Shown here in pieces: positions 1 through 64,000 of a DNA stretch of 64,000 nt; within the stretch, counting starts at the first letter, position 1, and each line of letters starts with the position of its first letter. The notes under the pieces are model-generated. The model was not told where the DNA came from, ran no database searches, and saw only the letters and a program-made list of their open reading frames with translations. The stretch is from Bacteroidia bacterium. GTDB taxonomy: Bacteria; Bacteroidota; Bacteroidia; NS11-12g; UBA9320. The stretch spans positions 768,001 through 832,000 of the forward strand of contig CBDCFW010000006.1 in NCBI GenBank assembly GCA_965216465.1. The letters run 5' to 3'. A program made the translations under genes and the position numbers.

Positions 1-17
1 AATATTGAAGTCATTTT

Positions 18-1475
18 TTAAGGCGTTTTTCTTTCGATGTGAATCAATTTAGTGTTCTCATTTAGACTGTCAATGGTATGCAAATGGTAGTTCGTACTTA
101 GGGTATCTTGAGTGGATTTGTAAGTGATGAGAAGCGTGTCTCCAGATTGAATGTTATAAATTCTCACACGCTCAAGATCAATACCGGTTTCTTTTTTCAA
201 TTTTCTAACATAAAAGATATGAGGCTCAAGGCCATAATCTAAGTCGAGTAAAATTTGCGTATTGTGGGTTATTTGATTTCTTAATCTGTCGTTTTTCAAA
301 AAGTAGGATATTCCATTAGCCTCCCATTCATAGTATCTTTCTGTTGGGAGAACTGACCATTGATGGGCTTTTGAATAGGGGTAGTATGCTAACCCTAACA
401 CCGCTATCGCTTGAATCACTATGTTTTTAGTTACTTGGTTAAAAACTACAAAAAGAGATATGGAAAGGAGGCTTGCAAGAATTGGAAATATCGGTGCATC
501 GTACCAAAAATTCTTAGTCCCTAGAGATATAATAACCATAAAAAACCCACCAATTAATAGCAAATTCAAGTACGTCTTGCGAATAGTTGTTTTGAAGACT
601 AAAGGAAATATCAAAGCAGGCAATAAGTAAACCCAAAACCTAAACTGCTCAGTTCGAATTAGGTTGAAGTAATACCAAAATCCTTCATCTCTAAATTGAA
701 GATTATCACTTTTATTAATGTATCGGGGGAACAGCTCGTCATTCCAAACTAAAGACAAATATCCAGGTTGTTGAACTTCTCTTAAACCGTAATATACCAC
801 CAATGGGAAAAGACCAGCGAGTAGGGCCAAGTAAAAATGCTTATTGGTGAGCGTAGTCTTCAAATGACCACTAAGTATCAAGCAAGCCAACAAACCAGGA
901 AACAAGACCATAATGGCGATACTTTTAGTCAATATGCCCGCACAAGTGACCAGAGCTATTCCGTATAATCGCGTTGATTTGGGATCTTTTAAGTACTCGA
1001 GAAAAAGATATATGAGCCAAGTACAAAACAATACTAACAAAGCATCATGATCCCCAAACCGACCTACATGACGACCATAAAAACCGAAGCTGGTAACAGC
1101 AATTGCAGCACCCAATAAACCAAAGGCAAGATTTCTTGTTGATCGATAAACAATTAGAAATATAAAGAGCATCGAACCCAGTGATGCAAGTACTGATGGA
1201 AGTCGAATGGCTAGCTCGGTATAACCAAAGAAATGTATGCCAATTACTTGCAACCAAGTGAGTAGGGGAGGTTTAAGGTTATAAGTCTCAGGCTCATAGT
1301 CAAATGTTCGAATAAGGTAGTTGCCAGACTCGTACATTTCAACCGCGTTAACGGCATTTCGGGCCTCATCCCAAATTCTCAATGGAAGAGAGTCTACCTT
1401 AAGCCATAAGGGCACACTTAAAACTCCAAAAGAAACCAGAATGATTAAAAGTTTTGTTGTGTGTTGACGAGACAT
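18..1475 (-). CDS. ArnT/PMT-like (GT-C fold) integral membrane glycosyltransferase
   Basis: N-terminal WDE motif (RIWDEARNAVNAVEM), KPPL motif, RLPS, multiple hydrophobic TM segments. Confidence 0.8.
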   Translation of the reverse strand: MSRQHTTKLLIILVSFGVLSVPLWLKVDSLPLRIWDEARNAVNAVEMYESGNYLIRTFDYEPETYNLKPPLLTWLQVIGIHFFGYTELAIRLPSVLASLGSMLFIFLIVYRSTRNLAFGLLGAAIAVTSFGFYGRHVGRFGDHDALLVLFCTWLIYLFLEYLKDPKSTRLYGIALVTCAGILTKSIAIMVLFPGLLACLILSGHLKTTLTNKHFYLALLAGLFPLVVYYGLREVQQPGYLSLVWNDELFPRYINKSDNLQFRDEGFWYYFNLIRTEQFRFWVYLLPALIFPLVFKTTIRKTYLNLLLIGGFFMVIISLGTKNFWYDAPIFPILASLLSISLFVVFNQVTKNIVIQAIAVLGLAYYPYSKAHQWSVLPTERYYEWEANGISYFLKNDRLRNQITHNTQILLDLDYGLEPHIFYVRKLKKETGIDLERVRIYNIQSGDTLLITYKSTQDTLSTNYHLHTIDSLNENTKLIHIERKTP

Positions 1476-1480
1476 TAAGG

Positions 1481-3307
1481 CTATAAACCTTCAAAGAAAA
1501 GCTCTTCTTTTGATTTTCCTTCCTTAATTCCGTAATATAACTTACGTGATTCTACAGCATAAAGACTTGAGCTGTATTCCAACAAGATTCTCTCAAAAAG
1601 GTCAAGTGCTTCTTGAGGTTGGTCAAGTATATGTAGGTGAATATTAGCCGCACGATACAGTGCATTGTCAGCCAGAATATCATTCCCAAACTTGTCATAT
1701 ATCTTGCTATATAACTCGTTTGCAGCTAAGTAGTTACCTTGTTTTTCTTCAACTTTTGCTTTTAAGTAATAAATCTCATCATTGAGCGAATGGTTGGGGT
1801 ATTTAAATGGCAGCATCGTTAAGATTTCGGTGCATTTGTCTATTCGATTTTGAACCAAATAAAATTCTGCCTGAGCATACTCTTCCATAGCTTCATAAGT
1901 AGAGTCTAACCCAATATTGTCTTGTATCAGAAGCGACAACTCAATTGCATTATTACTAATCAGCTGAGAGGTAGCAGTTTTTAAAACGTCAAGTTGATTA
2001 TTTGCCCAATCGAAATCTCCGGTGTAATACGAAAGTTGCGCACTTTTAAACTTGGCTTCCTGGCCTAAAGCTTCTTCTTTAAAGTCTTTGTCTACCTGGC
2101 CATACATTAATTTTGCATCCCAAATTTCATTTTTAATGAGGTATGCATCGCCTAACAAAATTTTTGCTTGAGCAATAAAGCTATGATTCACGCGTCTAAT
2201 TTGCACCAGCTCTTCAAGAATCTTAATTCCGTCCGAAACACGATCACCGTAGTAAATATAGAGCTCGGCTAATCGGTACATGCTGGGTGCCGTTTGGTAA
2301 TTTGAACCATTTAACTCAATGAAATTCTCAACTGTACCAATTAGTTCAGTAACTTCGGTTTGCTCAGGTTTAAATGAGCTTGTAACCTTGAGATACAAGG
2401 CATTGATCATGCCTATTTCTGCTTCAAGCGGAGTTGCTAAACTCGATTCTAATTCTTTGACATATTTATAGCCTTTGGCAGCTGCGTCGTAAGCCTGATT
2501 TTGAATGCAGATTTCTGCAAGATTCATCACACGAACCCCTTGTTCCTTATTTCTTCTATCAATCGAAATTACTTGTCGCAGTGCAGCGTTATACTTTTTC
2601 TGTAGAAGAAATATTTCAAGTAATAACTCCTCAAACACAACCTTGCTTGGATTTTTTTGGATATAGAATAAGGTTCTCTCTTGTAAATAGGCCGCACTTT
2701 TTTTGTTTTCGTAAACAACATCCAGTTTACGCATTACTTCTTCAAACTTTCTTTCGTCTTTGTGCAAGACTTCTAGAGCTAAATCGGTAAGGTCTTTATT
2801 GTTTTTAGACATTCGATACAAACTCAACAACTGAGAAGAGAATGTCATGAAGCCATGCTTGCTTGCTCCTTGCTCAAACGTACGAACAGCATAATCGTTT
2901 AGGTTACGACGTATAAAAGCTTGTGCTAACAAATTGACCTGCGATTGATCACGCGTATGTTTATCTATTATCTTATCGAAATAGGTTTGTGCTTCTTCGT
3001 CTTTGCTGAACTGTTGATATACAAATCCGAGATCAACTGCGTAATACAACTTATGTGGAAAGCGTTTTATTTGCTTTTGAACGAGTTTTTCAGCATCACT
3101 TTCTTCGTTAAGTGCTATAAGACATTTTAGATAATTCTCATAGATGTACATGGATGAAGGCGATCGCTTATGAAGCTTTTTGTACAGTTCTCCCGCCTTT
3201 TCAAAATCGCCATCTTCATAAAACTGGGCAGCAAGTTTTTCGTCAGTGTTTTGACCTAATGAAGTCAGCGAAACGAAGACTAGTATTATGGAAATGAGAT
3301 GTTTCAA
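1481..3307 (-). CDS. Exported tetratricopeptide-repeat protein
   Basis: Signal peptide; repeated helical TPR-like units (A..Y...G....A...Y); TTG start. Confidence 0.75.
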   Translation of the reverse strand: MKHLISIILVFVSLTSLGQNTDEKLAAQFYEDGDFEKAGELYKKLHKRSPSSMYIYENYLKCLIALNEESDAEKLVQKQIKRFPHKLYYAVDLGFVYQQFSKDEEAQTYFDKIIDKHTRDQSQVNLLAQAFIRRNLNDYAVRTFEQGASKHGFMTFSSQLLSLYRMSKNNKDLTDLALEVLHKDERKFEEVMRKLDVVYENKKSAAYLQERTLFYIQKNPSKVVFEELLLEIFLLQKKYNAALRQVISIDRRNKEQGVRVMNLAEICIQNQAYDAAAKGYKYVKELESSLATPLEAEIGMINALYLKVTSSFKPEQTEVTELIGTVENFIELNGSNYQTAPSMYRLAELYIYYGDRVSDGIKILEELVQIRRVNHSFIAQAKILLGDAYLIKNEIWDAKLMYGQVDKDFKEEALGQEAKFKSAQLSYYTGDFDWANNQLDVLKTATSQLISNNAIELSLLIQDNIGLDSTYEAMEEYAQAEFYLVQNRIDKCTEILTMLPFKYPNHSLNDEIYYLKAKVEEKQGNYLAANELYSKIYDKFGNDILADNALYRAANIHLHILDQPQEALDLFERILLEYSSSLYAVESRKLYYGIKEGKSKEELFFEGL

Positions 3308-3365
3308 ATTTTATGTAGCGAATATACCTCCACTTTATGGAAGTACCATTTCTGCAGTACTTAAC

Positions 3366-3381
3366 GCAAATAAAATGCCAA
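3366..3381 (-). promoter_or_regulatory. Sigma-54-like -24/-12 promoter upstream of the TPR gene
   Basis: Minus strand reads TTGGCATTTTATTTGC, with exact GG-N10-GC spacing. Confidence 0.5.
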
Positions 3382-3449
3382 GCAGGTATGTTTTATTGTC
3401 TTTTTTCAATCAAATGATTAAAAAATTAGGTAAGCACTTGATATAGTCG

Positions 3450-3457
3450 TACCTTTG
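3450..3457 (+). promoter_or_regulatory. Bacteroidota sigma-70 -7 box of guaB
   Basis: TACCTTTG matches TAnnTTTG, 31 nt before the ATG. Confidence 0.6.
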
Positions 3458-3488
3458 TGCGGCAAATAACTATATCTGTTTATTTGCA

Positions 3489-4961
3489 ATGAGTCAAAAC
3501 ACAAATTCCAAAGTTTCTTATCTCGGTTTAACATTTGATGATGTCTTGGTATTGCCACGATATTCTGAGGTCTTACCACGTGAAACCACTACTAAAACCA
3601 AGTTAACCAAGAACCTTTCTATCAACATTCCTATCGTAAGTGCTGCTATGGACACCGTTACAGAAGCCAATCTTGCAATTGCAATTGCACGAGAAGGAGG
3701 AATCGGTATTGTTCATAAAAACATGAGCATTGAAGATCAAGCGATGCATGTTAAAAAAGTAAAGCGTTCTGAGAGCGGAATGATTAAAGATCCTATTACG
3801 TTAAAGAAGGATAACACCATTCAAGATGCACTCAATGTGATGAAAGAGAATAGAATTGGAGGAATTCCTATTACTGACGGAAATGAAACGTTAATAGGTA
3901 TTATTACGAACAGAGATCTTCGTTTTCAGGTTGACATGAAAACTTCAATTGGAGAAGTAATGACTTCAACCAACCTCATTACGGCATCAGAAGGTACTGA
4001 TCTTAAAGAAGCAGAAGCAATTTTACAGAAACATAAAATTGAGAAACTTCCTGTTGTTGATGATGACAATAAGCTTTTGGGCCTAATTACTTTTAAAGAT
4101 ATTCAAAAGGTTAGTCACCATCCAAATGCATGTAAAGATGAATTTGGAAGACTAATGGTTGGAGCAGCAGTTGGAGTTACAGCCGATACCCTTGAACGTG
4201 TTACTCGATTGGTTGAAGAAGATGTAGACGTTATTGCAATCGACACCGCTCATGGTCACTCGAAAGGTGTTGTTGACGAACTAAAGAAAGTAAAGGCAAA
4301 ATTTCCAGACCTTCAAATCATAGTAGGAAATGTTGCAACTGGAGCAGCTGCAAAATACTTAGCTGACAATGGAGCAGATGCTGTTAAAGTAGGAGTAGGG
4401 CCAGGTTCAATTTGTACTACGCGAATTATTGCAGGAATTGGAGTACCTCAACTAAGTGCAATCGTTGAATGTGCAGAAGCACTAAAAGGAACAGGTGTTC
4501 CGGTTATTGCAGATGGAGGTATTCGTTACAGCGGTGATTTGGTTAAAGCTATTGTAGCTGGTGCCGATACAATTATGGCAGGTAGCCTATTTGCTGGAAC
4601 TGAAGAAAGTCCTGGCGATGTTTCTTTCTACGAAGGAAGAAAGGTTAAATCTTATCGAGGTATGGGCTCAATTGAAGCCATGAAAAAAGGTTCTAAGGAT
4701 CGTTATTTCCAAGATGCTGAAGAAGAAATAGGCAAATTGGTTCCAGAAGGTATTGTGGGTACGGTAGCTTATAAAGGAAGGCTTGCTGAAGTTGTTTACC
4801 AATACATTGGAGGTTTACGTGCAGGGATGGGATATACCGGTTCTTCGAGTATTGAACAGCTACAAACAGCTTCATTCACCCGAATTACTAACTCTGGTAT
4901 GCGTGAAAGTCACCCTCACGATGTAACCATTACAAAAGAGGCTCCTAACTACTCTCGTTAA
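3489..4961 (+). CDS. guaB: IMP dehydrogenase
   Basis: [19 protein letters not shown] pair, catalytic [15 protein letters not shown]. Confidence 0.98.
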
Positions 4962-5609
4962 TTAGTCTCTGCTTTCAACCAGAATCAGTACTCCATTCTC
5001 GTGGTTGATCACAGTATTGGACTCTGAACCTGTACTATTATTAGAGCCACTTCTTTCACCAAGTTTAAGGGATTCTTGATTGAGGTTGTACTTTAAGTTT
5101 TCGGTGTAAATGCCATCCACTTCTCCTATAGGGAATAGAGAAAGAGCAGTATTTTCTGGATATACCTTGGTGAAATGTTTGGGTAGCACAAAGGCCTTTG
5201 AATGGTCATCATATAGCACTACCTTAACATGCTTGTATTTGGCCAGAGTAGCAAAGTTGTTAACCGTATGATCGAGTCTTTTTCCAGTTGCCCATACCAC
5301 ATTTACGTTTTCAAATCCACGCTCGATTAAGTAGTTTAAACCCTTTTCTAAATCGGTGGTTTCTTGGTCATCAACTTTAATAAATTCAACATTTGGCAAG
5401 TCTGGTATTTCGGTTATTGAATCAAAATCTCCAATAACAACATCGGGCTTGATTTGTAATGATCGAACACGTTCAAAAGCTCCGTCGAGCACGACTATAA
5501 TCGGACACCATTCAAGCAATTGAGTTAAAAGTGTGTACGAGCACATTTCTCCGTTTGCTATGATCAAAGGTGGCTCCTGGCCTTCTTTTACAAAGTGGTG
5601 TGATGACAT
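4962..5609 (-). CDS. thiN: Thiamine diphosphokinase
   Basis: MSSHH start typical of Bacteroidota, GDFDS, DQETTDLEK, RLDH. Confidence 0.92.
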   Translation of the reverse strand: MSSHHFVKEGQEPPLIIANGEMCSYTLLTQLLEWCPIIVVLDGAFERVRSLQIKPDVVIGDFDSITEIPDLPNVEFIKVDDQETTDLEKGLNYLIERGFENVNVVWATGKRLDHTVNNFATLAKYKHVKVVLYDDHSKAFVLPKHFTKVYPENTALSLFPIGEVDGIYTENLKYNLNQESLKLGERSGSNNSTGSESNTVINHENGVLILVESRD

Positions 5610-5673
5610 TTTAGTGCAATATTCAAAACAAACTTAACAATTTGTAAATTCTCAAGGCTTAATTTGTATTAGG

Positions 5674-7722
5674 ATGAAAAAGCAATTTGCGATCATACTA
5701 CTACTGACTATTGTACTTATCGGATGTAAAAAAGAGAAGTTCAGAACCGACAGTCAGTGGCTTACCCCAGTGGTAAAGACCAATCTAAATCTCGGCAATC
5801 TTATACCCGATTCGAGCTTGCAGATCAATGCCGATAAAACGGCAAACTTCGTTTTGCAAGAAGAATATGGTATTAGTAGCTTAGAAGATGTACTTGTTGT
5901 TCCAGATAGAGTTGAAACCATTGAAGTAACCCTTAGCAGTCTAGTTCTTGAAGATCGAGAGTTTACCGACACACTTACGCTTGCAGAAATGTACCCTGCC
6001 AGTTTGTTGTTGAATGGACAAACCACAACCTTACCTGCCCAAGACATTAATTCAAGTAACGGAACTGTAATTGATGTTACTGAAGAGTTTTTTACTACGG
6101 CAACGTTTAACGAAGGATTCATTGATATTGAAGTTCATAATGACCTTCCAGTTGAAGCAGAAATCATCGAGTTTGAGTTACTTAATAACGACGATAAAAG
6201 TGTAATACTTAGCGGCGTAATTAACAATCTACCTGCATTTGGTAGCGATACCCAAACCCACTCACTTGCTGGCAAAACTGTAGATGGTGTAATGGAAATG
6301 AATGTTACGCGCATTAAAACTTTGGCCAGTCCAGGTCCGGTTTTGATAGAAGCACATAAGGGTTTAAGAACCAAGTTTTCTGTAAGAGGACTAAAGCCAC
6401 AGGTAGCCACGGCTATCTTCCCTGCGCAAAACCTCATCACAAAAGAAGATGAAACGCTTTACAATTTCGGCGGTGCTGAATTGACTCGAATAATTGTAAA
6501 AGAAGGAGACATCCTTATGAAAGTAGAGTCGACCATTGAGGAAGCTATTATTCTTGATTATAGCGTTCCTAATAGCTCAAAACAAGGTGAACCTGGGTTT
6601 ATCCAAAAAGAATGGACAATCCCGCCTGCACCTCCAGGAGATAAAGTTATTGTTGAAGAGCGATTCCCGATTGATGGATTTGACATCATTCTTAAAGGCG
6701 AAGACAACTACAGTCACCCACTCTTTAATCATATTTACAACGTACTTATTGCTCGAATTGAATATTCCGGTATAGAACGAACGCTTTCATTAGATGATAA
6801 GATTAAAATTGAGTTCGGATTAGTTGATATCAAACCGCATTTGGTTACCGGGGATCCCGGATTGCATCAATTTAACGTTGCAGATACAATTGGTCTTGAT
6901 TTCTTTAAACGAGTTGGTGGTGAAGTGAGCCTTGAAGATGCAACCTTTGAAATTGACATTGAAAATTCTTTTGGCATTGAAGCGTTGATTAACATAAATT
7001 CAATCGTTGGTTCAAACAATAGAGCTCAGCGTAATGTGGGCTTGATAAGTCCTGAGATTTCAAACCCAATATTCTTGAATAAGGCAATAAACAATACAGA
7101 GTTTATTCCAGACACAGTAAGCATTGTACTTGACAAATCGAATTCTAATCTGAAGCAATTTTTGGAGAATTTACCGGATGAGATAAAACCCGATATGTCT
7201 GCTACTATTCGCCCAAATGGCACGGTAAACCAAAGTGATTTTGCTTTTGACCACAGTTCTGTCACGGCAAAATTCACCTTAAATATTCCAATCGCTATTG
7301 GCTTAGACAAGTTGACTCTCGTAACTAAAGAGCCGATTGATCTGTTCAAAAATGAAGAACTTGATCAAGTTAAAGAGGCGACAATTACAATTGATGCAAA
7401 AAATGGTTTTCCAATTAGTGCAACAGTTGAGCTCGAGTTCTTAGATGAGAATGAAAACCTTTTGTTGACGCTGTTTACAGCTGGAAGCAATCTAATTGAG
7501 GCTGCAGAAGAAGATCCACTGGCTGGTAAGGTCACTGAAAAGATGGAGAGTGAAATTAGCACTGTAATTGATCCAGCGAAAATGCAAATCCTTAGAGACG
7601 CTGCATATGTTCGAATTAAAACCATGTTCGACACTGAAGATGCTGCTCGATTTAGGATCTACGACGACTACGATATTGACCTAAAATTAATTACCGAAAT
7701 CACCTATGAAAGTAAGTTATAA
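5674..7722 (+). CDS. Large beta-rich lipoprotein of unknown function
   Basis: Lipobox LIGC followed by KKEK; beta-strand-rich, acidic; overlaps next gene. Confidence 0.7.
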   Translation: MKKQFAIILLLTIVLIGCKKEKFRTDSQWLTPVVKTNLNLGNLIPDSSLQINADKTANFVLQEEYGISSLEDVLVVPDRVETIEVTLSSLVLEDREFTDTLTLAEMYPASLLLNGQTTTLPAQDINSSNGTVIDVTEEFFTTATFNEGFIDIEVHNDLPVEAEIIEFELLNNDDKSVILSGVINNLPAFGSDTQTHSLAGKTVDGVMEMNVTRIKTLASPGPVLIEAHKGLRTKFSVRGLKPQVATAIFPAQNLITKEDETLYNFGGAELTRIIVKEGDILMKVESTIEEAIILDYSVPNSSKQGEPGFIQKEWTIPPAPPGDKVIVEERFPIDGFDIILKGEDNYSHPLFNHIYNVLIARIEYSGIERTLSLDDKIKIEFGLVDIKPHLVTGDPGLHQFNVADTIGLDFFKRVGGEVSLEDATFEIDIENSFGIEALININSIVGSNNRAQRNVGLISPEISNPIFLNKAINNTEFIPDTVSIVLDKSNSNLKQFLENLPDEIKPDMSATIRPNGTVNQSDFAFDHSSVTAKFTLNIPIAIGLDKLTLVTKEPIDLFKNEELDQVKEATITIDAKNGFPISATVELEFLDENENLLLTLFTAGSNLIEAAEEDPLAGKVTEKMESEISTVIDPAKMQILRDAAYVRIKTMFDTEDAARFRIYDDYDIDLKLITEITYESKL

Positions 7723-8917
7723 GACTTTACTTCTATTCTTTATTTTTTATTCTCAAGTTACCTTCGCCCAACAGGATTCGTTTGTGTTTCTAGGCAATAA
7801 TTTTGATGATACTTGGACACCAAACTCTTTCGTCTTGAGTGCAAATGGTTCGATAGCTTCGAATAGCATTAATGCAACCATGTTAACCGACTATTTGGTG
7901 CGTTCTAGTTTTACACCCGAAGCAAAAGAGGCATTTCTTGCAAGAAATGATAAGTATGCAAACTTGTTGTCTCAATCAGGATTTAACTTTGAGTATAAGT
8001 TGAACAATGATTGGGGAATATACCTCAAGGGACAAACTCAATTGGCATTGAGAAGCGAACACAATTTCACTAAGATGGTACTGTTTGGCAATGCTCAATT
8101 CGCAGGAAAAGAAGTGAGTTCTGCCAACTTTAGCTATATCAATCAACAACATGTAGGAATTGGAGCAACCCATAGACTTTTAGACGAGGAAAGTTGGAAG
8201 ATTAAGTTGAATTTTGGCTTTAACAGTATTTTAAACCTTAACCAAATAGACGCCAACAAATTGTCAGTTTTCACTGAGCAATCAGGAGAATATTTGGATA
8301 TAGAAGCGAACAATGTAGTTTATGGTGAAATTTCTGATAACCAATTAGATGGTGTAGGATTAGATTTGGGGATAGACATCCGTTTTGTTGAATGTCAGAA
8401 TGAATTTGGTATGTCTTTGAGTCAAATTTCGCCAGTGTATTTGTTTGATCGGTCTTATGTCAATATTGATACTAGCTTTCGCTTTGAAGGCTTCGAACTC
8501 GATCCATTAAACAACGATAGTTTCACATTAGTTGAAGATATTGATTCGACGTATACGGGGATAATCAATAGAGGAAGGCAAGATAGAAAGGTGAGCATGC
8601 TCCCTTCGAATTTAAGTCTGTACTGGATGCATTCGTTTAATCAAAAACATGGTCTTGAAGCTCGACTTTCAACTATCGATCTAGGAAATTATGGCGTTCA
8701 ACTCGACTTAAGCCACCACTTAACATTTACATCTGGACTACGCTTGCGATCAACAATTTCTGCAGGAGACTTTATCGGAATCCAATGGAGTGAAGCTATT
8801 GAGTATTGCACTTCATCGTGGAATATATATGCAGATATTCGCGGTTTAAATGCCATAATTCTTCCAGAAGAGTTCACAGCATACGGTGCACGTCTTGGCA
8901 TTGCCAAACGCTTATAA
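7706..8917 (+). CDS. Putative outer-membrane beta-barrel protein (possibly DUF5723-like)
   Basis: Signal peptide, alternating amphipathic strands (GLDLGIDIRF, YGARLGIAKRL). Confidence 0.55.
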   Translation: MKVSYKTLLLFFIFYSQVTFAQQDSFVFLGNNFDDTWTPNSFVLSANGSIASNSINATMLTDYLVRSSFTPEAKEAFLARNDKYANLLSQSGFNFEYKLNNDWGIYLKGQTQLALRSEHNFTKMVLFGNAQFAGKEVSSANFSYINQQHVGIGATHRLLDEESWKIKLNFGFNSILNLNQIDANKLSVFTEQSGEYLDIEANNVVYGEISDNQLDGVGLDLGIDIRFVECQNEFGMSLSQISPVYLFDRSYVNIDTSFRFEGFELDPLNNDSFTLVEDIDSTYTGIINRGRQDRKVSMLPSNLSLYWMHSFNQKHGLEARLSTIDLGNYGVQLDLSHHLTFTSGLRLRSTISAGDFIGIQWSEAIEYCTSSWNIYADIRGLNAIILPEEFTAYGARLGIAKRL

Positions 8918-8941
8918 AAAGTTTAATCTCAGAAAATACTT

Positions 8942-10213
8942 CTAGCTGTAAAGCGGGAAACGAGCAGTAAGAGCGTGAACTTTTGCTTTCACCTCGTTTA
9001 TCACTTGTTCGTTATCAGTGTTCATTAACACTTCATCGATCAAGTCTGCGATTATTTCCATTTCAGGCTCCTTCATTCCTCTTGTGGTTACTGCTGGTGT
9101 ACCAATACGAATTCCAGAGGTTACGAATGGAGATCGTGTTTCACCAGGAACCGTATTCTTATTAATGGTAATATCAGCAGTTACTAAGGTGTTTTCTGCA
9201 AGCTTACCGGTAAGATTCTCGTCTTTTGGTCTCAGGTCAATAAGCATCAAATGGTTGTCTGTTCCTCCAGAAATAACCTTATAGCCTTTTGCAACCATTG
9301 CTTTAGCTAAAGCTTGTGCATTGCTCATTACCTGCTTGCAATAATCTTTGTATTCTGGACGTAGAGCTTCACCGAAAGCAACTGCTTTTGCTGCAATTAC
9401 ATGCTCTAGTGGTCCTCCTTGTGTACCAGGAAAAACGGCACCATCAAGAATAGAAGACATCATTCGTGTAGCTCCTTTTGGAGTTTTAATTCCCCATGGA
9501 TTTTCGAAGTCTTGCCCCATCATAATCAAACCACCTCTAGGACCTCTCAGGGTTTTGTGTGTAGTTGTTGTTACCACATGGCAATGCTCCATTGGGTTGT
9601 TTAGTAAGCCCGAAGCAATCAGCCCAGATGGATGTGAAATATCAGCTAAAAGAATTGCTCCAACTTTATCCGCAATTTCTCTGAATCGTTTATAATCCCA
9701 ATCTCTAGAGTAAGATGAAGCTCCGCAAATAATAACACGTGGTTTGTGTTCTAGTGCTTTGGCTTCAACTTCATCCATATCGACCAATCCTGAAGTTTGA
9801 TCAACCCCGTAAGAAACTGCGTTGTAAATCTTTCCTGAGAAATTTACAGGTGAACCGTGTGTTAGGTGACCACCGTGTGATAGGTCAAAACCCAATAAAG
9901 TATCACCAGGGTTAAGTAGGCCTAAAAGTGCTGCGGCATTAGCTTGAGCACCACTATGCGGTTGAACATTTGCCCATGCAGCGCCAAATAATTCTTTGGC
10001 TCTATCGATTGCAAGCTGCTCAATTTGGTCTACAATTTCGCAACCACCATAGTATCTTTTTCTTGGAAGACCTTCGGCATATTTGTTGGTACAAACACTA
10101 CCCATGGCTTTCATTACTTCTTCAGAAGTGAAGTTTTCAGAAGCAATTAGTTCAATACCTTCTTGTTGACGTTTTAACTCTTGTCCAATTAAGTCGAATA
10201 CGATATCACCCAT
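8942..10213 (-). CDS. glyA: Serine hydroxymethyltransferase
   Basis: LIASEN, NKYAEG, GGHLTHG, PLP-lysine [14 protein letters not shown]. Confidence 0.98.
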
Positions 10214-10467
10214 TATGCTAATTCTAAAACGGTTATATCGTAGCTCTCCATTACTGCATTTACAAGAACTTTTTTACATGCTTCGTCTGCAATTGATTTT
10301 GCATCATCTGCAGAATCTGCGGTTACGTGCATGATAATTTTCTTTCCAATTTTAACATCTTCAACTTGGTTAAGACCAATTTTGTTTAAACCTTGGTGAA
10401 CCGCTTTTCCTTGTGGATCCAAAAGACCTTTGTGCGGCATGATGTTTACTGATACTTCAAAGTTCAT
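10213..10467 (-). CDS. purS: Phosphoribosylformylglycinamidine synthase subunit PurS
   Basis: [14 protein letters not shown], 84 aa. Confidence 0.93.
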
Positions 10468-10468
10468 A

Positions 10469-11188
10469 TTATAATTGTTTTTGAGCTGTCAAAGAAAATA
10501 CTAGATATATTAGCAAACAAAGAAACGCCCCAAAAAACTTTAGAGAGACGATTAATGCGGCACAACATACTAGCATTAAAACTCGAATAATATTCAATTT
10601 TCTATCCTTTGAACCAATCTTTAGAGAGAGTAACTTGATATTGCTTATCATCAATAAACCTCCACCCAAAACAAAAGCAATTACAAACCATGGTGAGTTA
10701 AGAATGGTGTTTGCCAATTCAAATTGTTCTGCAGCCAAGGGCAGAGTAAAGCAAGCAACAGCAAATGCTGGCGTTGGAAGTCCTTTAAAGTGGTCATGGC
10801 TCTGTTCTGTAATGTTAAATTTTGCTAAACGGTAAGCAGCAAATGCTCCTATTAATAGAGCTACATGGTAATGCTCAAATAAAGGAGACCCAAAACTATT
10901 TCCAAATACGCCTTCGTGATATTCATTATGCCAGTAATTGAAGAGTACAAGCGATGGAGCAACTCCAAAGCTTACTACATCGGCCAAAGAATCAAGTTCT
11001 TTACCCATGTTCGATGTTACTTTAAGCACTCTTGCAGCTGTTCCATCTAGAAAGTCAAGAAGTAAAGCGGCAACAGCAAACAAGGCAGCAGGTACAAAAG
11101 CCAATTCAAAAGAAGCCATTATTGCACCAACTCCACAAAGCAGGTTTGCTAGAGTAATAAAATTAGGTATTTGAGCTATTAATCGCAC
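10469..11188 (-). CDS. pssA: CDP-diacylglycerol--serine O-phosphatidyltransferase (CDP-alcohol phosphotransferase)
   Basis: IPNFITLANL, DFLDG..AR...S..GKELDSLADVVSFGVAP, RLAKFN, F.GLPTP. Confidence 0.88.
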   Translation of the reverse strand: MRLIAQIPNFITLANLLCGVGAIMASFELAFVPAALFAVAALLLDFLDGTAARVLKVTSNMGKELDSLADVVSFGVAPSLVLFNYWHNEYHEGVFGNSFGSPLFEHYHVALLIGAFAAYRLAKFNITEQSHDHFKGLPTPAFAVACFTLPLAAEQFELANTILNSPWFVIAFVLGGGLLMISNIKLLSLKIGSKDRKLNIIRVLMLVCCAALIVSLKFFGAFLCLLIYLVFSLTAQKQL

Positions 11189-11225
11189 GGGTGCAAAGAT
11201 GGATGATTATTTCTATTTTTGTTAA

Positions 11226-11744
11226 ATGTCAAAATCATGGATTAAGGATGTCCCTCATTACTATCTACGCTATATGGATATTGTTCCTGAAGAAAACTTT
11301 CTAGAAGGCTTAAAAAACTCCATGCAAGAATGTCAAGAGCTAATTGGTTCTATCTCGGATAACCTGGGTAATTATGCTTATGAAACAGGGAAGTGGACGA
11401 TAAAAGAAGTGCTTCAACACATTTGTGACGCCGAGCGAATCTTTCAATATAGGGCACTTTGTATTTCAAGGGGTGAAAAACGCAAATTGAATGGCTTTGA
11501 TCAAGACGATTATGTTGCGAATTGTGCGGTAGACGATAGAAGTCTTTCTTCCATTTTAGATGATTATATGACCGTTCGCCTGTCAACCATTTCACTCTTC
11601 AAATCATTAAACGAAGAGCAACTTAAGTTAAAAGGAAATGCAAGTGGGTTTGATTCGCAACCTGTTTTTTATGGGTATTTAATTTCGGGTCATTTAAGGC
11701 ATCACCTTAATGTAATAAAAGAGCGCTATCTGGTAAATGACTAA
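11226..11744 (+). CDS. DinB family protein
   Basis: KWTIKEVLQHICDAERIF and GHLRHH metal-binding His pattern. Confidence 0.85.
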   Translation: MSKSWIKDVPHYYLRYMDIVPEENFLEGLKNSMQECQELIGSISDNLGNYAYETGKWTIKEVLQHICDAERIFQYRALCISRGEKRKLNGFDQDDYVANCAVDDRSLSSILDDYMTVRLSTISLFKSLNEEQLKLKGNASGFDSQPVFYGYLISGHLRHHLNVIKERYLVND

Positions 11745-12052
11745 GGAGCCCAAAATTTCCTTATATCGTCTACACCTAAATCTTTTCTTAGGTTTTTGTA
11801 TTCTTCAAACACGTCTGTAAAGCATTGATTTAAAAGTGTATCAGGAAGAAGATGGCTTATCAATACATATCTCTTAGTCAATATTTCTTCCATGTTTTCC
11901 GCGAAATAAGATTGCCAATAGGCATAAGTTCTTTCTTCTATTTCTGCGTTTCCAACACCCAAAAGGTTCAATTCGGAAATCGCTCTTTCCCGTTCCGTTG
12001 AATTCGTAGACGGAGATTCAATAAACGCAATTAGTTTATCGATGGCATCCAT
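11741..12052 (-). CDS. Hypothetical protein, last gene of the nbaC-ACMSD unit
   Basis: 103-aa ORF starting 1 nt after the ACMSD stop; 4-nt convergent overlap with DinB. Confidence 0.6.
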   Translation of the reverse strand: MDAIDKLIAFIESPSTNSTERERAISELNLLGVGNAEIEERTYAYWQSYFAENMEEILTKRYVLISHLLPDTLLNQCFTDVFEEYKNLRKDLGVDDIRKFWAP

Positions 12053-12053
12053 A

Positions 12054-13058
12054 TCACGACAAGAAATCCATCAAGTTTTGACTCAGCAATCTAGCTTTCA
12101 CATCATCAGAAAGGTCGTTCATTTCTTCAATGAATTTTCCATGTTCAAGATCACCTAAAGGGAATGGGTAGTCTGTTCCATAAGCAATTTTGTTGTCTCC
12201 TATCACTTGAATCAAATAGCGGAGAGCATCTTGATCGTGTGTAATTCCATCAACCCAAAACTTGCCTTTATACTCATAGGGGTCTTTCACATTATTCAAA
12301 TTAACCAAGTCGGGTCTGCAATGCCATCCGTGGCTAATTCTTCCTAAAGTATGAGCAAATGATCCACCACCATGAGCAAACATCACTTTTAGTTTAGGGT
12401 ATTTATCGAAAACTCCTCCAAACATCATCGAGCAGATAGCTCTTGAAGTTTCAGCAGGCATGCCTACCAACCATGGAAGCCAATACTTCTCCATTTCTTT
12501 TTGCCCCATCATTTCCCAAGGATGAACAAAAATGCTCATGTTCAAGTCTTGAGCCGCCGCCCAGAAGGGATAGAAATCAGGGTGGTCTAAGTTTTTATCG
12601 AGGATGTGTGATGCAATCTCAAGTCCAGGCATACCTAACGCCTTGCAACGTTCCATTTCTTTAATTGCCAAGTTAATATCTTGCATTGGCACAGTGCCCA
12701 ATGAGATAAATCGATCAGGGAAACGGTCTTGAACCGATGCTAAATGGTCATTTACAAACTGACTCCATTCGTAACCGTGTTTTGGTTTTGCCCAGTAATA
12801 GAAAAGCACGGGAATTGTGCAAAGCACCATTTTTTCAACGTTGTAATCGTCCATTTCTGGAATGATGGCCGTTTCGTCATAGCAATTGCGTTCAACACGT
12901 CTAAAAAAAACACCGTCGTCTCGCATCATCCGTTTTGCTCCAGTTCCTGGTTCATCTTCTAAATATATGAATCCACCGTAGCCAAATTTTTTGTCTAAAC
13001 GGTCCCAAGTTGGAGGCATGATATGTGCATGCGAGTCAATTTTCGTGATTTTTGTCAT
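12054..13058 (-). CDS. 2-amino-3-carboxymuconate-6-semialdehyde decarboxylase (ACMSD, amidohydrolase)
   Basis: IDSHAHIMP, FVHPWEMMG, PWLVGMPAET, AHGGG, GTDYPFPLG; adjacent to nbaC. Confidence 0.9.
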   Translation of the reverse strand: MTKITKIDSHAHIMPPTWDRLDKKFGYGGFIYLEDEPGTGAKRMMRDDGVFFRRVERNCYDETAIIPEMDDYNVEKMVLCTIPVLFYYWAKPKHGYEWSQFVNDHLASVQDRFPDRFISLGTVPMQDINLAIKEMERCKALGMPGLEIASHILDKNLDHPDFYPFWAAAQDLNMSIFVHPWEMMGQKEMEKYWLPWLVGMPAETSRAICSMMFGGVFDKYPKLKVMFAHGGGSFAHTLGRISHGWHCRPDLVNLNNVKDPYEYKGKFWVDGITHDQDALRYLIQVIGDNKIAYGTDYPFPLGDLEHGKFIEEMNDLSDDVKARLLSQNLMDFLS

Positions 13059-13158
13059 TGGTTTCCTGTTGGTTGCGAATGTAGGAATTCTACCGAATTC
13101 GTGGTCAATTTAATTGGGCAAAAAAAGAAGGTGCTATCAAAGCACAAAGTCAATCGAT

Positions 13159-13686
13159 TTACACAAATCGAGGATCAGTTTCCATCACAGTTCCGCATTG
13201 GTCACAGGTTCTTAGTTCTTCTGAACCATAAAACTCCTTAAAACGAGGCAAGAAGTCTTTTTCGATATCGGTAAGCGGGAATTTGTATTCGTGCAGTTTG
13301 TTGTTGCAGTTATCACAGAACCACATTAAACCATCTTGTTCGTTGTTTGTTCGTTTGCATTCAACCACTAACCCAATGCTTCCTTCGCTTCGCATTGGGG
13401 AGTGCGGAACCAGTGCTGGAAGCAAGAACATTTCACCTTCTCTGATTGGAATATCAACTGCTTTTCCGTCTTCTTGAATTCTAACGTTAATATCGCCTTC
13501 AATTTGATAGAATAACTCTTCGGTTTCGTTGAAGTGGTAGTCTTTTCTTGCATTAGGGCCAGCCACCATCATTACGATGTAGTCTCCAGATTCTTTGTAT
13601 AAGTTTCTGTTTCCTACCGGAGGCTTCAATTCAGCTCTGTTATCGTCTATCCATTTCTGAAGGTTAAAAGGTTTTCTTACTGGCAT
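13159..13686 (-). CDS. nbaC: 3-hydroxyanthranilate 3,4-dioxygenase
   Basis: LKPPVGN, GPNARKDYH, EELFYQ, PHSP, CDNC and CDQC rubredoxin-type Fe site. Confidence 0.95.
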   Translation of the reverse strand: MPVRKPFNLQKWIDDNRAELKPPVGNRNLYKESGDYIVMMVAGPNARKDYHFNETEELFYQIEGDINVRIQEDGKAVDIPIREGEMFLLPALVPHSPMRSEGSIGLVVECKRTNNEQDGLMWFCDNCNNKLHEYKFPLTDIEKDFLPRFKEFYGSEELRTCDQCGTVMETDPRFV

Positions 13687-13818
13687 TTTGATTCTTTTGT
13701 TCGACGACGAAATTAATCATTCTTTCCAACTTATCCATCCAAACAAATGGCAAATTAGGCGTGGGTAATGTAAAAAGTGTCGATGGTTTATTGTACGTTT
13801 GTTGCTTAATATCAAATT

Positions 13819-14046
13819 ATGTATTCTTCAATATTATTATTCGGATTAGGTGCACCAGAAATTGTAGTGATTGTGTTGGTAGTGTTGTTGCTTTTTGGTG
13901 GAAGAAAAATTCCTGAATTAATGAAAGGTTTGGGTTCTGGAATCAGAGAGTTTAACAAAGCTAAAAACGAAGTTTCTGACCAGATTAAAGAGGGCATGAG
14001 AGAAGAACAAAAACCAACAAATTCTGAAGATAAAAAGGCTGAATGA
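13819..14046 (+). CDS. tatA: Twin-arginine translocase TatA/E subunit
   Basis: [22 protein letters not shown]. Confidence 0.93.
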
Positions 14047-15464
14047 TTTCTAAAAGATACGAGTCATTATCTCAAATCCAGTCGGATATTGCCGGAGGTA
14101 AGACTTCTTGTATACAATTAGCCCAGTACTATCTCGATCAAAATAAAAAGTACAAGCACCTCAATGCTGTTTTAGAAGTTTTTGAGGATGAGGTACTTGA
14201 AAAAGCTAAGCTTGTAGATGCCAAAATAAAAGAAGGCACAGCAGGCAAGCTAGCAGGAATGTTTTTGGCAATCAAAGACAATATTTGCTACACCGGACAT
14301 AAAGTATCGGGCTCATCAAAAATCATCGAAAACTACGAGGCTGTATACACATCTACTGCCTTGCAACGTTTATTGGATGAAGATGTAATTGTGATCGGAA
14401 GATGCAATTGCGATGAGTTTGCTATGGGAGCAAGTAATGAGAATTCAGCTTATGGTGTGGTGAGAAATGCTGCAGACGAAACTAAGGTTCCAGGTGGATC
14501 TTCAGGAGGAAGTGCAGTTGCAGTTCAAGCCGATTTGTGTTTAGCCGCTCTTGGATCAGATACCGGAGGATCAATTCGTCAGCCGGCATCGTTTACAGGA
14601 ACGATTGGTTTAAAACCAACATATGGAAGGGTATCAAGATGGGGTCTATTGGCTTATGCATCGAGCTTTGATCAAATTGGTCCAATTACAGCAAGTGCCA
14701 GCGATTCAGCTGCAATTCTTGAAGTGATGGCAGGTGTAGATGAAAACGACGCAACTTCTTCGCGTGCTGATGTTGCAGAATTTGAAGCTGATACAAATGC
14801 CAAATATAAAATTGCTTATTCAAAAGAAGCGATGGAAAGTGAAGGTCTTGATCCTGCCGTTAAAAAAGCGTTTCAAAACCTGATTGAAAACTTGCGTAAC
14901 GATGGGCACACGGTCGAGGAGCAATCGTTTCCTTATTTGGATTACATGGTTCCTTGCTATTATGTACTTACAACAGCAGAAGCTTCATCTAATCTTTCGC
15001 GCTACAGCGGAATTTTATATGGCGAAAGAAGTGAACAATCGCACGATATCGAATCGACGTTTAAAAAATCGCGAACCGAAGGTTTTGGGGAAGAAGTAAA
15101 ACGTAGAATTATGACCGGTACTTTTGTGTTAAGTGCTGATTTTTACGAAGCGTACTACTCAAAAGCACAAAAAGTTCGAAGAGTGATTCAGGATGAAAGT
15201 CGCGAAATCATGAAAAACTATGATTTCTTCCTTTGTCCAACTACACCTACTACGGCATTCGAAATTGGAGGTGAAAAATCAAAGGATCCAATACAAATGT
15301 ACTTGGCCGATATTTTCACCGTACAAGCGGCCCTTGCAGGAATGCCAGCTATATCGGTTCCCGTCGACGAATCAAATGGATTGTCTATAGGAATGCAGTT
15401 TATGGCAAATGAATTTGAAGAAACAAAATTGTTTAACATTACAGAAATAATTAATCGATACTAG
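14043..15464 (+). CDS. gatA: Asp/Glu-tRNA amidotransferase subunit A
   Basis: [26 protein letters not shown] amidase signature, EVKRRI. Confidence 0.95.
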
Positions 15465-15472
15465 GATTTAAG

Positions 15473-16693
15473 ATGAAAAAAGGATTTAGAAGAGTCACAG
15501 GAATACTATTGATTGCTTTTGCATTTGCTGCAAATGCTCAAGTCTCTGGTCCTTTAATCAGTCATCGTCTAGATTCTATTCAAGATCAAGTTGAATTAGA
15601 CTACAACGGAGAAGTACGTTCTTTGGTTTTAGATTATATCCGCAATACAGGCAATTCAACAACAAAGACACTCGAAAATTTTTATGCTGTAGATGCAGAA
15701 CTCAAGAAAATTTTTGCAAGCTACGACGTTCCGGAAGAACTAAGATATATGTGCATATCACTATCTGGGTGTAATAACTTCTTGAAAGATGAAGATGGAA
15801 AGTCAGGTTACTTTAAGATGCGATACAACGTGGCTAAAAGAAGAGGGCTACGTATTTCCAATTACATCGACGAACGAAGAGATATTCTGAAATCAGCACA
15901 CGCATTTTGCCAAGAAATTTCTGCCATAGAAAAGAGCAACAACGACTGGAAGAAGTCAATTACCCAATACTCTTCTGGCAGCCTTGAATGGGCAAAAGCT
16001 GCTTCTCTAGCAGAAGATTCAACCGGAAATTATTGGACTATCGCCCGACAGCTTCCTCACTCGTACAAACTGGAGTATCCCAAATATGTTGCAGCAGCAT
16101 ACATTGCAAACTATTACCAACGGCATGGAATGAGCTTAAAAGTTCAACCTATAGATACTGCTAGTGTTCAAATTGTAAAGCTTACCACCTTGTATCAATT
16201 GTCTAGCAAGTTAGATGCAGACTACGAGTTGCTGAAGAAGCTAAATCCGATTTACAAGAAAGAAATTATCCCAAACTCAGGGAAGAAATACTATGTGGTT
16301 TTGCCTAAAGATAAGGTGCAAACCTTTATCGACCTAAGTGATGAGGTTTACAATTATGCTAAGGTAGACCACTATACAAACACCGAGGTTAAAGTCGTTG
16401 ATAGTCAGCAGAAAGACACGGAAGTTGTAAAGGAAATTCCAGAGCCAAAACCGGTAGAGAATCAGTGGGTGACTATTACATATACCGTTCGATCTGGAGA
16501 TATGTTAATCTTAATAGCTGATTATTACGATTGTTGGGTATCGGATGTTAAACGTTGGAATAACCTTACACGTGATCGAATCAATGTAAACCAGCGATTA
16601 AAGATTCAAGTTCCTGCTCATAAATTGGAATACTACAAAAAAATTAATGGCATGACCTCTGCACAGAAAAAGCGGATCGCAGCCAAAGATTAA
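15473..16693 (+). CDS. MltD-like SLT + LysM protein with degenerate catalytic motifs
   Basis: VPEELRY, IDERRD, LKKLNP, C-terminal LysM (YTVRSGD...WN); position after tatA-gatA. Confidence 0.75.
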   Translation: MKKGFRRVTGILLIAFAFAANAQVSGPLISHRLDSIQDQVELDYNGEVRSLVLDYIRNTGNSTTKTLENFYAVDAELKKIFASYDVPEELRYMCISLSGCNNFLKDEDGKSGYFKMRYNVAKRRGLRISNYIDERRDILKSAHAFCQEISAIEKSNNDWKKSITQYSSGSLEWAKAASLAEDSTGNYWTIARQLPHSYKLEYPKYVAAAYIANYYQRHGMSLKVQPIDTASVQIVKLTTLYQLSSKLDADYELLKKLNPIYKKEIIPNSGKKYYVVLPKDKVQTFIDLSDEVYNYAKVDHYTNTEVKVVDSQQKDTEVVKEIPEPKPVENQWVTITYTVRSGDMLILIADYYDCWVSDVKRWNNLTRDRINVNQRLKIQVPAHKLEYYKKINGMTSAQKKRIAAKD

Positions 16694-16703
16694 TTGTTGA
16701 GTT

Positions 16704-18302
16704 TTGAAACTCGATAGAACTAAATATCTAAAAAGCCGAAGCTTAAAACCAAGTTCTCTGCTTTGGGCACTAGTTGCCGTCAATATTCTTCTTGGTATCA
16801 TTGTTTGGGCATTTCCAGAAGATGGCATTTCGCTTGGGCAATCTGGCAATCTGAAGTTTGTTTCTTACAAAGAACTAATGGGTGTTGATTCCACTTTGGA
16901 AGCAGTTAATATTGATGATGTTTTAGCAAATGTTGAACCTTTAGAAGAAGCTGAGGAAGATACAGTTGAACTACCCCCTGATAGTTTAATTACCAAGATC
17001 GATACAGAAATAAAGTCTTCGGTTAATTACGATACCGTCTCAATGAAGCTGGTAACACCCGAGCACAGAAGTATTCAACTTCCTCCCAATAATCCAGAGG
17101 TCTTGGATATGTTGGTCAAAGCTCTTCTTAAAGAGAGTAAAACAAAAGTGGTGCGTATTGTGCATTACGGAGACTCTCAACTTGAAGGAGATAGAATTTC
17201 AGACTACCTCAGAAATCGATTGCAGTTGTTGTTTGGCGGGCAAGGTCCTGGCATATTATTACCAAACGAACCTACCGCAGGATCCAGAAGATCAGCTTAC
17301 GTTTCGCAAAGCGAGAACCTAAAGAAAAAGGCGATTTATATAAGCAACCAAAAGCCTCCAGAGAATCGATATGGAATAGGAGGTGCGACCTTCATTTTTA
17401 ATGGAAATACAAGTCAATTTGTGGGGTGGGATACCCTAAGAACAAAAAAGATGAGAAAAGACTCGTCTATTGAGTTAGTGGTATCTACAGAGCCCAAATT
17501 TGATGAATCTGTTCAAACAAAATCGTATATCAAGATAAAAAATGGTTCGAGTGGTTATCGATTAGCGCGGCAGTATTCTTCCATCAAACTGCTTTACAGA
17601 AGTGAGAGTCCATTTCTGCTTGGCTTTAGCAGTGATACTTTTCAATCTGAACATTTTGTTTCGGCGACCCAAAGTTTGGGAATTAAGTCTTGGTATCGAC
17701 CGACCTATAAATCGCTTCGCCTTGAGGTAAAAAAGGGAGGTTTCCCAGAAATATATGGGCTAGCTTTGGACGGAACATCTGGCGTTGCAGTCGATAATTT
17801 TCCAATGCGCGGTAGTTCCGCTATTGGCTTTAGTGGCATGGATCGCAGTTTGTATGGTGAGCAATTGAGATCGATGAATGTGCGATGCATTATTTTACAG
17901 TACGGTATAAACGTTGTACCGATGGTCAGATCAGATTACTCATACTACAAGAGCAGTTTAATCCGTCAGCTTAAGAGCATAAAGGCAGCCTATCCTGGAG
18001 TTAGTATTATAGTGGTTGGTCCTTCTGATATGAGTAAGAATAAAGGAGGCAATATGGTCTCTTATGAGAATATTCCATTAATCAGAGATGCAATGAAAGG
18101 AGCTGCTTTTGAAACCGGGTGTGCTTTTTGGGACTTATATGAAGCAATGGGAGGTCAAAACTCGATGGTTTCGTGGGTTAATAATGGATTAGCACAAAAA
18201 GACTATACTCACTTCAGTTTTAGGGGAGCAAAGTACGTTGGAGAAATGCTGTTTGAGGCAATCCTAGAACAAATTCAGAATGAGCAAGCTGTTCTTAACT
18301 AA
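16704..18302 (+). CDS. SGNH/GDSL hydrolase-family protein (possible envelope O-acetyl esterase/transferase)
   Basis: HYGDSQ block I, RGSS block II, QYGIN block III, DYTH block V; N-terminal TM anchor. Confidence 0.75.
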   Translation: MKLDRTKYLKSRSLKPSSLLWALVAVNILLGIIVWAFPEDGISLGQSGNLKFVSYKELMGVDSTLEAVNIDDVLANVEPLEEAEEDTVELPPDSLITKIDTEIKSSVNYDTVSMKLVTPEHRSIQLPPNNPEVLDMLVKALLKESKTKVVRIVHYGDSQLEGDRISDYLRNRLQLLFGGQGPGILLPNEPTAGSRRSAYVSQSENLKKKAIYISNQKPPENRYGIGGATFIFNGNTSQFVGWDTLRTKKMRKDSSIELVVSTEPKFDESVQTKSYIKIKNGSSGYRLARQYSSIKLLYRSESPFLLGFSSDTFQSEHFVSATQSLGIKSWYRPTYKSLRLEVKKGGFPEIYGLALDGTSGVAVDNFPMRGSSAIGFSGMDRSLYGEQLRSMNVRCIILQYGINVVPMVRSDYSYYKSSLIRQLKSIKAAYPGVSIIVVGPSDMSKNKGGNMVSYENIPLIRDAMKGAAFETGCAFWDLYEAMGGQNSMVSWVNNGLAQKDYTHFSFRGAKYVGEMLFEAILEQIQNEQAVLN

Positions 18303-18717
18303 CAGGATTTAGTTGAATGCTATACTCGTAGTCTTCCTTATCTTTTTCGTGTAGAAATTTAGCCTCAGCTTCTGCTTCGCTGGTAGCTGAAAAATACGAT
18401 TGATGTCTCTCTTCGTCACCAGCTTTATTCCATGTAATGGTATATGAGTTTTCTATGGAGTTACTTTTCGACTCAATGTAGTCGAGCATCTTTTGTAAAC
18501 AATCTAACGAACTACTTCCATAAACGGTATGAAATAACATGTATTCATTGTGCTTTTCATTATAGGTTAAAACATTCAGTTTGATGGTTTCTGATGAAGA
18601 CATCAAATTAACATGATAATCAAAGTGGCTAGATACACCGTTGTCAGAATGAAGTATTTTAAAAATGGCATGTTGCATTTTTAATTGTTCCAGTTTTTTA
18701 TCGAAAGACTTCGTCAT
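18295..18717 (-). CDS. Hypothetical protein
   Basis: 140-aa ORF with natural composition, divergent from tadA. Confidence 0.6.
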   Translation of the reverse strand: MTKSFDKKLEQLKMQHAIFKILHSDNGVSSHFDYHVNLMSSSETIKLNVLTYNEKHNEYMLFHTVYGSSSLDCLQKMLDYIESKSNSIENSYTITWNKAGDEERHQSYFSATSEAEAEAKFLHEKDKEDYEYSIQLNPVS

Positions 18718-18753
18718 TGATTTACTTTTGAACCGGTAAAATTACACCATTGA

Positions 18754-19185
18754 ATGGAATTGACACCTGAATATTTCATGAAACAAGCTATTAAATTAGC
18801 TGAAAATGCTTTTGCAGAAGATGAAGTACCCATTGGAGCTGTTATTGTAGCTAACAATCAGATTATAGGAAAAGGGTACAATCAGGTCGAGAAGTTAAAT
18901 GACCCAACAGCTCATGCAGAGATGTTAGCGATTACAGCTGCATCATCATACCTGGCTTCAAAATATTTAGATGATTGCAGCATTTATGTTACGATAGAAC
19001 CATGCGTGATGTGTTACGGTGCGATTAAAAATTCAAGAATAAAGAATGTGTACATCGGTGCCATGGAACCAAAGCACGGTTTCACCAATTTTGTTCAAAA
19101 CACGCAGAAGTTGAATGTAGAGGGGGGTATTTTGGAAGAGGAGAGTAGGCATTTAATGCAAACATTCTTTGGTAAAAAGAGATAA
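18754..19185 (+). CDS. tadA: tRNA adenosine deaminase
   Basis: EVPIGAV, HAEM, EPCVMC zinc motif. Confidence 0.9.
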   Translation: MELTPEYFMKQAIKLAENAFAEDEVPIGAVIVANNQIIGKGYNQVEKLNDPTAHAEMLAITAASSYLASKYLDDCSIYVTIEPCVMCYGAIKNSRIKNVYIGAMEPKHGFTNFVQNTQKLNVEGGILEEESRHLMQTFFGKKR

Positions 19186-19261
19186 TCGTCTATTTTCGTC
19201 GAAACCTTATTCACTAACTAGAGACGATAAAACGTTAATTTATAAATAGTTAGTAATAGTA

Positions 19262-19426
19262 ATGGAAAAAGAATACCAAACTCGAGCAGCCGTATCTCTG
19301 CCGTTTTCAATTGAAATTTTAGGAACAAACGGAAGCACCACTATTGTAGGTGATCAAGTTGTAGTAATGGCCAAGCTGACCACTTCGGAAGGACGTGTGA
19401 TTTGGGCTACAATGCACAATAACTAG
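19262..19426 (+). CDS. Small 54-aa hypothetical protein not in the ORF track
   Basis: Hand-translated MEKEYQTRAAVSLPFSIEILGTNGSTTIVGDQVVVMAKLTTSEGRVIWATMHNN*; AT-rich upstream; CTAG overlap of stop codons with the convergent gene. Confidence 0.45.
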   Translation: MEKEYQTRAAVSLPFSIEILGTNGSTTIVGDQVVVMAKLTTSEGRVIWATMHNN

Positions 19427-21933
19427 AACCTAAAAAGAGCAGTACCTTTAATTCCAAATGCACGGGTATTTGGATCATCGGTATCTAAGTAAGTAAGCCG
19501 ATGGATAAAATCGATTCGGATAAATCGTAAAATGTTTTCAATTCCGTATCCCACTTCAATATAAGGCTTTGAACCAACAAAGAAATTAGGTGATGTGATG
19601 CCTGTGCTATCGTGAGGTATCAAGGCCTGATTCTGAGTACTCATAGAACCATACACCGCTTTCGTGTTTACAAAGCTTCTTAATTTAAGTTGCTTAGCCA
19701 GTGGTACTCTGTTCATAATCAATCCATTAAACTGATGTTCGTAATCTACAGACACGTATTGATCGGTTGCAAATTCGAAGTAATTCATCAGATTATATGA
19801 GATTTTATTGCTGAAGAACGATTGATTTCCACGCATAATAAAAAGACTAGGATAAGGAGCCTCTCCAAATGTTTTATATGCCTTTACGGTGTATTCGAAT
19901 GTTCCGATGTTGCCCAGACTATTAAACTGCCATACTTCCACACCGAGTTTATGAAAATCAAAGTCTCCACCCATGATACCTTTAAAACTTTTGGTGTAAT
20001 CAACAGAAAGTACTGGTGCCTTTAAATTTCCTAGACTATATCGCATGTTGCGACGGTAAATAAATTGCTCTTTGTGGGAGAGTCGTCCGCGGAGGTTTAT
20101 TGATGCGATAGTGTAATCTGAGTTTATTGAGTTTGCCGGGTCATCTGTATTCAAATAGCCAAATCTGAATTCACCTACATCTTCAAAAATGAAATCTTTG
20201 TGGGTTATACTGATGTTCTGAGTATAGCCTTTAGCTAGCTCTTTTTCGTACCACAATCTCTTGATAAAACTTCTGTTGATTTGATCGGTTCCAAGCATAG
20301 CAAATGCTTCAAATATTGCGGTTGTACCCACATCTTCATCGGTTAAGCCTATAAGCTCAACATCCTTTTTTACAAAGCCCCCAATTTTTGCCCACTTCTT
20401 GCGATTAAGAACATGGTCTACGAAAACACCATATTTAAATTGCTCGTCTTTAAAGCCATATGCACCGTACGTCCTAAATTGAAAATCCTCATGAAATTCA
20501 GGACTCGTTCGAAACCCAATTCGCGACCGAACTCCTTCAATGTTGTTATAGCCCAATAAGTGGTAATAGGGACCAAGCTCAATCTTACCTGCGGGAATAT
20601 GTCCTTCTACTATAACCTCTACAACATCGATGTAGGTTTTTATAAGCGGTTGATTTTTAAGCGAGTCAACCATATTGTATATCCGCTTATCTTCCTCTGT
20701 GATTTGCTCATGGCGTGCTGTATCCCAATACTGATCCGACTTTTTGAATGATTGATCTTCTACTTCAATCTTCTCTTCGTAAAAAGCTAAATCGTGAACT
20801 TTATTTACCTTAATATTCTTGGCAGAATTGTAGTAAAGACCGATTAGGCCAACAGTGTTGCCTGTTAACTCTGCAATGTCTATCAATACTCTCGTTTTAC
20901 TAGGTAGCCAATAGGTAGGCTCGACCTCCATGAACTCTTGTTGGATTTTAAGTTTTTCAACAAAGTTGAGGTTGGCTTCTTTGGTGATTTCTAAACTCAA
21001 ACGTTTTACGGCATACGATTCGGCAGATATCCATAGTTGCCCTCTAAAAACCAGGTCCTTTGGATTTTTAGGGTCCACTTGTATTTGATAACACGGCTTA
21101 CCATCGATTAGCAAACTGTCTCTTAGCGAAAAGAAGTAATATGCATTGGCCTGAGACGACAGAGGCGAGATGAAGTCTTTATCAAGAATATAGAGGTTGT
21201 TTTCGTAGAAATTATATTGTTGAAATGTGGAACCTAAAACCTGTGAAACATAGCTTTCGTCACCAACACCAACTCCTTGTAATTTAGTCGCTCTAATAAC
21301 CTCTTTGGTTCTTCGTGGAAATTTGCGGAAGTAATAATCACTAATGGTTTCAGACACAAAAACCGGGAGCACTTTTTGAGAATTGGTATCGCTAAAAGCA
21401 GAAACGGTATCGAAAAGAGGTTCCATCGCTCCGAATATTTTTCGTTTCTTGAACTTATCAGTAACATTGTCTACGGCAAGCTGAACCTTATTGTAGCCTT
21501 CATATTCGTAGTACTCAATTTTTTCAGGGTTGTATTGTTTTTTTTGTTTTTGAGCACGCCGCATTATGATCTCCGCGTGGTTTATTCCTCCAGGGCGAAC
21601 TACAAACTCCTCCAACGAGCTGGCCGATTCGTAAAGAACGAAGTCTATTTGTTGCTCTTTTTCATCCGTCACGGGCATTGTAACAGAAGTATAGCCCATG
21701 TAAATGGCAACAATGCTATCTACTTTGAGATTCGTTTCAATACTATAATAGCCATCAAAGTCTGATACAGCACCAAGTTTAACATTGGCTCCTCGAATGG
21801 TTACGTATGGAAGAGGATCTCCAGAGACACCATCGGTCACTCTTCCAGAAATTTGAATCTGGCAATAAGTAGTATGCTGGATTAACAATCCAAATAAGAT
21901 GTAGAGTAGCCTTTTCACTATTTGTGTAGGCAA
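19423..21933 (-). CDS. DUF5686 outer-membrane protein with N-terminal carboxypeptidase-regulatory-like domain
   Basis: ISGRVTD...PLPYVTI...SDFDGYYSI, LPVFVSETIS, FISPLS, PYIEVGYGIENI, C-terminal Phe. Confidence 0.82.
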   Translation of the reverse strand: MPTQIVKRLLYILFGLLIQHTTYCQIQISGRVTDGVSGDPLPYVTIRGANVKLGAVSDFDGYYSIETNLKVDSIVAIYMGYTSVTMPVTDEKEQQIDFVLYESASSLEEFVVRPGGINHAEIIMRRAQKQKKQYNPEKIEYYEYEGYNKVQLAVDNVTDKFKKRKIFGAMEPLFDTVSAFSDTNSQKVLPVFVSETISDYYFRKFPRRTKEVIRATKLQGVGVGDESYVSQVLGSTFQQYNFYENNLYILDKDFISPLSSQANAYYFFSLRDSLLIDGKPCYQIQVDPKNPKDLVFRGQLWISAESYAVKRLSLEITKEANLNFVEKLKIQQEFMEVEPTYWLPSKTRVLIDIAELTGNTVGLIGLYYNSAKNIKVNKVHDLAFYEEKIEVEDQSFKKSDQYWDTARHEQITEEDKRIYNMVDSLKNQPLIKTYIDVVEVIVEGHIPAGKIELGPYYHLLGYNNIEGVRSRIGFRTSPEFHEDFQFRTYGAYGFKDEQFKYGVFVDHVLNRKKWAKIGGFVKKDVELIGLTDEDVGTTAIFEAFAMLGTDQINRSFIKRLWYEKELAKGYTQNISITHKDFIFEDVGEFRFGYLNTDDPANSINSDYTIASINLRGRLSHKEQFIYRRNMRYSLGNLKAPVLSVDYTKSFKGIMGGDFDFHKLGVEVWQFNSLGNIGTFEYTVKAYKTFGEAPYPSLFIMRGNQSFFSNKISYNLMNYFEFATDQYVSVDYEHQFNGLIMNRVPLAKQLKLRSFVNTKAVYGSMSTQNQALIPHDSTGITSPNFFVGSKPYIEVGYGIENILRFIRIDFIHRLTYLDTDDPNTRAFGIKGTALFRF

Positions 21934-21956
21934 TAATAACTAATTATGATGTTATG

Positions 21957-22730
21957 TTATTGTAAGAATTCGGCACATGCATCGAAGAATTCAGTGGGTT
22001 TTTCAGCATGAACCCAATGTCCAGCATCAGCAATTCCCACAAACTCTGTATCGGTAAATACTTCTTCAATATTGTGAATATCTTCATCTTTAATATACCC
22101 CGAGGCTTCCCCATAAAGAAACAAGGTTGGAGCATTTATAAGCCATTGAAATTCAAGAACATCAATCATTTTAGGGTAAAAGGTCTCGATTGGTTTTAAA
22201 TTGAATTTTAAACGGTATCCCATTTCAGCTTTCTCCAAGTTCTTAAGCAGAAACTGTCTTATTGAAATACTGCTCTCAACCTGTGCCAAAGCTTGATCTG
22301 CCTCTTTCCGACTTTCGAACGTTGAGAAGTCTAAATCATTAAACGCCTTAAAGTAAGTTGTGTGACCTGGCCTATATTTTTTTGGAGCAATATCAACTAC
22401 AATCAACTTTTGAACCTTGTCGGGATGCAGGTCAGCGAACTTCATTACCGTTTTACCACCCATGGAGTGGCCCAAAATATGTGCAGATTCGATATTTAAA
22501 TCGGCCATCAATTCGGCAAGATCTTCAGCCATATCTTCAAAGCTCATGGTATCAGTGTGTGGACTTTTACCATGGTTTCTTTGATCAACAGTTATCACAT
22601 TGAAGTGAGCAGAAAACTTTCTGGCCATGTTATGCCAATTATCGAGCATACCAAAAAGGCCATGAAGAATGAATAGATATTCGTCTGAATCAGGGTTTGA
22701 ATAAATCTTGTGAAACAGCTTGACAGCCAT
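21957..22730 (-). CDS. Alpha/beta hydrolase, YbfF-like esterase
   Basis: HGLFGMLDNW, DQRNHG, GHSMGG nucleophile elbow, GHWVHAE. Confidence 0.88.
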   Translation of the reverse strand: MAVKLFHKIYSNPDSDEYLFILHGLFGMLDNWHNMARKFSAHFNVITVDQRNHGKSPHTDTMSFEDMAEDLAELMADLNIESAHILGHSMGGKTVMKFADLHPDKVQKLIVVDIAPKKYRPGHTTYFKAFNDLDFSTFESRKEADQALAQVESSISIRQFLLKNLEKAEMGYRLKFNLKPIETFYPKMIDVLEFQWLINAPTLFLYGEASGYIKDEDIHNIEEVFTDTEFVGIADAGHWVHAEKPTEFFDACAEFLQ

Positions 22731-23845
22731 TATCCCAAAATTTCTTCAACTGGAGTATAGTCCAAGTTAAAGGCTTCAGCTACACCTTCGTAGCACACCT
22801 TTCCTTCAACAACATTAAGACCAAGTCTTAGTTCCTTACTGTCTTTACAAGCTTGCTTCCATCCTTTGTTTGCTAATTGGATAGCGTAAGGAAGAGTTGC
22901 GTTTGTTAAGGCAAGAGTAGAAGTATAAGGAACAGCACCTGGCATGTTCGCAACAGTATAGTGAATTACGTCGTCGATTACATAGATTGGATCTTCGTGA
23001 GTAGTTGGACGAGTAGTTTCGAAACATCCACCTTGGTCAACGGCAACGTCAACCATCACAGTACCTGGACGCATTTCTTTTAACATGTCTCTAGTAATCA
23101 AATGAGGAGCTTTAGCACCTGGAATAAGAACAGCACCGATGATTAGATCGGCAGTTTTAATTGCTTCGCGGATATTGTATTCGTTTGAGTAAACAGTATC
23201 AACATTTGCATCCATGATGTCGTCTAATTGACGTAAACGAGGCAAAGAAATATCCATCATAGTAACGTGAGCACCTAAGCCAGCTGCCATTTTAGCCGCT
23301 TGAGTACCTACGATACCACCACCAAGAACTAATACTTCTGCAGGCTTAACTCCTGGAACACCTCCTAAAAGAATTCCTCTTCCACCCATTGGCTTTTCAA
23401 GATATTTAGCTCCTTCTTGAGTACTCATTCTTCCTGCGACCTCACTCATTGGTACAAGCAAAGGAAGACTGCGGTCTGCTTTCTCAACAGTTTCGTAGGC
23501 TAAACATACAGAACCGTTGTCGATCATTGCGTGCGTTAATGGCTCATAACTTGCAAAGTGGAAGTAAGTAAATAATAACTGGTCTTTCTTAATCAGCTTG
23601 TATTCTGGCTCAATAGGTTCTTTTACCTTAATGATCATTTCAGCAATTGCATAAGTGTCTTCAATAGTTGGAAGCATTTCTGCTCCTGCTTGAACGTATT
23701 CATCGTCAGAAAACCCACTACCTAAACCTGCTGTAGATTGAACATAAACCGTATGGCCATGCTTCTTAAGTTCAGCAACACCTGCTGGAGTAAGAGCAAC
23801 TCTATTTTCGTTGTTCTTAATTTCTTTTGGTACACCAATTATCAT
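22730..23845 (-). CDS. ald: Alanine dehydrogenase (start placed at [10 protein letters not shown])
   Basis: [46 protein letters not shown]. Confidence 0.96.
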
Positions 23846-23929
23846 TTTTTCAGTTTTAAAAAGTGCGACAAAAATAGGTTTTTTGGCAATTGGAAGTATC
23901 AAAAAATTCTGTGATATCTTTGATGAACT

Positions 23930-24457
23930 ATGACAAAACTTTTTTTGACAATTATTTTAGCTTCTCTCTTGTTTTCGTGCAAGGAAGATCCTACCTCTTT
24001 GGCCTGTTATCAAGAGCCTATTGAAATCTACGAAGACCCGCATGATGCCGACTCTCTTTTGCTTGCAGGGCAAATTGACCAAGTTACTAAAGATTGCTGT
24101 CCAGGCACCTTTGTCTTTTACCTTCCAACGGCATTTACACCCAATGGAGATAAACTGAATGATGTGTTTAAACCCTTTGGTCTTGGATATGAGGTTGAGT
24201 ACATGAAATTTGAAAGAAATGGACAAGTAATCCTAGTTGAAGATTCTCAATGGGATGGTTCTGCAGCTGGGGGAAATGCACCACAAGGTTTGTACAATTA
24301 TTCCATAGAGTTAACAACTTGGGCCAACGAAACAAGGACGATTACAGGACAAGTTGCCTTAATTGTAGACGACGAATTCGACAAATGCGATTGCTATTTT
24401 GAAGACATGCTTGATCCTACGCGAGGATTTATAAGTGGGTCACAAGAAGGATGCTAA
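23930..24457 (+). CDS. Small lipoprotein containing a T9SS type-B CTD (CHU_C)-like domain
   Basis: Lipobox LFSC; FYLPTAFTPNGDKLNDVF...WDG...PQGLYNY...GQVALI. Confidence 0.7.
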   Translation: MTKLFLTIILASLLFSCKEDPTSLACYQEPIEIYEDPHDADSLLLAGQIDQVTKDCCPGTFVFYLPTAFTPNGDKLNDVFKPFGLGYEVEYMKFERNGQVILVEDSQWDGSAAGGNAPQGLYNYSIELTTWANETRTITGQVALIVDDEFDKCDCYFEDMLDPTRGFISGSQEGC

Positions 24458-24458
24458 A

Positions 24459-27032
24459 CTATTTCAAGTAAACGATCTCTTTGCTAATCACCCCTCTATC
24501 AGTAGTTAACATCAACCACATTACACCGTTGCTTGCCTTCCATTCTACAGCTAAGTCTTTACCTGATTGAGCGACTAAAATGTCAATCTTTTCACCAACA
24601 GCATTGTAAAGAGCAATATCTCTTACCTCCAGTCCAGAAGGGAGGTTTACTGTCAGTTTTCCTGAAGATGGATTTGGATAAACACGAACCAAATTGCTCA
24701 GATCTTCAACTCCTGCAGTTTTAAATATAGCATTTGATGTATCGGATAAACAATTATTCGAATCGAGATGTGTTGCAGTATATCGACCAATTCCAGAAAC
24801 CACATGGTAATTGTTCGTAGATGAAACCAGCGTATCATTTTTATACCAGTAGTGATCTCCAGTTTTGTTGGAGAAAATGGTGTCACCGATTCGGGTTAGG
24901 GTGGGGGCGGTTGCTGGGTACAGCTTAACAATAAAACTATCGCTTCCCACGCATCCAGTTGTATCCATCAAACTGTAAACATAAGTGCCTGAAGCATCAA
25001 AGTAAATTGTATCATTCGAGCGATTAATATTGGCCCACCAGGTTGGAGTTAAATTACTCGGAACGACCAGCTCATAGCCATATCGACTTCCACAGTCCTC
25101 AATACTGTCAACGTGTGACAAACTGGGAATAGGATGAAAAACTACGTCAATTGTGTCGTAGCCTAAACAGCCATTTGTATCAACAACCGAGTAGGCATAT
25201 TGACCTTCCGAATCAAACCAAATAGTATCGTTTGATCGCTGAATATTGGTCCACCATGTCGGGGTGAGATGGCTTGGAACAGGAAGCACATAATTTGCAC
25301 TGGTGCCACATCCTTCAACCAACGAATCTGCATTTAAACTGGGAATGTCATGAATGGTTACGTTTATACTATCACGCGTAACACAGCTTCTTGAATCTGT
25401 TCCTTCAACCCATGCTAAACCAGACGTCTCAAATAGTTTAGATCTATTGGTCGATGAATCGTGCCATCGAAAATTAGTAAACGAATCGGTGTCAACGGCT
25501 AAAGTGATAGGCAGGCATGATGCAGTATCTCCTAAATCAAACGAAATGGTATCTTTTGGTCCAATGGTAAAGAGTGCACTGGCAGTGTCAAAACAATTAT
25601 TATTATAGCTAACGATAACTTTGTGCTCGCCTGATTCTGTTATTGTATTACTTGAACCTTGAGTACCATTACTCCACCAAATTGATGTAAAATCAGGAAA
25701 CGACAAAGTAACTGGTTCGCAAGAAGTAGAGTCTTTTAGTTCGACAACAGGTGCCTGTCGAACATACACCTTGTATGTTTGAGTACTAAATCCAGGTCTG
25801 GGGCAATGATTGTCAGTGGCTCTAACTGAGAACATATATGGGGTGTTTCTCGTGTGGTTAGCATTAGGTGTCCAGCAAAATCTTCCTGTTTGAATCCTCG
25901 CCGTTGGATTGATTATCGTAAAACTACCATCAGGAATACCATTATTCCATTTAAGTTCAACACTATCTGGTGCTGGTGTAGGTGCTGGTGGCGGTGGAAC
26001 ATACACATCGTCATCAGCTGTAATGTTAAAGCATAGTTGAGTTCCTGCACAAACGTTATAGCTTGTAGGTCCATCTAATGTAGGCGGGTTATTACCCGGA
26101 CAGGATCTTATTATGGTCTGTATTTCTCGTCGAGTTGTTCCAATATGTTGGTAGCTGCCCAAAGTGTCTTTTCTCCATTCTTTTACTTCTATTACGTAAG
26201 TGGTAACCTGATTGCATCCTGTAGGGGTAAAAATAAGTTCACCTGTTGTTGGACCCAGATAAATCCCGATTGGGGGAGTGGCACCAGGATTATTATATGG
26301 TGGACCTAAAGACCCAGGGTAGTACGCACTGAGTGGATAGTTGTATGAAAAAGAACCGGTATATGCAACATTATATGACCAAGAAGATAATGGATGAGCA
26401 AAAGAGTATGAAAGAGAGTCATAATCGATGGTATCAATAGCACCAAGACTTGTTCTTACTGGCTGATTGCAACAAATGTAACCTTCTGGCGGATTTGTAA
26501 ATATAGGGCTTGAATTTTTGTTAGAGTTGTTTACTGATGGATTTAACTTTATCTCTGCGTAGGTGTAGAAATTGCTATTTTGAGGTCCAGTTGTTATGGA
26601 TGTATTTCTGCAACACTGTCCTGTTTGAAAGATAATACTGCCTGAGCAGTTTGCCAGACCACTATAGGGTGTAGAATTAAAGTCAATTATAGTTGTGTAA
26701 GTGTGTTTCTCAATGCCATCACCTGTATTATAGGTATTTGAAGGGCTACATAACCGTTGTGCAGTATCACAAAGCGATGTAATTTCTTCAATGCCAACTA
26801 ACGTTAAGCTTACAGTTGCAGAGCTTCCGGTTAGACATCTGACACTTGTAACACCACTAGGATTGGTGAATGCAACACCCTTGCAACTTCGGTAAAAAAT
26901 GCAAGTAACCTTGTATTTAAGCGTGTCAAGGGCTTCATAGGTAACTTCGGCACCCATAACATGGGTTGCTCTTGCGTGTTGGCTTATGAAAAAAAAGGTA
27001 AAGAGGAGAAGTAAGGCTTTGTACTGTTTCAT
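24459..27032 (-). CDS. Cys-rich secreted protein with T9SS type A sorting domain
   Basis: Signal peptide, ATHVMGAEVTY N-terminus, two internal repeats (LTPTWW.NI.RSNDTI.FD..G.Y.YS), C-terminal VYPNPS CTD. Confidence 0.82.
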   Translation of the reverse strand: MKQYKALLLLFTFFFISQHARATHVMGAEVTYEALDTLKYKVTCIFYRSCKGVAFTNPSGVTSVRCLTGSSATVSLTLVGIEEITSLCDTAQRLCSPSNTYNTGDGIEKHTYTTIIDFNSTPYSGLANCSGSIIFQTGQCCRNTSITTGPQNSNFYTYAEIKLNPSVNNSNKNSSPIFTNPPEGYICCNQPVRTSLGAIDTIDYDSLSYSFAHPLSSWSYNVAYTGSFSYNYPLSAYYPGSLGPPYNNPGATPPIGIYLGPTTGELIFTPTGCNQVTTYVIEVKEWRKDTLGSYQHIGTTRREIQTIIRSCPGNNPPTLDGPTSYNVCAGTQLCFNITADDDVYVPPPPAPTPAPDSVELKWNNGIPDGSFTIINPTARIQTGRFCWTPNANHTRNTPYMFSVRATDNHCPRPGFSTQTYKVYVRQAPVVELKDSTSCEPVTLSFPDFTSIWWSNGTQGSSNTITESGEHKVIVSYNNNCFDTASALFTIGPKDTISFDLGDTASCLPITLAVDTDSFTNFRWHDSSTNRSKLFETSGLAWVEGTDSRSCVTRDSINVTIHDIPSLNADSLVEGCGTSANYVLPVPSHLTPTWWTNIQRSNDTIWFDSEGQYAYSVVDTNGCLGYDTIDVVFHPIPSLSHVDSIEDCGSRYGYELVVPSNLTPTWWANINRSNDTIYFDASGTYVYSLMDTTGCVGSDSFIVKLYPATAPTLTRIGDTIFSNKTGDHYWYKNDTLVSSTNNYHVVSGIGRYTATHLDSNNCLSDTSNAIFKTAGVEDLSNLVRVYPNPSSGKLTVNLPSGLEVRDIALYNAVGEKIDILVAQSGKDLAVEWKASNGVMWLMLTTDRGVISKEIVYLK

Positions 27033-27109
27033 AGAGGAATATCAAATATAAGACAGAGTTAAAAATACATTTGTTGCCTGAAGGTAAAATTTACCTTAGG
27101 GTATAAATG

Positions 27110-28054
27110 TTACTCAGCCAAGTTTTCAGCCACACGTTCCGGTAATTCTCCTTGCTCCAATGACTTTAAAATTTCAGCCTCATAATTTCCAAGTTTGGCT
27201 AAGAGTAGTTCTTGCAAGGTTTTCTTGGCCCAGTAGGTCATTTGAAGTTTTCTGTTATTCGCTTTGTGTTGATTGTCAACAACATGCGACTCAAAATCGT
27301 TGATGTGTCTGCTTAGAAGATCCATTCCATTTTGTTGAAGTGCAGAAGCGGTCATCACCTTAGATATCCACCCACTTTCATTCTCTGGCATCAGGTGTAG
27401 TGCCATGCTGTATTCCTTCGCGGTTAACCTCGCTTGTTTCTCTGCATCGCCATCAGCCTTGTTCACAACGATGAGGTCGGCCATCTCCATAATTCCGCGC
27501 TTTATACCTTGAAGCTCATCTCCTCCTCCAGGGTTTAGCACCAAAACAAACATATCAGTTAGCTGAGCAATCTCAGTTTCACCTTGTCCTACGCCAACAC
27601 TTTCTATAATTATAGTATTAAAACCAGCAGCTTCACAAAGCAACATGGCCAAACGTGTGTTTTTTGCTAATCCACCCAGCTGATTTCCACTAGCTGTTGG
27701 ACGGATATAAGCTCGATCATGATTGCTCAATTGGCTCATTCTAGTTTTATCTCCGAGAATACTGCCCTTGGTTTTGCCACTACTAGGGTCTATGCTTAGA
27801 ACGGCCACTTTCTTTGAATCGTCTTTAAGTAGTTCTATGCCCAAAGCTTCAATTAATGTACTTTTACCTGCTCCGGGAGTCCCAGTTATTCCTATTCTCA
27901 GTGTATTAGAATGGGCTCCAAAATGTTCAATAATTTCAAGGGCAAGATTACGTTGTTTAGCTAAAGTGCTTTCTGCTAATGTAATGGCCTTACTCAGCAT
28001 CCGAATATCACCGTTCTTTATTCCTTCAATTATTTCTTCTTTACTTGTAGCCAT
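27110..28054 (-). CDS. meaB: Methylmalonyl-CoA mutase-associated GTPase
   Basis: GITGTPGAGKST, IDPSS, LGDKTRM, ESVGVGQ, GDELQGIKRG, NKAD. Confidence 0.93.
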   Translation of the reverse strand: MATSKEEIIEGIKNGDIRMLSKAITLAESTLAKQRNLALEIIEHFGAHSNTLRIGITGTPGAGKSTLIEALGIELLKDDSKKVAVLSIDPSSGKTKGSILGDKTRMSQLSNHDRAYIRPTASGNQLGGLAKNTRLAMLLCEAAGFNTIIIESVGVGQGETEIAQLTDMFVLVLNPGGGDELQGIKRGIMEMADLIVVNKADGDAEKQARLTAKEYSMALHLMPENESGWISKVMTASALQQNGMDLLSRHINDFESHVVDNQHKANNRKLQMTYWAKKTLQELLLAKLGNYEAEILKSLEQGELPERVAENLAE

Positions 28055-30456
28055 TATTCTTGGTAAAACACACGATTCACACGCTCGCTTACATTGGTTA
28101 ATATTTCATAAGGTATGGTTTCAATTTGAGTTGCCAGTTCCTCAACCCTTAGATTGTCACCAAATATAATTGCTGAATCACCAGCGTCACAATCAATATC
28201 TGTAACATCACACATGGTCATGTCCATGCAAACATTGCCCACTACTGGGGCTCTTTTGCCATTGATCTCAAAACTTCCAACACCTCTGCTAAATTTTCGG
28301 TTAAATCCATCGGCATATCCAACTGCAATAACAGCAATCTTACGGTTGTAGTCGGCTTTATCGTGTTGTCCATAGCCAATTCCATCTCCAGCAGGAACCT
28401 CCTTAATCTGGGTTATATACGATTTAAAGGTGCTCACAGGCAACAGACTGCCTCTTTCTCTTAACGACGAAACCCCATAAAGCCCAACCCCAAGTCTAAC
28501 CATATCGAAATGAGCATTCGGAAAACGTTCGATCCCAGCAGTATTTGATATATGGCGAATGAAACTTCCGCTCGTCTTATCCCTCAAAACATCTGTTAGT
28601 CGTTGAAAATCAACAATTTGCTTTTCTGTAAACATGTTTTGAGATTCATCATCAGCTGAAGCTAAATGGCTAAACACCGAAACAACTTCAAGTTTTGAAT
28701 TTTGGTTTAGGTATTCAATTAACTGATCTAGATCATTTGACGTAAACCCTAGTCGGTGCATGCCCGTATCAAATTCAATATGAATTTTGATGGAAGAATT
28801 ACCCAAGCGATGTAAACTCTCAAATGAATAAATGACAGGTTGTATATTTTGAGACAAATAAGGGTCGAGGTTTGTTAAGTCAGGATTTAGAACTACCAAA
28901 GGCGTTGCAATTCCTGCATTTCTCAGTCCTGTTGCTTCGTCAGTGTATGCTACTCCTAGGAAGTCTATCTTGTTGAATTCCAACAACTTTGCTATTTGAA
29001 AACCTCCGCTTCCATAACTCAAAGCCTTAACCATTGCCATAAGCTTTGTAGAATTTCCAATTTTCGATTTAATGGTGTTGAGGTTGTGCTGAAGTCTGGT
29101 CAAATTAACTTCTAAAACGGTTTGATGGGTCTTTTGACGCATTCTTTCTGCAATTTCTTCAAATTGAAAGCTTCTCGCACCTTTCAGTAGGATGGTTTTG
29201 TTGTTCAGTTGATGAAGCGGATAAGCTTGAAGAAATTCTTGAGTGCTACTATAAAATTCTGAAGGAATTGCAAACTGATGGCTCTGCTTTAATAGGTTGT
29301 TTCCTACTCCAATGAACTGGGCAATATTATGACTTTCGAGCACTTGGTTTAGCCTAAAACACAATTCTTCATCTGTCAAATGACTTTGAAGTATGTCAGA
29401 CAGGATGACAACCTTGCCGGTTTTATTGTCTTGCTGTTTCAAGAAATCTAATGCGATAACAATCGATTGAAAATCTGAATTGTAATAATCTAAGATCAGC
29501 TGATTGTTGTTGATGCCATCTACCTGTTGTAGCCGCATATCAATAGCGGGTAGTTGTTGAATTCTATTCTTCAACGCTGAAAGATTAGCACCTAATACGA
29601 TGCAAACGGCAATCGACGAAACAGCATTCTCGACAGAGGCTAAGTCGTTGTAATTCAACGATAAACTATAACTGCTCTCCTGATAAGTTAAATCAAGCTC
29701 ACCATTAGATTTCAAGGAATATTTGAGGTCGCAATCATCATCTTTACCCCATACAAAAAGCTTAGCATCAAGCATTGTTGCTTGGTCGAGTACCTCTTTG
29801 TTTTTCTTAGAAAGTACCAAATGGTTGCAATCCTTAAACAGTATAAATTTTTCTCTTAATTTCTCAGTACGGTTTGAAAAATTTATATCATGTGCATCAC
29901 CAAGATGGGTAAAAACACCAACAGTGGGTCGGAGAATTTCTTGAAGTCTTGCCATTTCTCCAGGCTTAGATATTCCGGCCTCAAAAACCCCTAGAGAGTA
30001 AGCAGAACTTAATGGCCAAACAGATAGTGGCACCCCAACTTGAGAATTATAGCTTTTTGGGCTTTTACAAATGGAGTACTCTTCGTCTAGCAAGTAACTA
30101 ATCCACTCTTTGACTATCGTTTTACCGTTACTTCCGGTCACAGCAATTACGTCATGCTGAAATTGAGCTCTTTGATATTCTGCTAGTTTTTGAAGAGCAC
30201 CAAGGCTATTGTCAACCAATATGTAAGCACATTCTGTACTTGGAGCCTGATCAACAACAACTGCAGCAACACCTTGATTAATGGCATTCTCAATAAACAA
30301 GAAACCAGAACTTTTATCTGTTCTAAGGGCAAAGAATAGAGTAGACTGCGGATCTTGAATTTTACGGGTATCAATGCTCAAATGTTGGATTTCGGAATCA
30401 ACATCTGCAAAGAGTTGACCATTCACAATTTGAGCTATTTCACTTAGCGTGTACAA
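28054..30456 (-). CDS. alr: Bifunctional MurF-like domain / alanine racemase
   Basis: N-terminal TGSNGKTIVKE; C-terminal MAMVKA.SYG PLP lysine, DTGMHRLG, GYADG, VCMD, TIPYE. Confidence 0.92.
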   Translation of the reverse strand: MYTLSEIAQIVNGQLFADVDSEIQHLSIDTRKIQDPQSTLFFALRTDKSSGFLFIENAINQGVAAVVVDQAPSTECAYILVDNSLGALQKLAEYQRAQFQHDVIAVTGSNGKTIVKEWISYLLDEEYSICKSPKSYNSQVGVPLSVWPLSSAYSLGVFEAGISKPGEMARLQEILRPTVGVFTHLGDAHDINFSNRTEKLREKFILFKDCNHLVLSKKNKEVLDQATMLDAKLFVWGKDDDCDLKYSLKSNGELDLTYQESSYSLSLNYNDLASVENAVSSIAVCIVLGANLSALKNRIQQLPAIDMRLQQVDGINNNQLILDYYNSDFQSIVIALDFLKQQDNKTGKVVILSDILQSHLTDEELCFRLNQVLESHNIAQFIGVGNNLLKQSHQFAIPSEFYSSTQEFLQAYPLHQLNNKTILLKGARSFQFEEIAERMRQKTHQTVLEVNLTRLQHNLNTIKSKIGNSTKLMAMVKALSYGSGGFQIAKLLEFNKIDFLGVAYTDEATGLRNAGIATPLVVLNPDLTNLDPYLSQNIQPVIYSFESLHRLGNSSIKIHIEFDTGMHRLGFTSNDLDQLIEYLNQNSKLEVVSVFSHLASADDESQNMFTEKQIVDFQRLTDVLRDKTSGSFIRHISNTAGIERFPNAHFDMVRLGVGLYGVSSLRERGSLLPVSTFKSYITQIKEVPAGDGIGYGQHDKADYNRKIAVIAVGYADGFNRKFSRGVGSFEINGKRAPVVGNVCMDMTMCDVTDIDCDAGDSAIIFGDNLRVEELATQIETIPYEILTNVSERVNRVFYQE

Positions 30457-30510
30457 GGATTACAAAAGTAGAGATATTGTACACTAATTTAGCAGCCTGA
30501 TTCGAGAAGC

Positions 30511-30987
30511 TTGAAAAAGAAGTATACACCCGCAGAAGCTAAATTAAAGATAGCTAAATATTGTGCTTATCAAGAGCGTTGTCATCAAGAAGTTCGTGAC
30601 AAGTTATTTGGTTTTGGATTGTTAGCCGACGATGTAGAATACATAATTTATGAACTTATTCAGCAAGATTTTTTAAATGAAGAGCGGTTTGCGATAGCAT
30701 TTGTGCGTGGAAAGTTTAACTACAAAAAGTGGGGCCGCAATCGAATCCTAATGGAACTACGCCGCAGAAAGATTTCAGACTATTGCATTAAAAAGGCGAT
30801 GAAAACCATTGATGCAGATAACTATGAAGAAGTACTTGTACAATTGTTGCAGAAGAAGGTAGATGGAATGAAAAACATCAAAGGCTATCAAAAGAATTAC
30901 AAAGCGGCTCAATTTGCCATAGGTAAAGGGTATGAGTCAGATGTAGTTTGGGATGTTATAAAGAGAAACTTTAATGAATCTAACTGA
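30511..30987 (+). CDS. recX: Regulatory protein RecX
   Basis: YCAYQERCHQEV, FLNEERFA, KKWGRNRI. Confidence 0.9.
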   Translation: MKKKYTPAEAKLKIAKYCAYQERCHQEVRDKLFGFGLLADDVEYIIYELIQQDFLNEERFAIAFVRGKFNYKKWGRNRILMELRRRKISDYCIKKAMKTIDADNYEEVLVQLLQKKVDGMKNIKGYQKNYKAAQFAIGKGYESDVVWDVIKRNFNESN

Positions 30988-31861
30988 GCAATTGAACATT
31001 CCTAGTCCGTTGCACCGAGTAAATGTCTCTTGGGCGGATGAAGCTAATGTTGCATTATGGATGAAGCGAGACGATTTAATTCATCCGATTATTTCAGGTA
31101 ACAAGTGGCGCAAACTTTCTGGAGTTCTGAGTTCAGTTGACGATTCTTCTTTTGATGAGATTGCAACTTTCGGAGGTACGTATTCAAATCATTTGATTGC
31201 GACCGCATGTACAGCAGCGATAATGGGTAAGAAAAGTAGAGGCATAATTAGGGGTGAAAAACCGAAAGAGCTAAATAAAGTGTTGATATTGTGCGAGTTA
31301 TACGGAATGAAACTTGAATTTGTCAGCCGTTCTTACTACAAAGAAATTAATAGAAAAGAGGGGCTTGATAAAGATACAATGTGGATTCCAGAAGGAGGTG
31401 CTGGGCCTAGGGGAATGATTGGTTGTAGAGAGATAATAACTGAACTGGAAGCTGAAAAATTTTCAAAACTATTTGTTTCATGCGGAACAGGAACAACGCT
31501 TGCTGGTCTGGTTCAGGCTAATGCCGATGCTAACATGGAATTGTTTGGAGTGCAGGTATTAAAAGGTGATGGCTACATTAGAGATGAAGTGATGAGGATG
31601 ACAAATAGAGAGGATTTCCAGGTGCTAGATCATTATCATCACGGTGGGTATGCCAAGACATCCAAAGAACTGATAAACTTCATCAAAGATTTTACAAAAC
31701 AAACAGGTGTTCTTTTAGACCCTATTTACACTGGGAAAATGATGCATGCCATCAAAGATCAAATCAAATTTGGAAAAATTGAGTCGGGAGAGAAGATCTT
31801 GGCTGTTCACACTGGGGGATTGACCGGTTGGTTTGGAAAGATGAATGAGCTTAGTAATTAG
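30974..31861 (+). CDS. ACC deaminase/D-cysteine desulfhydrase family PLP enzyme
   Basis: KRDDL, SGNKWRKL, SNH, PEGG, LDPIYTGK, HTGG. Confidence 0.85.
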   Translation: MNLTEQLNIPSPLHRVNVSWADEANVALWMKRDDLIHPIISGNKWRKLSGVLSSVDDSSFDEIATFGGTYSNHLIATACTAAIMGKKSRGIIRGEKPKELNKVLILCELYGMKLEFVSRSYYKEINRKEGLDKDTMWIPEGGAGPRGMIGCREIITELEAEKFSKLFVSCGTGTTLAGLVQANADANMELFGVQVLKGDGYIRDEVMRMTNREDFQVLDHYHHGGYAKTSKELINFIKDFTKQTGVLLDPIYTGKMMHAIKDQIKFGKIESGEKILAVHTGGLTGWFGKMNELSN

Positions 31862-31864
31862 CAC

Positions 31865-31893
31865 AAAAAAAGGCCGACCACCTGGCCGACCTT
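31865..31893 (-). terminator. Rho-independent terminator after DUF1573 copy 2
   Basis: Minus strand AAGGTCGGCCAGGTGGTCGGCC followed by T7; GC stem with G-U pairs. Confidence 0.75.
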
Positions 31894-31911
31894 AAATGAA
31901 TCTTTTTGTCA

Positions 31912-32364
31912 TTAGCCTTCAGGGTTTGATACTGCTGGAGTAACCTTTGGTGCAGCCTTGTTTACTACCCCTCTAATTGTTAAGAACTCAGTTCCACCTT
32001 CACCATTGTGACTTACAGTGATGGTTTTAGTGAAGTTACCTGGTCTTCCCTTAGAATTGTAAACTGCAGTGATTGTTCCTTCTTCACCAGGAGCAACTGG
32101 TTCTTTGGTCCATTTTGGTGTTGTACAGTGGCACGAAGCCTTCACACTATTGAGTACCAAATCAGAATTCCCAGTATTTTTAAAGGTGAATGTGATAGTA
32201 GCTTGAACACCTTCTTCAACAATTCCAAAGTCATGAGACTTCTTCTCAAAGGTAATTTTTGATGTTTCTTCAGATGTAAGTGATAATTTGTTTCCGTCGT
32301 TCTGTGCAATACTCGTAGGAATAATACCTAAAGTAAATACTAGTAATGTAATGATGCTTTTCAT
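31912..32364 (-). CDS. DUF1573 domain protein (tandem copy 2)
   Basis: HDFG, F.FKNTG, ASCHCTTP, PGEEG; near-identical to 32555-33004. Confidence 0.88.
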   Translation of the reverse strand: MKSIITLLVFTLGIIPTSIAQNDGNKLSLTSEETSKITFEKKSHDFGIVEEGVQATITFTFKNTGNSDLVLNSVKASCHCTTPKWTKEPVAPGEEGTITAVYNSKGRPGNFTKTITVSHNGEGGTEFLTIRGVVNKAAPKVTPAVSNPEG

Positions 32365-32394
32365 AATTTAATTGTTTTAAGTAGTGCATTTAGG

Positions 32395-32411
32395 TCAAAC
32401 AGAATGCCAAA
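32395..32411 (-). promoter_or_regulatory. Sigma-54-like motif upstream of DUF1573 copy 2
   Basis: Minus strand TTTGGCATTCTGTTTGA, conserved upstream of both copies. Confidence 0.45.
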
Positions 32412-32439
32412 CTCTGAAAGAGAATAAGAAATCTTCTGA

Positions 32440-32467
32440 TTCAAGGTCTCCTGAAAGGGACCTTGAA
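32440..32467. repeat. Inverted repeat/hairpin between the DUF1573 copies
   Basis: TTCAAGGTC-tcctgaaagg-GACCTTGAA, perfect 9-bp arms. Confidence 0.6.
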
Positions 32468-32505
32468 ACTCTTGTTGCTTTGCACTTCTACCGTAAAAAA
32501 AGCAT

Positions 32506-32534
32506 AAAAAAAGGTCGACCAACAGGCCGACCTT
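32506..32534 (-). terminator. Rho-independent terminator after DUF1573 copy 1
   Basis: Minus strand AAGGTCGGCCTGTTGGTCGACC followed by T7; paralogue of the 31865 hairpin. Confidence 0.75.
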
Positions 32535-32554
32535 CAATGTATCTTTTAGTCTAA

Positions 32555-33004
32555 TTATCCTTGAGGATTTGCAACCGCAGGAGTAACTTTAGGAGCAGCT
32601 TTATTTACTACACCTCTAATGGTTAAGAACTCAGTTCCACCTTCTCCGTTGTGAGTAACAGTAATGGTTTTAGTGAAGTTACCTGGTCTTCCTTTAGAAT
32701 TATAAATTGCAGTGATTGTTCCTTCAGCTCCAGGAGCAATAGGTTCTTTGGTCCATTTTGGAGTAGTACATCCACAAGACGCTTTCACGCTGTTAAGTAC
32801 TAAAGGAGCATTTCCTGTATTCTTAAATGTAAATGTTACAGTTGCCTGTACACCTTCTTCGATTGTACCAAAATCATGAGATTTCTTTTCAATCTCCATT
32901 TTTGGAGTAGCTTCAGTCGATAAAGTCAAGTTTCCATTGGTTTGAGCAGTGCTCAAAGTAGTAAAGCCAAAAACAAAAGCGATTAGTATGATTAAATTTT
33001 TCAT
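32555..33004 (-). CDS. DUF1573 domain protein (tandem copy 1; start placed at MKNLIIL)
   Basis: Signal peptide, HDFG, FKNTG, ASCGCTTP. Confidence 0.88.
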   Translation of the reverse strand: MKNLIILIAFVFGFTTLSTAQTNGNLTLSTEATPKMEIEKKSHDFGTIEEGVQATVTFTFKNTGNAPLVLNSVKASCGCTTPKWTKEPIAPGAEGTITAIYNSKGRPGNFTKTITVTHNGEGGTEFLTIRGVVNKAAPKVTPAVANPQG

Positions 33005-33047
33005 TTTGTATAAATATTTTTCAAAATTAATGTTCGACACTTAATGA

Positions 33048-33064
33048 ACAAATAGAATGCCAAA
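33048..33064 (-). promoter_or_regulatory. Sigma-54-like motif upstream of DUF1573 copy 1
   Basis: Minus strand TTTGGCATTCTATTTGT. Confidence 0.45.
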
Positions 33065-33090
33065 ATATTCAGCACATCATATTGTCACAT

Positions 33091-33858
33091 TTATCCGTAG
33101 TTAGGTTTCCTTTTCTCAATAAACGCTGAGGTTCCTTCTTTAAAGTCGTTGGTTTCAAAGCTTTTAGCAAAACTGTCTATTTCGTAGTTAAAACCGTCTT
33201 TATTTTGGTACAATGCGTTCGTACACTTGATCACCTCAGCAATGGCCATGGGGCTTTTAGCCGTTAATTTTTGAATATATTTTTCACATGTCGCCATAAG
33301 TTCTTCAACTGGAACTACTTGAGTAACTAGGCCATAATCTAGTGCTGTTTGTGCATCAATAGCATTGGCACTGATTAGCATGTTCAAAGCACGTCCTTTT
33401 CCAACTATTTGAGCTAAACGTTGAGTTCCGCCGTAGCCTGGAGGAACACCAAGGTTTACTTCTGGTTGACCGAATTTGGCATTTTCACTAGCTATTCGAA
33501 CATGACAAGACATGGCAAGTTCGCATCCTCCGCCTAAGGTATATCCATTAACCGCAGCAATAACAGGAATTTCACTTGCCTCGATGGAGTCAAATACTCG
33601 ATGACCACTTGCACTCATTTCTTTAGCCTCAGCTTCGCCAAAATGTGCAAATTCAGCGATATCGGCACCTGCAGCAAAGGCTTTGGAGCCCTTACCTGTT
33701 AAGATAATTCCGCGTACACTTTTCTCGTTGTTTAATCTTTCTATTTCTTTACCAATTTCTTGGATCAATTCGATGTTCAAGGCATTCATCTTATCTTCAC
33801 GATTAATCGTGATAATCTGGATTGTTTCCTTGTTCTCTGAGAGGATGTTATTGTACAT
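33091..33858 (-). CDS. Enoyl-CoA hydratase/crotonase (start placed at MYNNILS)
   Basis: AFAAGADI, AVNG..LGGGCELA, FGQPEVNLG, PGYGGTQRL. Confidence 0.9.
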   Translation of the reverse strand: MYNNILSENKETIQIITINREDKMNALNIELIQEIGKEIERLNNEKSVRGIILTGKGSKAFAAGADIAEFAHFGEAEAKEMSASGHRVFDSIEASEIPVIAAVNGYTLGGGCELAMSCHVRIASENAKFGQPEVNLGVPPGYGGTQRLAQIVGKGRALNMLISANAIDAQTALDYGLVTQVVPVEELMATCEKYIQKLTAKSPMAIAEVIKCTNALYQNKDGFNYEIDSFAKSFETNDFKEGTSAFIEKRKPNYG

Positions 33859-33916
33859 GGCGGCAAATTTATACCAATAGAAGTTCAAGCAGAACTTTAA
33901 GTTTAAATTTGCACCG
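33859..33916. promoter_or_regulatory. Divergent promoter pair, both likely leaderless
   Basis: TAAATTTG-CCGCC-ATG on minus (33864-33871) and TAAATTTG-CACCG-ATG on plus (33904-33911). Confidence 0.55.
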
Positions 33917-36595
33917 ATGCAACTCGAAAAAACGTTAGGTTTTGATGAATTTCCTGCTTCGGGATTAGAAGAGTGGAAAGCAAAAGCAATCAAAGATTTG
34001 AGAGGAAAACCTCTAGAAGATCTTGGCTTTACGACTTCAGATGGCATTCAGATGGAGTCCTTTTTAAATCAAGAGAATAATCATCAACTTGTAGAAATTC
34101 CAGACACGAATTGGGAAATCACTCTCTTATCAAATGAGGAACTAGAAGGAGTAGACCATACTGTTAGCGATTTATCTGAATTAGGAGTTAGTCTCGGCGA
34201 ATTAAGTCTTGAAAGCTTAAAAGCAATTCAAAACCAAGATGAGGTTTATTTTGAGATTAACACGCAATTTTTAGAGAACATTGCGAAGCTTAGAGCTGCT
34301 CGAATTGCAAACCCTAATACGCGAATTAATGCGGTAATTATTCCGAAAGAGGATGAATTTGAATACAATAATTTAGTACGACAAACAATTGGAACCATTT
34401 CGGCAATTGTAGGAGCAGCACATCGAATTTGCATTTTACCTTTTAATGGTAAAGACAATTATCAGAGCAAGAGGCTGGCTCGAAACATTATGCTTTTGCT
34501 TCAAAAAGAGAGCTATTTAAATAGCATTACAGATGCGGCTCGAGGCAGTTTCTTTATTGAACAACTTACCGCTAAATACCTTGAAGCGTTAAACAATTCA
34601 TCAGTTTCTAAACCTTCAAATGAGGTGAGGTTTGTAGCAGGTATACCTCCTTATTTAAGAGGACCGTATTCTACGATGTATGCCGTTCGCCCGTGGACTG
34701 TTCGTCAATACGCTGGATTTAGCACAGCAGAAAAAAGTAATGCTTTTTATAAGAGAAATTTAGCTGCAGGTCAAAAAGGATTATCCGTTGCTTTTGACTT
34801 GGCTACCCATAGAGGATATGACAGCGACCACCCACGTGTAACTGGAGATGTTGGAATGGCCGGAGTTGCAATCGACAGCATTGAAGACATGAAAGTGCTG
34901 TTCAATGAAATTCCACTTGGAGATATTTCTGTTAGTATGACCATGAACGGTGCAGTATTACCAATTATGGCATTTTATATAGCTGCAGCAAAGGAGCAAG
35001 GGGTTGATAAAGAACGACTTGCGGGCACAATTCAAAATGATATTCTGAAAGAGTTTATGGTGAGAAATACGTATATCTATCCACCAGAACCAAGCATGAG
35101 AATCATTTCGGATATCTTCAAATACACTTCGAAGAACATGCCTAAGTTTAACAGTATCTCAATTAGTGGTTACCACATGCAAGAGGCAGGTGCAACTCCT
35201 GAGTTAGAATTGGCTTACACCTTAGCTGATGGATTGGATTATGTTAGAACTGGAATTGCAGCTGGTTTGAAGATTGATGATTTTGCCCCTCGACTTTCAT
35301 TCTTCTGGGGAATTGGAATGAATTTCTATCAAGAAATTGCAAAGCTAAGAGCAGGACGATTGCTTTGGGCTAAACTGATTAAGAAGTTTAATCCTGAGAA
35401 TCCAAAGTCAATGGCACTAAGAACTCATTGTCAAACTAGCGGATGGAGTTTAACAGAGCAAGACCCGTATAATAATGTGGCTCGAACAACTATTGAGGCG
35501 TTGGCAGCTGTATTTGGAGGTACACAAAGTTTACATACAAATAGTTTTGATGAGGCTATTGCACTACCTACTGATTTTAGTGCAAAAATTGCACGGAATA
35601 CACAGCTTATTATTCAGAATGAGACGGATATTACCAAGGTCATTGACCCATGGGGAGGTGCTGAAGTTATTGAAAACTATACGCACGAACTTGCAAACAA
35701 AGCTTGGGAATACATCTTAGAAATAGAAGAGCTTGGGGGAATGGCCAAGGCGATTGAGAGTGGAATTCCAAAGATGCGAATTGAAGAATGTGCTGCGGTT
35801 AAACAGGCCAAAATTGATAGTAACAAAGATATTATTGTTGGGGTAAATAAGTTTACAACAGACGAAAAGGCCGACTTTGAAATTTTAGAAGTAGACAATC
35901 AAGCGGTTAGAGAGAGTCAGATCGCAAGATTGAGTAAAATGAAGGCAGAGCGCAACAATGATTTAGTTGATGAAATATTAGCTAAACTCGAATCAGCGGC
36001 CTCTTCTTCTGAAAATCTTTTGGAATTATGCGTTGAAGCAGCAGAGGCGCGTGCAAGTTTGGGTGAGATTTCGCTTGCTCTTGAAAATGTGTTTGGTAGA
36101 TTTCAAGCAAATAATTCCACGATTAGCGGTGTATATTTGAAAGAGGTGCAAAACGATGATTCGGTAAAATTGGCTCGGGCGAGAGCAGATGAGTTTGCAA
36201 AAACAGAGGGAAGACGTCCGCGAATCTTAGTGGCAAAAATGGGTCAGGATGGTCACGATAGGGGTGCGAAAATTATCGCAACTGCATTCGCTGATCTTGG
36301 TTTTGACGTAGATATCGGGCCGCTATTTCAAACACCTGAAGAAGTAGCAAAACAAGCCATGGAGAATGACGTGCATATTTTGGGTGTATCATCCTTAGCA
36401 GCAGGGCACAAGACGCTAATGCCTCAAGTTGTAAATGAGCTTAAAAAGCGCAACATGGATGAGGTAATTGTAGTCGCTGGAGGGGTAATTCCGGAGCAAG
36501 ACTATGATTATTTGTACGATCACGGAGTTGACTTTGTATTCGGTCCGGGAACTGTGATAGCTGAAGCAGCGATTGATATTTTGGAAAGGTTGTAG
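33917..36595 (+). CDS. scpA: Methylmalonyl-CoA mutase (catalytic subunit fused to a shortened small-subunit-like N-terminus)
   Basis: [33 protein letters not shown]12-binding motif; extra ~235-aa N-terminal region with mutase beta-subunit motifs. Confidence 0.92.
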
Positions 36596-36627
36596 CTCGA
36601 TGTCCAAGGCCTTAAAGACCTAAAAAT

Positions 36628-37422
36628 CTAGACCGCCACCGGTGCTGAAATTCGCGGATGCGGATTATATCCAACCAATTCAAAATCCTCATAATCAAAA
36701 TCATAAACAGATTTAATCTCAGGATTCAGTTTAATCTTTGGATAAGGTCTTGGATCTCTACTTAATTGTTCCTTAACTTGATCAAAGTGGTTAGAATATA
36801 TATGAGCATCTCCAAAGGTATGAACAAATTCGCCTGGCTCTAACCCACACTCTTGAGCAATCATTAATGTAAGCAATGCATAACTGGCAATATTAAAAGG
36901 AACTCCTAAAAAGAGGTCGGCACTACGTTGATATAACTGGCAGCTCAATTTCCCGTCAGCTACATAGAACTGAAATAAACAGTGGCATGGAGTAAGGGCC
37001 ATATCGCTCAACTCACCAACATTCCAAGCATTAACAATCATTCTTCTACTATCGGGATTAGATTTTAGTGTATCGAGAACATTTTGAATTTGATCTACGG
37101 ATTTGCCATCTGGGGTTTCCCAGTTTCTCCATTGCTTACCATAAACAGGTCCTAAATTGCCATTTTCATCGGCCCATTCGTTCCAGATTCGTACACCATG
37201 ATCTTGAAGATACTTAACATTTGTATCTCCCATAAGGAACCAAAGCAGCTCATATACAACCGATTTAAAATGCACTTTTTTAGTCGTAATAAGAGGAAAG
37301 CTCTCACTTAAATCGAATCGCAATTGCCCACCTAAAACACTAATTGTTCCAGTTCCGGTACGGTCAGTTTTTTTTGTACCGTTTTCAAAAACATATCGTA
37401 AAAAATCTTCGTATTGCTGCAT
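36628..37422 (-). CDS. thyA: Thymidylate synthase (start placed at MQQYEDF)
   Basis: DRTGTGT, LGPVYG, SRR, PCH, YQRSAD, PFNIASY. Confidence 0.97.
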
Positions 37423-37536
37423 TGTTATGCAAAGCAAGCACTATTTAAACAAAATAATACTCCCTAAAAATTACCATTCTCAACAATATTTTAACTTGGT
37501 TGTTTAGTTTTGCGGAGCTTTACATAATTTATTTAA

Positions 37537-38754
37537 ATGGCAGTAGCAATAAAATTACCACGAATGAGTGATACAATGGAAGAAGGAACCATTGTTAGCT
37601 GGTTTATTAAAGTAGGCGATACGGTTAAGTCGAGTCAAATGATTGCAGACGTAGAAACGGATAAGGCTACAATGGAATTGGAAAACTTTGAAAAGGGCGA
37701 AGTGTTGCACTTAAACGTTCAAGAAGGAGAAACTGTTCCTGTTGAAACCGTTATTGCCATTATTGGTGAAAAAGGTGAAGATTTTCAAGACCTTCTTGTT
37801 GCGGCTCCTGCTGCAACTGAAGCAGCTCCTGCTGAAGAGGTAACAGTTCAAGAAAGTGCACCTGCTGCAACTCCTGTAGCCGCACCAGCTCCTACGCCAT
37901 CCACATCTTCTAATGGAAGAACATTTGTTTCTCCACTTGCAAAGAAAATGGCTGCTGAGAAAGGAATAAACCTAGACCAAGTTTCTGGGAGTGGCGACAA
38001 TGGAAGAATTATTAAGCGCGATATAGAGAACTTTAAAGCAGCTCCTGCTGCAGCTTCAGGTCCTGTTGGAGTTGAAAGCTACGAAGAGGTTCCTGTAACT
38101 CAAATGCGTAAAACTATTGCTAAGCGTTTGTCAGAATCTAAGTTTACAGCTCCTCATTTCTATCTTACAATGGAAATCAAGATGGATAATGCTATGGCGG
38201 CTCGTAAACGAATGAATGAGTATAGCGAGCAAAAAATCTCAATGAACGACCTTGTTGTTAAGGCTACAGCAATGGCACTTAAGCAACATCCAAATGTAAA
38301 TTCGGCGTGGTTGGGAGACAGAATTAGAAGAAACCATCATGTACACATTGGTGTTGCAGTAGCAGTCGAAGATGGCTTACTTGTTCCTGTAGTTCGTTTT
38401 GCTGACTCAAAATCACTTTCTCAAATCGGAACTGAGGTTAAAGATTTAGCAGGCAAGGCTAAGAATAAAGAATTACAGCCTCAAGATTGGGAAGGAAACA
38501 CCTTTACAATTTCTAACCTAGGAATGTTCGGAATCGATGAGTTTACGGCTATTGTAAACCCACCAGATGCTTGTATTCTAGCTGTTGGTGGAGCTAAAGA
38601 GACAGTTATTGTCGAAAATGGCGAGATGAAACCGGGTCATATTATGAAAGTAACATTGAGCTGCGACCATAGAGTTGTTGATGGTGTTACTGGAGCAAAA
38701 TTCCTTCAAACCTTCAAGGAATTGGTCGAAGAGCCAGTTAGACTATTGGTCTAA
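37537..38754 (+). CDS. pdhC: Pyruvate dehydrogenase E2 (dihydrolipoamide acetyltransferase)
   Basis: Lipoyl ETDKA, AP-rich linker, SPLAKK E3-binding domain, DHRVVDG. Confidence 0.9.
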   Translation: MAVAIKLPRMSDTMEEGTIVSWFIKVGDTVKSSQMIADVETDKATMELENFEKGEVLHLNVQEGETVPVETVIAIIGEKGEDFQDLLVAAPAATEAAPAEEVTVQESAPAATPVAAPAPTPSTSSNGRTFVSPLAKKMAAEKGINLDQVSGSGDNGRIIKRDIENFKAAPAAASGPVGVESYEEVPVTQMRKTIAKRLSESKFTAPHFYLTMEIKMDNAMAARKRMNEYSEQKISMNDLVVKATAMALKQHPNVNSAWLGDRIRRNHHVHIGVAVAVEDGLLVPVVRFADSKSLSQIGTEVKDLAGKAKNKELQPQDWEGNTFTISNLGMFGIDEFTAIVNPPDACILAVGGAKETVIVENGEMKPGHIMKVTLSCDHRVVDGVTGAKFLQTFKELVEEPVRLLV

Positions 38755-38858
38755 TATCGCTTGCATTTCCCGATTTATTGGTTTACACTTGCATTGCCTT
38801 TCAGGCACTTCTACTAAGAATTCCTATTTTTTTGAGAACAAAAACTATTTATTAATAT

Positions 38859-40541
38859 ATGTACGATATTCTTTCATTGGGAGAAATGGTTCTTCCTGAA
38901 TTAAGAAAAGTAGCCGATAAATTTGAAATCAAACATAAGGGGCTAAAAAAGCAAGATCTTATTTACAAAATACTTGATTATCAAGCGGTTAACCCAGAAA
39001 AGGTTAGGGCGTCTAACGCTGACTCTCCTGCACCTCAAGCAGAAAAATCTGAAAAACCTAAGCGTCAACCAAAGCCTCGTAAGAAAGAGGATGAACCAAA
39101 GGAAAAAAGAGCTGAAAAAGAGCAATCTTCAGACGAAGAGAAGCGTGAGAAACGTTCAAGAAAACCACGTGGTGAAAAAATCAGCAGAGAGTCAAGAATT
39201 GCCAAAGCACAGAACGGCGACAATGACAAAAAAGACGATAAATCGTCAAATAATGCTGACGGTAAAGACAAATCTGAGAATAAAAACGCTGATAGCGAGC
39301 GTAGAAATAAAGAAAAAGAGCAACGCGATAGAGAAAGAGAACAACGCGATGCTGATAGAAAAAGAGCTGAAGAAGAAAAGCGTAAAAAGAAAGAAGCTGA
39401 AGAGAAACTCATTAACTATCTTGAACTTGAAGGATTAGTAACAACACAAGGTGTGCTTGAAGTTATTTCTGACGGATATGGTTTCCTTCGATCAGCTGAT
39501 TATAATTACCAGCCATCTCCAGATGATGTTTACATTTCTCCTAGTCAAGTAAGACAAAATGGACTTAAAACAGGCGATGTCGTTAACGGACACATCCGTC
39601 CACCGAAAGAAGGAGAGAAGTATTTTGCTTTGATTAACATTTTGAGTATTAACGGCAGATCGGTAGAATTTGTAAAAGATAGAGTAGCATTTCATCACTT
39701 AACTCCACTATTCCCAGATGAGAAGTTCAACTTAGAGTATAAACACAACAATTATTCAACCCGTATCATGGACTTTATTTCACCAATTGGTAAAGGACAA
39801 AGAGGATTAATAGTTGCTCAACCTAAAACAGGTAAGACTGAATTATTGAAAGATGTTGCAAATGCAATTTCTGCAAACCACCCTGAAGTTTACATGATTA
39901 TCTTGCTAATTGATGAACGTCCTGAAGAGGTTACTGATATGGCTAGAAGTGTAAAAGCTGAAGTGGTAGCATCAACCTTTGATGAACCAGCAGATAAGCA
40001 TGTTAAACTTGCCAATATTGTTTTAGAAAAAGCTAAAAGATTAACGGAGTGTGGTCATGATGTTGTGATTTTGCTTGATTCCATTACTCGTTTGGCCAGA
40101 GCGTATAACACTGTTCAGCCTGCTAGTGGTAAGATATTATCAGGGGGTGTTGACGCTAACGCACTTCAAAAGCCAAAAAGATTCTTTGGTGCTGCAAGAA
40201 ACATTGAGAATGGCGGTTCTTTAACCATCATTGCAACAGCACTTACTGAAACAGGATCCAAAATGGATGAGGTAATTTTTGAAGAGTTCAAAGGAACTGG
40301 TAACATGGAGCTCCAATTGGATAGAAAACTGTCTAACAAGCGAATCTACCCAGCAATTGATATTGTTAATTCAAGTACAAGAAGAGAAGATCTTCTGCTT
40401 GATAAACCTGTACTTCAGAAAATGTGGGTGATGCGTAATCACCTCTCAGATATGAACTCTGAAGAAGCGATGAGCACTATGCTCAACTATATGAAGGGTA
40501 CTAAGAATAACGAAGAATTCTTAGTAAGCATGAATGGATAA
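38859..40541 (+). CDS. rho: Transcription termination factor Rho with charged N-terminal insertion
   Basis: [47 protein letters not shown]. Confidence 0.97.
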
Positions 40542-41038
40542 TGAAGCAGCTGGTAACCATAGCGTTACTGTTTGTTTCTTTTCTAGTTCAAGCACAAGAC
40601 TCAGTGACCATACAGGGTACTGATAGTCTCCGCGTTGATATAAATAGTCCTGTTCAGAAACCTATTGCTTTTCATTGGGCTGATTCTATAGCTAATTCAT
40701 TGGCTGTCCCACCACATTTGGTTTACGAGATTGGTATGAATGAAAGTCGCTGGCAAAATCCTGATCAACCAAATTATTTAATTAAGGATGGAGACCTTCA
40801 AGTTATTGGAGCGACTTTTAATTATTGGTACAAAAGATTGAACCTTACTGGAGGAAAGACCCGATATAATTATTTGGTAGTAGGGATCAATTACCTGCAC
40901 GAATGTTATAAAATTGGAGGTACGTGGCGGAAGGCGAGATATATCTATGGTAGAGGTAGGTGGAAGGAACCTCAATACTGGACAAAACTCGAACGAAGCT
41001 TCATGAACAAAATTGATTGGTCGCAATACGATAAGTAA
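40541..41038 (+). CDS. Secreted protein with divergent lysozyme-like/SLT motifs
   Basis: Signal peptide; MNESRW (ES motif), GDLQV, GINYL; TAATG overlap with rho. Confidence 0.5.
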   Translation: MKQLVTIALLFVSFLVQAQDSVTIQGTDSLRVDINSPVQKPIAFHWADSIANSLAVPPHLVYEIGMNESRWQNPDQPNYLIKDGDLQVIGATFNYWYKRLNLTGGKTRYNYLVVGINYLHECYKIGGTWRKARYIYGRGRWKEPQYWTKLERSFMNKIDWSQYDK

Positions 41039-41055
41039 CATAACGTTACTTAACC

Positions 41056-41661
41056 ATGCGACTTTTAAAATTCTTACTTGCTTTTTCTGTTTCAATTTCT
41101 GGATATTCTCAAATTTCCGATGCTGAAGTGCGAGATCTAAAAGGAGGGAATGTACAACCAGATACGACTCCAATTTATCAGTTGCCTTACGAAGTAGGAA
41201 AAAAGTACCTGCTCATTCAAGGATGGCAAAGCAGTTTGTCTCATAAGGGTGAGATAGCCCAAGACTTTAAGATGCGAAGAGGCACTAAGATATTTGCGGC
41301 AAGAAAAGGGGTCGTTGTGCAAGTTAAGTCCGATGGAACTCAAGCAGGTTTAAAATCGAAGTATTTAGGTGAAGGTAACAATGTGGTGATAATGCACGCT
41401 GATTCAACTTTTGCTGGATATTGGCACTTGAAGCATAATGGCCCAGCGGTTAATGTAGGAGATTCAGTCGATCAAGGAGAATTTATTGGATATAGTGGGC
41501 ATACCGGATATTCGGCATTTCCTCATTTACACTTTATGGTATTTAAGTACGAAAAAGGTATAAGAAGAACTATACCTATTCGCTATTTAACAAAGAAAGG
41601 CCCAAGATATATTCGTCCTGGAAACAGGTATACTTGTGTTAGGGTGCAACAACCTGAATAA
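41056..41661 (+). CDS. M23 family metallopeptidase
   Basis: H...D (SHKGEIAQDF), YWHL, G.TG.S..PHLHF. Confidence 0.88.
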   Translation: MRLLKFLLAFSVSISGYSQISDAEVRDLKGGNVQPDTTPIYQLPYEVGKKYLLIQGWQSSLSHKGEIAQDFKMRRGTKIFAARKGVVVQVKSDGTQAGLKSKYLGEGNNVVIMHADSTFAGYWHLKHNGPAVNVGDSVDQGEFIGYSGHTGYSAFPHLHFMVFKYEKGIRRTIPIRYLTKKGPRYIRPGNRYTCVRVQQPE

Positions 41662-41740
41662 TCTTAGGTTCTCGGTATTGAAAGTAACAAATTACTGGAT
41701 CAATGAGTGCGGCCTATTCTCCTCCTTCTGCATAACAGAA

Positions 41741-42424
41741 TCAAAACATTGACCCAACATCAAGACCTAGGTAAACAAAAGTCAACGCAACAGTATCATA
41801 GACTCCGTGAGCTAAAATACTAGAATAAAGGATTTTTCGAAACATCAGGTAGATCGTTCCAAATCCAAATGCAATAATCATAGCCAGAATCATTCCTGTT
41901 GGACCTTGATAGTAATGCCCAACTCCGCTAAATAGGCTAGTTACAATCAAAGAGATTCCCCAATGAATATTTTGAGACTCCTCATCCTTGACCATCAATT
42001 TGACAATTGAATTCATAATATATCCTCTAAACAATAGTTCTTCAAAAAGTGCCCCAAAAAGCCAAGCAATTACGATGCTGATTGCAAATAGCTTAAAATT
42101 ACCTTCCAATACGTCAAATTCATCAAGATTTGGCTCCATTCCAACAAAATCAACAATGATCTCCTTCAAATAGTATGAAATCAAGAGCAATAGAATTGTA
42201 AATGGCACTACTGAAAAAATCAATGAATATGGATTTTTCGGCAAGACTAAGCCAACTCCCTTCCAATCATCATTAGTCCACGACAAACTTATCCAAGCTA
42301 ATAATGTACTAAGCGTCAGACCTAACAATAAAAAATACCCTGCATTCAGTGTTAATACAGAAGGTAGCAATACCGCGATAATGTGCAGAACCCTTCTTTT
42401 AATTATGCGTTTAGGCTGAATCAA
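41741..42424 (-). CDS. CPBP (CAAX/Abi) family intramembrane glutamic endopeptidase
   Basis: EELLFRG, F...H.YQG, AHGVYD. Confidence 0.88.
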   Translation of the reverse strand: MIQPKRIIKRRVLHIIAVLLPSVLTLNAGYFLLLGLTLSTLLAWISLSWTNDDWKGVGLVLPKNPYSLIFSVVPFTILLLLISYYLKEIIVDFVGMEPNLDEFDVLEGNFKLFAISIVIAWLFGALFEELLFRGYIMNSIVKLMVKDEESQNIHWGISLIVTSLFSGVGHYYQGPTGMILAMIIAFGFGTIYLMFRKILYSSILAHGVYDTVALTFVYLGLDVGSMF

Positions 42425-42813
42425 TTTACAATCTTACTCCCCAAGAAAGACAACGGAAGATACAGTATAATTGAGACCAAATTGAACCAAAGTGGGTGTG
42501 GGATTATTAGCATATTGGCGATGTTAGCCAGCATCAAGATGGTCCCGGTAGTAAGGGCGACTCTTTGCCAATTTGTTTTAGTAATGACTCCAGACACCAA
42601 TCCTCCAACAAATGCAGAAACTGCGAATACAATTAGCATGCTGAGCAATGCTAGAATTGGCAAACTGTCAATGAACATTTTCAATTCATCCTTCGCCTTG
42701 TAATCTAAATCTGCAGGCACAGGGAAAACTGATGCATTAATCAAATCACCTAGTCCGACGATTAACCAACCAACGAGTACGCCAACAATTACACTTAAAA
42801 TCCTATTTTTCAT
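42421..42813 (-). CDS. Hypothetical 4-TM membrane protein (start placed at MKNRILS)
   Basis: Four hydrophobic segments, PHPLWF motif, overlaps both neighbours. Confidence 0.7.
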   Translation of the reverse strand: MKNRILSVIVGVLVGWLIVGLGDLINASVFPVPADLDYKAKDELKMFIDSLPILALLSMLIVFAVSAFVGGLVSGVITKTNWQRVALTTGTILMLANIANMLIIPHPLWFNLVSIILYLPLSFLGSKIVN

Positions 42814-43255
42814 TGGGCTTAAAATGTTGATGAACAAATCGTTTCCAACCTTTTTTATTCTTGGACTCTACCGCCCAATGAAAGCCCAGTTCATCATCTG
42901 GCCAAAACGCTTGTCTGGCTAATCCAGCCGGCATTTCAGCTTCGAATCCAAAAGCATTTGGATGAATGTCGCTTACGTCAGCAAGGACACCTGTTGAATT
43001 CTTACCGTCAGAGGTAAATGACCAAAAACAAATTCTTTTACGGTTGTCCATTCCTATAATGGTATGATCGGTATACAGCTTATCTCCAAGATGCCATGTG
43101 ACATCCTGAATCAGATATTTATTGTCAAGGTCCAAACGGATTTCTCTGATGCACTGAGGGTTTGTCCGATCCTTGCTCCCAGGATTGCATACCCAATTTC
43201 CCAAAATAGGGTTAAAAAGTCCTAGCTTTCCTCTACCCTTTTTCCAGTTATTCAT
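42803..43255 (-). CDS. Hypothetical beta-rich protein
   Basis: 150-aa ORF; LGNW near N-terminus, FWSFTSDG; first gene after the 43305 palindrome. Confidence 0.7.
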   Translation of the reverse strand: MNNWKKGRGKLGLFNPILGNWVCNPGSKDRTNPQCIREIRLDLDNKYLIQDVTWHLGDKLYTDHTIIGMDNRKRICFWSFTSDGKNSTGVLADVSDIHPNAFGFEAEMPAGLARQAFWPDDELGFHWAVESKNKKGWKRFVHQHFKPNEK

Positions 43256-43304
43256 ACTACAATGATTTCTTTATACAATTCTACAGAATGAACGCTATTT
43301 GATT

Positions 43305-43320
43305 GTTGGTATATACCAAC
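43305..43320. promoter_or_regulatory. Perfect 16-bp palindrome, putative Crp/Fnr operator
   Basis: GTTGGTATATACCAAC abuts the stop codon of Crp/Fnr 43321-43899. Confidence 0.7.
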
Positions 43321-43899
43321 TTACCAGAATCGGTGGCTGTCTTGCGCACATTTGTTGTACAACTTGCTAAAATTAGTTGGATCAACATTGATGTAAGACG
43401 CCAGATATTTATGCGGCACTCTACTAAATAACTCCGGCCTCGACTTAATAAGTTGATCAAACCGCTCTTGGATAGTTAATACATGTTGATTCAAGAGCCT
43501 TTTTATTGTTGCCGACAGTACAGTCTCTAGTATTTTTCTATATGCTCGTTCTATGTCATGAGAAGCATCAAAAAGTTCATTTAGATCCTTGAAACTAATC
43601 ATTTCAATCTCAGTATTCTCAATGCAAATTATACTGAACATTGATTCCGTCTGATGGGCAAAAGAGTCTATGTCCACACACAAACGATTTAGATAGGCAA
43701 AATCAACAATTTCCCTAGCACCATCATTGTCTGAGAACATCATCACTGTACCTTTTTTGACCATTATTAGATTTAGTTGCACTTCCCCGTCGAGTAGCAC
43801 ATAGTCCCCTTTCTTAAATGACTCATTGACCAATTTTGCTTTAAACATAGCTCGGTCATCTGGCGAGATACTGGCATATAGAGCAAATAAATCAATCAT
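43321..43899 (-). CDS. Crp/Fnr family transcriptional regulator
   Basis: cNMP-binding-like N-domain (KKGDYVL..G), C-terminal HTH VPHKYLASYINVDPTNFSKL. Confidence 0.88.
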   Translation of the reverse strand: MIDLFALYASISPDDRAMFKAKLVNESFKKGDYVLLDGEVQLNLIMVKKGTVMMFSDNDGAREIVDFAYLNRLCVDIDSFAHQTESMFSIICIENTEIEMISFKDLNELFDASHDIERAYRKILETVLSATIKRLLNQHVLTIQERFDQLIKSRPELFSRVPHKYLASYINVDPTNFSKLYNKCAQDSHRFW

Positions 43900-44572
43900 C
43901 TTTCCTAGAAAGCAACTGGGTTATACTCGCTAAATGAGAAAACAAAACCAGAGGTACTACTACAGTAGGGAGCCAAACAAATGGAAAATACGTGACACCT
44001 ATGTTAGGTTGTTCATGTGATAACGCTTGAAAGCTTGTAGGAGCAGATAGAACCGCTATAGTTAAAATATTAATCAACAGGGCAAGGCAAATAAAATTCC
44101 AAACCAAAAGTCCCTTTCTCCCAACTTTTTTCAGCCTAAACACCAAGAAATAAACTACAGGAGCTGACAAACCTGAAAGGATATCATAATTCCACTTCTC
44201 AAATGTCATGAGATCTGGAATCAAACCTGCAAGAAATATTGCGTACAATATTAATTCTACTGGAATCCGAACAGCGTGCAAAATTGTTAAATATCGAAGG
44301 TCCAGCTGGCTTGCAAATGCTCTTCCTTTTCTGATGCAGATTAAAGCAATTACTAAGATGACTCCAGGACCCAAGAGAAAAACAAAACGAGGAGGAATTG
44401 CAGTCGTATTACTATAAAACCCCATTAAGCCTAAGAATGAGGTTAATATCATCCAAATAACTATACCAATTGCTAATTTTCTATTGCTTTTGGTTGCCTT
44501 AAAGAATAACCAAACTGTTGCCATCGTAGTAACGATAAAACCGATTTGGACGAATGCTGATACCTGGTCCAT
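43892..44572 (-). CDS. Hypothetical multi-TM membrane protein
   Basis: About 7 hydrophobic segments; HAVRIPVE, NYDILSG, PFVWLP. Confidence 0.75.
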   Translation of the reverse strand: MDQVSAFVQIGFIVTTMATVWLFFKATKSNRKLAIGIVIWMILTSFLGLMGFYSNTTAIPPRFVFLLGPGVILVIALICIRKGRAFASQLDLRYLTILHAVRIPVELILYAIFLAGLIPDLMTFEKWNYDILSGLSAPVVYFLVFRLKKVGRKGLLVWNFICLALLINILTIAVLSAPTSFQALSHEQPNIGVTYFPFVWLPTVVVPLVLFSHLASITQLLSRKDD

Positions 44573-44626
44573 ATATTTTTAATTATTTACGATGACAAAA
44601 ATGCCTTGTATATGGCAAAATTGAAC

Positions 44627-44640
44627 TTGACAAATGACAA
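44627..44640. promoter_or_regulatory. Imperfect palindrome, putative Crp/Fnr operator
   Basis: TTGACAAATGACAA (TTGwCA-nn-TGwCAA), 9 nt past the stop of Crp/Fnr 44650-45219. Confidence 0.6.
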
Positions 44641-44649
44641 TTAATAAAG

Positions 44650-45219
44650 TCAAACAATACTTCTTCTAATTCTGCTCAATGAACTGTCAGTTATTCCCAA
44701 GAAACTGGCAATGTGCTTTAGTGGAGTCGATTTAATGACTTCCGCCTGGGTGTCCAACAATCTTTGATACCGTTCGAGTGCTGTTTGTGTAATCATGGAA
44801 TAAATCCTCTTTTTAGATCGAATAAACTCTTTGACCAAAATGGCGCGTCCAAAATCTCGAAAGGCCGGTTTGTCATGAAACAAGGTATTGAGCTCATGAT
44901 ACGAAATCCGAAACCCTAAACAATCGGTCACAGCTTCAAGATAGATATGAGAAGGTTCACGATTGAAGAAAGAGGTGATTTCAAACGCAATGTTGTTAGA
45001 TGTGAAAAAATCGGTAGTTATTTGATCGCCTTCTAAATCATAGGCGAAGGTTCTTAAAACACCATACTGTAGAAAAATATAGTCATCTGAGACTTGCCCA
45101 GGTGCCAAAAGGAGATCTCCTTTTTTAGGATTAAATGGATGAAATTGGTTTGCGATATAAGCCGCCTCAACCGGTAGTATATCAACAGTATTCAAAATGA
45201 AATCTTTGAGTTTATTCAT
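44650..45219 (-). CDS. Crp/Fnr family transcriptional regulator
   Basis: KKGDLLL..G, G.LRTF, C-terminal HTH PLKHIASFLGITDSSLSRIR. Confidence 0.9.
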   Translation of the reverse strand: MNKLKDFILNTVDILPVEAAYIANQFHPFNPKKGDLLLAPGQVSDDYIFLQYGVLRTFAYDLEGDQITTDFFTSNNIAFEITSFFNREPSHIYLEAVTDCLGFRISYHELNTLFHDKPAFRDFGRAILVKEFIRSKKRIYSMITQTALERYQRLLDTQAEVIKSTPLKHIASFLGITDSSLSRIRRSIV

Positions 45220-45281
45220 AGCTATGTATTATAGGATTAAATCTAATTGAGTGGCAGTAAATATACCAAAAAAGGATACAG

Positions 45282-45340
45282 ACCTATTTAAGTATGAACT
45301 CCACCAACTTCAGCAAACTATACAACAGTATCAAAATAGG
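45282..45340 (+). pseudogene. Remnant of the C-terminal HTH of a third Crp/Fnr gene
   Basis: Translates as TYLSMNSTNFSKLYNSIKI, matching SYINVDPTNFSKLYNK of 43321-43899; in-frame stop upstream at 45258-45260. Confidence 0.7.
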
Positions 45341-45343
45341 ACT

Positions 45344-45357
45344 TTGGTCTAGACCAA
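45344..45357. promoter_or_regulatory. Perfect 14-bp palindrome, putative Crp/Fnr operator
   Basis: TTGGTCTAGACCAA right after the Crp remnant; same arms as 43306-43319. Confidence 0.7.
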
Positions 45358-45468
45358 GTTTTATGTTTTCAAAAACACAGATTTTTGTACTTGAAAAAGT
45401 TGGTATTGATTGTACGTCTTGCAACCAATACTTAACAGGCTTGATGCAATTACTAAGCTTAAAGAAAA

Positions 45469-46368
45469 ATGGAAACAGTAAAAAACCAAAGGTTAGATAG
45501 ATCAGAATATCCATTTGAATCAAACTACTTCACGGTAAATGGTCATCAACTGCACTACATCGATGAAGGAAGAGGGCAGCCCATTTTGTTTGTACATGGC
45601 ACCCCTTCCTGGAGTTTTGAGTATAGGAACCAAATAAAGTCTTTGAGCTCCGAGTATCGCTGTATTGCCATGGACCACATAGGATTCGGTTTGTCAGACA
45701 AGCCAAGCACATATGACTATTCAAGCCTGAATCACGCGCAATCATTAGAACGACTGATTCTAGAACTAGATTTATATGATATAATTTTTATTGTCCATGA
45801 CTTTGGTGGCCCAATTGGGATGAGTTTTGCCCTAAATTATCCGGATAGAATTGATAAGATTGTGGTCCTAAATTCTTGGCTTTGGAGCAGCGAACAAGAG
45901 CCAGAATTCAAAAAGTTAAGCAAAGTGATCCGCAGCCCATTGCTTCCATTTCTATACCGTAATTTCAATCTATCAGCAAAATATTTGTTGCCACGGTCTT
46001 TTGGAAAGAAAAAATTGCCAAGGAGCCTACTCAAGCAATACACACAGCCATTTCAAAATAGTAAACAAAGGAATGGGACTGTGGGATTTGCACAGTCCTT
46101 ACTAAATAATCAAGCTTGGTTTGAGGAATTGTGGATTAAGAAGAAATCACTAAAAGAAGTTCCGTTCTTATTCATTTGGGGAATGAATGATCAGTTTGTT
46201 CCAGGAAAGTTTTTGGACAAGTTTATGTCTGGATTTGACAAGGTCCAAGCTGTCAAAATTGAGTCATGTGGACACTTCCCACAGGAAGAGGAATCGGAGA
46301 TCGTTACTAAGTCCATATTTGACTTCATAAAAACGGATAGCAATGAAAATAACCCTCAGAAAAGCTAA
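45469..46368 (+). CDS. Alpha/beta hydrolase, haloalkane dehalogenase/OleB-like
   Basis: HYIDEG.G, HGTPSWSF, DHIGFGLSDKP, HDFGG (Asp nucleophile), GHFPQEE. Confidence 0.85.
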   Translation: METVKNQRLDRSEYPFESNYFTVNGHQLHYIDEGRGQPILFVHGTPSWSFEYRNQIKSLSSEYRCIAMDHIGFGLSDKPSTYDYSSLNHAQSLERLILELDLYDIIFIVHDFGGPIGMSFALNYPDRIDKIVVLNSWLWSSEQEPEFKKLSKVIRSPLLPFLYRNFNLSAKYLLPRSFGKKKLPRSLLKQYTQPFQNSKQRNGTVGFAQSLLNNQAWFEELWIKKKSLKEVPFLFIWGMNDQFVPGKFLDKFMSGFDKVQAVKIESCGHFPQEEESEIVTKSIFDFIKTDSNENNPQKS

Positions 46369-46858
46369 CTTATCAGATTTGCGACTGTTGCAATATTGGG
46401 ATCAACAGCAACATGTAATTGACTCTAATCCAGGTGGTGGATGGGACTGGGAAACCGAACTAAATCAAAATTGCGACTGGTGTATCCCATACATTTCAGA
46501 AATGGATGGTCAGGCAATTGGATTTCTCCAAATTGTTGATCCAGCAGGGGACCCCAGCAACTATTGGGGTATTCGTTCCATCGGGTACAGAGCAATAGAC
46601 ATCTGGATTGGGGAAGCCAACAATCTGAATATAGGCATTGGAACGATAATGATGAACATAGCCATTGCAAGATGTTTTGAAGACAAAAAAGTTACTTCAA
46701 TTTTGGTCGACCCCCTTTTTACTAATACCAAAGCGCAAAGATTTTACCAACGTCTTGGGTTTAAACACATTGAAACCAAAGTGTTAGGTGAAGATAAAAG
46801 TTGTGTTTATCGATTGGACAGACAGGACTGGAATGAACGCAGTGAAGAGATCCTATGA
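46343..46858 (+). CDS. GNAT acetyltransferase (AAC(6')-like subfamily)
   Basis: IGFLQ, AIDIWIGE...G.G, VDP...N..A.RFY.RLGF. Confidence 0.8.
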   Translation: MKITLRKANLSDLRLLQYWDQQQHVIDSNPGGGWDWETELNQNCDWCIPYISEMDGQAIGFLQIVDPAGDPSNYWGIRSIGYRAIDIWIGEANNLNIGIGTIMMNIAIARCFEDKKVTSILVDPLFTNTKAQRFYQRLGFKHIETKVLGEDKSCVYRLDRQDWNERSEEIL

Positions 46859-47418
46859 CAGATCAAGTTTTCATAGAAGATCGAATTAAAAGGGGCTATC
46901 AAGCACTGGACAAGGTCAATCATGAACTGTCTAAATTGAATAGAAATCAGCTGAACTGGAAACCTAACACTGAGACATGGAGTATTGCTGAGTGTCTGAA
47001 TCATCTAATCATTGCAGATGGCTTATATTTTGAGGACTTTTCTGCTATTGGTCGTAATGAATATGAAATGAGTTTATGGGAACTGCACAGTCCATTTACT
47101 CATCTGTTTGGCAAAACATTAATAAATCAGATGAAAGAGAAGGTAACAATACCATTAAAAACTCACAAAATCCTTAAACCACCTTTAACCAATTATGAAA
47201 CAAAAATTGTAGAAAATTACACATCAAGCCTAAGACATTTAATTAATCTTGTCTCGGTCTGTAATCATATTGATTTAGGTAAAGTTATAATTAGCTCTCC
47301 AACAATCAAGTGGATAACATACAGTTTTAGGGACGCTTTGGAGTTCCTATTTGAACATGAACACAGACATATAAATCAAGCCATCCGACTAAAGTCTGAA
47401 GAAGGTTTTCCTACATAA
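46855..47418 (+). CDS. DinB family protein
   Basis: LNWKP..ETWSIAECLNHL, HEHRHINQA. Confidence 0.85.
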   Translation: MTDQVFIEDRIKRGYQALDKVNHELSKLNRNQLNWKPNTETWSIAECLNHLIIADGLYFEDFSAIGRNEYEMSLWELHSPFTHLFGKTLINQMKEKVTIPLKTHKILKPPLTNYETKIVENYTSSLRHLINLVSVCNHIDLGKVIISSPTIKWITYSFRDALEFLFEHEHRHINQAIRLKSEEGFPT

Positions 47419-47587
47419 TGATTGAGGTTCGGCCGCATTTGATATTTGAAATAATAGTTCTACACTCTAGTTAACAATGCCCGTCATGCAGATGCTTTGA
47501 TTAAATGATTTTCATGAACCTCCAATGGACATCAAGCAAAACCGAAACACTATAATACGCTGATATTCTGTATCTTTTAGGATTCTT

Positions 47588-48715
47588 TTAATTTCTGTAT
47601 TGAAGAGAACCATCTTCGTCAATGTATTTAATCTTTTCAAACACCACATAATCCCCAGGTACCAGCTTTTTTAAAGCTGCAATAGCAGAATCCCGAATGT
47701 GTGTTCCTGATTGACTTATAAGCTGAGCATCACCTTTTTTCGGAACAAATATGAAAAGCAAAGATTGGATGGAAACTTTTGATGATACAATGCAACCCGC
47801 TTTGTTTTGTAGTAGTTGTTGAACAATATCATCAATAAGACTTAAGCTAATTGAATCGATTGTTTCAATGTCAATTTGAAGTCCACAGGGCAAATCTTCA
47901 ACTATTTTAAATTCAACCCCTGAAGAGGTATAATATTCATTGTTTTTGAGGTAATGGAAATGGCTTAGACGCACAAGATCACCACTATTCAAGTTCTTTA
48001 GATTATCAATTAACTTTGACTTATCTGTCTGCGGATTAACAGATAGAGCTGCCTGAAATATGTTTAGTATTTGGTTGTTAATTGTTGTTCTTGACCCGAT
48101 GATAACTTTAACTTGTGTTGAAGAATCGGCCCATTCTAGTTGCTTTGTACACGAATTGTAACCCAACGAATCGGAAACTAGTGCTATTAATTCCTCCTTT
48201 GTAATATTTCGCGTATAGTGATATTTTTTCGGAAACAAGCTCCAACATGGATCCGTTTTTGCGTAAACGAGTGAATCTATGACCAATGTGAATCCAGAGG
48301 TTTGATAAAGCACACCATCCAATTCGTATTGAATGTTTGAGAACAGAATTTTTTCGTACGATTTGGCGTTTTGAATGGATTCAACCAAACTGCTCAAGTA
48401 TGGAGTTTGAAAGCTTCCATCTGTAATCGGAAAAGTTCCAGTTGGTTTATCGGAAATATCGAAGAAGGTGACAGTAAAATTCTTGGCATATATTGTATCA
48501 TCAATGTGGTTATAACAAGAATTCTGAGTAAACCATATTCGATTCAAATTGAGTAGTTCTTCTGTGCTAATGATTTGCACCTTAGATGTGTCGTCGAATG
48601 GTAAATGACATTCATCAGCAATAGGAACTAAAGGGTACTCAATTTTTGCTTCAATTTGTGCATTAGATCCTAAAAATGAGACAAAAGGGAAAGCAAGTAG
48701 GAAGAATCTCTTCAT
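47588..48715 (-). CDS. Secreted protein with three GldM-C-like repeats, C-terminus apparently truncated
   Basis: Signal peptide; three ~120-aa two-Cys units ending IQNAKSYEKILFSNIQY / LKNLNSGDLVRLSHFHY / LKKLVPGDYVVFEKIKY. Confidence 0.6.
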   Translation of the reverse strand: MKRFFLLAFPFVSFLGSNAQIEAKIEYPLVPIADECHLPFDDTSKVQIISTEELLNLNRIWFTQNSCYNHIDDTIYAKNFTVTFFDISDKPTGTFPITDGSFQTPYLSSLVESIQNAKSYEKILFSNIQYELDGVLYQTSGFTLVIDSLVYAKTDPCWSLFPKKYHYTRNITKEELIALVSDSLGYNSCTKQLEWADSSTQVKVIIGSRTTINNQILNIFQAALSVNPQTDKSKLIDNLKNLNSGDLVRLSHFHYLKNNEYYTSSGVEFKIVEDLPCGLQIDIETIDSISLSLIDDIVQQLLQNKAGCIVSSKVSIQSLLFIFVPKKGDAQLISQSGTHIRDSAIAALKKLVPGDYVVFEKIKYIDEDGSLQYRN

Positions 48716-51700
48716 CTACCTTACTAACGTAATTGTACCACTATAAGTGTATTCTTTATCGTTTAGTGCAATGACCTTCAATTGGTAAGCATACACATCT
48801 TGTTGAGCTGGTAGTCCTTTATAAGTACCATCCCACTTCTTGTCTTTTTCAGTGGTTTGGAACATGATCTCACCCCATCTGTTGAAGATGATAAGATCCA
48901 TAGTTTTCTCACCGCTGATGATGGCGTGGAAGCCTTCATTTTGACCTGGTCCTGAATTGTCAGGAGTAAAGGCGTTCGGAATGTATACGATCAAGTCTGG
49001 ACCAACAACTACTGGGTGGTAGAACGAGTCTTTACATCCGTAGTTTGTGGTTACAACTAACTTCACGTGGTAAGTAGCTGTATCTGCAGAATAGAAGTAT
49101 GAAGGATCTTTTTCTGTAGACTTATCACCGCTTCTGTTGTTGAAGTCATCAAAATCCCAGAAGTGATCAGTAATTGTACTTCCTAACACATTAGGTACTG
49201 TACTTTGATCAGTGAAGTAGAATCGAGGCAGAGCCGCTGTAGTGTAGTTGTTCGGATTAGGAACAAAGTCTGCAGTTGGCAATGGATATACATCAATACT
49301 CGAGTTAAATACTGCTACACAACCTTTATCAGAGGTAAGGGTAAGTGTAACATTATTTGTACCGTCAGTGGTATAAGTTGCTGTAGGCGTAGGGCTGTTT
49401 GAAGTACTACCTTCACCCATGGTCCAAGCATAGTTTGCAGTATTAGGATTAACCTTGTTGTTGATTTGAACAGCAAAGTCAGAAGTTACTGGGTTACACC
49501 CGTTCGGGTTAGAAGGGATGATATCCGCCTCAGGAATAGGGTTAACCACGATGTCGAATGCGTCATCAACATCAGAACAAGAACCTAATCCAGTTGCAAG
49601 AACAATTACTCTGAATGTTTCAGCAGAATCGGTAATTAAATCGATGTCTACATCAACAGATTGATCATCGCCAGCTAAGGTATAACGGTCTTTGTTCCCA
49701 AACAGGTCGGTACTGTAGTAACCCACACCACCGTGGTTTGAAGCATTGATACCAAAGTTTAGGTCAAGGGCCATTTGTCCGTCAGGTCTACAGAAAACAG
49801 TATCGTTAGGAACACTCAAAATAGGTAGAGGTTCAACCACAGCACTAATCGAGTCAACATTTTGACAGCCAGTAGAAGGGCTAGTATAGTTGTAATAGAA
49901 CCAGATGTCAGAACTGTGAACTGTAGCATTACCTGGGCTAAAGCTGTTTCCGCCAACAATAGCACTCGGGTCAGTACTGGTCCAAGTACCACCAGTAGGA
50001 TTCACATTTAAAGGAACATCAGCCATATCCTCACAGTAACGAGGAGGTTGACGATCAAATGGATCAATGGTAATGGTCGGCAATGGATTGATTATCAAAA
50101 TCGTATCGTTGATTACCGGACAACCCGTTGAAGTGTGCGTATATCTTAGGTAGTATTCACCACCGTTTGTATTACTGTTAAAGGTATTGATAGAGTCAGC
50201 AGACAAACCACCAAGGTTGGTGATGTTGCTGTAAGTGGTTCCACCAATAGTTGTATCGTTAACAACAGACCACACACCATCGGTAAGGTTTACACCTGAT
50301 TGAAGGTTCAAAGAAACCTCTCCATCATTCCAGCAAAGTGGATCCATTTGAGAGAAGGTAATCGTTGGAACTCTCCAGATTTGCATAGAAACAGTGTCTT
50401 TACTTCTACAACCTCTTTCGTTCACGTAAGTAAACTCAAGAACAATCGTGTCTTTATCTGGATTTTCAAGCGTGTAGTAATCTTCACCAATTCTAAGACG
50501 ATAATCTGTAATACCAGCAACAAGACCGCTATCAACTAACATATTACTGAAGTCGTTTCCGTTACAGTCTAAGCACTTCCAAGAAGGAGTACCCAAGTAA
50601 GTAGCAGGAGAAACAACCACTGCGTCTTTTAGAGTCACCTCTTCAGCATCCTGACAGAATACAGTTTCATTTAGATAGGTATTTGGCAATGCATCTACCT
50701 GAATTTGTAGTGAGTCAGAGTTATAACATCCTGTAGTAGGGTCAGTGTAACCGTAAGTTACATAAGTTCTTACATTGGTTGCAGGAGCATTGATTAAACC
50801 ACAAGCACTATCAGTAAAGAAGGTGTTAGCGTTAACCAGGAATGGGAATTCCCAACAAGACCATGAACCACCTGTAGGACTGTTAATGTCGAAGTTCATT
50901 GAAATCGGACCGTAGTCACAACATACTTGTTTATCACCTTTGATATCTATTACAGGCAGAGGATTTACCGTTACCAGAATGGAATCGGCATCGTAACATT
51001 CTACTCCTCCTTCAGTCACATACAAGTCGAGTTGATACTCTGTTGTGGTTTGAGCTGGGAAGTCGTAATTCGAATTCGTGCCCAGCAGCAATCTCGGCAG
51101 CGAGGTTATATCGTACCATCGATAGAGTCCACTCTTACCATTGCCCATGGTATCTAGACCACCAGCAGCCAGTCGTACCGTGTCATCGAAACAATGAATT
51201 TGATCTGGGCCAGCATCGGCAGTTACAGTGTCGTTAACAAATAGGAATAAAGTATCAGTATCGAAACAGCCAAGGCTATCATAAACTTTCAATACATATT
51301 CACCACGTACATTGATAGTTACACTATCGTCATAGCTGAATGGAATCGCACCACCATTGAGGTACCATTCTTTCCAAAGTGTGTCACCTTGACGGATAGT
51401 ATCCATCAAAATTCTATCAACCCAGTAGGCCGTATCGTATGAAGGAATAATCAATGTGCTGTCATACGTACACAGCCTGATATCAGGCCCTAAATGAGCT
51501 TGCGGATTTTCTTTCAAGAATACTTGAATGGTGTCTTCAGAAGTACATCCTGTTTGATCGGTAATAATGATGCTTACCGCTGTATCAACTTGATTTGCAG
51601 GCACTTGAATTTCAAAGAACTCTAAGGTGTCAGCAAAATTGGATGTTACATTAAACTGGAAATCACCATCATCTGTTACTCCCATGGTACTCCATTGGTA

Positions 51701-53428
51701 GTTTATTGGAGGTGTAGCATTGTAAACATAAGGCTCCAATCGAAGCGTTGTTCCAGCACAAATAAAGGTGTCAGGACCTAATGATAGGTTTGCTTCAAGC
51801 AAAGGAGGAACTACTAGGGTATCCAAATAAATTGAAGGACAGTTATTTGGTTGATTATTTATGGTATGTTTGATAATATAGGTACCTCCTCGTCTAAATA
51901 AGATGGTATCTTGTTTTTGAAAACTTAAGAATGTTGCCGTAGATCTGAATTTAGCGATCTTAGGATTGAACATAATGTTCGAGTTGCTATCTAAAATTTC
52001 CCATCTATAGGAAGGAGTTCCTCTAAAACCTGTGATTGGTAAACTTTCAAAAGCGTACTCACCACACGGTAAAGTATCAATATCTCTTTCTGCTTCGGCT
52101 CTATGCTTAACCTTTACTCTAAATGATCTCACCGTTACTGCATTTAGCGGACAGGCATTATCTCTTGCCGTGACCGTAAAGGTATAAGGCAGGTCTTTGG
52201 CGTGATTTAGACTTGGTGTCCAACAAAAACGCCCTGTCTGAAGTCTGGCTAGCGGATTAACTATCGTGAACGAGGCTCCTGGGATACCTTGATTCCAAGT
52301 AACTTTTACTGTATCAGGGGGAGGTGCTGTAGCAGGAGGAGGAGGAACATATACAATGTCGTTTGTCGTTACATTGAAGCATATCTGCGAACCGGCACAT
52401 ACGCTATACGAAAAAGGACCATTAATAATCGGGGGATTATTATCTGGGCAACTCATTACAATGAATTGCATGTCTCTTCGCGTTATTCCAATTTGTTTAT
52501 ATGTTCCGGTGCTGTCTTTCCTCCATTCAATCATCTGGACGACCACAACGGCCACTTCAGTACAGTTTACAGGAGTAAAAATTATATCTCCTGTTTCAGG
52601 ATTAAGGTAAGTACCTATTGGCGGTGTAGCATTTGGATTAGTGTAAGGATAATTCAAAGACCCTGGATAATATGTCGCAATTGGATTAAGGTAGGTTCGT
52701 GTACCGTTATAGTTACAAATCAAGTTTTGACCTCTATAAGCCGGAGCAAACGAATAAGATATAGAGTCTAAATCAGCAGTATCAACGGCACCATTGTTGA
52801 ACGAATAGGGTTGGTTACAACACAATATAGCAACCGGATCGTTAGAGAGGGTAGGAGACGAATTACATGGAGCCTGACAAGCATTTATTTCACAAGAAGT
52901 ATAAAATGATTGTTGGCTTTGCCCTGTGGTAATCCCTACATTTCGAACATACAGTAAAACGCTTATTTCAAAATCACAACATCCTCCAGAAATAGAGCTT
53001 CTTAAATCTACTCTTCCGGTAAAAGTGTGTTTTTCAATACCATAAGGAAACGAACCATTGCATGGCTGTTGACATCTACTTTTATCCGTTCTACACGTAG
53101 GAGTTATATCAATGATGCTTTGCCTCGTCATTGATATGGTATTTACGTTGGTTGATTGTCCAGATGTAAGACATTTAACACTTAGCGAAGTAGGTGCAGT
53201 TAAGCTGCTGCCACAATTTTCTGTTGTTCCACATCGTGGAGATTGACCTAAAACATAGCATCCGTTACAATCTCGATAAAAGTTAAATGTAATGTCGTAA
53301 ATACCAGCAGTATCCCCACAGGTATAAGAGATATCAGAACCAATAATGTGATCAGCATAGGTGTGCTTTCCAATAAAACTAGTTATTAAGAATAAGGTAA
53401 AAACTGATATTAGCCGAGAAAGCTTCAT
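48716..53428 (-). CDS. Large Cys-rich PKD-domain surface protein with T9SS type B (CHU_C) sorting domain (start placed at MKLSRL)
   Basis: ADHIIGSDISY N-terminus, PKD (WDFDD, V.L.V), C-terminal YIPNAFTPD...IFNRWGE...WDG...GTITLVR. Confidence 0.85.
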   Translation of the reverse strand: MKLSRLISVFTLFLITSFIGKHTYADHIIGSDISYTCGDTAGIYDITFNFYRDCNGCYVLGQSPRCGTTENCGSSLTAPTSLSVKCLTSGQSTNVNTISMTRQSIIDITPTCRTDKSRCQQPCNGSFPYGIEKHTFTGRVDLRSSISGGCCDFEISVLLYVRNVGITTGQSQQSFYTSCEINACQAPCNSSPTLSNDPVAILCCNQPYSFNNGAVDTADLDSISYSFAPAYRGQNLICNYNGTRTYLNPIATYYPGSLNYPYTNPNATPPIGTYLNPETGDIIFTPVNCTEVAVVVVQMIEWRKDSTGTYKQIGITRRDMQFIVMSCPDNNPPIINGPFSYSVCAGSQICFNVTTNDIVYVPPPPATAPPPDTVKVTWNQGIPGASFTIVNPLARLQTGRFCWTPSLNHAKDLPYTFTVTARDNACPLNAVTVRSFRVKVKHRAEAERDIDTLPCGEYAFESLPITGFRGTPSYRWEILDSNSNIMFNPKIAKFRSTATFLSFQKQDTILFRRGGTYIIKHTINNQPNNCPSIYLDTLVVPPLLEANLSLGPDTFICAGTTLRLEPYVYNATPPINYQWSTMGVTDDGDFQFNVTSNFADTLEFFEIQVPANQVDTAVSIIITDQTGCTSEDTIQVFLKENPQAHLGPDIRLCTYDSTLIIPSYDTAYWVDRILMDTIRQGDTLWKEWYLNGGAIPFSYDDSVTINVRGEYVLKVYDSLGCFDTDTLFLFVNDTVTADAGPDQIHCFDDTVRLAAGGLDTMGNGKSGLYRWYDITSLPRLLLGTNSNYDFPAQTTTEYQLDLYVTEGGVECYDADSILVTVNPLPVIDIKGDKQVCCDYGPISMNFDINSPTGGSWSCWEFPFLVNANTFFTDSACGLINAPATNVRTYVTYGYTDPTTGCYNSDSLQIQVDALPNTYLNETVFCQDAEEVTLKDAVVVSPATYLGTPSWKCLDCNGNDFSNMLVDSGLVAGITDYRLRIGEDYYTLENPDKDTIVLEFTYVNERGCRSKDTVSMQIWRVPTITFSQMDPLCWNDGEVSLNLQSGVNLTDGVWSVVNDTTIGGTTYSNITNLGGLSADSINTFNSNTNGGEYYLRYTHTSTGCPVINDTILIINPLPTITIDPFDRQPPRYCEDMADVPLNVNPTGGTWTSTDPSAIVGGNSFSPGNATVHSSDIWFYYNYTSPSTGCQNVDSISAVVEPLPILSVPNDTVFCRPDGQMALDLNFGINASNHGGVGYYSTDLFGNKDRYTLAGDDQSVDVDIDLITDSAETFRVIVLATGLGSCSDVDDAFDIVVNPIPEADIIPSNPNGCNPVTSDFAVQINNKVNPNTANYAWTMGEGSTSNSPTPTATYTTDGTNNVTLTLTSDKGCVAVFNSSIDVYPLPTADFVPNPNNYTTAALPRFYFTDQSTVPNVLGSTITDHFWDFDDFNNRSGDKSTEKDPSYFYSADTATYHVKLVVTTNYGCKDSFYHPVVVGPDLIVYIPNAFTPDNSGPGQNEGFHAIISGEKTMDLIIFNRWGEIMFQTTEKDKKWDGTYKGLPAQQDVYAYQLKVIALNDKEYTYSGTITLVR

Positions 53429-53497
53429 AACACCAAGACACACAAATATACTAATGTGTTGCTCAAAATGCTCAAAAAATAAGGGGTTTCAGCTGCC

Positions 53498-54823
53498 TTA
53501 TTGCTCAATACTGACTTCAAAAACCATAGAATTAGGGATGACTTTATATTTTTCTGATATTCTATGACCAACAATCCAAATAACTTCTTGGCCTTTTGTA
53601 AGCAGTGGTGTATGGTGCCTGTCGAATCTATTTATCTTGTTATCAATGAAATAATCGCTAACTAATTTTCGACCCTTCATTCCTAAAGGATAAATAAAAT
53701 CGCCTTCTTCCCAATACCGAAGAGTCAGCGGAAAGTCTTGCTCTGTTAAACTAAGAAACTCCTTTAAAGATGAATCCTTTTTTTGTCGTTTGCTGACATT
53801 TTTGATGTTGAATGTTTTATCCGCTAGGGTATAACTACCTTCTTGCTGAATAGTTAATGAGTCTGTTGGAGGGGCAATATTTTCACGCAACAACATGTGC
53901 TTAGCTTGAATCAACAATTTGTGCGTTTTGGAGTGAAATATTTTACCCGGTTGGCCTTTTGTTACTGCAATTGCTTGTTTGCTTTGGGCGTGATTAAATC
54001 CAAAGCTGTCTAAAAAGCGATACAGAATAGCAGCCGGTTGTGGAAAACTTAAAAGGCGTTCAGTGTCAATGAGATATTCGGACGTATCGCGCTGAAAATC
54101 AACAATTAATTCCAGTTCTTTTTGAATAAGATAATTGTAGAGGTCATCTTGTTCTTTAAGAATCTCCATGCTCTTGGAAACCGATTCTTCAAATTCAGGA
54201 AGTTCATTTTTTACAGACGGGAGAACCTTATTCCGAATGATGTTACGCAAATACTTATTCGATGAATTTGAACTGTCTTCTCGATAGCTAATCTCTTTTG
54301 AGTTCACATATTCTTGAATTTCAGCAGATCGTATATTGAGCATCGGACGTAGAACGAAATCTCTTTTATCAGGGATTCCTTTTAAACCGCTTATGCCTGA
54401 AACTCTAATGAGGTTAATGAAAAACGTTTCGATTGAATCATCTTGGTGATGAGCTGTAATCAAGTGACTAAACTTACCACTTTGATACAATTCGTCGAAG
54501 TATTGATAACGCAAATCTCTTGCGGCTTCCTGAACAGACAGCTGATGTTCATCTTGATAAGCGATCGTATCAAATGATTGCGTATAGACTTCTTTACAAG
54601 CACTCAATTTGAGACCAAGATTTTCTACAAAAATTTGATCGTCATTGCTCTCTTTACCTCTCAAATTAAAGTTACAGTGAACCATCACAAAAGGAATATT
54701 AAGCTCGTTTAGCATGTAGGCACAAGCCACAGAATCTCTTCCACCACTAATGGCTAGACCAACAAGCTGTTCATTACTGTTTTGTAGATACTCCTCACAA
54801 TATTGTCGAAATCGATCAATCAC
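53498..54823 (-). CDS. tilS: tRNA(Ile)-lysidine synthetase
   Basis: AISGGRDS, HCNFNLRG, ARDLRY, TAHHQDD, RPML, EDSSN, RN.IR. Confidence 0.95.
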   Translation of the reverse strand: MIDRFRQYCEEYLQNSNEQLVGLAISGGRDSVACAYMLNELNIPFVMVHCNFNLRGKESNDDQIFVENLGLKLSACKEVYTQSFDTIAYQDEHQLSVQEAARDLRYQYFDELYQSGKFSHLITAHHQDDSIETFFINLIRVSGISGLKGIPDKRDFVLRPMLNIRSAEIQEYVNSKEISYREDSSNSSNKYLRNIIRNKVLPSVKNELPEFEESVSKSMEILKEQDDLYNYLIQKELELIVDFQRDTSEYLIDTERLLSFPQPAAILYRFLDSFGFNHAQSKQAIAVTKGQPGKIFHSKTHKLLIQAKHMLLRENIAPPTDSLTIQQEGSYTLADKTFNIKNVSKRQKKDSSLKEFLSLTEQDFPLTLRYWEEGDFIYPLGMKGRKLVSDYFIDNKINRFDRHHTPLLTKGQEVIWIVGHRISEKYKVIPNSMVFEVSIEQ

Positions 54824-54938
54824 TGGTCTAAATTCACCACAAACTTAAAGAATTAGCAAGCTAATCGACTTAGAGTCTTCGTTTGTGTATTCGAATACAT
54901 AAAGAATAAGCTTCATGTTTTACTATTGCAGAATCAAA

Positions 54939-56459
54939 ATGATTAGACGGGTCGTACATATGCTGGGTGGCATTATTTGCCTAATGAGCCTAGGGAGTGT
55001 AGAAGGTTATGCTCAAGATTCTCCGCCTAAGAAAACAAAAATTGAAATTATTGGGGCCGATGAACTAGTCTATAATCAGCAAGTTGGTCGATACCAAATT
55101 TGCAGAGGAAATGTACGGTTCAAGCAAGGAGAAGTCTACATGGATTGTGATAGTGCTCGATTTTATGAAGAAATCAATCGTATTGAAGCATTTGGAAGCA
55201 TCTACATAAGGCAAAAAGATACCATGGACTTGTGGGGTGATTACTTAGATTATGATGGCGACTTACGTTTGGCGAATGTTTCTAAAAATGTTAGAATGAC
55301 CGACGGCACAATGACCTTGAAAACCGATCAAATTTCATACGACCTTGATCAAAAAATTGGTTATTATACCACAGGTGGACACATTGATAATGGAGAAGAT
55401 AAGCTATACAGCAAGAGAGGAACTTATTTCTCACGTAGCAAGGAATTCTTTTTTAAAGATAGTGTTATTCTAGAAAATAAGGACTACGTAATGACCTCAG
55501 ATACACTGAGTTATCATACCGTATCTAAAGTAGCAAGGTTTTATGGCCCGACCTATATCACCAGCGAAGAAAATACCATTTTTTGCAACTACGGTTGGTA
55601 CGATACGAAAAACGAAATTTCTCAGTTCAGCAAGGGAGCTTACATCGAAGGAAAGGAAAACAAACTGGAAGCCGACAGCATGATGTATTTTAGAAACACA
55701 GGGTTTGGAGAAGGTTTTGGAAATTTGAAGTTGACTGATACCGTTCAACAAGTGGTCATAACAGGCCAGTATGGGACCTATAATAGATTAGAAAAAATAA
55801 CGACAATAACCGGAGATCCACAGGCGACTAAAGAAATTGATGGAGATTTTATGTTTCTGAAAGCAGATACACTGATTGACATCAATGACTCGCTCGAACA
55901 TAGAAGTTTGCTTGCTTTTCATAATGTAAAAGTTTACAAATCAGACATGCAAGCAAAGTCTGATTCTCTCGCATACTCATTCTCAGACAGTACAATTCAC
56001 TTGTATACAGATCCTATTTTGTGGACCGATAGTAATCAAATAACAGGCGATACCATTATTATATTCAGAGGCGATAATGGTTTAGAAAAACTTAAAGCCT
56101 TCAATAATGGATTTGTAGCGGAAAAAGACATAAACGGCTTCTTTAATCAAATTGCTGGAAAAACCATTGATGCCTATTTCAGTTCAGGAGATCTAAATAG
56201 GATAGACGTGAAAGGAAATGGGCAAAGCGTTTACTATGCGATGGAAGATAGTGTGACTTATTCTGGTGTTAATGACGTGCTTTGTGGCAAGATGACTATA
56301 CGTATGGATTCTTCTAACCAAGTGAGAACCATAACCTTCTATAATCAGCCAAAATCTACCTTCTATCCATTGCAAAAATTTCCATCAAGTAAAAGTCAAT
56401 TACCGGGCCTTGAGTGGAGAACTAAGTTGCGTCCAAGAAGCACCGATTTCGCAAAATGA
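54939..56459 (+). CDS. OstA/LptA-like beta-jellyroll protein
   Basis: GNVRFKQG..M.CDSA, repeated ADS/GD beta motifs, ITGDTI, V.GNGQSVYY. Confidence 0.78.
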   Translation: MIRRVVHMLGGIICLMSLGSVEGYAQDSPPKKTKIEIIGADELVYNQQVGRYQICRGNVRFKQGEVYMDCDSARFYEEINRIEAFGSIYIRQKDTMDLWGDYLDYDGDLRLANVSKNVRMTDGTMTLKTDQISYDLDQKIGYYTTGGHIDNGEDKLYSKRGTYFSRSKEFFFKDSVILENKDYVMTSDTLSYHTVSKVARFYGPTYITSEENTIFCNYGWYDTKNEISQFSKGAYIEGKENKLEADSMMYFRNTGFGEGFGNLKLTDTVQQVVITGQYGTYNRLEKITTITGDPQATKEIDGDFMFLKADTLIDINDSLEHRSLLAFHNVKVYKSDMQAKSDSLAYSFSDSTIHLYTDPILWTDSNQITGDTIIIFRGDNGLEKLKAFNNGFVAEKDINGFFNQIAGKTIDAYFSSGDLNRIDVKGNGQSVYYAMEDSVTYSGVNDVLCGKMTIRMDSSNQVRTITFYNQPKSTFYPLQKFPSSKSQLPGLEWRTKLRPRSTDFAK

Positions 56460-56460
56460 T

Positions 56461-56468
56461 TACCTTTG
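56461..56468 (+). promoter_or_regulatory. -7 box of the desaturase gene
   Basis: TACCTTTG followed by CA, 19 nt before the ATG. Confidence 0.6.
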
Positions 56469-56487
56469 CACCTAATTAATTAAAATT

Positions 56488-57585
56488 ATGGGAAATTTAG
56501 CTTTACCAAAATTTAAGTCTGCAGCCGGAAGTAATTTCAGTCGTGAGCTTAGAGCCAACGTTGAGAACTACTTCAGACAGAGCAACATATCTAAGTTTGC
56601 AGATGGTCGACTTAAAGCAAAAGCTGCTATTTTACTAATTACCTTCTTTGGTACGTATGTAGCAATTTTAACCCTTGGATTGCCAGTATGGGCAATGTTC
56701 CTAATGTGCATCGTGATGGGTGTGTCTAAAGCAGGAATTGGAATGGGAGTAATGCACGATGCGAATCATGGTTCATTCTCTAAAAATCCAAAAGTGAACA
56801 AATTCTTCGGTAAATCTGCCGATGTTCTTGGAGTTAGCTCAAATAACTGGATTAATCAACATAACAAACTACATCATACCTATACCAATATTCATGGTCA
56901 TGATGAAGATGTTGATGGTAAAGGATTATTCCGTTTTACACCGGATGCTCCTCATAGAAAAATGCACAGATTTCAGCACTTTTACTGGACTATTTTTTAT
57001 GGTTTCTTAACACTAGGATGGTTCTTCGCTGATATCAAAGCGTATAAAAAATATCGAGAAAGAGGTCTAAACAGAAGTACTGGAAGTAAGAAAGCTAGAG
57101 AAATTAGCGAGATTGTATTCTTTAAGTTGTTCTACGTTGCCTACATGATAGTTCTTCCAATGCTTGTCTTAAATGTGAGCTGGTGGGTTGTTTTGCTAGG
57201 TGTTTTAACTGTAGAGTTCACGGCAGGAATGATTCTTTCTGTAATTTTCCAGATGGCACACGTAGTTGACAAGTTTGACCTGTCAAATCATGACAAGTTT
57301 GATGGTGAAACAAAAGACGAGTGGACTGTACACCAAATCAAAAACACTTTCGACTTTGCTGTAAATAACAAATTGATTACTTGGTATTGTGGAGGTCTAA
57401 ACTATCAAGTAGAACATCATTTGTTCCCGAATATTTCGCATGCTCACTACCCAAAATTGTATCAAATCGTTAAAGAAACTGCGAAGAAATACAATGTTGA
57501 TTATCAAGAGTTCAAAACGTTCAGAGCAGCATTCAGATCGCACTTAACTTTTTTAAGAAAGTTAGGTAAGCCTGTTTTAGCTTAA
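56488..57585 (+). CDS. Membrane fatty acid (acyl-CoA) desaturase
   Basis: His boxes HDANH, HNKLHH, QVEHH. Confidence 0.92.
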   Translation: MGNLALPKFKSAAGSNFSRELRANVENYFRQSNISKFADGRLKAKAAILLITFFGTYVAILTLGLPVWAMFLMCIVMGVSKAGIGMGVMHDANHGSFSKNPKVNKFFGKSADVLGVSSNNWINQHNKLHHTYTNIHGHDEDVDGKGLFRFTPDAPHRKMHRFQHFYWTIFYGFLTLGWFFADIKAYKKYRERGLNRSTGSKKAREISEIVFFKLFYVAYMIVLPMLVLNVSWWVVLLGVLTVEFTAGMILSVIFQMAHVVDKFDLSNHDKFDGETKDEWTVHQIKNTFDFAVNNKLITWYCGGLNYQVEHHLFPNISHAHYPKLYQIVKETAKKYNVDYQEFKTFRAAFRSHLTFLRKLGKPVLA

Positions 57586-57706
57586 TCAGAAGCTACTATC
57601 CTGTACTATTTATAAAACACTTGCGTTTATAAGTATACGCCTTCTATTCCCTTAGTTACAAGCATTTACACGCTCTTTTGTAGAAAGGAATATTTATTGG
57701 TGTTTT

Positions 57707-60622
57707 ATGGTTAGAATGTTTAAGCAGGTAGTTTTATTAATATTGGTTTTATGTACGTCAGCATTGTTTGCTCCGCCAAACGATGTACAAAATCATATTT
57801 CAAAAACATGGGCAGAAAACACCTTTGATTCGTTAACCGTTGATGAACGAATAGCTCAGCTATTTATGATCGAAGTTCGTCCTACCTACGGAGCTAAACA
57901 CTTAGCAGAAGTCGAAAAAACCATTAAAAATCACCAAGTCGGAGGAGTAATCTTCTTTAAAGGAGACCCAACTCAACAAGTTAAACTTACTAATAAGTAC
58001 CAAGATCTATCTAAGACAAAAATGCTTGTTGCCATAGATGGAGAATGGGGCTTGGCCATGCGTCTTTCTAATACAGTCTCTTATCCTTATCAATTAGGTT
58101 TAGGAAGTATTCAGAACAGTCAGGTTGTATATGAAATGGGTAAGGAGATAGGGAGACAATGCAATCGCATGGGTATACATGTAAACTTTGCTCCGGTAAT
58201 TGATGTTAACAATAATCCAAATAATCCTGTAATCAACTACAGATCATTCGGTGAGAATCCAGAAAAGGTGGCTAAAATGGGATGGGCCTATGCTTCTGGA
58301 ATGCAAGATGCAGGAGTGGTTGCTTGTGCAAAGCACTTCCCAGGTCATGGCGATACAGATGTCGATTCTCATAAAGATCTTCCCGTTATCAATCATTCAA
58401 TGGAACGTCTACGAAAGGTAGAATTCGTACCGTTCCAGCATCTTACTAAAAAAGGTGTAATGTCGGTTATGACCGCCCACCTATTTATTCCTGCAATCGA
58501 TAACAGGAACAACATCGCCATTAGTATATCAGATAAGGCGATTAACGGAATTCTAAGACGTGAAATGGGATTCACAGGTTTGTCGTTTACCGATGCTTTG
58601 AACATGCAGGGCGTTGCTAAATATCATCCAGATGGTGAACTAGAACTAAAAGCTTTAGCGGCAGGAAATGATATTCTGTTAGCTCCTGGAGATATTCCAA
58701 AGGCAACTAGGTTGATTAAAAAAGCCATGAGCGACGGAGTGATTAGTGAAGAATATGTTTGGGGTAAAGTGCTTAAGATTCTAAATTATAAGCATGCTTT
58801 AGGACTCAATAAATTTGAAAAGCTTGATGAAGAAAATGTAGAGGAAGATTTAAATAATGCCCGAGCAAAGCATATCAATTATAAGCTAATAGAACAAGAG
58901 TTATGCTTGGTTAAAGACGACAATAAGATTGTTCCTATTCAACCACATAGCAAGAAGAAATTAATCTCGATTTCAATCGGTGAAGGTACTAAAACAAATT
59001 TTCAGAGAGAACTTGCGAAGTTTGGGGTAACAAAATTTCTTACCATCAGTAAAAATGCTTCAACTTCCCAATTCAATGCTTTGAAAGCTCAACTAAAAAA
59101 TTACGACTATGCAATTATTAGCTTGCACAATACAAGTAAATATCCACCAACATTTGGCATAACAAGTCAATCTAGCAAGTTTGTGAGAGAAGTAAATGCA
59201 TCAAACAAAACATTGCTTGTAAACTTTGGAAATCCATATAACCTAAAGAATTTCAACGGTCAGAAATCAGTGTTAATGGCGTATGAAGATAAACCTGCAA
59301 ATCATGTTAAAGCAGCTCAAGCATTGTTTGGAGTTATTGGGGTGAATGGAACTTTACCTATTACGGTAGGCGGTGATTTTCTGGTTGACATGGGTGTAAC
59401 TACAAAGCCTGTAAGTGAACTCAATGCAGGAATTCCGGAAGAGGTAGGAATGTCAAGTGCAAAGCTGAGCAAAATTGACAAAATCGCTAAAAGAGCCGTT
59501 CAAATTGGAGCTACTCCAGGATGTCAAGTTTACGTGGTTAAAGATGGAAGAGTGGTGTACAATAAGAGCTTTGGACATCATTCAACTAACAGTTCTAAAG
59601 AAGTTGAGAATTCAGACCTCTATGATCTAGCATCTATTACAAAAGTGGCTGCCACTACCTTAAGCTTAATGAAGCTTGTTGATGATGGGGAAATTGCACT
59701 CGATGATAAAATGGCCAAGTACCTTCCAGAGTTATGGGAAACTAATAAAGCGTACATCACCATTCGAATGGTATTGGAGCATAAGGCTGGTCTCAAACCT
59801 TGGATCCCATTCTACTATGAGACCATTGACAATCCAACTATTTATGATTCTGTGTACTCAACCACGAAAACAGACCTACACACAATCGACGTAGGTAATG
59901 GTATTTATATGCTTGAATCGTACAAAGAGCATATTTTCAATCAAATTTACGAATCACCGTTAGGTCCTAAGGGCAGATACAAGTACAGTGATTTAGGTAT
60001 GATTTTAATGAAAGAGCTTATTGAACGCGTTACAGGTACAAATTTCGAGAATTACGTAAATACCACATTCTATGCACCTCTAAACCTGCATAGGCTAACC
60101 TTTTTACCACTTGACAAGTATGAAAAACGCGAAATAGTTCCAACTTCATTAAGCCCAGATATGCGAAAAGGACTTGTACATGGTAATGTTCATGATCCGG
60201 GTGCAGCCATGTTAGGTGGAGTATCAGGACATGCAGGGTTGTTTGGAAATGCTGAATCACTAGCTATTCTTATGCAAATGATTATGAACGGAGGAACATA
60301 CAATAATGTACGATATCTTAAACAAGAAACCGTAGATCAATTCACTAAAAGGCAAGCTTCAGATTCGCGTAGAGGATTAGGTTTTGACAAACCTGAATTT
60401 AATAAAAGAAGAATTAATCCTGCATCAGATTATGCTTCAAGAGATTGTTTTGGGCATACCGGATTCACAGGCACCATGACCTGGGCTGACCCTAAGTACG
60501 ATTTGGTTTATGTTTTCTTATCAAACCGTGTATATCCCAACCAAGACAATAAAAAGTTAATTACAGAAGGCGTAAGAACCGAAATAATGGATGTTATTTA
60601 CCAAAGTTTTCTGTTTCACTAG
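57707..60622 (+). CDS. GH3 beta-N-acetylglucosaminidase fused to a beta-lactamase-fold serine hydrolase
   Basis: DGEWG, KHFPGHGDTDVDSH (NagZ signature), TDAL; C-terminal SITK, YSD, GHTG. Confidence 0.9.
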   Translation: MVRMFKQVVLLILVLCTSALFAPPNDVQNHISKTWAENTFDSLTVDERIAQLFMIEVRPTYGAKHLAEVEKTIKNHQVGGVIFFKGDPTQQVKLTNKYQDLSKTKMLVAIDGEWGLAMRLSNTVSYPYQLGLGSIQNSQVVYEMGKEIGRQCNRMGIHVNFAPVIDVNNNPNNPVINYRSFGENPEKVAKMGWAYASGMQDAGVVACAKHFPGHGDTDVDSHKDLPVINHSMERLRKVEFVPFQHLTKKGVMSVMTAHLFIPAIDNRNNIAISISDKAINGILRREMGFTGLSFTDALNMQGVAKYHPDGELELKALAAGNDILLAPGDIPKATRLIKKAMSDGVISEEYVWGKVLKILNYKHALGLNKFEKLDEENVEEDLNNARAKHINYKLIEQELCLVKDDNKIVPIQPHSKKKLISISIGEGTKTNFQRELAKFGVTKFLTISKNASTSQFNALKAQLKNYDYAIISLHNTSKYPPTFGITSQSSKFVREVNASNKTLLVNFGNPYNLKNFNGQKSVLMAYEDKPANHVKAAQALFGVIGVNGTLPITVGGDFLVDMGVTTKPVSELNAGIPEEVGMSSAKLSKIDKIAKRAVQIGATPGCQVYVVKDGRVVYNKSFGHHSTNSSKEVENSDLYDLASITKVAATTLSLMKLVDDGEIALDDKMAKYLPELWETNKAYITIRMVLEHKAGLKPWIPFYYETIDNPTIYDSVYSTTKTDLHTIDVGNGIYMLESYKEHIFNQIYESPLGPKGRYKYSDLGMILMKELIERVTGTNFENYVNTTFYAPLNLHRLTFLPLDKYEKREIVPTSLSPDMRKGLVHGNVHDPGAAMLGGVSGHAGLFGNAESLAILMQMIMNGGTYNNVRYLKQETVDQFTKRQASDSRRGLGFDKPEFNKRRINPASDYASRDCFGHTGFTGTMTWADPKYDLVYVFLSNRVYPNQDNKKLITEGVRTEIMDVIYQSFLFH

Positions 60623-60672
60623 GATTTCGGCATTATTTTTGGATTTCTATTAACAAACAAATTTCAAATCAT

Positions 60673-61398
60673 ATGAAAAAGACACTTATTGCATTGATGA
60701 TGATCTTCACACTTAGCTCGTGCAACGAACTGATAAAAGTTCTAGAAACGGCAAGTACGATTGAAGGGATAACAGAAGGAGAAGCAGTTTCAGGCTTGAA
60801 ACAAGCTTTAGAATTTGGCGTTGACAACGGAACCTCTTTTCTAGGGGCTAAAGACGGCTTTCTAAAAAATGCGGCATACAAAGTTTTAATGCCTGAAGAA
60901 GTAAGAGAAGCTGAACAAAAAATTAGAAACAATATGGTTGCAAATGCTTTAGCTGGACCTTACCTCGATAAAGTGGTTACTGCAATGAACAGAGGTGCTG
61001 AGAATGCCATGGCTGAAGCAAAGCCGATTTTTGTTAATGCCATTAAGCAAATGACGATAAAAGATGCAATCCAAATTGTAAAAGGAGGAGATGGTGCAGC
61101 TACAGATTACCTCAAAAGAGTTACTTCAGCACAGCTTAAAGAAAAGTTCACTCCAGTCATTAAAAACTCATTGGATGGTGTGAACATTAACGATCCTTGG
61201 ACTAAGGTTAGTTCTGCCTACAACATGGTAATGGGTAAACAAGTTGAGACAGATTTAAATGATTACGTAACGGATAGAGCTATGGATGCACTGTTCAAGC
61301 AAATAAGACAAGAAGAAGATAAAATCAGGGAAGACCCCTTGGCTAGAGTAACTCCTATTTTGAAAAAGGTGTTCGATTATGCCGATGAGTATAAATAA
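60673..61398 (+). CDS. DUF4197 lipoprotein
   Basis: Lipobox LSSC, GLKQAL, MNRGAE.A, ATDYL, EE.KIR.DP..R. Confidence 0.88.
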   Translation: MKKTLIALMMIFTLSSCNELIKVLETASTIEGITEGEAVSGLKQALEFGVDNGTSFLGAKDGFLKNAAYKVLMPEEVREAEQKIRNNMVANALAGPYLDKVVTAMNRGAENAMAEAKPIFVNAIKQMTIKDAIQIVKGGDGAATDYLKRVTSAQLKEKFTPVIKNSLDGVNINDPWTKVSSAYNMVMGKQVETDLNDYVTDRAMDALFKQIRQEEDKIREDPLARVTPILKKVFDYADEYK

Positions 61399-61912
61399 TC
61401 CTGAAATACATACAAATTGGAAAAAGCAACTGCTCTTGGTGGTTGCTTTTTTGATTTTAGTGCTTCCCAGTGCAAAGTTCAGCATTGAGCTGGGTAAAGT
61501 AGACTTCACCTTGCAAACGCTGGCTCTCGGAGTGGCATACACGCAATTGCGAAGAGGTTATGGGCTTCTTCTAGTACTTCTTTATATTGGTATAGGAATA
61601 GCTGGGCTAGATGTTTTCAGCGGAGGACAAGGTTGGGATTATGTAAGTTCAGACGCTCTGGGCTTTTTCATTGGTTTTGTTATAACATCCTTGCATCCAA
61701 AACCAACAAAAAAAACAGGAAGCATTTTTCTATACTTCCTGTTAATTCAATCGATTATTTTAATCATAGGATTTTATGTAATGGGCAAGTACAACGGCTT
61801 TATTCAGCCTTGGTTTCAAATTGCTAAACCCTTACTGCCTGGCCTAGTCATTAAAAGTATAATAGGCACCTATTTGGTCAACATACTTGACAAATATCTT
61901 AAGCTTCGATAG
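61385..61912 (+). CDS. bioY: BioY family biotin transporter
   Basis: V.FTLQTL, Y..IG..GL.VFSGG, GFFIGF. Confidence 0.75.
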   Translation: MSINNPEIHTNWKKQLLLVVAFLILVLPSAKFSIELGKVDFTLQTLALGVAYTQLRRGYGLLLVLLYIGIGIAGLDVFSGGQGWDYVSSDALGFFIGFVITSLHPKPTKKTGSIFLYFLLIQSIILIIGFYVMGKYNGFIQPWFQIAKPLLPGLVIKSIIGTYLVNILDKYLKLR

Positions 61913-63086
61913 CAGCAATACCTGGCAATTCTTTACCTTCAAAGTATTCTAGTAATGCTCCACCACCGGTCGATACATAGCTCACTTCTTGAGTATAACC
62001 AAACTTTTTAACCGCAGCACTACTATCGCCACCACCGATCAAAGAAAAGGCACCATTTTTTGTAGATTCAGCAACAGCTTCTGCCACCGATTTGGTACCA
62101 TTTTCGAACGAGCTCATCTCAAACACTCCCATTGGGCCATTCCATAGAATTGTTTTAGAGTTAAGCAATACTACTTTGAATGAATCTACAGCATTTGGCC
62201 CAATATCAAGACCCATCCAACCGGCACCTATTTGGTCACTATCACAAATTGTATTGTTGGCATCGTTGCTAAAGTTATCAGCGATTACGCTGTCAACGGG
62301 AAGGTGAATTTGAACACCATTTGCCTCAGCTTGTTTAAGAATTTCGACACAGGTTTCAACTCTCTCTTCTTCAAAGAGTGAGTTACCAATATTTCCACCT
62401 TGTGCTTTTTTAAAGGTGTATGCCATCCCTCCACCAATAATAATGTGGTCAGCAATTTTCAGAAGATTTTCTATGATTAGAATCTTGTCACTAACCTTAG
62501 CACCACCTACAATTGCCGTAAAAGGACGAGCAGGATTCTTCATTAGCATCGATGCATTAGCTACCTCCTTAGCCATAAGTTCACCAAAACATTTCTCATT
62601 AAAAAATTGAGCGATGATTGATGTAGAAGCATGTGCACGGTGTGCGGTACCAAAAGCATCATTAACATATACGTCACCGTGAGCAGCTAGAGACTTAGCA
62701 AATTCAACATCACCCTTAGTTTCTTCTGTGTAGAAACGTAAGTTTTCCAACAAATGAACTTTACCCATTTCTAGGTTATTGCTCACTTCAACAGCTTCAG
62801 AACTAATACAATCAGAAGAGAATACAACTTCGGCACCCGTAATCGAAGAGAGGTGGTTGATTAGGTGTTTGAGCGAGAATTTCTCTTCCGGTCCTTGTTT
62901 AGGCCGCCCGAGGTGCGACATTAAAATCACAGCTCCTCCATCATTTAATACTTTTTTGATGGTTGGAAGTGCTGCCGTCATTCGAGAGTCGTCGGTAATC
63001 TCGAAATTATCATTCAACGGTACATTAAAGTCAACTCGTATAAGTGCTTTTTTACCGTTGAAGTTTAAAGAATTAACGGTATTCAT
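61899..63086 (-). CDS. pgk: Phosphoglycerate kinase
   Basis: RVDFNVP, SHLGRP, LENLRF, DAFGTAHRAH, GGAKVSDK, STGGGA. Confidence 0.98.
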   Translation of the reverse strand: MNTVNSLNFNGKKALIRVDFNVPLNDNFEITDDSRMTAALPTIKKVLNDGGAVILMSHLGRPKQGPEEKFSLKHLINHLSSITGAEVVFSSDCISSEAVEVSNNLEMGKVHLLENLRFYTEETKGDVEFAKSLAAHGDVYVNDAFGTAHRAHASTSIIAQFFNEKCFGELMAKEVANASMLMKNPARPFTAIVGGAKVSDKILIIENLLKIADHIIIGGGMAYTFKKAQGGNIGNSLFEEERVETCVEILKQAEANGVQIHLPVDSVIADNFSNDANNTICDSDQIGAGWMGLDIGPNAVDSFKVVLLNSKTILWNGPMGVFEMSSFENGTKSVAEAVAESTKNGAFSLIGGGDSSAAVKKFGYTQEVSYVSTGGGALLEYFEGKELPGIAAIEA

Positions 63087-63811
63087 TAGTTAAGCTCTTG
63101 GAAAGTTTTTGCTGCATCAAAATTCTCCGCTGCTTCACCTACACGAATAATTTCTACAGTTTGAATGAATACTGGTTCTGTTGGCATATCTCTTCCATCT
63201 CTATGTACTTGAGAAATTGCAACAGCTACTTCAAGTCCTTCTACCACATGTCCAAAAACGCTGTGTCGTCCATCTAAGTGAGGAGTTGGAGCAACGGTAA
63301 TAAAAAATTGGCTTCCGTTTGTACCAGGTCCTGCATTTGCCATAGATAGAATTCCTGGGGCATTGTGTCTTAGTTCTTGATGAAATTCATCTTTAAAGCT
63401 ATAACCAGGTCCGCCCATTCCCATTCCCATAGGGTCTCCACCTTGTATCATGAAATTAGGGATAACTCGGTGAAAAGTAAGACCGTCAAAGTAAGGGGTT
63501 CCTTCAGGTTTAGCATCGTTTTTAATTTTACCTTCTGCTAAACCTACAAAGCTAGCTACCGTTAAAGGAGTTTTCTCCATTTCAAGTTGAATAAGAATAC
63601 TACCCTTGCTAGTATTCATTTTGGCATATAATCCGTTTTCCATTTGGTTATTTGTTGAGTCGATTTCGATTGATGGTTCTTTTTTGGTAACAGTTTCAGT
63701 TGCCATTTCCTCAGTTTGAGTGTCTATTGCTTGAGCTGCAGCTTCTTCTTGAGTATTGTTTGAACAAGCCAGAAGAAACAGTCCTAAAATAAGAATCAAT
63801 GTTTTATCCAT
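63086..63811 (-). CDS. Cyclophilin-type peptidyl-prolyl isomerase, lipoprotein (start placed at MDKTLIL)
   Basis: Lipobox [41 protein letters not shown]. Confidence 0.93.
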
Positions 63812-64000
63812 TATATATAAAATTAATGGGTGCAAAAGTAAAATTTTAAAGGGAAGATGAGAAAACTGTGCTTCTAATATCCATTTTAGAAGATGGCATT
63901 AGATACACAAAAAAAAAGTTTTCATAGTCAATTTAGTAGTTACTAAAATTTTAGAGGGGGTTTCAGATAATCAATGAATCAAATTTAACCTCATAAACCC

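Follow-up and report, generated by a model that had tools for sequence, protein, structure and literature searches.

A 5.9-kb block of accessory genes within a small palindrome at the truncated 3' end of a Bacteroidia gene

In a 64,000-nt stretch of DNA from a Bacteroidia bacterium, referred to here as the window, a 5.9-kb block of accessory genes very probably represents a lineage-specific insertion that truncated the 3' end of the minus-strand gene at 47588-48715. On the ancestral chromosome this gene lay tail-to-tail with an M23 peptidase gene, and the target, a palindrome located in its last codons, was found just beyond the M23 stop. A single event inserted the 5.9-kb block between the arms of this 7-bp palindrome, in its 9-nt spacer, and left one 8-nt copy at each junction. 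As a consequence, the last ten codons of the gene were exchanged for one codon and a stop, and the old tail was stranded 5.9 kb away. Concerning the way in which the block entered, we tentatively favor a site-specific exchange catalyzed in trans over transposition or joining by microhomology.

Junctions, rejoined site and truncated gene

The features that define the insertion, in coordinates of the window, are the following.

41056..41661, plus strand: M23 peptidase gene, 201 aa, left neighbor of the insertion (Pfam Peptidase_M23, E = 1.1e-18)
41639..41674, minus strand: orphan 3' tail, 11 codons (REPKIIQVVAP) and a stop, in frame once 41683-47604 is removed
41667-41673, plus strand: left palindrome arm GGTTCTC, perfect complement of 47605-47611
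41675-41682, plus strand: left copy of the 8-nt direct repeat GTATTGAA, read directly from the sequence
41683..47596, no strand: inserted block, 5,914 nt between the repeat copies, absent from the related loci L001, L002 and L003
47597-47604, plus strand: right copy of the 8-nt direct repeat GTATTGAA, in the L-Q-Y codons of the truncated gene
47605-47611, plus strand: right palindrome arm GAGAACC, within the truncated gene
47588..48715, minus strand: truncated gene, 375 aa, secreted-type, three beta-sandwich domains, without the last strand

An earlier reading of the sequence alone had described the repeat and the arms around a rejoined core, and both were confirmed in position and letter. The two junctions are identical at 8/8 nt in the repeat and at 10/11 nt when the repeat is extended (TCgGTATTGAA on the left, TCtGTATTGAA on the right); outside the repeat they match at 11 of 24 positions (P = 0.032), and no target base was lost or added. 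Rejoining the flanks yields a 23-nt palindrome with perfect 7-nt arms and a 9-nt spacer, 8 positions of which are occupied by the repeat, the next base outward on each side being unpaired. The rejoined hairpin folds at -10.7 kcal/mol on the plus strand and -9.5 kcal/mol on the minus strand, and the present-day junctions at -3.3 and -6.5 kcal/mol. Its stem starts 6 nt past the M23 stop, and the palindrome may also have served as the terminator hairpin of the M23 gene; no T run follows it on either strand, and a terminator scan of the present sequence detected none at either junction.

Within the window the palindrome has no second copy, either exact (5-15 nt spacing) or with up to three mismatches. 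The 8-mer itself occurs nine times against 3.6 expected (1 of 100 shuffles), and the remaining seven copies have no flanks in common with the two at the junctions. In a tally of all pairs of 8-nt direct repeats separated by 500-20,000 nt in the window (n = 28,442), nine have such arms (3e-4), and Markov shuffles (n = 30) give a mean of 8.1; thus, the combination of repeat and arms is by itself not special. If both copies must lie no more than 25 nt from a gene boundary, 205 pairs remain; 0.065 of these would be expected to have arms and one does, namely the pair at 41675-41682 and 47597-47604.

The open reading frame at 47588-48715 presently ends in EDGSLQYRN. Upon removal of 41683-47604 the missing ten codons, found in frame 5.9 kb away, are restored, and the frame ends in REPKIIQVVAP with the stop at 41639-41641, the altered end that the sequence-only reading had deduced; the resulting 384 aa compare with 369-388 aa in full-length homologues. 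The protein family is rare and belongs to Bacteroidota, with 46 representatives at E <= 1e-3 among 1.84 billion. The 375-aa protein has no match in Pfam or NCBIfam and no close relatives in protein sets (best 36-38% identity), and Foldseek points to tandem FnIII/Ig-like folds. All 15 aligned homologues extend past the end of the 375-aa protein into a terminal strand, displaying 5-9 residues beyond an aligned Tyr column against two in the window protein; a natural end at QYRN, which would have spoken against an insertion, was not seen in any of them. Likewise, the family genes of the three related loci end in this strand, and in the AF2 model of one homologue (P0006, pLDDT 84) it comprises residues 378-380 of 383. 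The orphan tail supplies P-x-I-I-x-V at this very place. Its sequence match to the family is modest, with P from about 0.009 to 0.15 according to the test: adding the tail improves the HMM score by 1.3 bits, 186 of 3,000 random joins do equally well, and a simple end pattern is satisfied by 15% of random frames.

The last 23 nt of the M23 gene overlap the orphan tail on the opposite strand. Since the M23 gene ends at 41661 and the stop of the rejoined frame lies at 41639-41641, the two genes would share 23 nt after rejoining, in accordance with the convergent overlap first proposed. The accompanying remark that many pairs in the window overlap was overstated, as only 3 of 11 convergent pairs do so, by 4, 8 and 14 nt, all of which an overlap of 23 nt would exceed.

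The three loci available for comparison are distant, their family protein being 37-38% identical to that of the window. All three keep the flanking gene order and lack the block, as expected for a horizontally acquired island, and none of the 10 block proteins has a match in them at E <= 1e-5. In L001 the order is that of the window: desaturase, OstA, TilS, family gene, M23 and a 165-aa gene. Here the family gene and the M23 gene are directly adjacent and convergent, the adjacency on which the earlier interpretation depended, with stops 4 nt apart, and the M23 protein is 67% identical (128/191) to that of the window. In L002 and L003, thyA, E2 and Rho adjoin the family gene, TilS, OstA and the desaturase, and the family gene lies 19 nt and 105 nt, respectively, from the convergent Rho gene. 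Hairpins are found at the corresponding tail-to-tail junction in these two of the three relatives (z = -2.36 and -2.31), and consequently the palindrome requires no recombinase as its explanation.

Content of the block

The block carries nine cargo genes, the number given by the sequence-only reading, plus one doubtful ORF of 79 aa.

41741..42424, minus strand: CPBP/CAAX-type intramembrane protease, 227 aa (Pfam Rce1-like, E = 2e-14; NCBIfam below cut-offs)
42421-42837, minus strand: ORF of unknown family, 138 aa (NCBIfam TrgA only, 16.5 bits against a cut-off of 40)
42803-43255, minus strand: ORF of unknown family, 150 aa (no library match)
43321..43899, minus strand: Crp/Fnr-like regulator, 192 aa (cNMP_binding, E = 6.9e-6, slightly below the gathering score; NCBIfam CRP model, E = 1.2e-6, below cut-off)
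43892..44572, minus strand: protein of unknown family, 226 aa (no match in Pfam, NCBIfam, PADLOC or PHROGs)
44650..45219, minus strand: second Crp/Fnr-like regulator, 189 aa (cNMP_binding, E = 9.7e-8)
45469..46368, plus strand: alpha/beta hydrolase, haloalkane dehalogenase-like, 299 aa (Abhydrolase_1, E = 1.9e-34; NCBIfam haloalkane dehalogenase models below cut-offs)
46343..46858, plus strand: GNAT acetyltransferase, 171 aa (Acetyltransf_8, E = 7e-19)
46855..47418, plus strand: DinB_2 superfamily protein, 187 aa (DinB_2, E = 5.3e-10)
47419..47596, no strand: non-coding right end of the block, 178 nt (no ORF of at least 40 aa wholly inside)

The ORFs at 42421-42837 and 42803-43255 have no match in Pfam, PADLOC or PHROGs. 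No resistance function is claimed for the GNAT protein, because AAC(6') models reach 54.8 bits against a cut-off of 280. The 226-aa protein has 3,049 homologues, the named ones mostly from Flavobacteriaceae, and its best non-self homologue is 66% identical; for the 299-aa hydrolase this value is 63%. These are the two of the 10 block proteins for which near-identical copies were searched elsewhere, and since no relative exceeds 66% and 63% identity, respectively, nothing indicates mobility of the block. A defense or phage origin of the cargo was considered and rejected (PADLOC, 0 matches for 12 proteins; PHROGs, a generic esterase and an acetyltransferase only), as was a plasmid or phage origin of the block, which has no blastn match in plasmid or phage collections.

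None of the 10 block ORFs contains an integrase or recombinase domain according to Pfam, NCBIfam and PHROGs, which bears out the original view of a cargo lacking a recombinase, and no integrase, transposase or relaxase was detected in the block or among the 52 window ORFs scanned. The non-coding stretches within the block measure 58-249 nt, and the longest leaves no room for a decayed integrase. The window contains no tRNA, neither block nor window harbors an IS copy, and Rfam gave no match at E <= 1 in 40500-49000. Hairpins in the intergenic regions of the block do not rise above chance, and its right end shows no Rfam match, no significant fold and no words repeated from the left end. The element-side site deduced from the junctions displays weak symmetry, no clear arms and no repeated words of the kind that could be arm-type sites.

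The composition of the block is mildly deviant, by about 2 sd. Its tetranucleotide distance is 0.208 against 0.145 +/- 0.027, a value reached by 8 of 117 sliding segments, those overlapping the block included, and its codon-usage distance is 3.58 against 2.55 +/- 0.50, reached by 2 of 41 control runs. The GC content is 0.374 in the block and 0.387 in the rest of the window, and the GC profile shows no step.

Possible routes of entry

The sequence-only reading had proposed a site-specific insertion. The insertion itself is sustained by 15 of 15 homologues and 3 of 3 loci; a recombinase acting at an att site is a tentative candidate for its agent. In the mechanism that we tentatively prefer, a circular donor in which the same 8 nt were present would have recombined with the chromosomal palindrome, the strands being exchanged conservatively and with a stagger spanning the 8-nt spacer, in the mode of a tyrosine-type site-specific recombinase. 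The enzyme would have come from elsewhere, either from another element or from the host, given that the block neither encodes such an enzyme nor has space for the remains of one. Several observations favor an exchange of this type: all but one of the 9 spacer positions are taken up by the repeat, such arms accompany so few of the repeat pairs in the window, and the target neither lost nor gained a base. Furthermore, the likeness of the junctions outside the repeat would be expected if similar sites had recombined, but not if a target had been duplicated. The palindrome fits a tyrosine-recombinase core site, and equally well a terminator hairpin at a tail-to-tail junction.

Alternatively, circular or broken foreign DNA may have annealed at a chance identity of 8-11 nt and been joined at a break in the palindrome with no dedicated recombinase. 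Palindromes are break-prone, this route needs no mobility gene and none is present, nothing indicates that the block exists or moves elsewhere, and the identity beyond 8 nt is imperfect (TCnGTATTGAA, and 11 of 24 further flank positions). Nevertheless, the join is exact, reciprocal and centered on the spacer between perfect arms, which looks enzyme-guided, and exact reciprocal joins by microhomology are rare; we regard such an illegitimate integration as unlikely. Somewhat less likely still is the transposition of a non-autonomous unit, in which a DDE transposase from elsewhere would have cut the hairpin loop with an 8-nt stagger, gap repair then producing the duplication. Several IS families do leave a flanking direct repeat of 8 nt without loss of target bases, yet the block ends have no terminal inverted repeats (best 8/15 at offsets of -3 to 3, a score reached by 15.5% of random pairs, and no end-to-end inverted repeat in the repeat search), a transposase or IS copy is missing from block and window, and the likeness of the junctions is unexpected. 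The pattern of an 8-nt target duplication is also expected under other mechanisms. Finally, an ancestral block that disappeared from the relatives, with repeat, arms and restored frame coincidental, is very improbable: the chance-level geometry across the window, the lack of a step in GC, the modest match of the tail and the distance of the three loci, which makes them uninformative on recent history, would all be compatible with this reading, but it demands three independent clean losses, a gene that uniquely lacks the last strand of its family, a tail of the right length in frame exactly where the repeat sets the point, and a boundary-placed pair with arms of which only 0.065 are expected per window.

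Relation to known elements and significance

Among known systems, the block resembles decayed, cis-mobilizable elements of the CIME type, in that it consists of cargo without a recombinase or transfer gene, is flanked by short direct repeats and resides in the 3' end of a gene, and any mobility would depend on the enzyme of another element. In contrast to these, no related autonomous element, tandem accretion or remnant of a lost module is visible in the 64 kb, the putative att repeat is only 8 nt long, and the block does not replace the gene end that it removed. Of the traits of an integrative element with its own recombinase, direct repeats sharing a putative core are present and the recombinase gene is absent. 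The core sites of tyrosine recombinases, such as lambda attB, loxP and FRT, consist of inverted binding arms around an overlap region of 6-8 bp, and the rejoined site likewise combines perfect inverted arms with a short spacer filled by the shared stretch; it differs in having 7-nt arms, a 9-nt spacer and identity over 8 nt, and in that the deduced partner site lacks matching arms. To our knowledge, no recombinase is known for this site.

Xer-dependent elements and pdif modules have no recombinase of their own and are moved by host XerC/D at dif-like sites, which possess 11-nt arms around a 6-8 nt center and are found at the replication terminus or on plasmids. The block is similarly cargo without its own recombinase, joined at a small palindromic site, but here the 7-nt arms do not extend further, the spacer is 9 nt and the site lies in a coding 3' end. 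A flanking 8-nt direct repeat is also shared with IS6/IS26-type units and other DDE elements, for which 8-bp target duplications are described in PMC7986276; unlike these, the block has no IS copy, transposase or terminal inverted repeats.

The insertion cleanly illustrates a type of event that is already known. Small islands without mobility genes are common and their route of entry is usually unreadable, whereas in this case the sequence reveals, with single-base precision, both junctions, the original target and the harm done to the host gene, and an outgroup supports the earlier order. It also yields a testable site, the 23-nt palindrome together with the deduced circle junction, which makes it possible to examine whether cargo without a recombinase is mobilized in Bacteroidota by a recombinase acting in trans. 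If there is no such enzyme, the locus is a tidy record of a single acquisition that truncated a gene. We consider it doubtful that the block stands for a class of recombinase-less cargo modules of Bacteroidota, moved by a recombinase encoded elsewhere, in the host or in another element, that recognizes small hairpin-forming palindromes at gene ends and exchanges strands across their loops; if this were true, such modules would parallel the Xer-dependent and pdif ones and would land at terminator-like hairpins.

Insertion site and ancestral gene order

The inserted block (5,914 nt, 41683-47596) lies in a housekeeping stretch of a Bacteroidota chromosome, among genes for Rho with a long N-terminal part, an E2 acyltransferase, thyA, TilS, an OstA/LptD-like protein, a fatty-acid desaturase and T9SS cargo with CHU_C domains; the GC content of the window, about 0.38, shows no step where the block is inserted. 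Upon re-reading of the sequence, the coordinates of the sequence-only reading were found to be exact, the two repeat copies and their arms lying as follows:

41667-41673, left arm, GGTTCTC
41675-41682, left copy of the 8-nt direct repeat GTATTGAA
47597-47604, right copy of the same repeat
47605-47611, right arm, GAGAACC

On the left the M23 gene ends at 41661, and on the right a minus-strand ORF (47588-48715), hereafter the family gene, ends in ...LQYRN*. Removal of 41683-47604 by coordinates yields a rejoined frame of 384 aa that ends in the translation of 41674..41639, together with a palindrome of a 7-bp stem and a 9-nt loop (-10.7 kcal/mol on the plus strand, -9.5 on the minus). On both strands of the window GTATTGAA occurs 9 times against 3.6 +/- 2.0 expected, a count reached by 1 of 100 shuffles; this excess may reflect coding bias, and the seven further copies have no flanks in common with the two at the junctions.

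A genome scan with a 9-row alignment of the family returned three loci (L001, L002 and L003), all in MAGs, in which the family protein shares 37-38% identity with that of the window. Their gene orders were established from ORF lists, Pfam and tblastn.

Gene order in the window and in the three related loci
Window: thyA, E2, Rho, 165-aa gene, M23, [block], family gene, 1,575-aa T9SS protein, TilS, OstA, desaturase, GH3 fusion
L001: desaturase, OstA, TilS, family gene, M23, 165-aa gene (contig end)
L002: GH3 fusion, desaturase, OstA, TilS, T9SS protein, family gene, Rho, E2, thyA
L003: as L002, minus the T9SS protein

The family gene of L001 and a convergent M23 gene, the latter 67% identical to that of the window (128/191), have their stops 4 nt apart, and the gap between the family gene and a convergent Rho is 19 nt in L002 and 105 nt in L003. 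None of 10 block proteins has a match in the three loci at E <= 1e-5. Three outcomes had been named beforehand as speaking against an insertion, namely other boundaries in relatives, homologues ending at QYRN, and an M23 gene and family gene that are never adjacent; none of the three occurred. Since these relatives are distant, they show the ancestral order rather than a recent empty site. The insertion of the block and the truncation of the family gene, both proposed in the sequence-only reading, are well supported, and its interpretation of the repeat and arms as an att site is plausible yet unproven.

Other differences were noted in this neighborhood. The slot separating TilS from the family gene holds, in the window (48716-53443) and in L002 (5126-9982), a T9SS (CHU_C) protein some 1,600 aa long, with 56% identity; in L001 and L003 this protein is missing there, which makes the slot a second variable one within a conserved neighborhood. 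Between Rho and E2, L003 carries about 4.4 kb (13078-17492) encoding an Asp-Al_Ex permease, a bacteriorhodopsin-like protein and a Fic protein, against a gap of only 104 nt in the window. The GH3 fusion (57707-60622; 971 aa), which joins a GH3 domain to a beta-lactamase-fold domain, is 72-81% identical in L002 and L003. Elsewhere in the window, the divergent ORFs for an enoyl-CoA hydratase (33091-34047, minus strand) and a methylmalonyl-CoA mutase (33917-36595, plus strand) overlap at their starts by 131 nt; in the 892-aa ORF the mutase domain starts only at residue 238, and therefore the true start of this ORF is probably further downstream than listed.

The truncated gene and its family

The 375-aa protein has no match among Pfam and NCBIfam models, and its family is rare: a word-indexed search found 2 relatives, and a HMMER scan against all 1.84 billion representatives found 46 proteins at E <= 1e-3. 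Fifteen relatives were aligned (P0002, P0003, ten full-length hits and three fragments reaching the C-terminus), leaving out the N-terminal or internal fragments P0011, P0015 and P0018-P0021, the 1,938-aa P0017 and the weaker hits P0024-P0048. The suggestion that homologues do not stop at QYRN was borne out, as all 15 extend beyond the end of the window protein, with 5-9 residues after an aligned Tyr column compared with 2 in the window protein, and with a terminal consensus approximating P-[IV]-[IV]-I-T-[LI]-x. The weaker hits outside the alignment mostly end similarly; a strict end pattern is present in 29 of 49 other proteins, several of the misses being fragments or near-misses. An AlphaFold2 model of the homologue P0006 (17-row alignment; pLDDT 84.0, pTM 0.57) comprises three beta-rich domains, the last strand being residues 378-380 of 383, and Foldseek pointed to tandem FnIII/Ig-like folds with TM-scores that are low because the domain arrangement differs. 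Judging from the homologue C-termini and this model, the window protein lacks the strand that closes its third domain.

The orphan tail (41674..41639) offers P-K-I-I-Q-V-V at the right distance, followed by a stop. The statistical weight of its match to the family is modest: the profile of the 15 homologues gives 379.2 bits to the rejoined protein and 377.9 to the native one, a score equalled by 186 of 3,000 random continuations; in a 5-column strand matrix the tail is matched by 1,636 of 20,000, falling to 188 of 20,000 when family-like placement and termination are added, a criterion chosen post hoc; and a simple end pattern is found at the end of 15% of stop-terminated frames in the window.

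Two further features of the family were observed. In P0017, 29 separate stretches match the family profile (best at profile positions 254-297), and therefore the beta-sandwich domain of the family also occurs in long tandem arrays. The family gene is split into two ORFs in L002 (9983-11133; 240 + 118 aa) and in L003 (10001-11160; 158 + 231 aa, in overlapping frames), so that, with the truncation in the window, it is damaged in three of the four genomes compared; the split copies may reflect either pseudogene formation or errors in MAG assembly.

Possible mechanisms of insertion

The insertion is exact, with no target base lost or added and one 8-nt copy on each side, and such a join fits site-specific exchange, transposition and microhomology joining. 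Tentatively, we hypothesize a conservative exchange at the shared 8-nt core by a site-specific recombinase that would have been supplied in trans. Inverted arms around a short spacer are the layout of tyrosine-recombinase core sites, and here the repeat occupies 8 of 9 spacer positions between perfect arms, a layout found in only 3e-4 of repeat pairs; moreover, beyond the repeat itself, 11 of 24 positions are identical between the junctions (P = 0.032). Against such an exchange, neither the block nor 52 scanned window ORFs contain a recombinase, the block could not accommodate a remnant of one, the deduced element-side site is devoid of clear arms or repeated words, and no second such palindrome exists within the window. 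Furthermore, the palindrome is explicable without any recombinase, because it starts 6 nt past the M23 stop and hairpins are found at the same tail-to-tail junction in L002 (z = -2.36) and L003 (z = -2.31), though not in L001.

Illegitimate joining guided by microhomology at a break in the palindrome requires no enzyme of its own, but does not predict so exact and centered a join, and we regard it as unlikely. A transposase making an 8-nt target duplication, as do IS6-family elements (PMC7986276), is a still more doubtful origin, as terminal inverted repeats are absent (8/15 matches, P = 0.155) and no transposase is found in the block or in the 52 scanned ORFs.

By itself, the repeat-plus-arms geometry is not above chance: among 28,442 pairs of 8-nt direct repeats lying 500-20,000 nt apart in the window, 9 have perfect 7-nt inverted arms outside, compared with a mean of 8.1 in 30 Markov shuffles. 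Placement helps, given that, when only the 205 pairs whose copies each lie no more than 25 nt from the boundary of a gene are considered, 0.065 armed pairs are expected and one, that of the block, is found; the case for an insertion therefore rests on independent evidence, and that none took place is very improbable.

Cargo, age and kind of element

The clear ORFs of the block number nine, as had been read from the sequence. They form two divergent groups: a CPBP protease, two unknowns, a Crp-like regulator, a 226-aa unknown, a second Crp-like regulator, a haloalkane-dehalogenase-like alpha/beta hydrolase, a GNAT and a DinB_2 protein. The GNAT scores far under the cut-offs of AAC(6') models, and consequently no resistance is claimed for it. 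No block protein matches a defence system, matches to phage families are generic (esterase or acetyltransferase), the block DNA has no match in plasmid and phage collections, and no RNA family is found in the region. Same-family counterparts of the DinB_2 protein (46855-47418) and of the hydrolase (45469-46368) are encoded in the window at 11226-11744 and 21957-22730, respectively.

Both composition checks proposed in the sequence-only reading were run, and the block is mildly deviant: its tetranucleotide distance is 0.208 against 0.145 +/- 0.027 (reached by 8 of 117 sliding segments, including those overlapping the block), its codon-usage distance 3.58 against 2.55 +/- 0.50 (3.58 being reached by 2 of 41 control runs), and its GC3 0.364 against 0.323. 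Bacteroidota homologues of the two block proteins searched, the hydrolase and the 226-aa protein, number in the thousands, but their identities do not exceed 63% and 66%, respectively, and thus there is no sign of the block spreading. This cargo, having no close relatives, would argue against a very recent spread in the sampled data. Fifteen nucleotides on the left side, comprising the arm and the repeat copy, are non-coding today and still perfect; together with the intact truncated ORF, they would argue against a very old event.

No title listed in a literature search described a Bacteroidota block that lacks a recombinase and sits, with an 8-nt repeat, in the loop of a hairpin, although such a case may still be in print. 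The block may resemble decayed, cis-mobilizable elements (CIMEs), in that direct repeats, as putative att sites, are present and integration and transfer genes are absent. Like Xer-dependent modules it has no recombinase of its own, but its site, with 7-nt arms and a 9-nt spacer inside a coding end, is unlike dif. The block is a recombinase-less genomic islet, of a kind already known.

Follow-up and report, generated by a model that had tools for sequence, protein, structure and literature searches.

Can a transcription regulator carry its operator at the end of its own gene, and can the sequence of that operator be read from the regulator's recognition helix? These questions are raised by a locus within a 64,000-nucleotide stretch of a Bacteroidia genome (the window, as we term the whole of the DNA analysed), in which two Crp/Fnr-type genes, crp1 and crp2, and the remnant of a third are each followed closely by a dyad. 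An earlier note on this sequence had seen here portable cassettes of regulator, operator and cargo gene, in which helix sequence predicts operator sequence. We examined the locus together with homologous regulators from other genomes.

Architecture of the locus

The earlier note had placed three dyads 22, 23 and 22 nt from -7-like boxes; positions and gaps were reproduced directly from the sequence. The crp2 gene (44650..45219, minus strand) is an ORF for a 189-aa Crp/Fnr-superfamily regulator with the recognition helix DSSLSRIRR. Its stop codon (44650-44652) is separated by 9 nt from operator-like dyad 2 (44627..44640, TTGACAAATGACAA), which on the minus strand reads TTGTC-ATTT-GTCAA; a -7-like box (CATTTTTG, 44596..44603, minus strand) lies 23 nt past the end of this dyad, its TTTG starting at 27 nt. 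The cargo gene that follows (43892..44572, minus strand) encodes a 226-aa membrane protein that matched no Pfam family, and its 3' end overlaps the start of crp1 by 8 nt. The crp1 gene (43321..43899, minus strand) specifies a 192-aa regulator of the same superfamily, with the recognition helix PTNFSKLYNK at residues 174-185. One nucleotide separates its stop (43321-43323) from operator-like dyad 1 (43306..43319, TTGGTATATACCAA), itself 22 nt from a weak -7-like box (TAGAATTG, 43276..43283, minus strand); since this box has no full TTTG, the crp1 module fails a strict TTTG filter. The crp1 cargo (41741..43255, minus strand) comprises a 150-aa protein, a 138-aa membrane protein and a CPBP/Rce1-like protease (Rce1-like match, 54 bits); the 150-aa protein has an atlas score of 0.96 to "putative DUF1579", a lead rather than a test.

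The third module faces the other way. An orphan operator-like dyad 3 (45344..45357, TTGGTCTAGACCAA) stands behind the regulator remnant, and 22 nt past its end is a plus-strand -7-like box (GATTTTTG, 45380..45387), with TTTG starting at 26 nt. Behind it (45469..47418, plus strand) are genes for an alpha/beta hydrolase, a GNAT protein and a DinB_2 protein; the hydrolase is haloalkane-dehalogenase-like, at a score below the cutoff.

The description of all three dyads as palindromes holds for dyads 1 and 3, which are perfect (7/7), but only loosely for dyad 2, symmetric at 5/7 positions. TTG-N8-CAA 14-mers occur 49 times in the window, and just two of them, dyads 1 and 3, are 7/7 palindromes. The crp2 operator, given earlier as TTGwCA-nn-TGwCAA, is better read as TTGTC-N4-GTCAA, which still conforms to the consensus of its own subfamily, TTGyC-N4-GnCAA (loci L063, L081, L082, L083, L086 and L088). 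The nearest relatives of crp2 (L081, L063 and L082) have its helix and dyad type in common, and cargo homologous to that of crp2 lies behind the crp2-type regulators of L063 and L082. Similarly, TTGGT-N4-ACCAA is found behind TNFSKL-type regulators in about 20 loci, and homologues of the hydrolase behind dyad 3 serve as cargo for 10 TNFSKL[YF] regulators of other genomes (a cluster of 11).

Fold and dimerization of the regulators

Pfam cNMP_binding (PF00027) was matched by crp2 at 32.3 bits (cutoff 27.5) and by crp1 just under the cutoff, at 26.4 bits; all four of the own-genome paralogues tested matched it (best E 7.4e-14), and two of these four also matched HTH_Crp_2 (PF13545; best E 5.5e-5). 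The AF2 model of crp1 (pLDDT 95.2) has strands at 24-102, a long helix at 114-140 and helices at 163-169 and 174-185, with no strand past the recognition helix, and Foldseek aligned it to CRP, GlxR and FNR structures with TMq of 0.83-0.87. Modelled as a homodimer, crp1 scores 0.84, the best control 0.50, through an interface at 110-140; at least 97% of contacts agree between runs, and the pLDDT of the partner is 89. The mark used was reached by 20/30 proteins solved as pairs and by 1/23 solved as single chains, although, as similar complexes have already been solved, the pass may reflect likeness to them. Judged from these matches and models, crp1 and crp2 are members of the CRP/FNR superfamily, with a beta-roll domain, a predicted long-helix dimer and a helix-turn-helix.

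Neither appears to be CRP or FNR proper. Scores against the CRP equivalog (NCBIfam PRK11753) were 28.1 bits for crp1 and 17.8 bits for crp2, far from the cutoff of 266. The [4Fe-4S] cysteine cluster of FNR is N-terminal; inspection of the translations revealed no Cys in the first 30 residues of crp1 or crp2, and crp1 would thus be without an FNR-type cluster. The only solved structure of the subfamily identified by sequence is PDB 3DN7, a structural-genomics entry from Cytophaga hutchinsonii (E 2.2e-14 over residues 12-183; 24% identity; rmsd 1.6 A) titled "cyclic nucleotide binding regulatory protein", a title that names no function, ligand or DNA site.

The remnant and the history of the locus

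The sequence before dyad 3 (approximately 45255..45338, plus strand), found by tblastn, corresponds to the final ~28 codons of a regulator of the TNFSKLY type, as had been suspected. It aligns to TNFSKL-type regulators, with 73% identity over 22 aa to that of L003 and 52% over 27 aa to those of L002 and L006; it contains an in-frame stop and has lost its normal stop codon. By these alignments it is a genuine piece of a regulator gene. An inversion that broke a single gene into two parts, crp1 and the remnant, was considered and rejected, as both pieces contain the full TNFSKLYN helix and the two differ at nearly every third codon position. The alpha/beta hydrolase was found in none of 24 same-genus genomes and in 1 of 16 genomes of another family, and this sparse occurrence among the 40 relatives searched suggests that the hydrolase locus is accessory. 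A second TTTG, on the minus strand 26 nt from dyad 3, faces crp2; since it falls in the S-K-L codons of the remnant, it may be a by-product of the old coding sequence.

Dyads at regulator stop codons are a property of the family

If the arrangement extends beyond the window, palindromes should be enriched downstream of homologous Crp genes, as the earlier note had pointed out. They are. Our discovery set consisted of 169 homologous regulators, mostly from Bacteroidota (160 fetched loci and the own genome). A TT-N10-AA-type dyad of score 7 or above was present within -16..+60 of the stop in 60/169, against 4.0 in shuffled sequences and 2/165 upstream regions. Perfect TTnnn-N4-nnnAA dyads within -15..+75 of the stop were found for 48/169 homologues, the corresponding controls being 12/450 other ORFs, 1/165 upstream regions and 41/1690 shuffles. 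A model-free test, in which any 14-mer 26 or 27 nt before any TTTG was accepted if at least 4/5 of its pairs were symmetric, gave 98/169 regulators, compared with 6.2/169 for shuffled sequences and 21/437 for other ORFs. Such an anchored site was missing from 71/169 regulators of the discovery set and 57/92 of the replication set (see below); some of these have sites farther off or with variant boxes, and others, among them an array of 8 tandem regulator genes, seemingly have no site.

The dyad begins 0-17 nt past the regulator stop at most loci, and in 35/95 sites the stop codon lies inside a half-site; 147/169 regulators have a same-strand ORF starting no more than 260 nt downstream. In the own genome a dyad follows the stop of 6/6 short and 2/3 long paralogues, and every intergenic dyad that has TTTG at the right distance adjoins a regulator; exact dyads of these types are found inside coding regions too. 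The family was detected in 80 of 151 sampled genomes, with up to 20 paralogues per genome. The dyad-at-stop architecture is thus genuine, and extends beyond the window across the regulator family.

The dyad lies at a fixed distance from the -7 box

The gaps of 22 and 23 nt seen in the window proved to be the mode of the family: of 95 good sites, 45 have TTTG starting at +26 from the dyad and another 24 have it starting at +27 (69/95 together). The family box has the consensus tAnnTTTG, starting 23 nt past the dyad end, and the dyad centre is 36.5 or 37.5 nt before the G of TTTG. In Flavobacterium, TAnnTTTG occupies -12..-5 (PMC9723704), which together with the fixed gap would put the dyad centre at -41.5/-42.5. 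Position counts over the family sites showed no TTG directly past the dyad, at the place expected for a -33 element. By analogy, this centre would be the position of a class II Crp/Fnr activator, -41.5 being the textbook value for E. coli FNR. A promoter with a mapped start, that of ccoI, which adjoins a Crp/Fnr gene, has ATGAC-AAAT-ATCAT at -48..-35 (PMC9723704, supplement 3).

The recognition helix and the half-site vary together

Covariation of helix residues and palindrome bases, which the earlier note had anticipated, was found. T[NT]FSK helices go with the half-site TTGGT, ET with TTGA[TC], [ST]S with TTGyC, Q with TTAAC and RH with GGAC or AGAC; the large QALSRIR class has the asymmetric half-sites TTAAC...GTTCA. 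Mutual information between helix x1/x2 and half-site positions 3/4 was above that of all 1000 permutations, and among 30 representatives of 50%-identity clusters the same excess appeared in part of the cells. For ET against TTGA[TC] on both halves the table is 24/0/0/65, and each trait changes 9 times on a tree built without the HTH. Restriction to well-supported branches left only 4 independent pairs, each of the 4 pointing the expected way (p 0.125 by sign test), and T[NT]FSK with TTGG is one single event on the tree.

The link held in 92 further, independent regulators to which the rules learnt on the discovery set were applied: the regulators' own motif was found in 32/73 cases and a wrong motif in 1/438 off-diagonal cells. 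Prediction of operator from helix is therefore replicated, with two qualifications: the EF to TTAAy rule failed in this second set (0/9), and the code extends a rule already published for CRP/FNR proteins (PMC1274295) rather than being wholly new. It is the helix, not the cargo, that the operator follows: DinB_2 cargo is accompanied by TTGAT where the regulator has ETFSRLR and by TTGGT where it has T[NT]FSKLx, TNFSKL regulators retain TTGGT over at least 4 cargo types, and the half-site shifts with the helix of the adjacent regulator also among paralogues of one genome, such as G175. This much of the portable-cassette idea stands, but regulators and cargo are mostly conserved pairs, not freely shuffled parts.

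Alternative explanations

The dyads could be cognate operators through which the regulators repress, roadblock or act dually, gating read-through or occluding a promoter. At most loci the dyad starts so close to the stop (0-17 nt) that there is no terminator between regulator and cargo, and read-through transcription from the regulator gene therefore has to cross it. From a repressor, however, one would expect overlap with the -7 box or with the start of transcription, whereas the dyads keep to a fixed centre, predicted at -41.5/-42.5, the class II activator position, with no TTG just past them at a would-be -33 element. We consider repression unlikely, though still worth keeping in mind.

Much less credible is that the palindromes act as RNA hairpins, terminating or stabilising the regulator mRNA at its 3' end, and are not protein sites. 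The two perfect palindromes do fold, weakly (-7.9 and -9.0 kcal/mol, z about -2.2 to -2.6), and TTTT comes after an 8-bp stem in one paralogue of the own genome, C6_1175135; but no hairpin is predicted for dyad 2 (0 kcal/mol), the asymmetric QALSRIR half-sites are unable to pair, and what is conserved is specific bases, not pairing. Covariation with the protein helix and the constant distance to TTTG are likewise foreign to a hairpin. The same covariation, visible even among the G175 paralogues, tells against occupation by a different protein, for instance a global regulator, and against chance palindromes in AT-rich intergenic DNA. The frequency of TTG-N8-CAA in the window and the exact dyads within own-genome coding regions would be compatible with either, but enrichment of at least 10-fold over three kinds of control makes both highly improbable.

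Discussion

The account that we regard as probable is one of local Crp/Fnr activators, distributed across Bacteroidota, with operators at their stop codons and specificity set by the helix. The gene of a short (~190 aa) one-component regulator, predicted to be dimeric, immediately precedes that of its presumed target in the same orientation. Its putative operator, a 5-N4-5 dyad within a palindrome of ~18 bp, abuts or contains the regulator stop codon, 22-23 nt before the TAnnTTTG box of the target, and would be centred at about -41.5/-42.5. From there the dimer, with its ligand bound, would contact RNA polymerase or recruit it, class II style, at a promoter without a -33 element. The first residues of the recognition helix (CRP positions 180-182 and 185) would set the half-site bases, thereby allowing up to about 20 paralogues to work side by side in one genome. 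At the window locus this would amount to a cascade: Crp2 (DSSLSRIR; TTGTC-N4-GTCAA) would drive the membrane-protein gene and, through the 8-nt overlap, crp1; through TTGGTATATACCAA, Crp1 (TNFSKLY) would drive the DUF1579-like and CPBP genes. A probable second target of Crp1, reached in trans, would be the hydrolase-GNAT-DinB operon: the TNFSKLY regulator that belonged to this operon would have decayed to the 28-codon remnant, while the operator, TTGGTCTAGACCAA, was kept.

Local CRP/FNR-family regulators are not new. HcpR, HcpR2, DNR, NnrR and NssR show helix-motif correlation, of positions 180/181 with half-site bases: TTGAC accompanies E181 where residue 180 is S or P, TTAAC accompanies Q181 (NssR) and GTGA accompanies R180 (Rodionov et al. 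2005, PMC1274295). As far as the text of that study gives them, its regulators resemble ours in that the regulator gene adjoins a single target, and the published E181/TTGAy, Q181/TTAAC and R180/GTGA links all hold here (PMC1274295). They differ in that ours form another family, far richer in paralogues (as many as 20 in one genome), and have a constant geometry, in which the regulator precedes its target on the same strand and has the operator 0-17 nt from its stop. TTGGT (T-N...K), TTGyC ([ST]S), GGAC/AGAC (RH) and TTCGC (QH) were not found among the specificities given in the passages of that study consulted here (PMC1274295). With FNR and CRP at class II sites the family has in common the fold, the predicted long C-helix dimer and the 5-N4-5 dyad geometry, its dyads would be centred alike, at -41.5/-42.5, and its ET-helix members carry the FNR box itself, TTGAT-N4-ATCAA (PMC1274295). 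Unlike FNR and CRP, the proteins are of about 190 aa and end 7-17 residues past the recognition helix, the regulons are local, with one or two sites per regulator, the promoters are of the Bacteroidota -7/-33 type and the operator is at the regulator's own stop codon. A closer neighbour taxonomically is BT4338 (Crp/MalR) of Bacteroides thetaiotaomicron, a Crp-family protein with a predicted palindromic motif (TATGTT-N-TA-N-AACATA, 22 bp), which according to the reconstruction of Ravcheev et al. (2013, PMC3878776) is a global regulator of up to 30 genes per genome with a site upstream of its own gene; the present proteins are local and have 5-N4-5 dyads downstream of theirs. A prior description of the family was not found in the literature searched, which included PMC3590769, PMC8510549, PMC3878776 and PMC1274295, covered few subscription journals and left RegPrecise aside.

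A bolder reading, which we hold tentatively and as having somewhat less than an even chance, is that Bacteroidota possess a natural library of dozens of mutually orthogonal, self-contained one-gene switches whose specificities arise in place. Each switch would be a truncated Crp/Fnr-type activator whose operator stands within or beside the stop codon of its gene and, relative to the unusual -7/-33 promoters of the phylum, at the class II position. Helix and operator would change in concert while the cargo stays constant, as from ETFSRLR/TTGAT to T[NT]FSKLx/TTGGT on DinB_2 cargo, and the window would present a chain from Crp2 to Crp1 to two operons, one of these captured after decay of its own regulator. 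If this library exists, three or four helix residues would be enough to deduce the operator of a regulator not yet characterised.

To our knowledge, activation of transcription has been described in few instances for the unusual sigma-A promoters that Bacteroidota use. The family offers a model of such activation that can be read from sequence, with a fixed activator position and about ten operator specificities. If binding and inducers were confirmed, regulator-operator pairs, which we propose as switches, would be usable as orthogonal regulated promoters in Bacteroides and Flavobacterium, and regulons could be annotated automatically in genomes and metagenomes. The cargo of the family consists of small genes with roles in redox chemistry, detoxification or the membrane (DoxX-like, DinB_2, YceI, pirin, quinone-reductase-like, nitroreductase, SDR, alpha/beta hydrolase, P450 and SMR types), and the family may accordingly be a main route of small-molecule sensing in these bacteria.

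Regulators and operator-like dyads in the window

The gene for the regulator Crp2 (crp2, 44650-45219, minus strand, 189 aa) is followed downstream by that for a 226-aa membrane protein (43892-44572, minus strand), with which the start of a second regulator gene, crp1 (43321-43899, minus strand, 192 aa), shares 8 nt; after crp1 come, in order and on the same strand, a 150-aa gene, a 138-aa membrane gene and a gene for a CPBP/Rce1-like protease. An alpha/beta hydrolase gene (45469-46368, plus strand) diverges from crp2 and precedes GNAT and DinB_2 genes. The earlier note had reported palindromic 14-mers after crp1 (43306-43319), crp2 (44627-44640) and a regulator remnant (45344-45357, the orphan dyad), each with a -7-like box (43276-43283 and 44596-44603, minus strand; 45380-45387, plus strand). 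Re-reading of the sequence confirms this observation: all six positions agree exactly, as do the dyad-to-box gaps (22, 23 and 22 nt). Two of the sites are perfect palindromes, but that of crp2 is only 5/7 symmetric; the window holds 49 TTG-N8-CAA strings, and the two that are perfect (2/49) are both reported sites. The remnant is genuine, with about 28 C-terminal codons of the TNFSKLY type left at ~45255-45338, an in-frame stop inside them and the normal stop codon gone. A second TTTG lies 26 nt from the orphan dyad on the minus strand, facing crp2 (45318-45357), inside the codons for Ser-Lys-Leu of the remnant; this TTTG may represent a leftover of the old coding sequence or, alternatively, a second promoter closing a Crp1-Crp2 loop. 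A further crp1-type dyad, TTGGTTAAGACCAA, is found at 10366-10379, outside any ORF of at least 150 aa; a TTTG at +26/27 is missing on both strands.

Crp2 matches Pfam cNMP_binding with a score over the cutoff, Crp1 with one slightly under it. An AlphaFold2 model of Crp1, built from 43 homologues (pLDDT 95.2), combines a beta-roll with a long helix spanning 114-140 and with an HTH in which residues 174-185 (PTNFSKLYNKCA) form the second helix; Foldseek groups it with CRP, GlxR and FNR structures (TMq 0.83-0.87). The homodimer model, with the long helix as interface, scores 0.84 against 0.50 for the best control, the mark used being reached by 20/30 proteins solved as pairs and 1/23 solved as single chains; contact agreement between runs is at least 97% and partner pLDDT 89. 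Since solved complexes of similar kind exist, this indicates likeness to them and does not prove a homodimer through the long helix. Neither protein is CRP proper or FNR proper: their CRP equivalog scores lie far below the cutoff of 266 (~28 bits for crp1, ~18 for crp2), and a cysteine near the N-terminus is absent from both translations. By sequence, a single relative has a solved structure, PDB 3DN7 from Cytophaga hutchinsonii, whose entry title gives no function.

A dyad after the stop codon is a family feature

From 80 loci of species genomes, 80 of metagenomes and the genome of the window itself we obtained a discovery set of 169 usable Crp-like ORFs, in which the predicted enrichment of palindromes downstream is present in all three tests. 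A perfect TTnnn-N4-nnnAA dyad occurs at -15..+75 of the stop in 48/169, compared with 12/450 other ORFs, 1/165 upstream regions and 41/1690 shuffles; a graded dyad score of at least 7 is reached by 60/169, with 4.0 expected from shuffles and 2/165 upstream regions. The third test, which does not presuppose TT/AA ends, took 14-mers 26/27 nt ahead of any TTTG with at least 4/5 symmetric pairs, and found them in 98/169 (6.2/169 shuffled; 21/437 other ORFs). The window's own genome has nine paralogues, with a dyad directly after the stop in 6/6 short and 2/3 long ones. At one locus of another genome (L232, G119:C2:294300-302900), eight Crp-like genes with ET helices form a same-strand tandem array, separated by short gaps, and the dyad-plus-TTTG module follows the stop in 0/8; this array may be another mode of using the family.

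Among the 95 sites formed by dyads scoring at least 6.5, TTTG starts 26 nt past the dyad in 45 and 27 nt past it in 24, the same spacing as the 22/23-nt gaps of the window. The palindrome extends through its flanks to ~18 bp (w-T-C, TTGnn-N4-nnCAA, G-a-w), and further downstream, from +23 on, the consensus reads tAnnTTTG. The sigma-A box of Flavobacterium psychrophilum, TAnnTTTG, spans -12 to -5 (PMC9723704). Taken with the TTTG spacing, this would put the dyad centre at -41.5 or -42.5. Class II Crp/Fnr activators work from this position. The TSS table of PMC9723704, whose promoter sequences cover -50 to +10, supplies an experimentally anchored case of the same geometry for a canonical family member: in its supplement 3 the ccoI promoter has an FNR-like dyad, ATGAC-AAAT-ATCAT, at -48..-35 and TTTG at -8..-5 of the mapped TSS, and ccoI adjoins a divergent Crp/Fnr-family gene (THC0290_1913/1914). 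In 35/95 sites (loci L001-L160) dyad and coding sequence overlap: the dyad takes in the last 4 nt of the ORF, stop codon included, which makes TGA or TAA part of the left half-site (TTGAx or TTAAx), and the codons ahead, ATT TCT, yield the flank TTTC. A same-strand ORF begins within 260 nt downstream in 147/169.

Recognition helix and predicted operator covary

Grouped by recognition helix, the downstream sequences fall into sharp predicted-operator classes: [PAH]T[NT]FSK[LM]x with TTGGT-N4-ACCAA; PETFSRLR/IR with TTGAT-N4-[AG]TCAA; PETLSRIR with TTGAC-N4-GTCAA or TTGAT-N4-ATCAA; PESLSRIR with TTAAC-N4-GTCAA; PQ[AS]LSRIR with TTAAC-N4-GTTCA; D[ST]SLSRIR and PTSLSRIR with TTGyC-N4-GnCAA; PEFFSKMK with TTAAT-N4-rTTAA; and RHLSRIR with aGGAC-N4-GTCCn. 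The proposed covariation is borne out, mutual information between helix positions x1/x2 and half-site positions 3/4 lying above 1000/1000 permutations; several cells stay above all permutations with 30 representatives of 50%-identity clusters. On a tree computed without the HTH columns, ET helix and TTGA[TC] half-site coincide perfectly (24/0/0/65) with 9 state changes each; independent pairs on well-supported branches number only 4, all in the expected direction (4/4, p 0.125). The T[NT]FSK/TTGG class is a single clade, sister of the PETFSRLR/TTGAT clade, and both adjoin DinB_2 cargo, so helix and operator look to have changed together in place between them; the predicted operator class tracks the helix, not the cargo.

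Arginine at the CRP-180 position goes with GTGA half-sites (L197, L198, L207 and the paralogue C6_442675). The last, at C6:443490-443560 of the same genome, outside the window, has a CRP-like helix, R-E-x-x-x-R, and carries GTGAC-TACA-GTCAC (GTGA-N6-TCAC) 2 nt past its stop with TACCTTTG 22 nt further: by sequence, the E. coli CRP half-site within the same architecture. For HcpR, DNR and NssR, PMC1274295 links R to GTGA, E to TTGAy and Q to TTAAC; as these correlations recur here, the helix "code" of the earlier note, whose helix-half-site link is supported, extends a known rule and does not amount to a new principle.

Of 151 evenly sampled Bacteroidota genomes, 80 have the family, and a single genome can have as many as 20 copies; 30 loci from this sample and all paralogues of four genomes gave a replication set of 92 unique regulators, of which 35/92 have pairs at least 4/5 symmetric in the TTTG-anchored test. 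With helix rules fixed on the discovery set, the own motif was found within -16..+64 of the stop for ET (15/31), T[NT]..K (2/2), [ST]S (1/4), Q (5/11), ES (5/12) and RH (4/4) helices; the EF rule fails (0/9). Sensitivity is ~44% and only 1/438 wrong-motif cells is filled, so the specificity of the rules replicates.

These data bear on what the dyads are. That they form RNA hairpins or terminators is highly improbable, since the crp2 site has no fold (0 kcal/mol) and the largest helix class carries asymmetric sites; equally little probability attaches to chance or to sites of another factor, against which stand the family enrichment and the helix covariation inside single genomes. Regulators that bind these dyads as cognate sites and repress, roadblock or act dually are an unlikely alternative to activation, to be taken more seriously.

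Cargo and probable local wiring

The cargo, the genes downstream of regulator and dyad, consists of small redox, detoxification or membrane genes: DoxX_2-like, DinB_2, Abhydrolase_1, YceI, DUF4260, pirin, SRPBCC, Flavodoxin_2, FMN_bind_2, SDR, nitroreductase, P450, SMR and MFS. The window hydrolase has homologues in the cargo of ten TNFSKL[YF] regulators in other genomes, which marks the remnant as the decayed cognate regulator of the hydrolase operon; the locus looks accessory, the hydrolase query matching in 0/24 same-genus and 1/16 neighbouring-family genomes. Crp2 would probably drive both the membrane-protein gene and crp1, which overlaps it, and Crp1 would probably drive the DUF1579-like/CPBP genes through its perfect dyad with the weak -7 box TAGAATTG. 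Crp1, the genome's only intact protein with a helix fitting the orphan dyad, is also, we infer, a candidate regulator of the hydrolase-GNAT-DinB operon. Correctly spaced intergenic dyads occur in this genome only beside regulators, so the predicted regulons are local, whereas BT4338, the known Bacteroides Crp, is described as global, its motif spanning 22 bp.

A full-text literature search that reached few subscription journals or curated regulon databases found no prior description of the stop-codon dyad architecture. With the corrections made here the interpretation of the earlier note is supported, and the regulator-dyad-cargo architecture, as predicted from sequence, appears a well-founded, new variation on the CRP/FNR theme.
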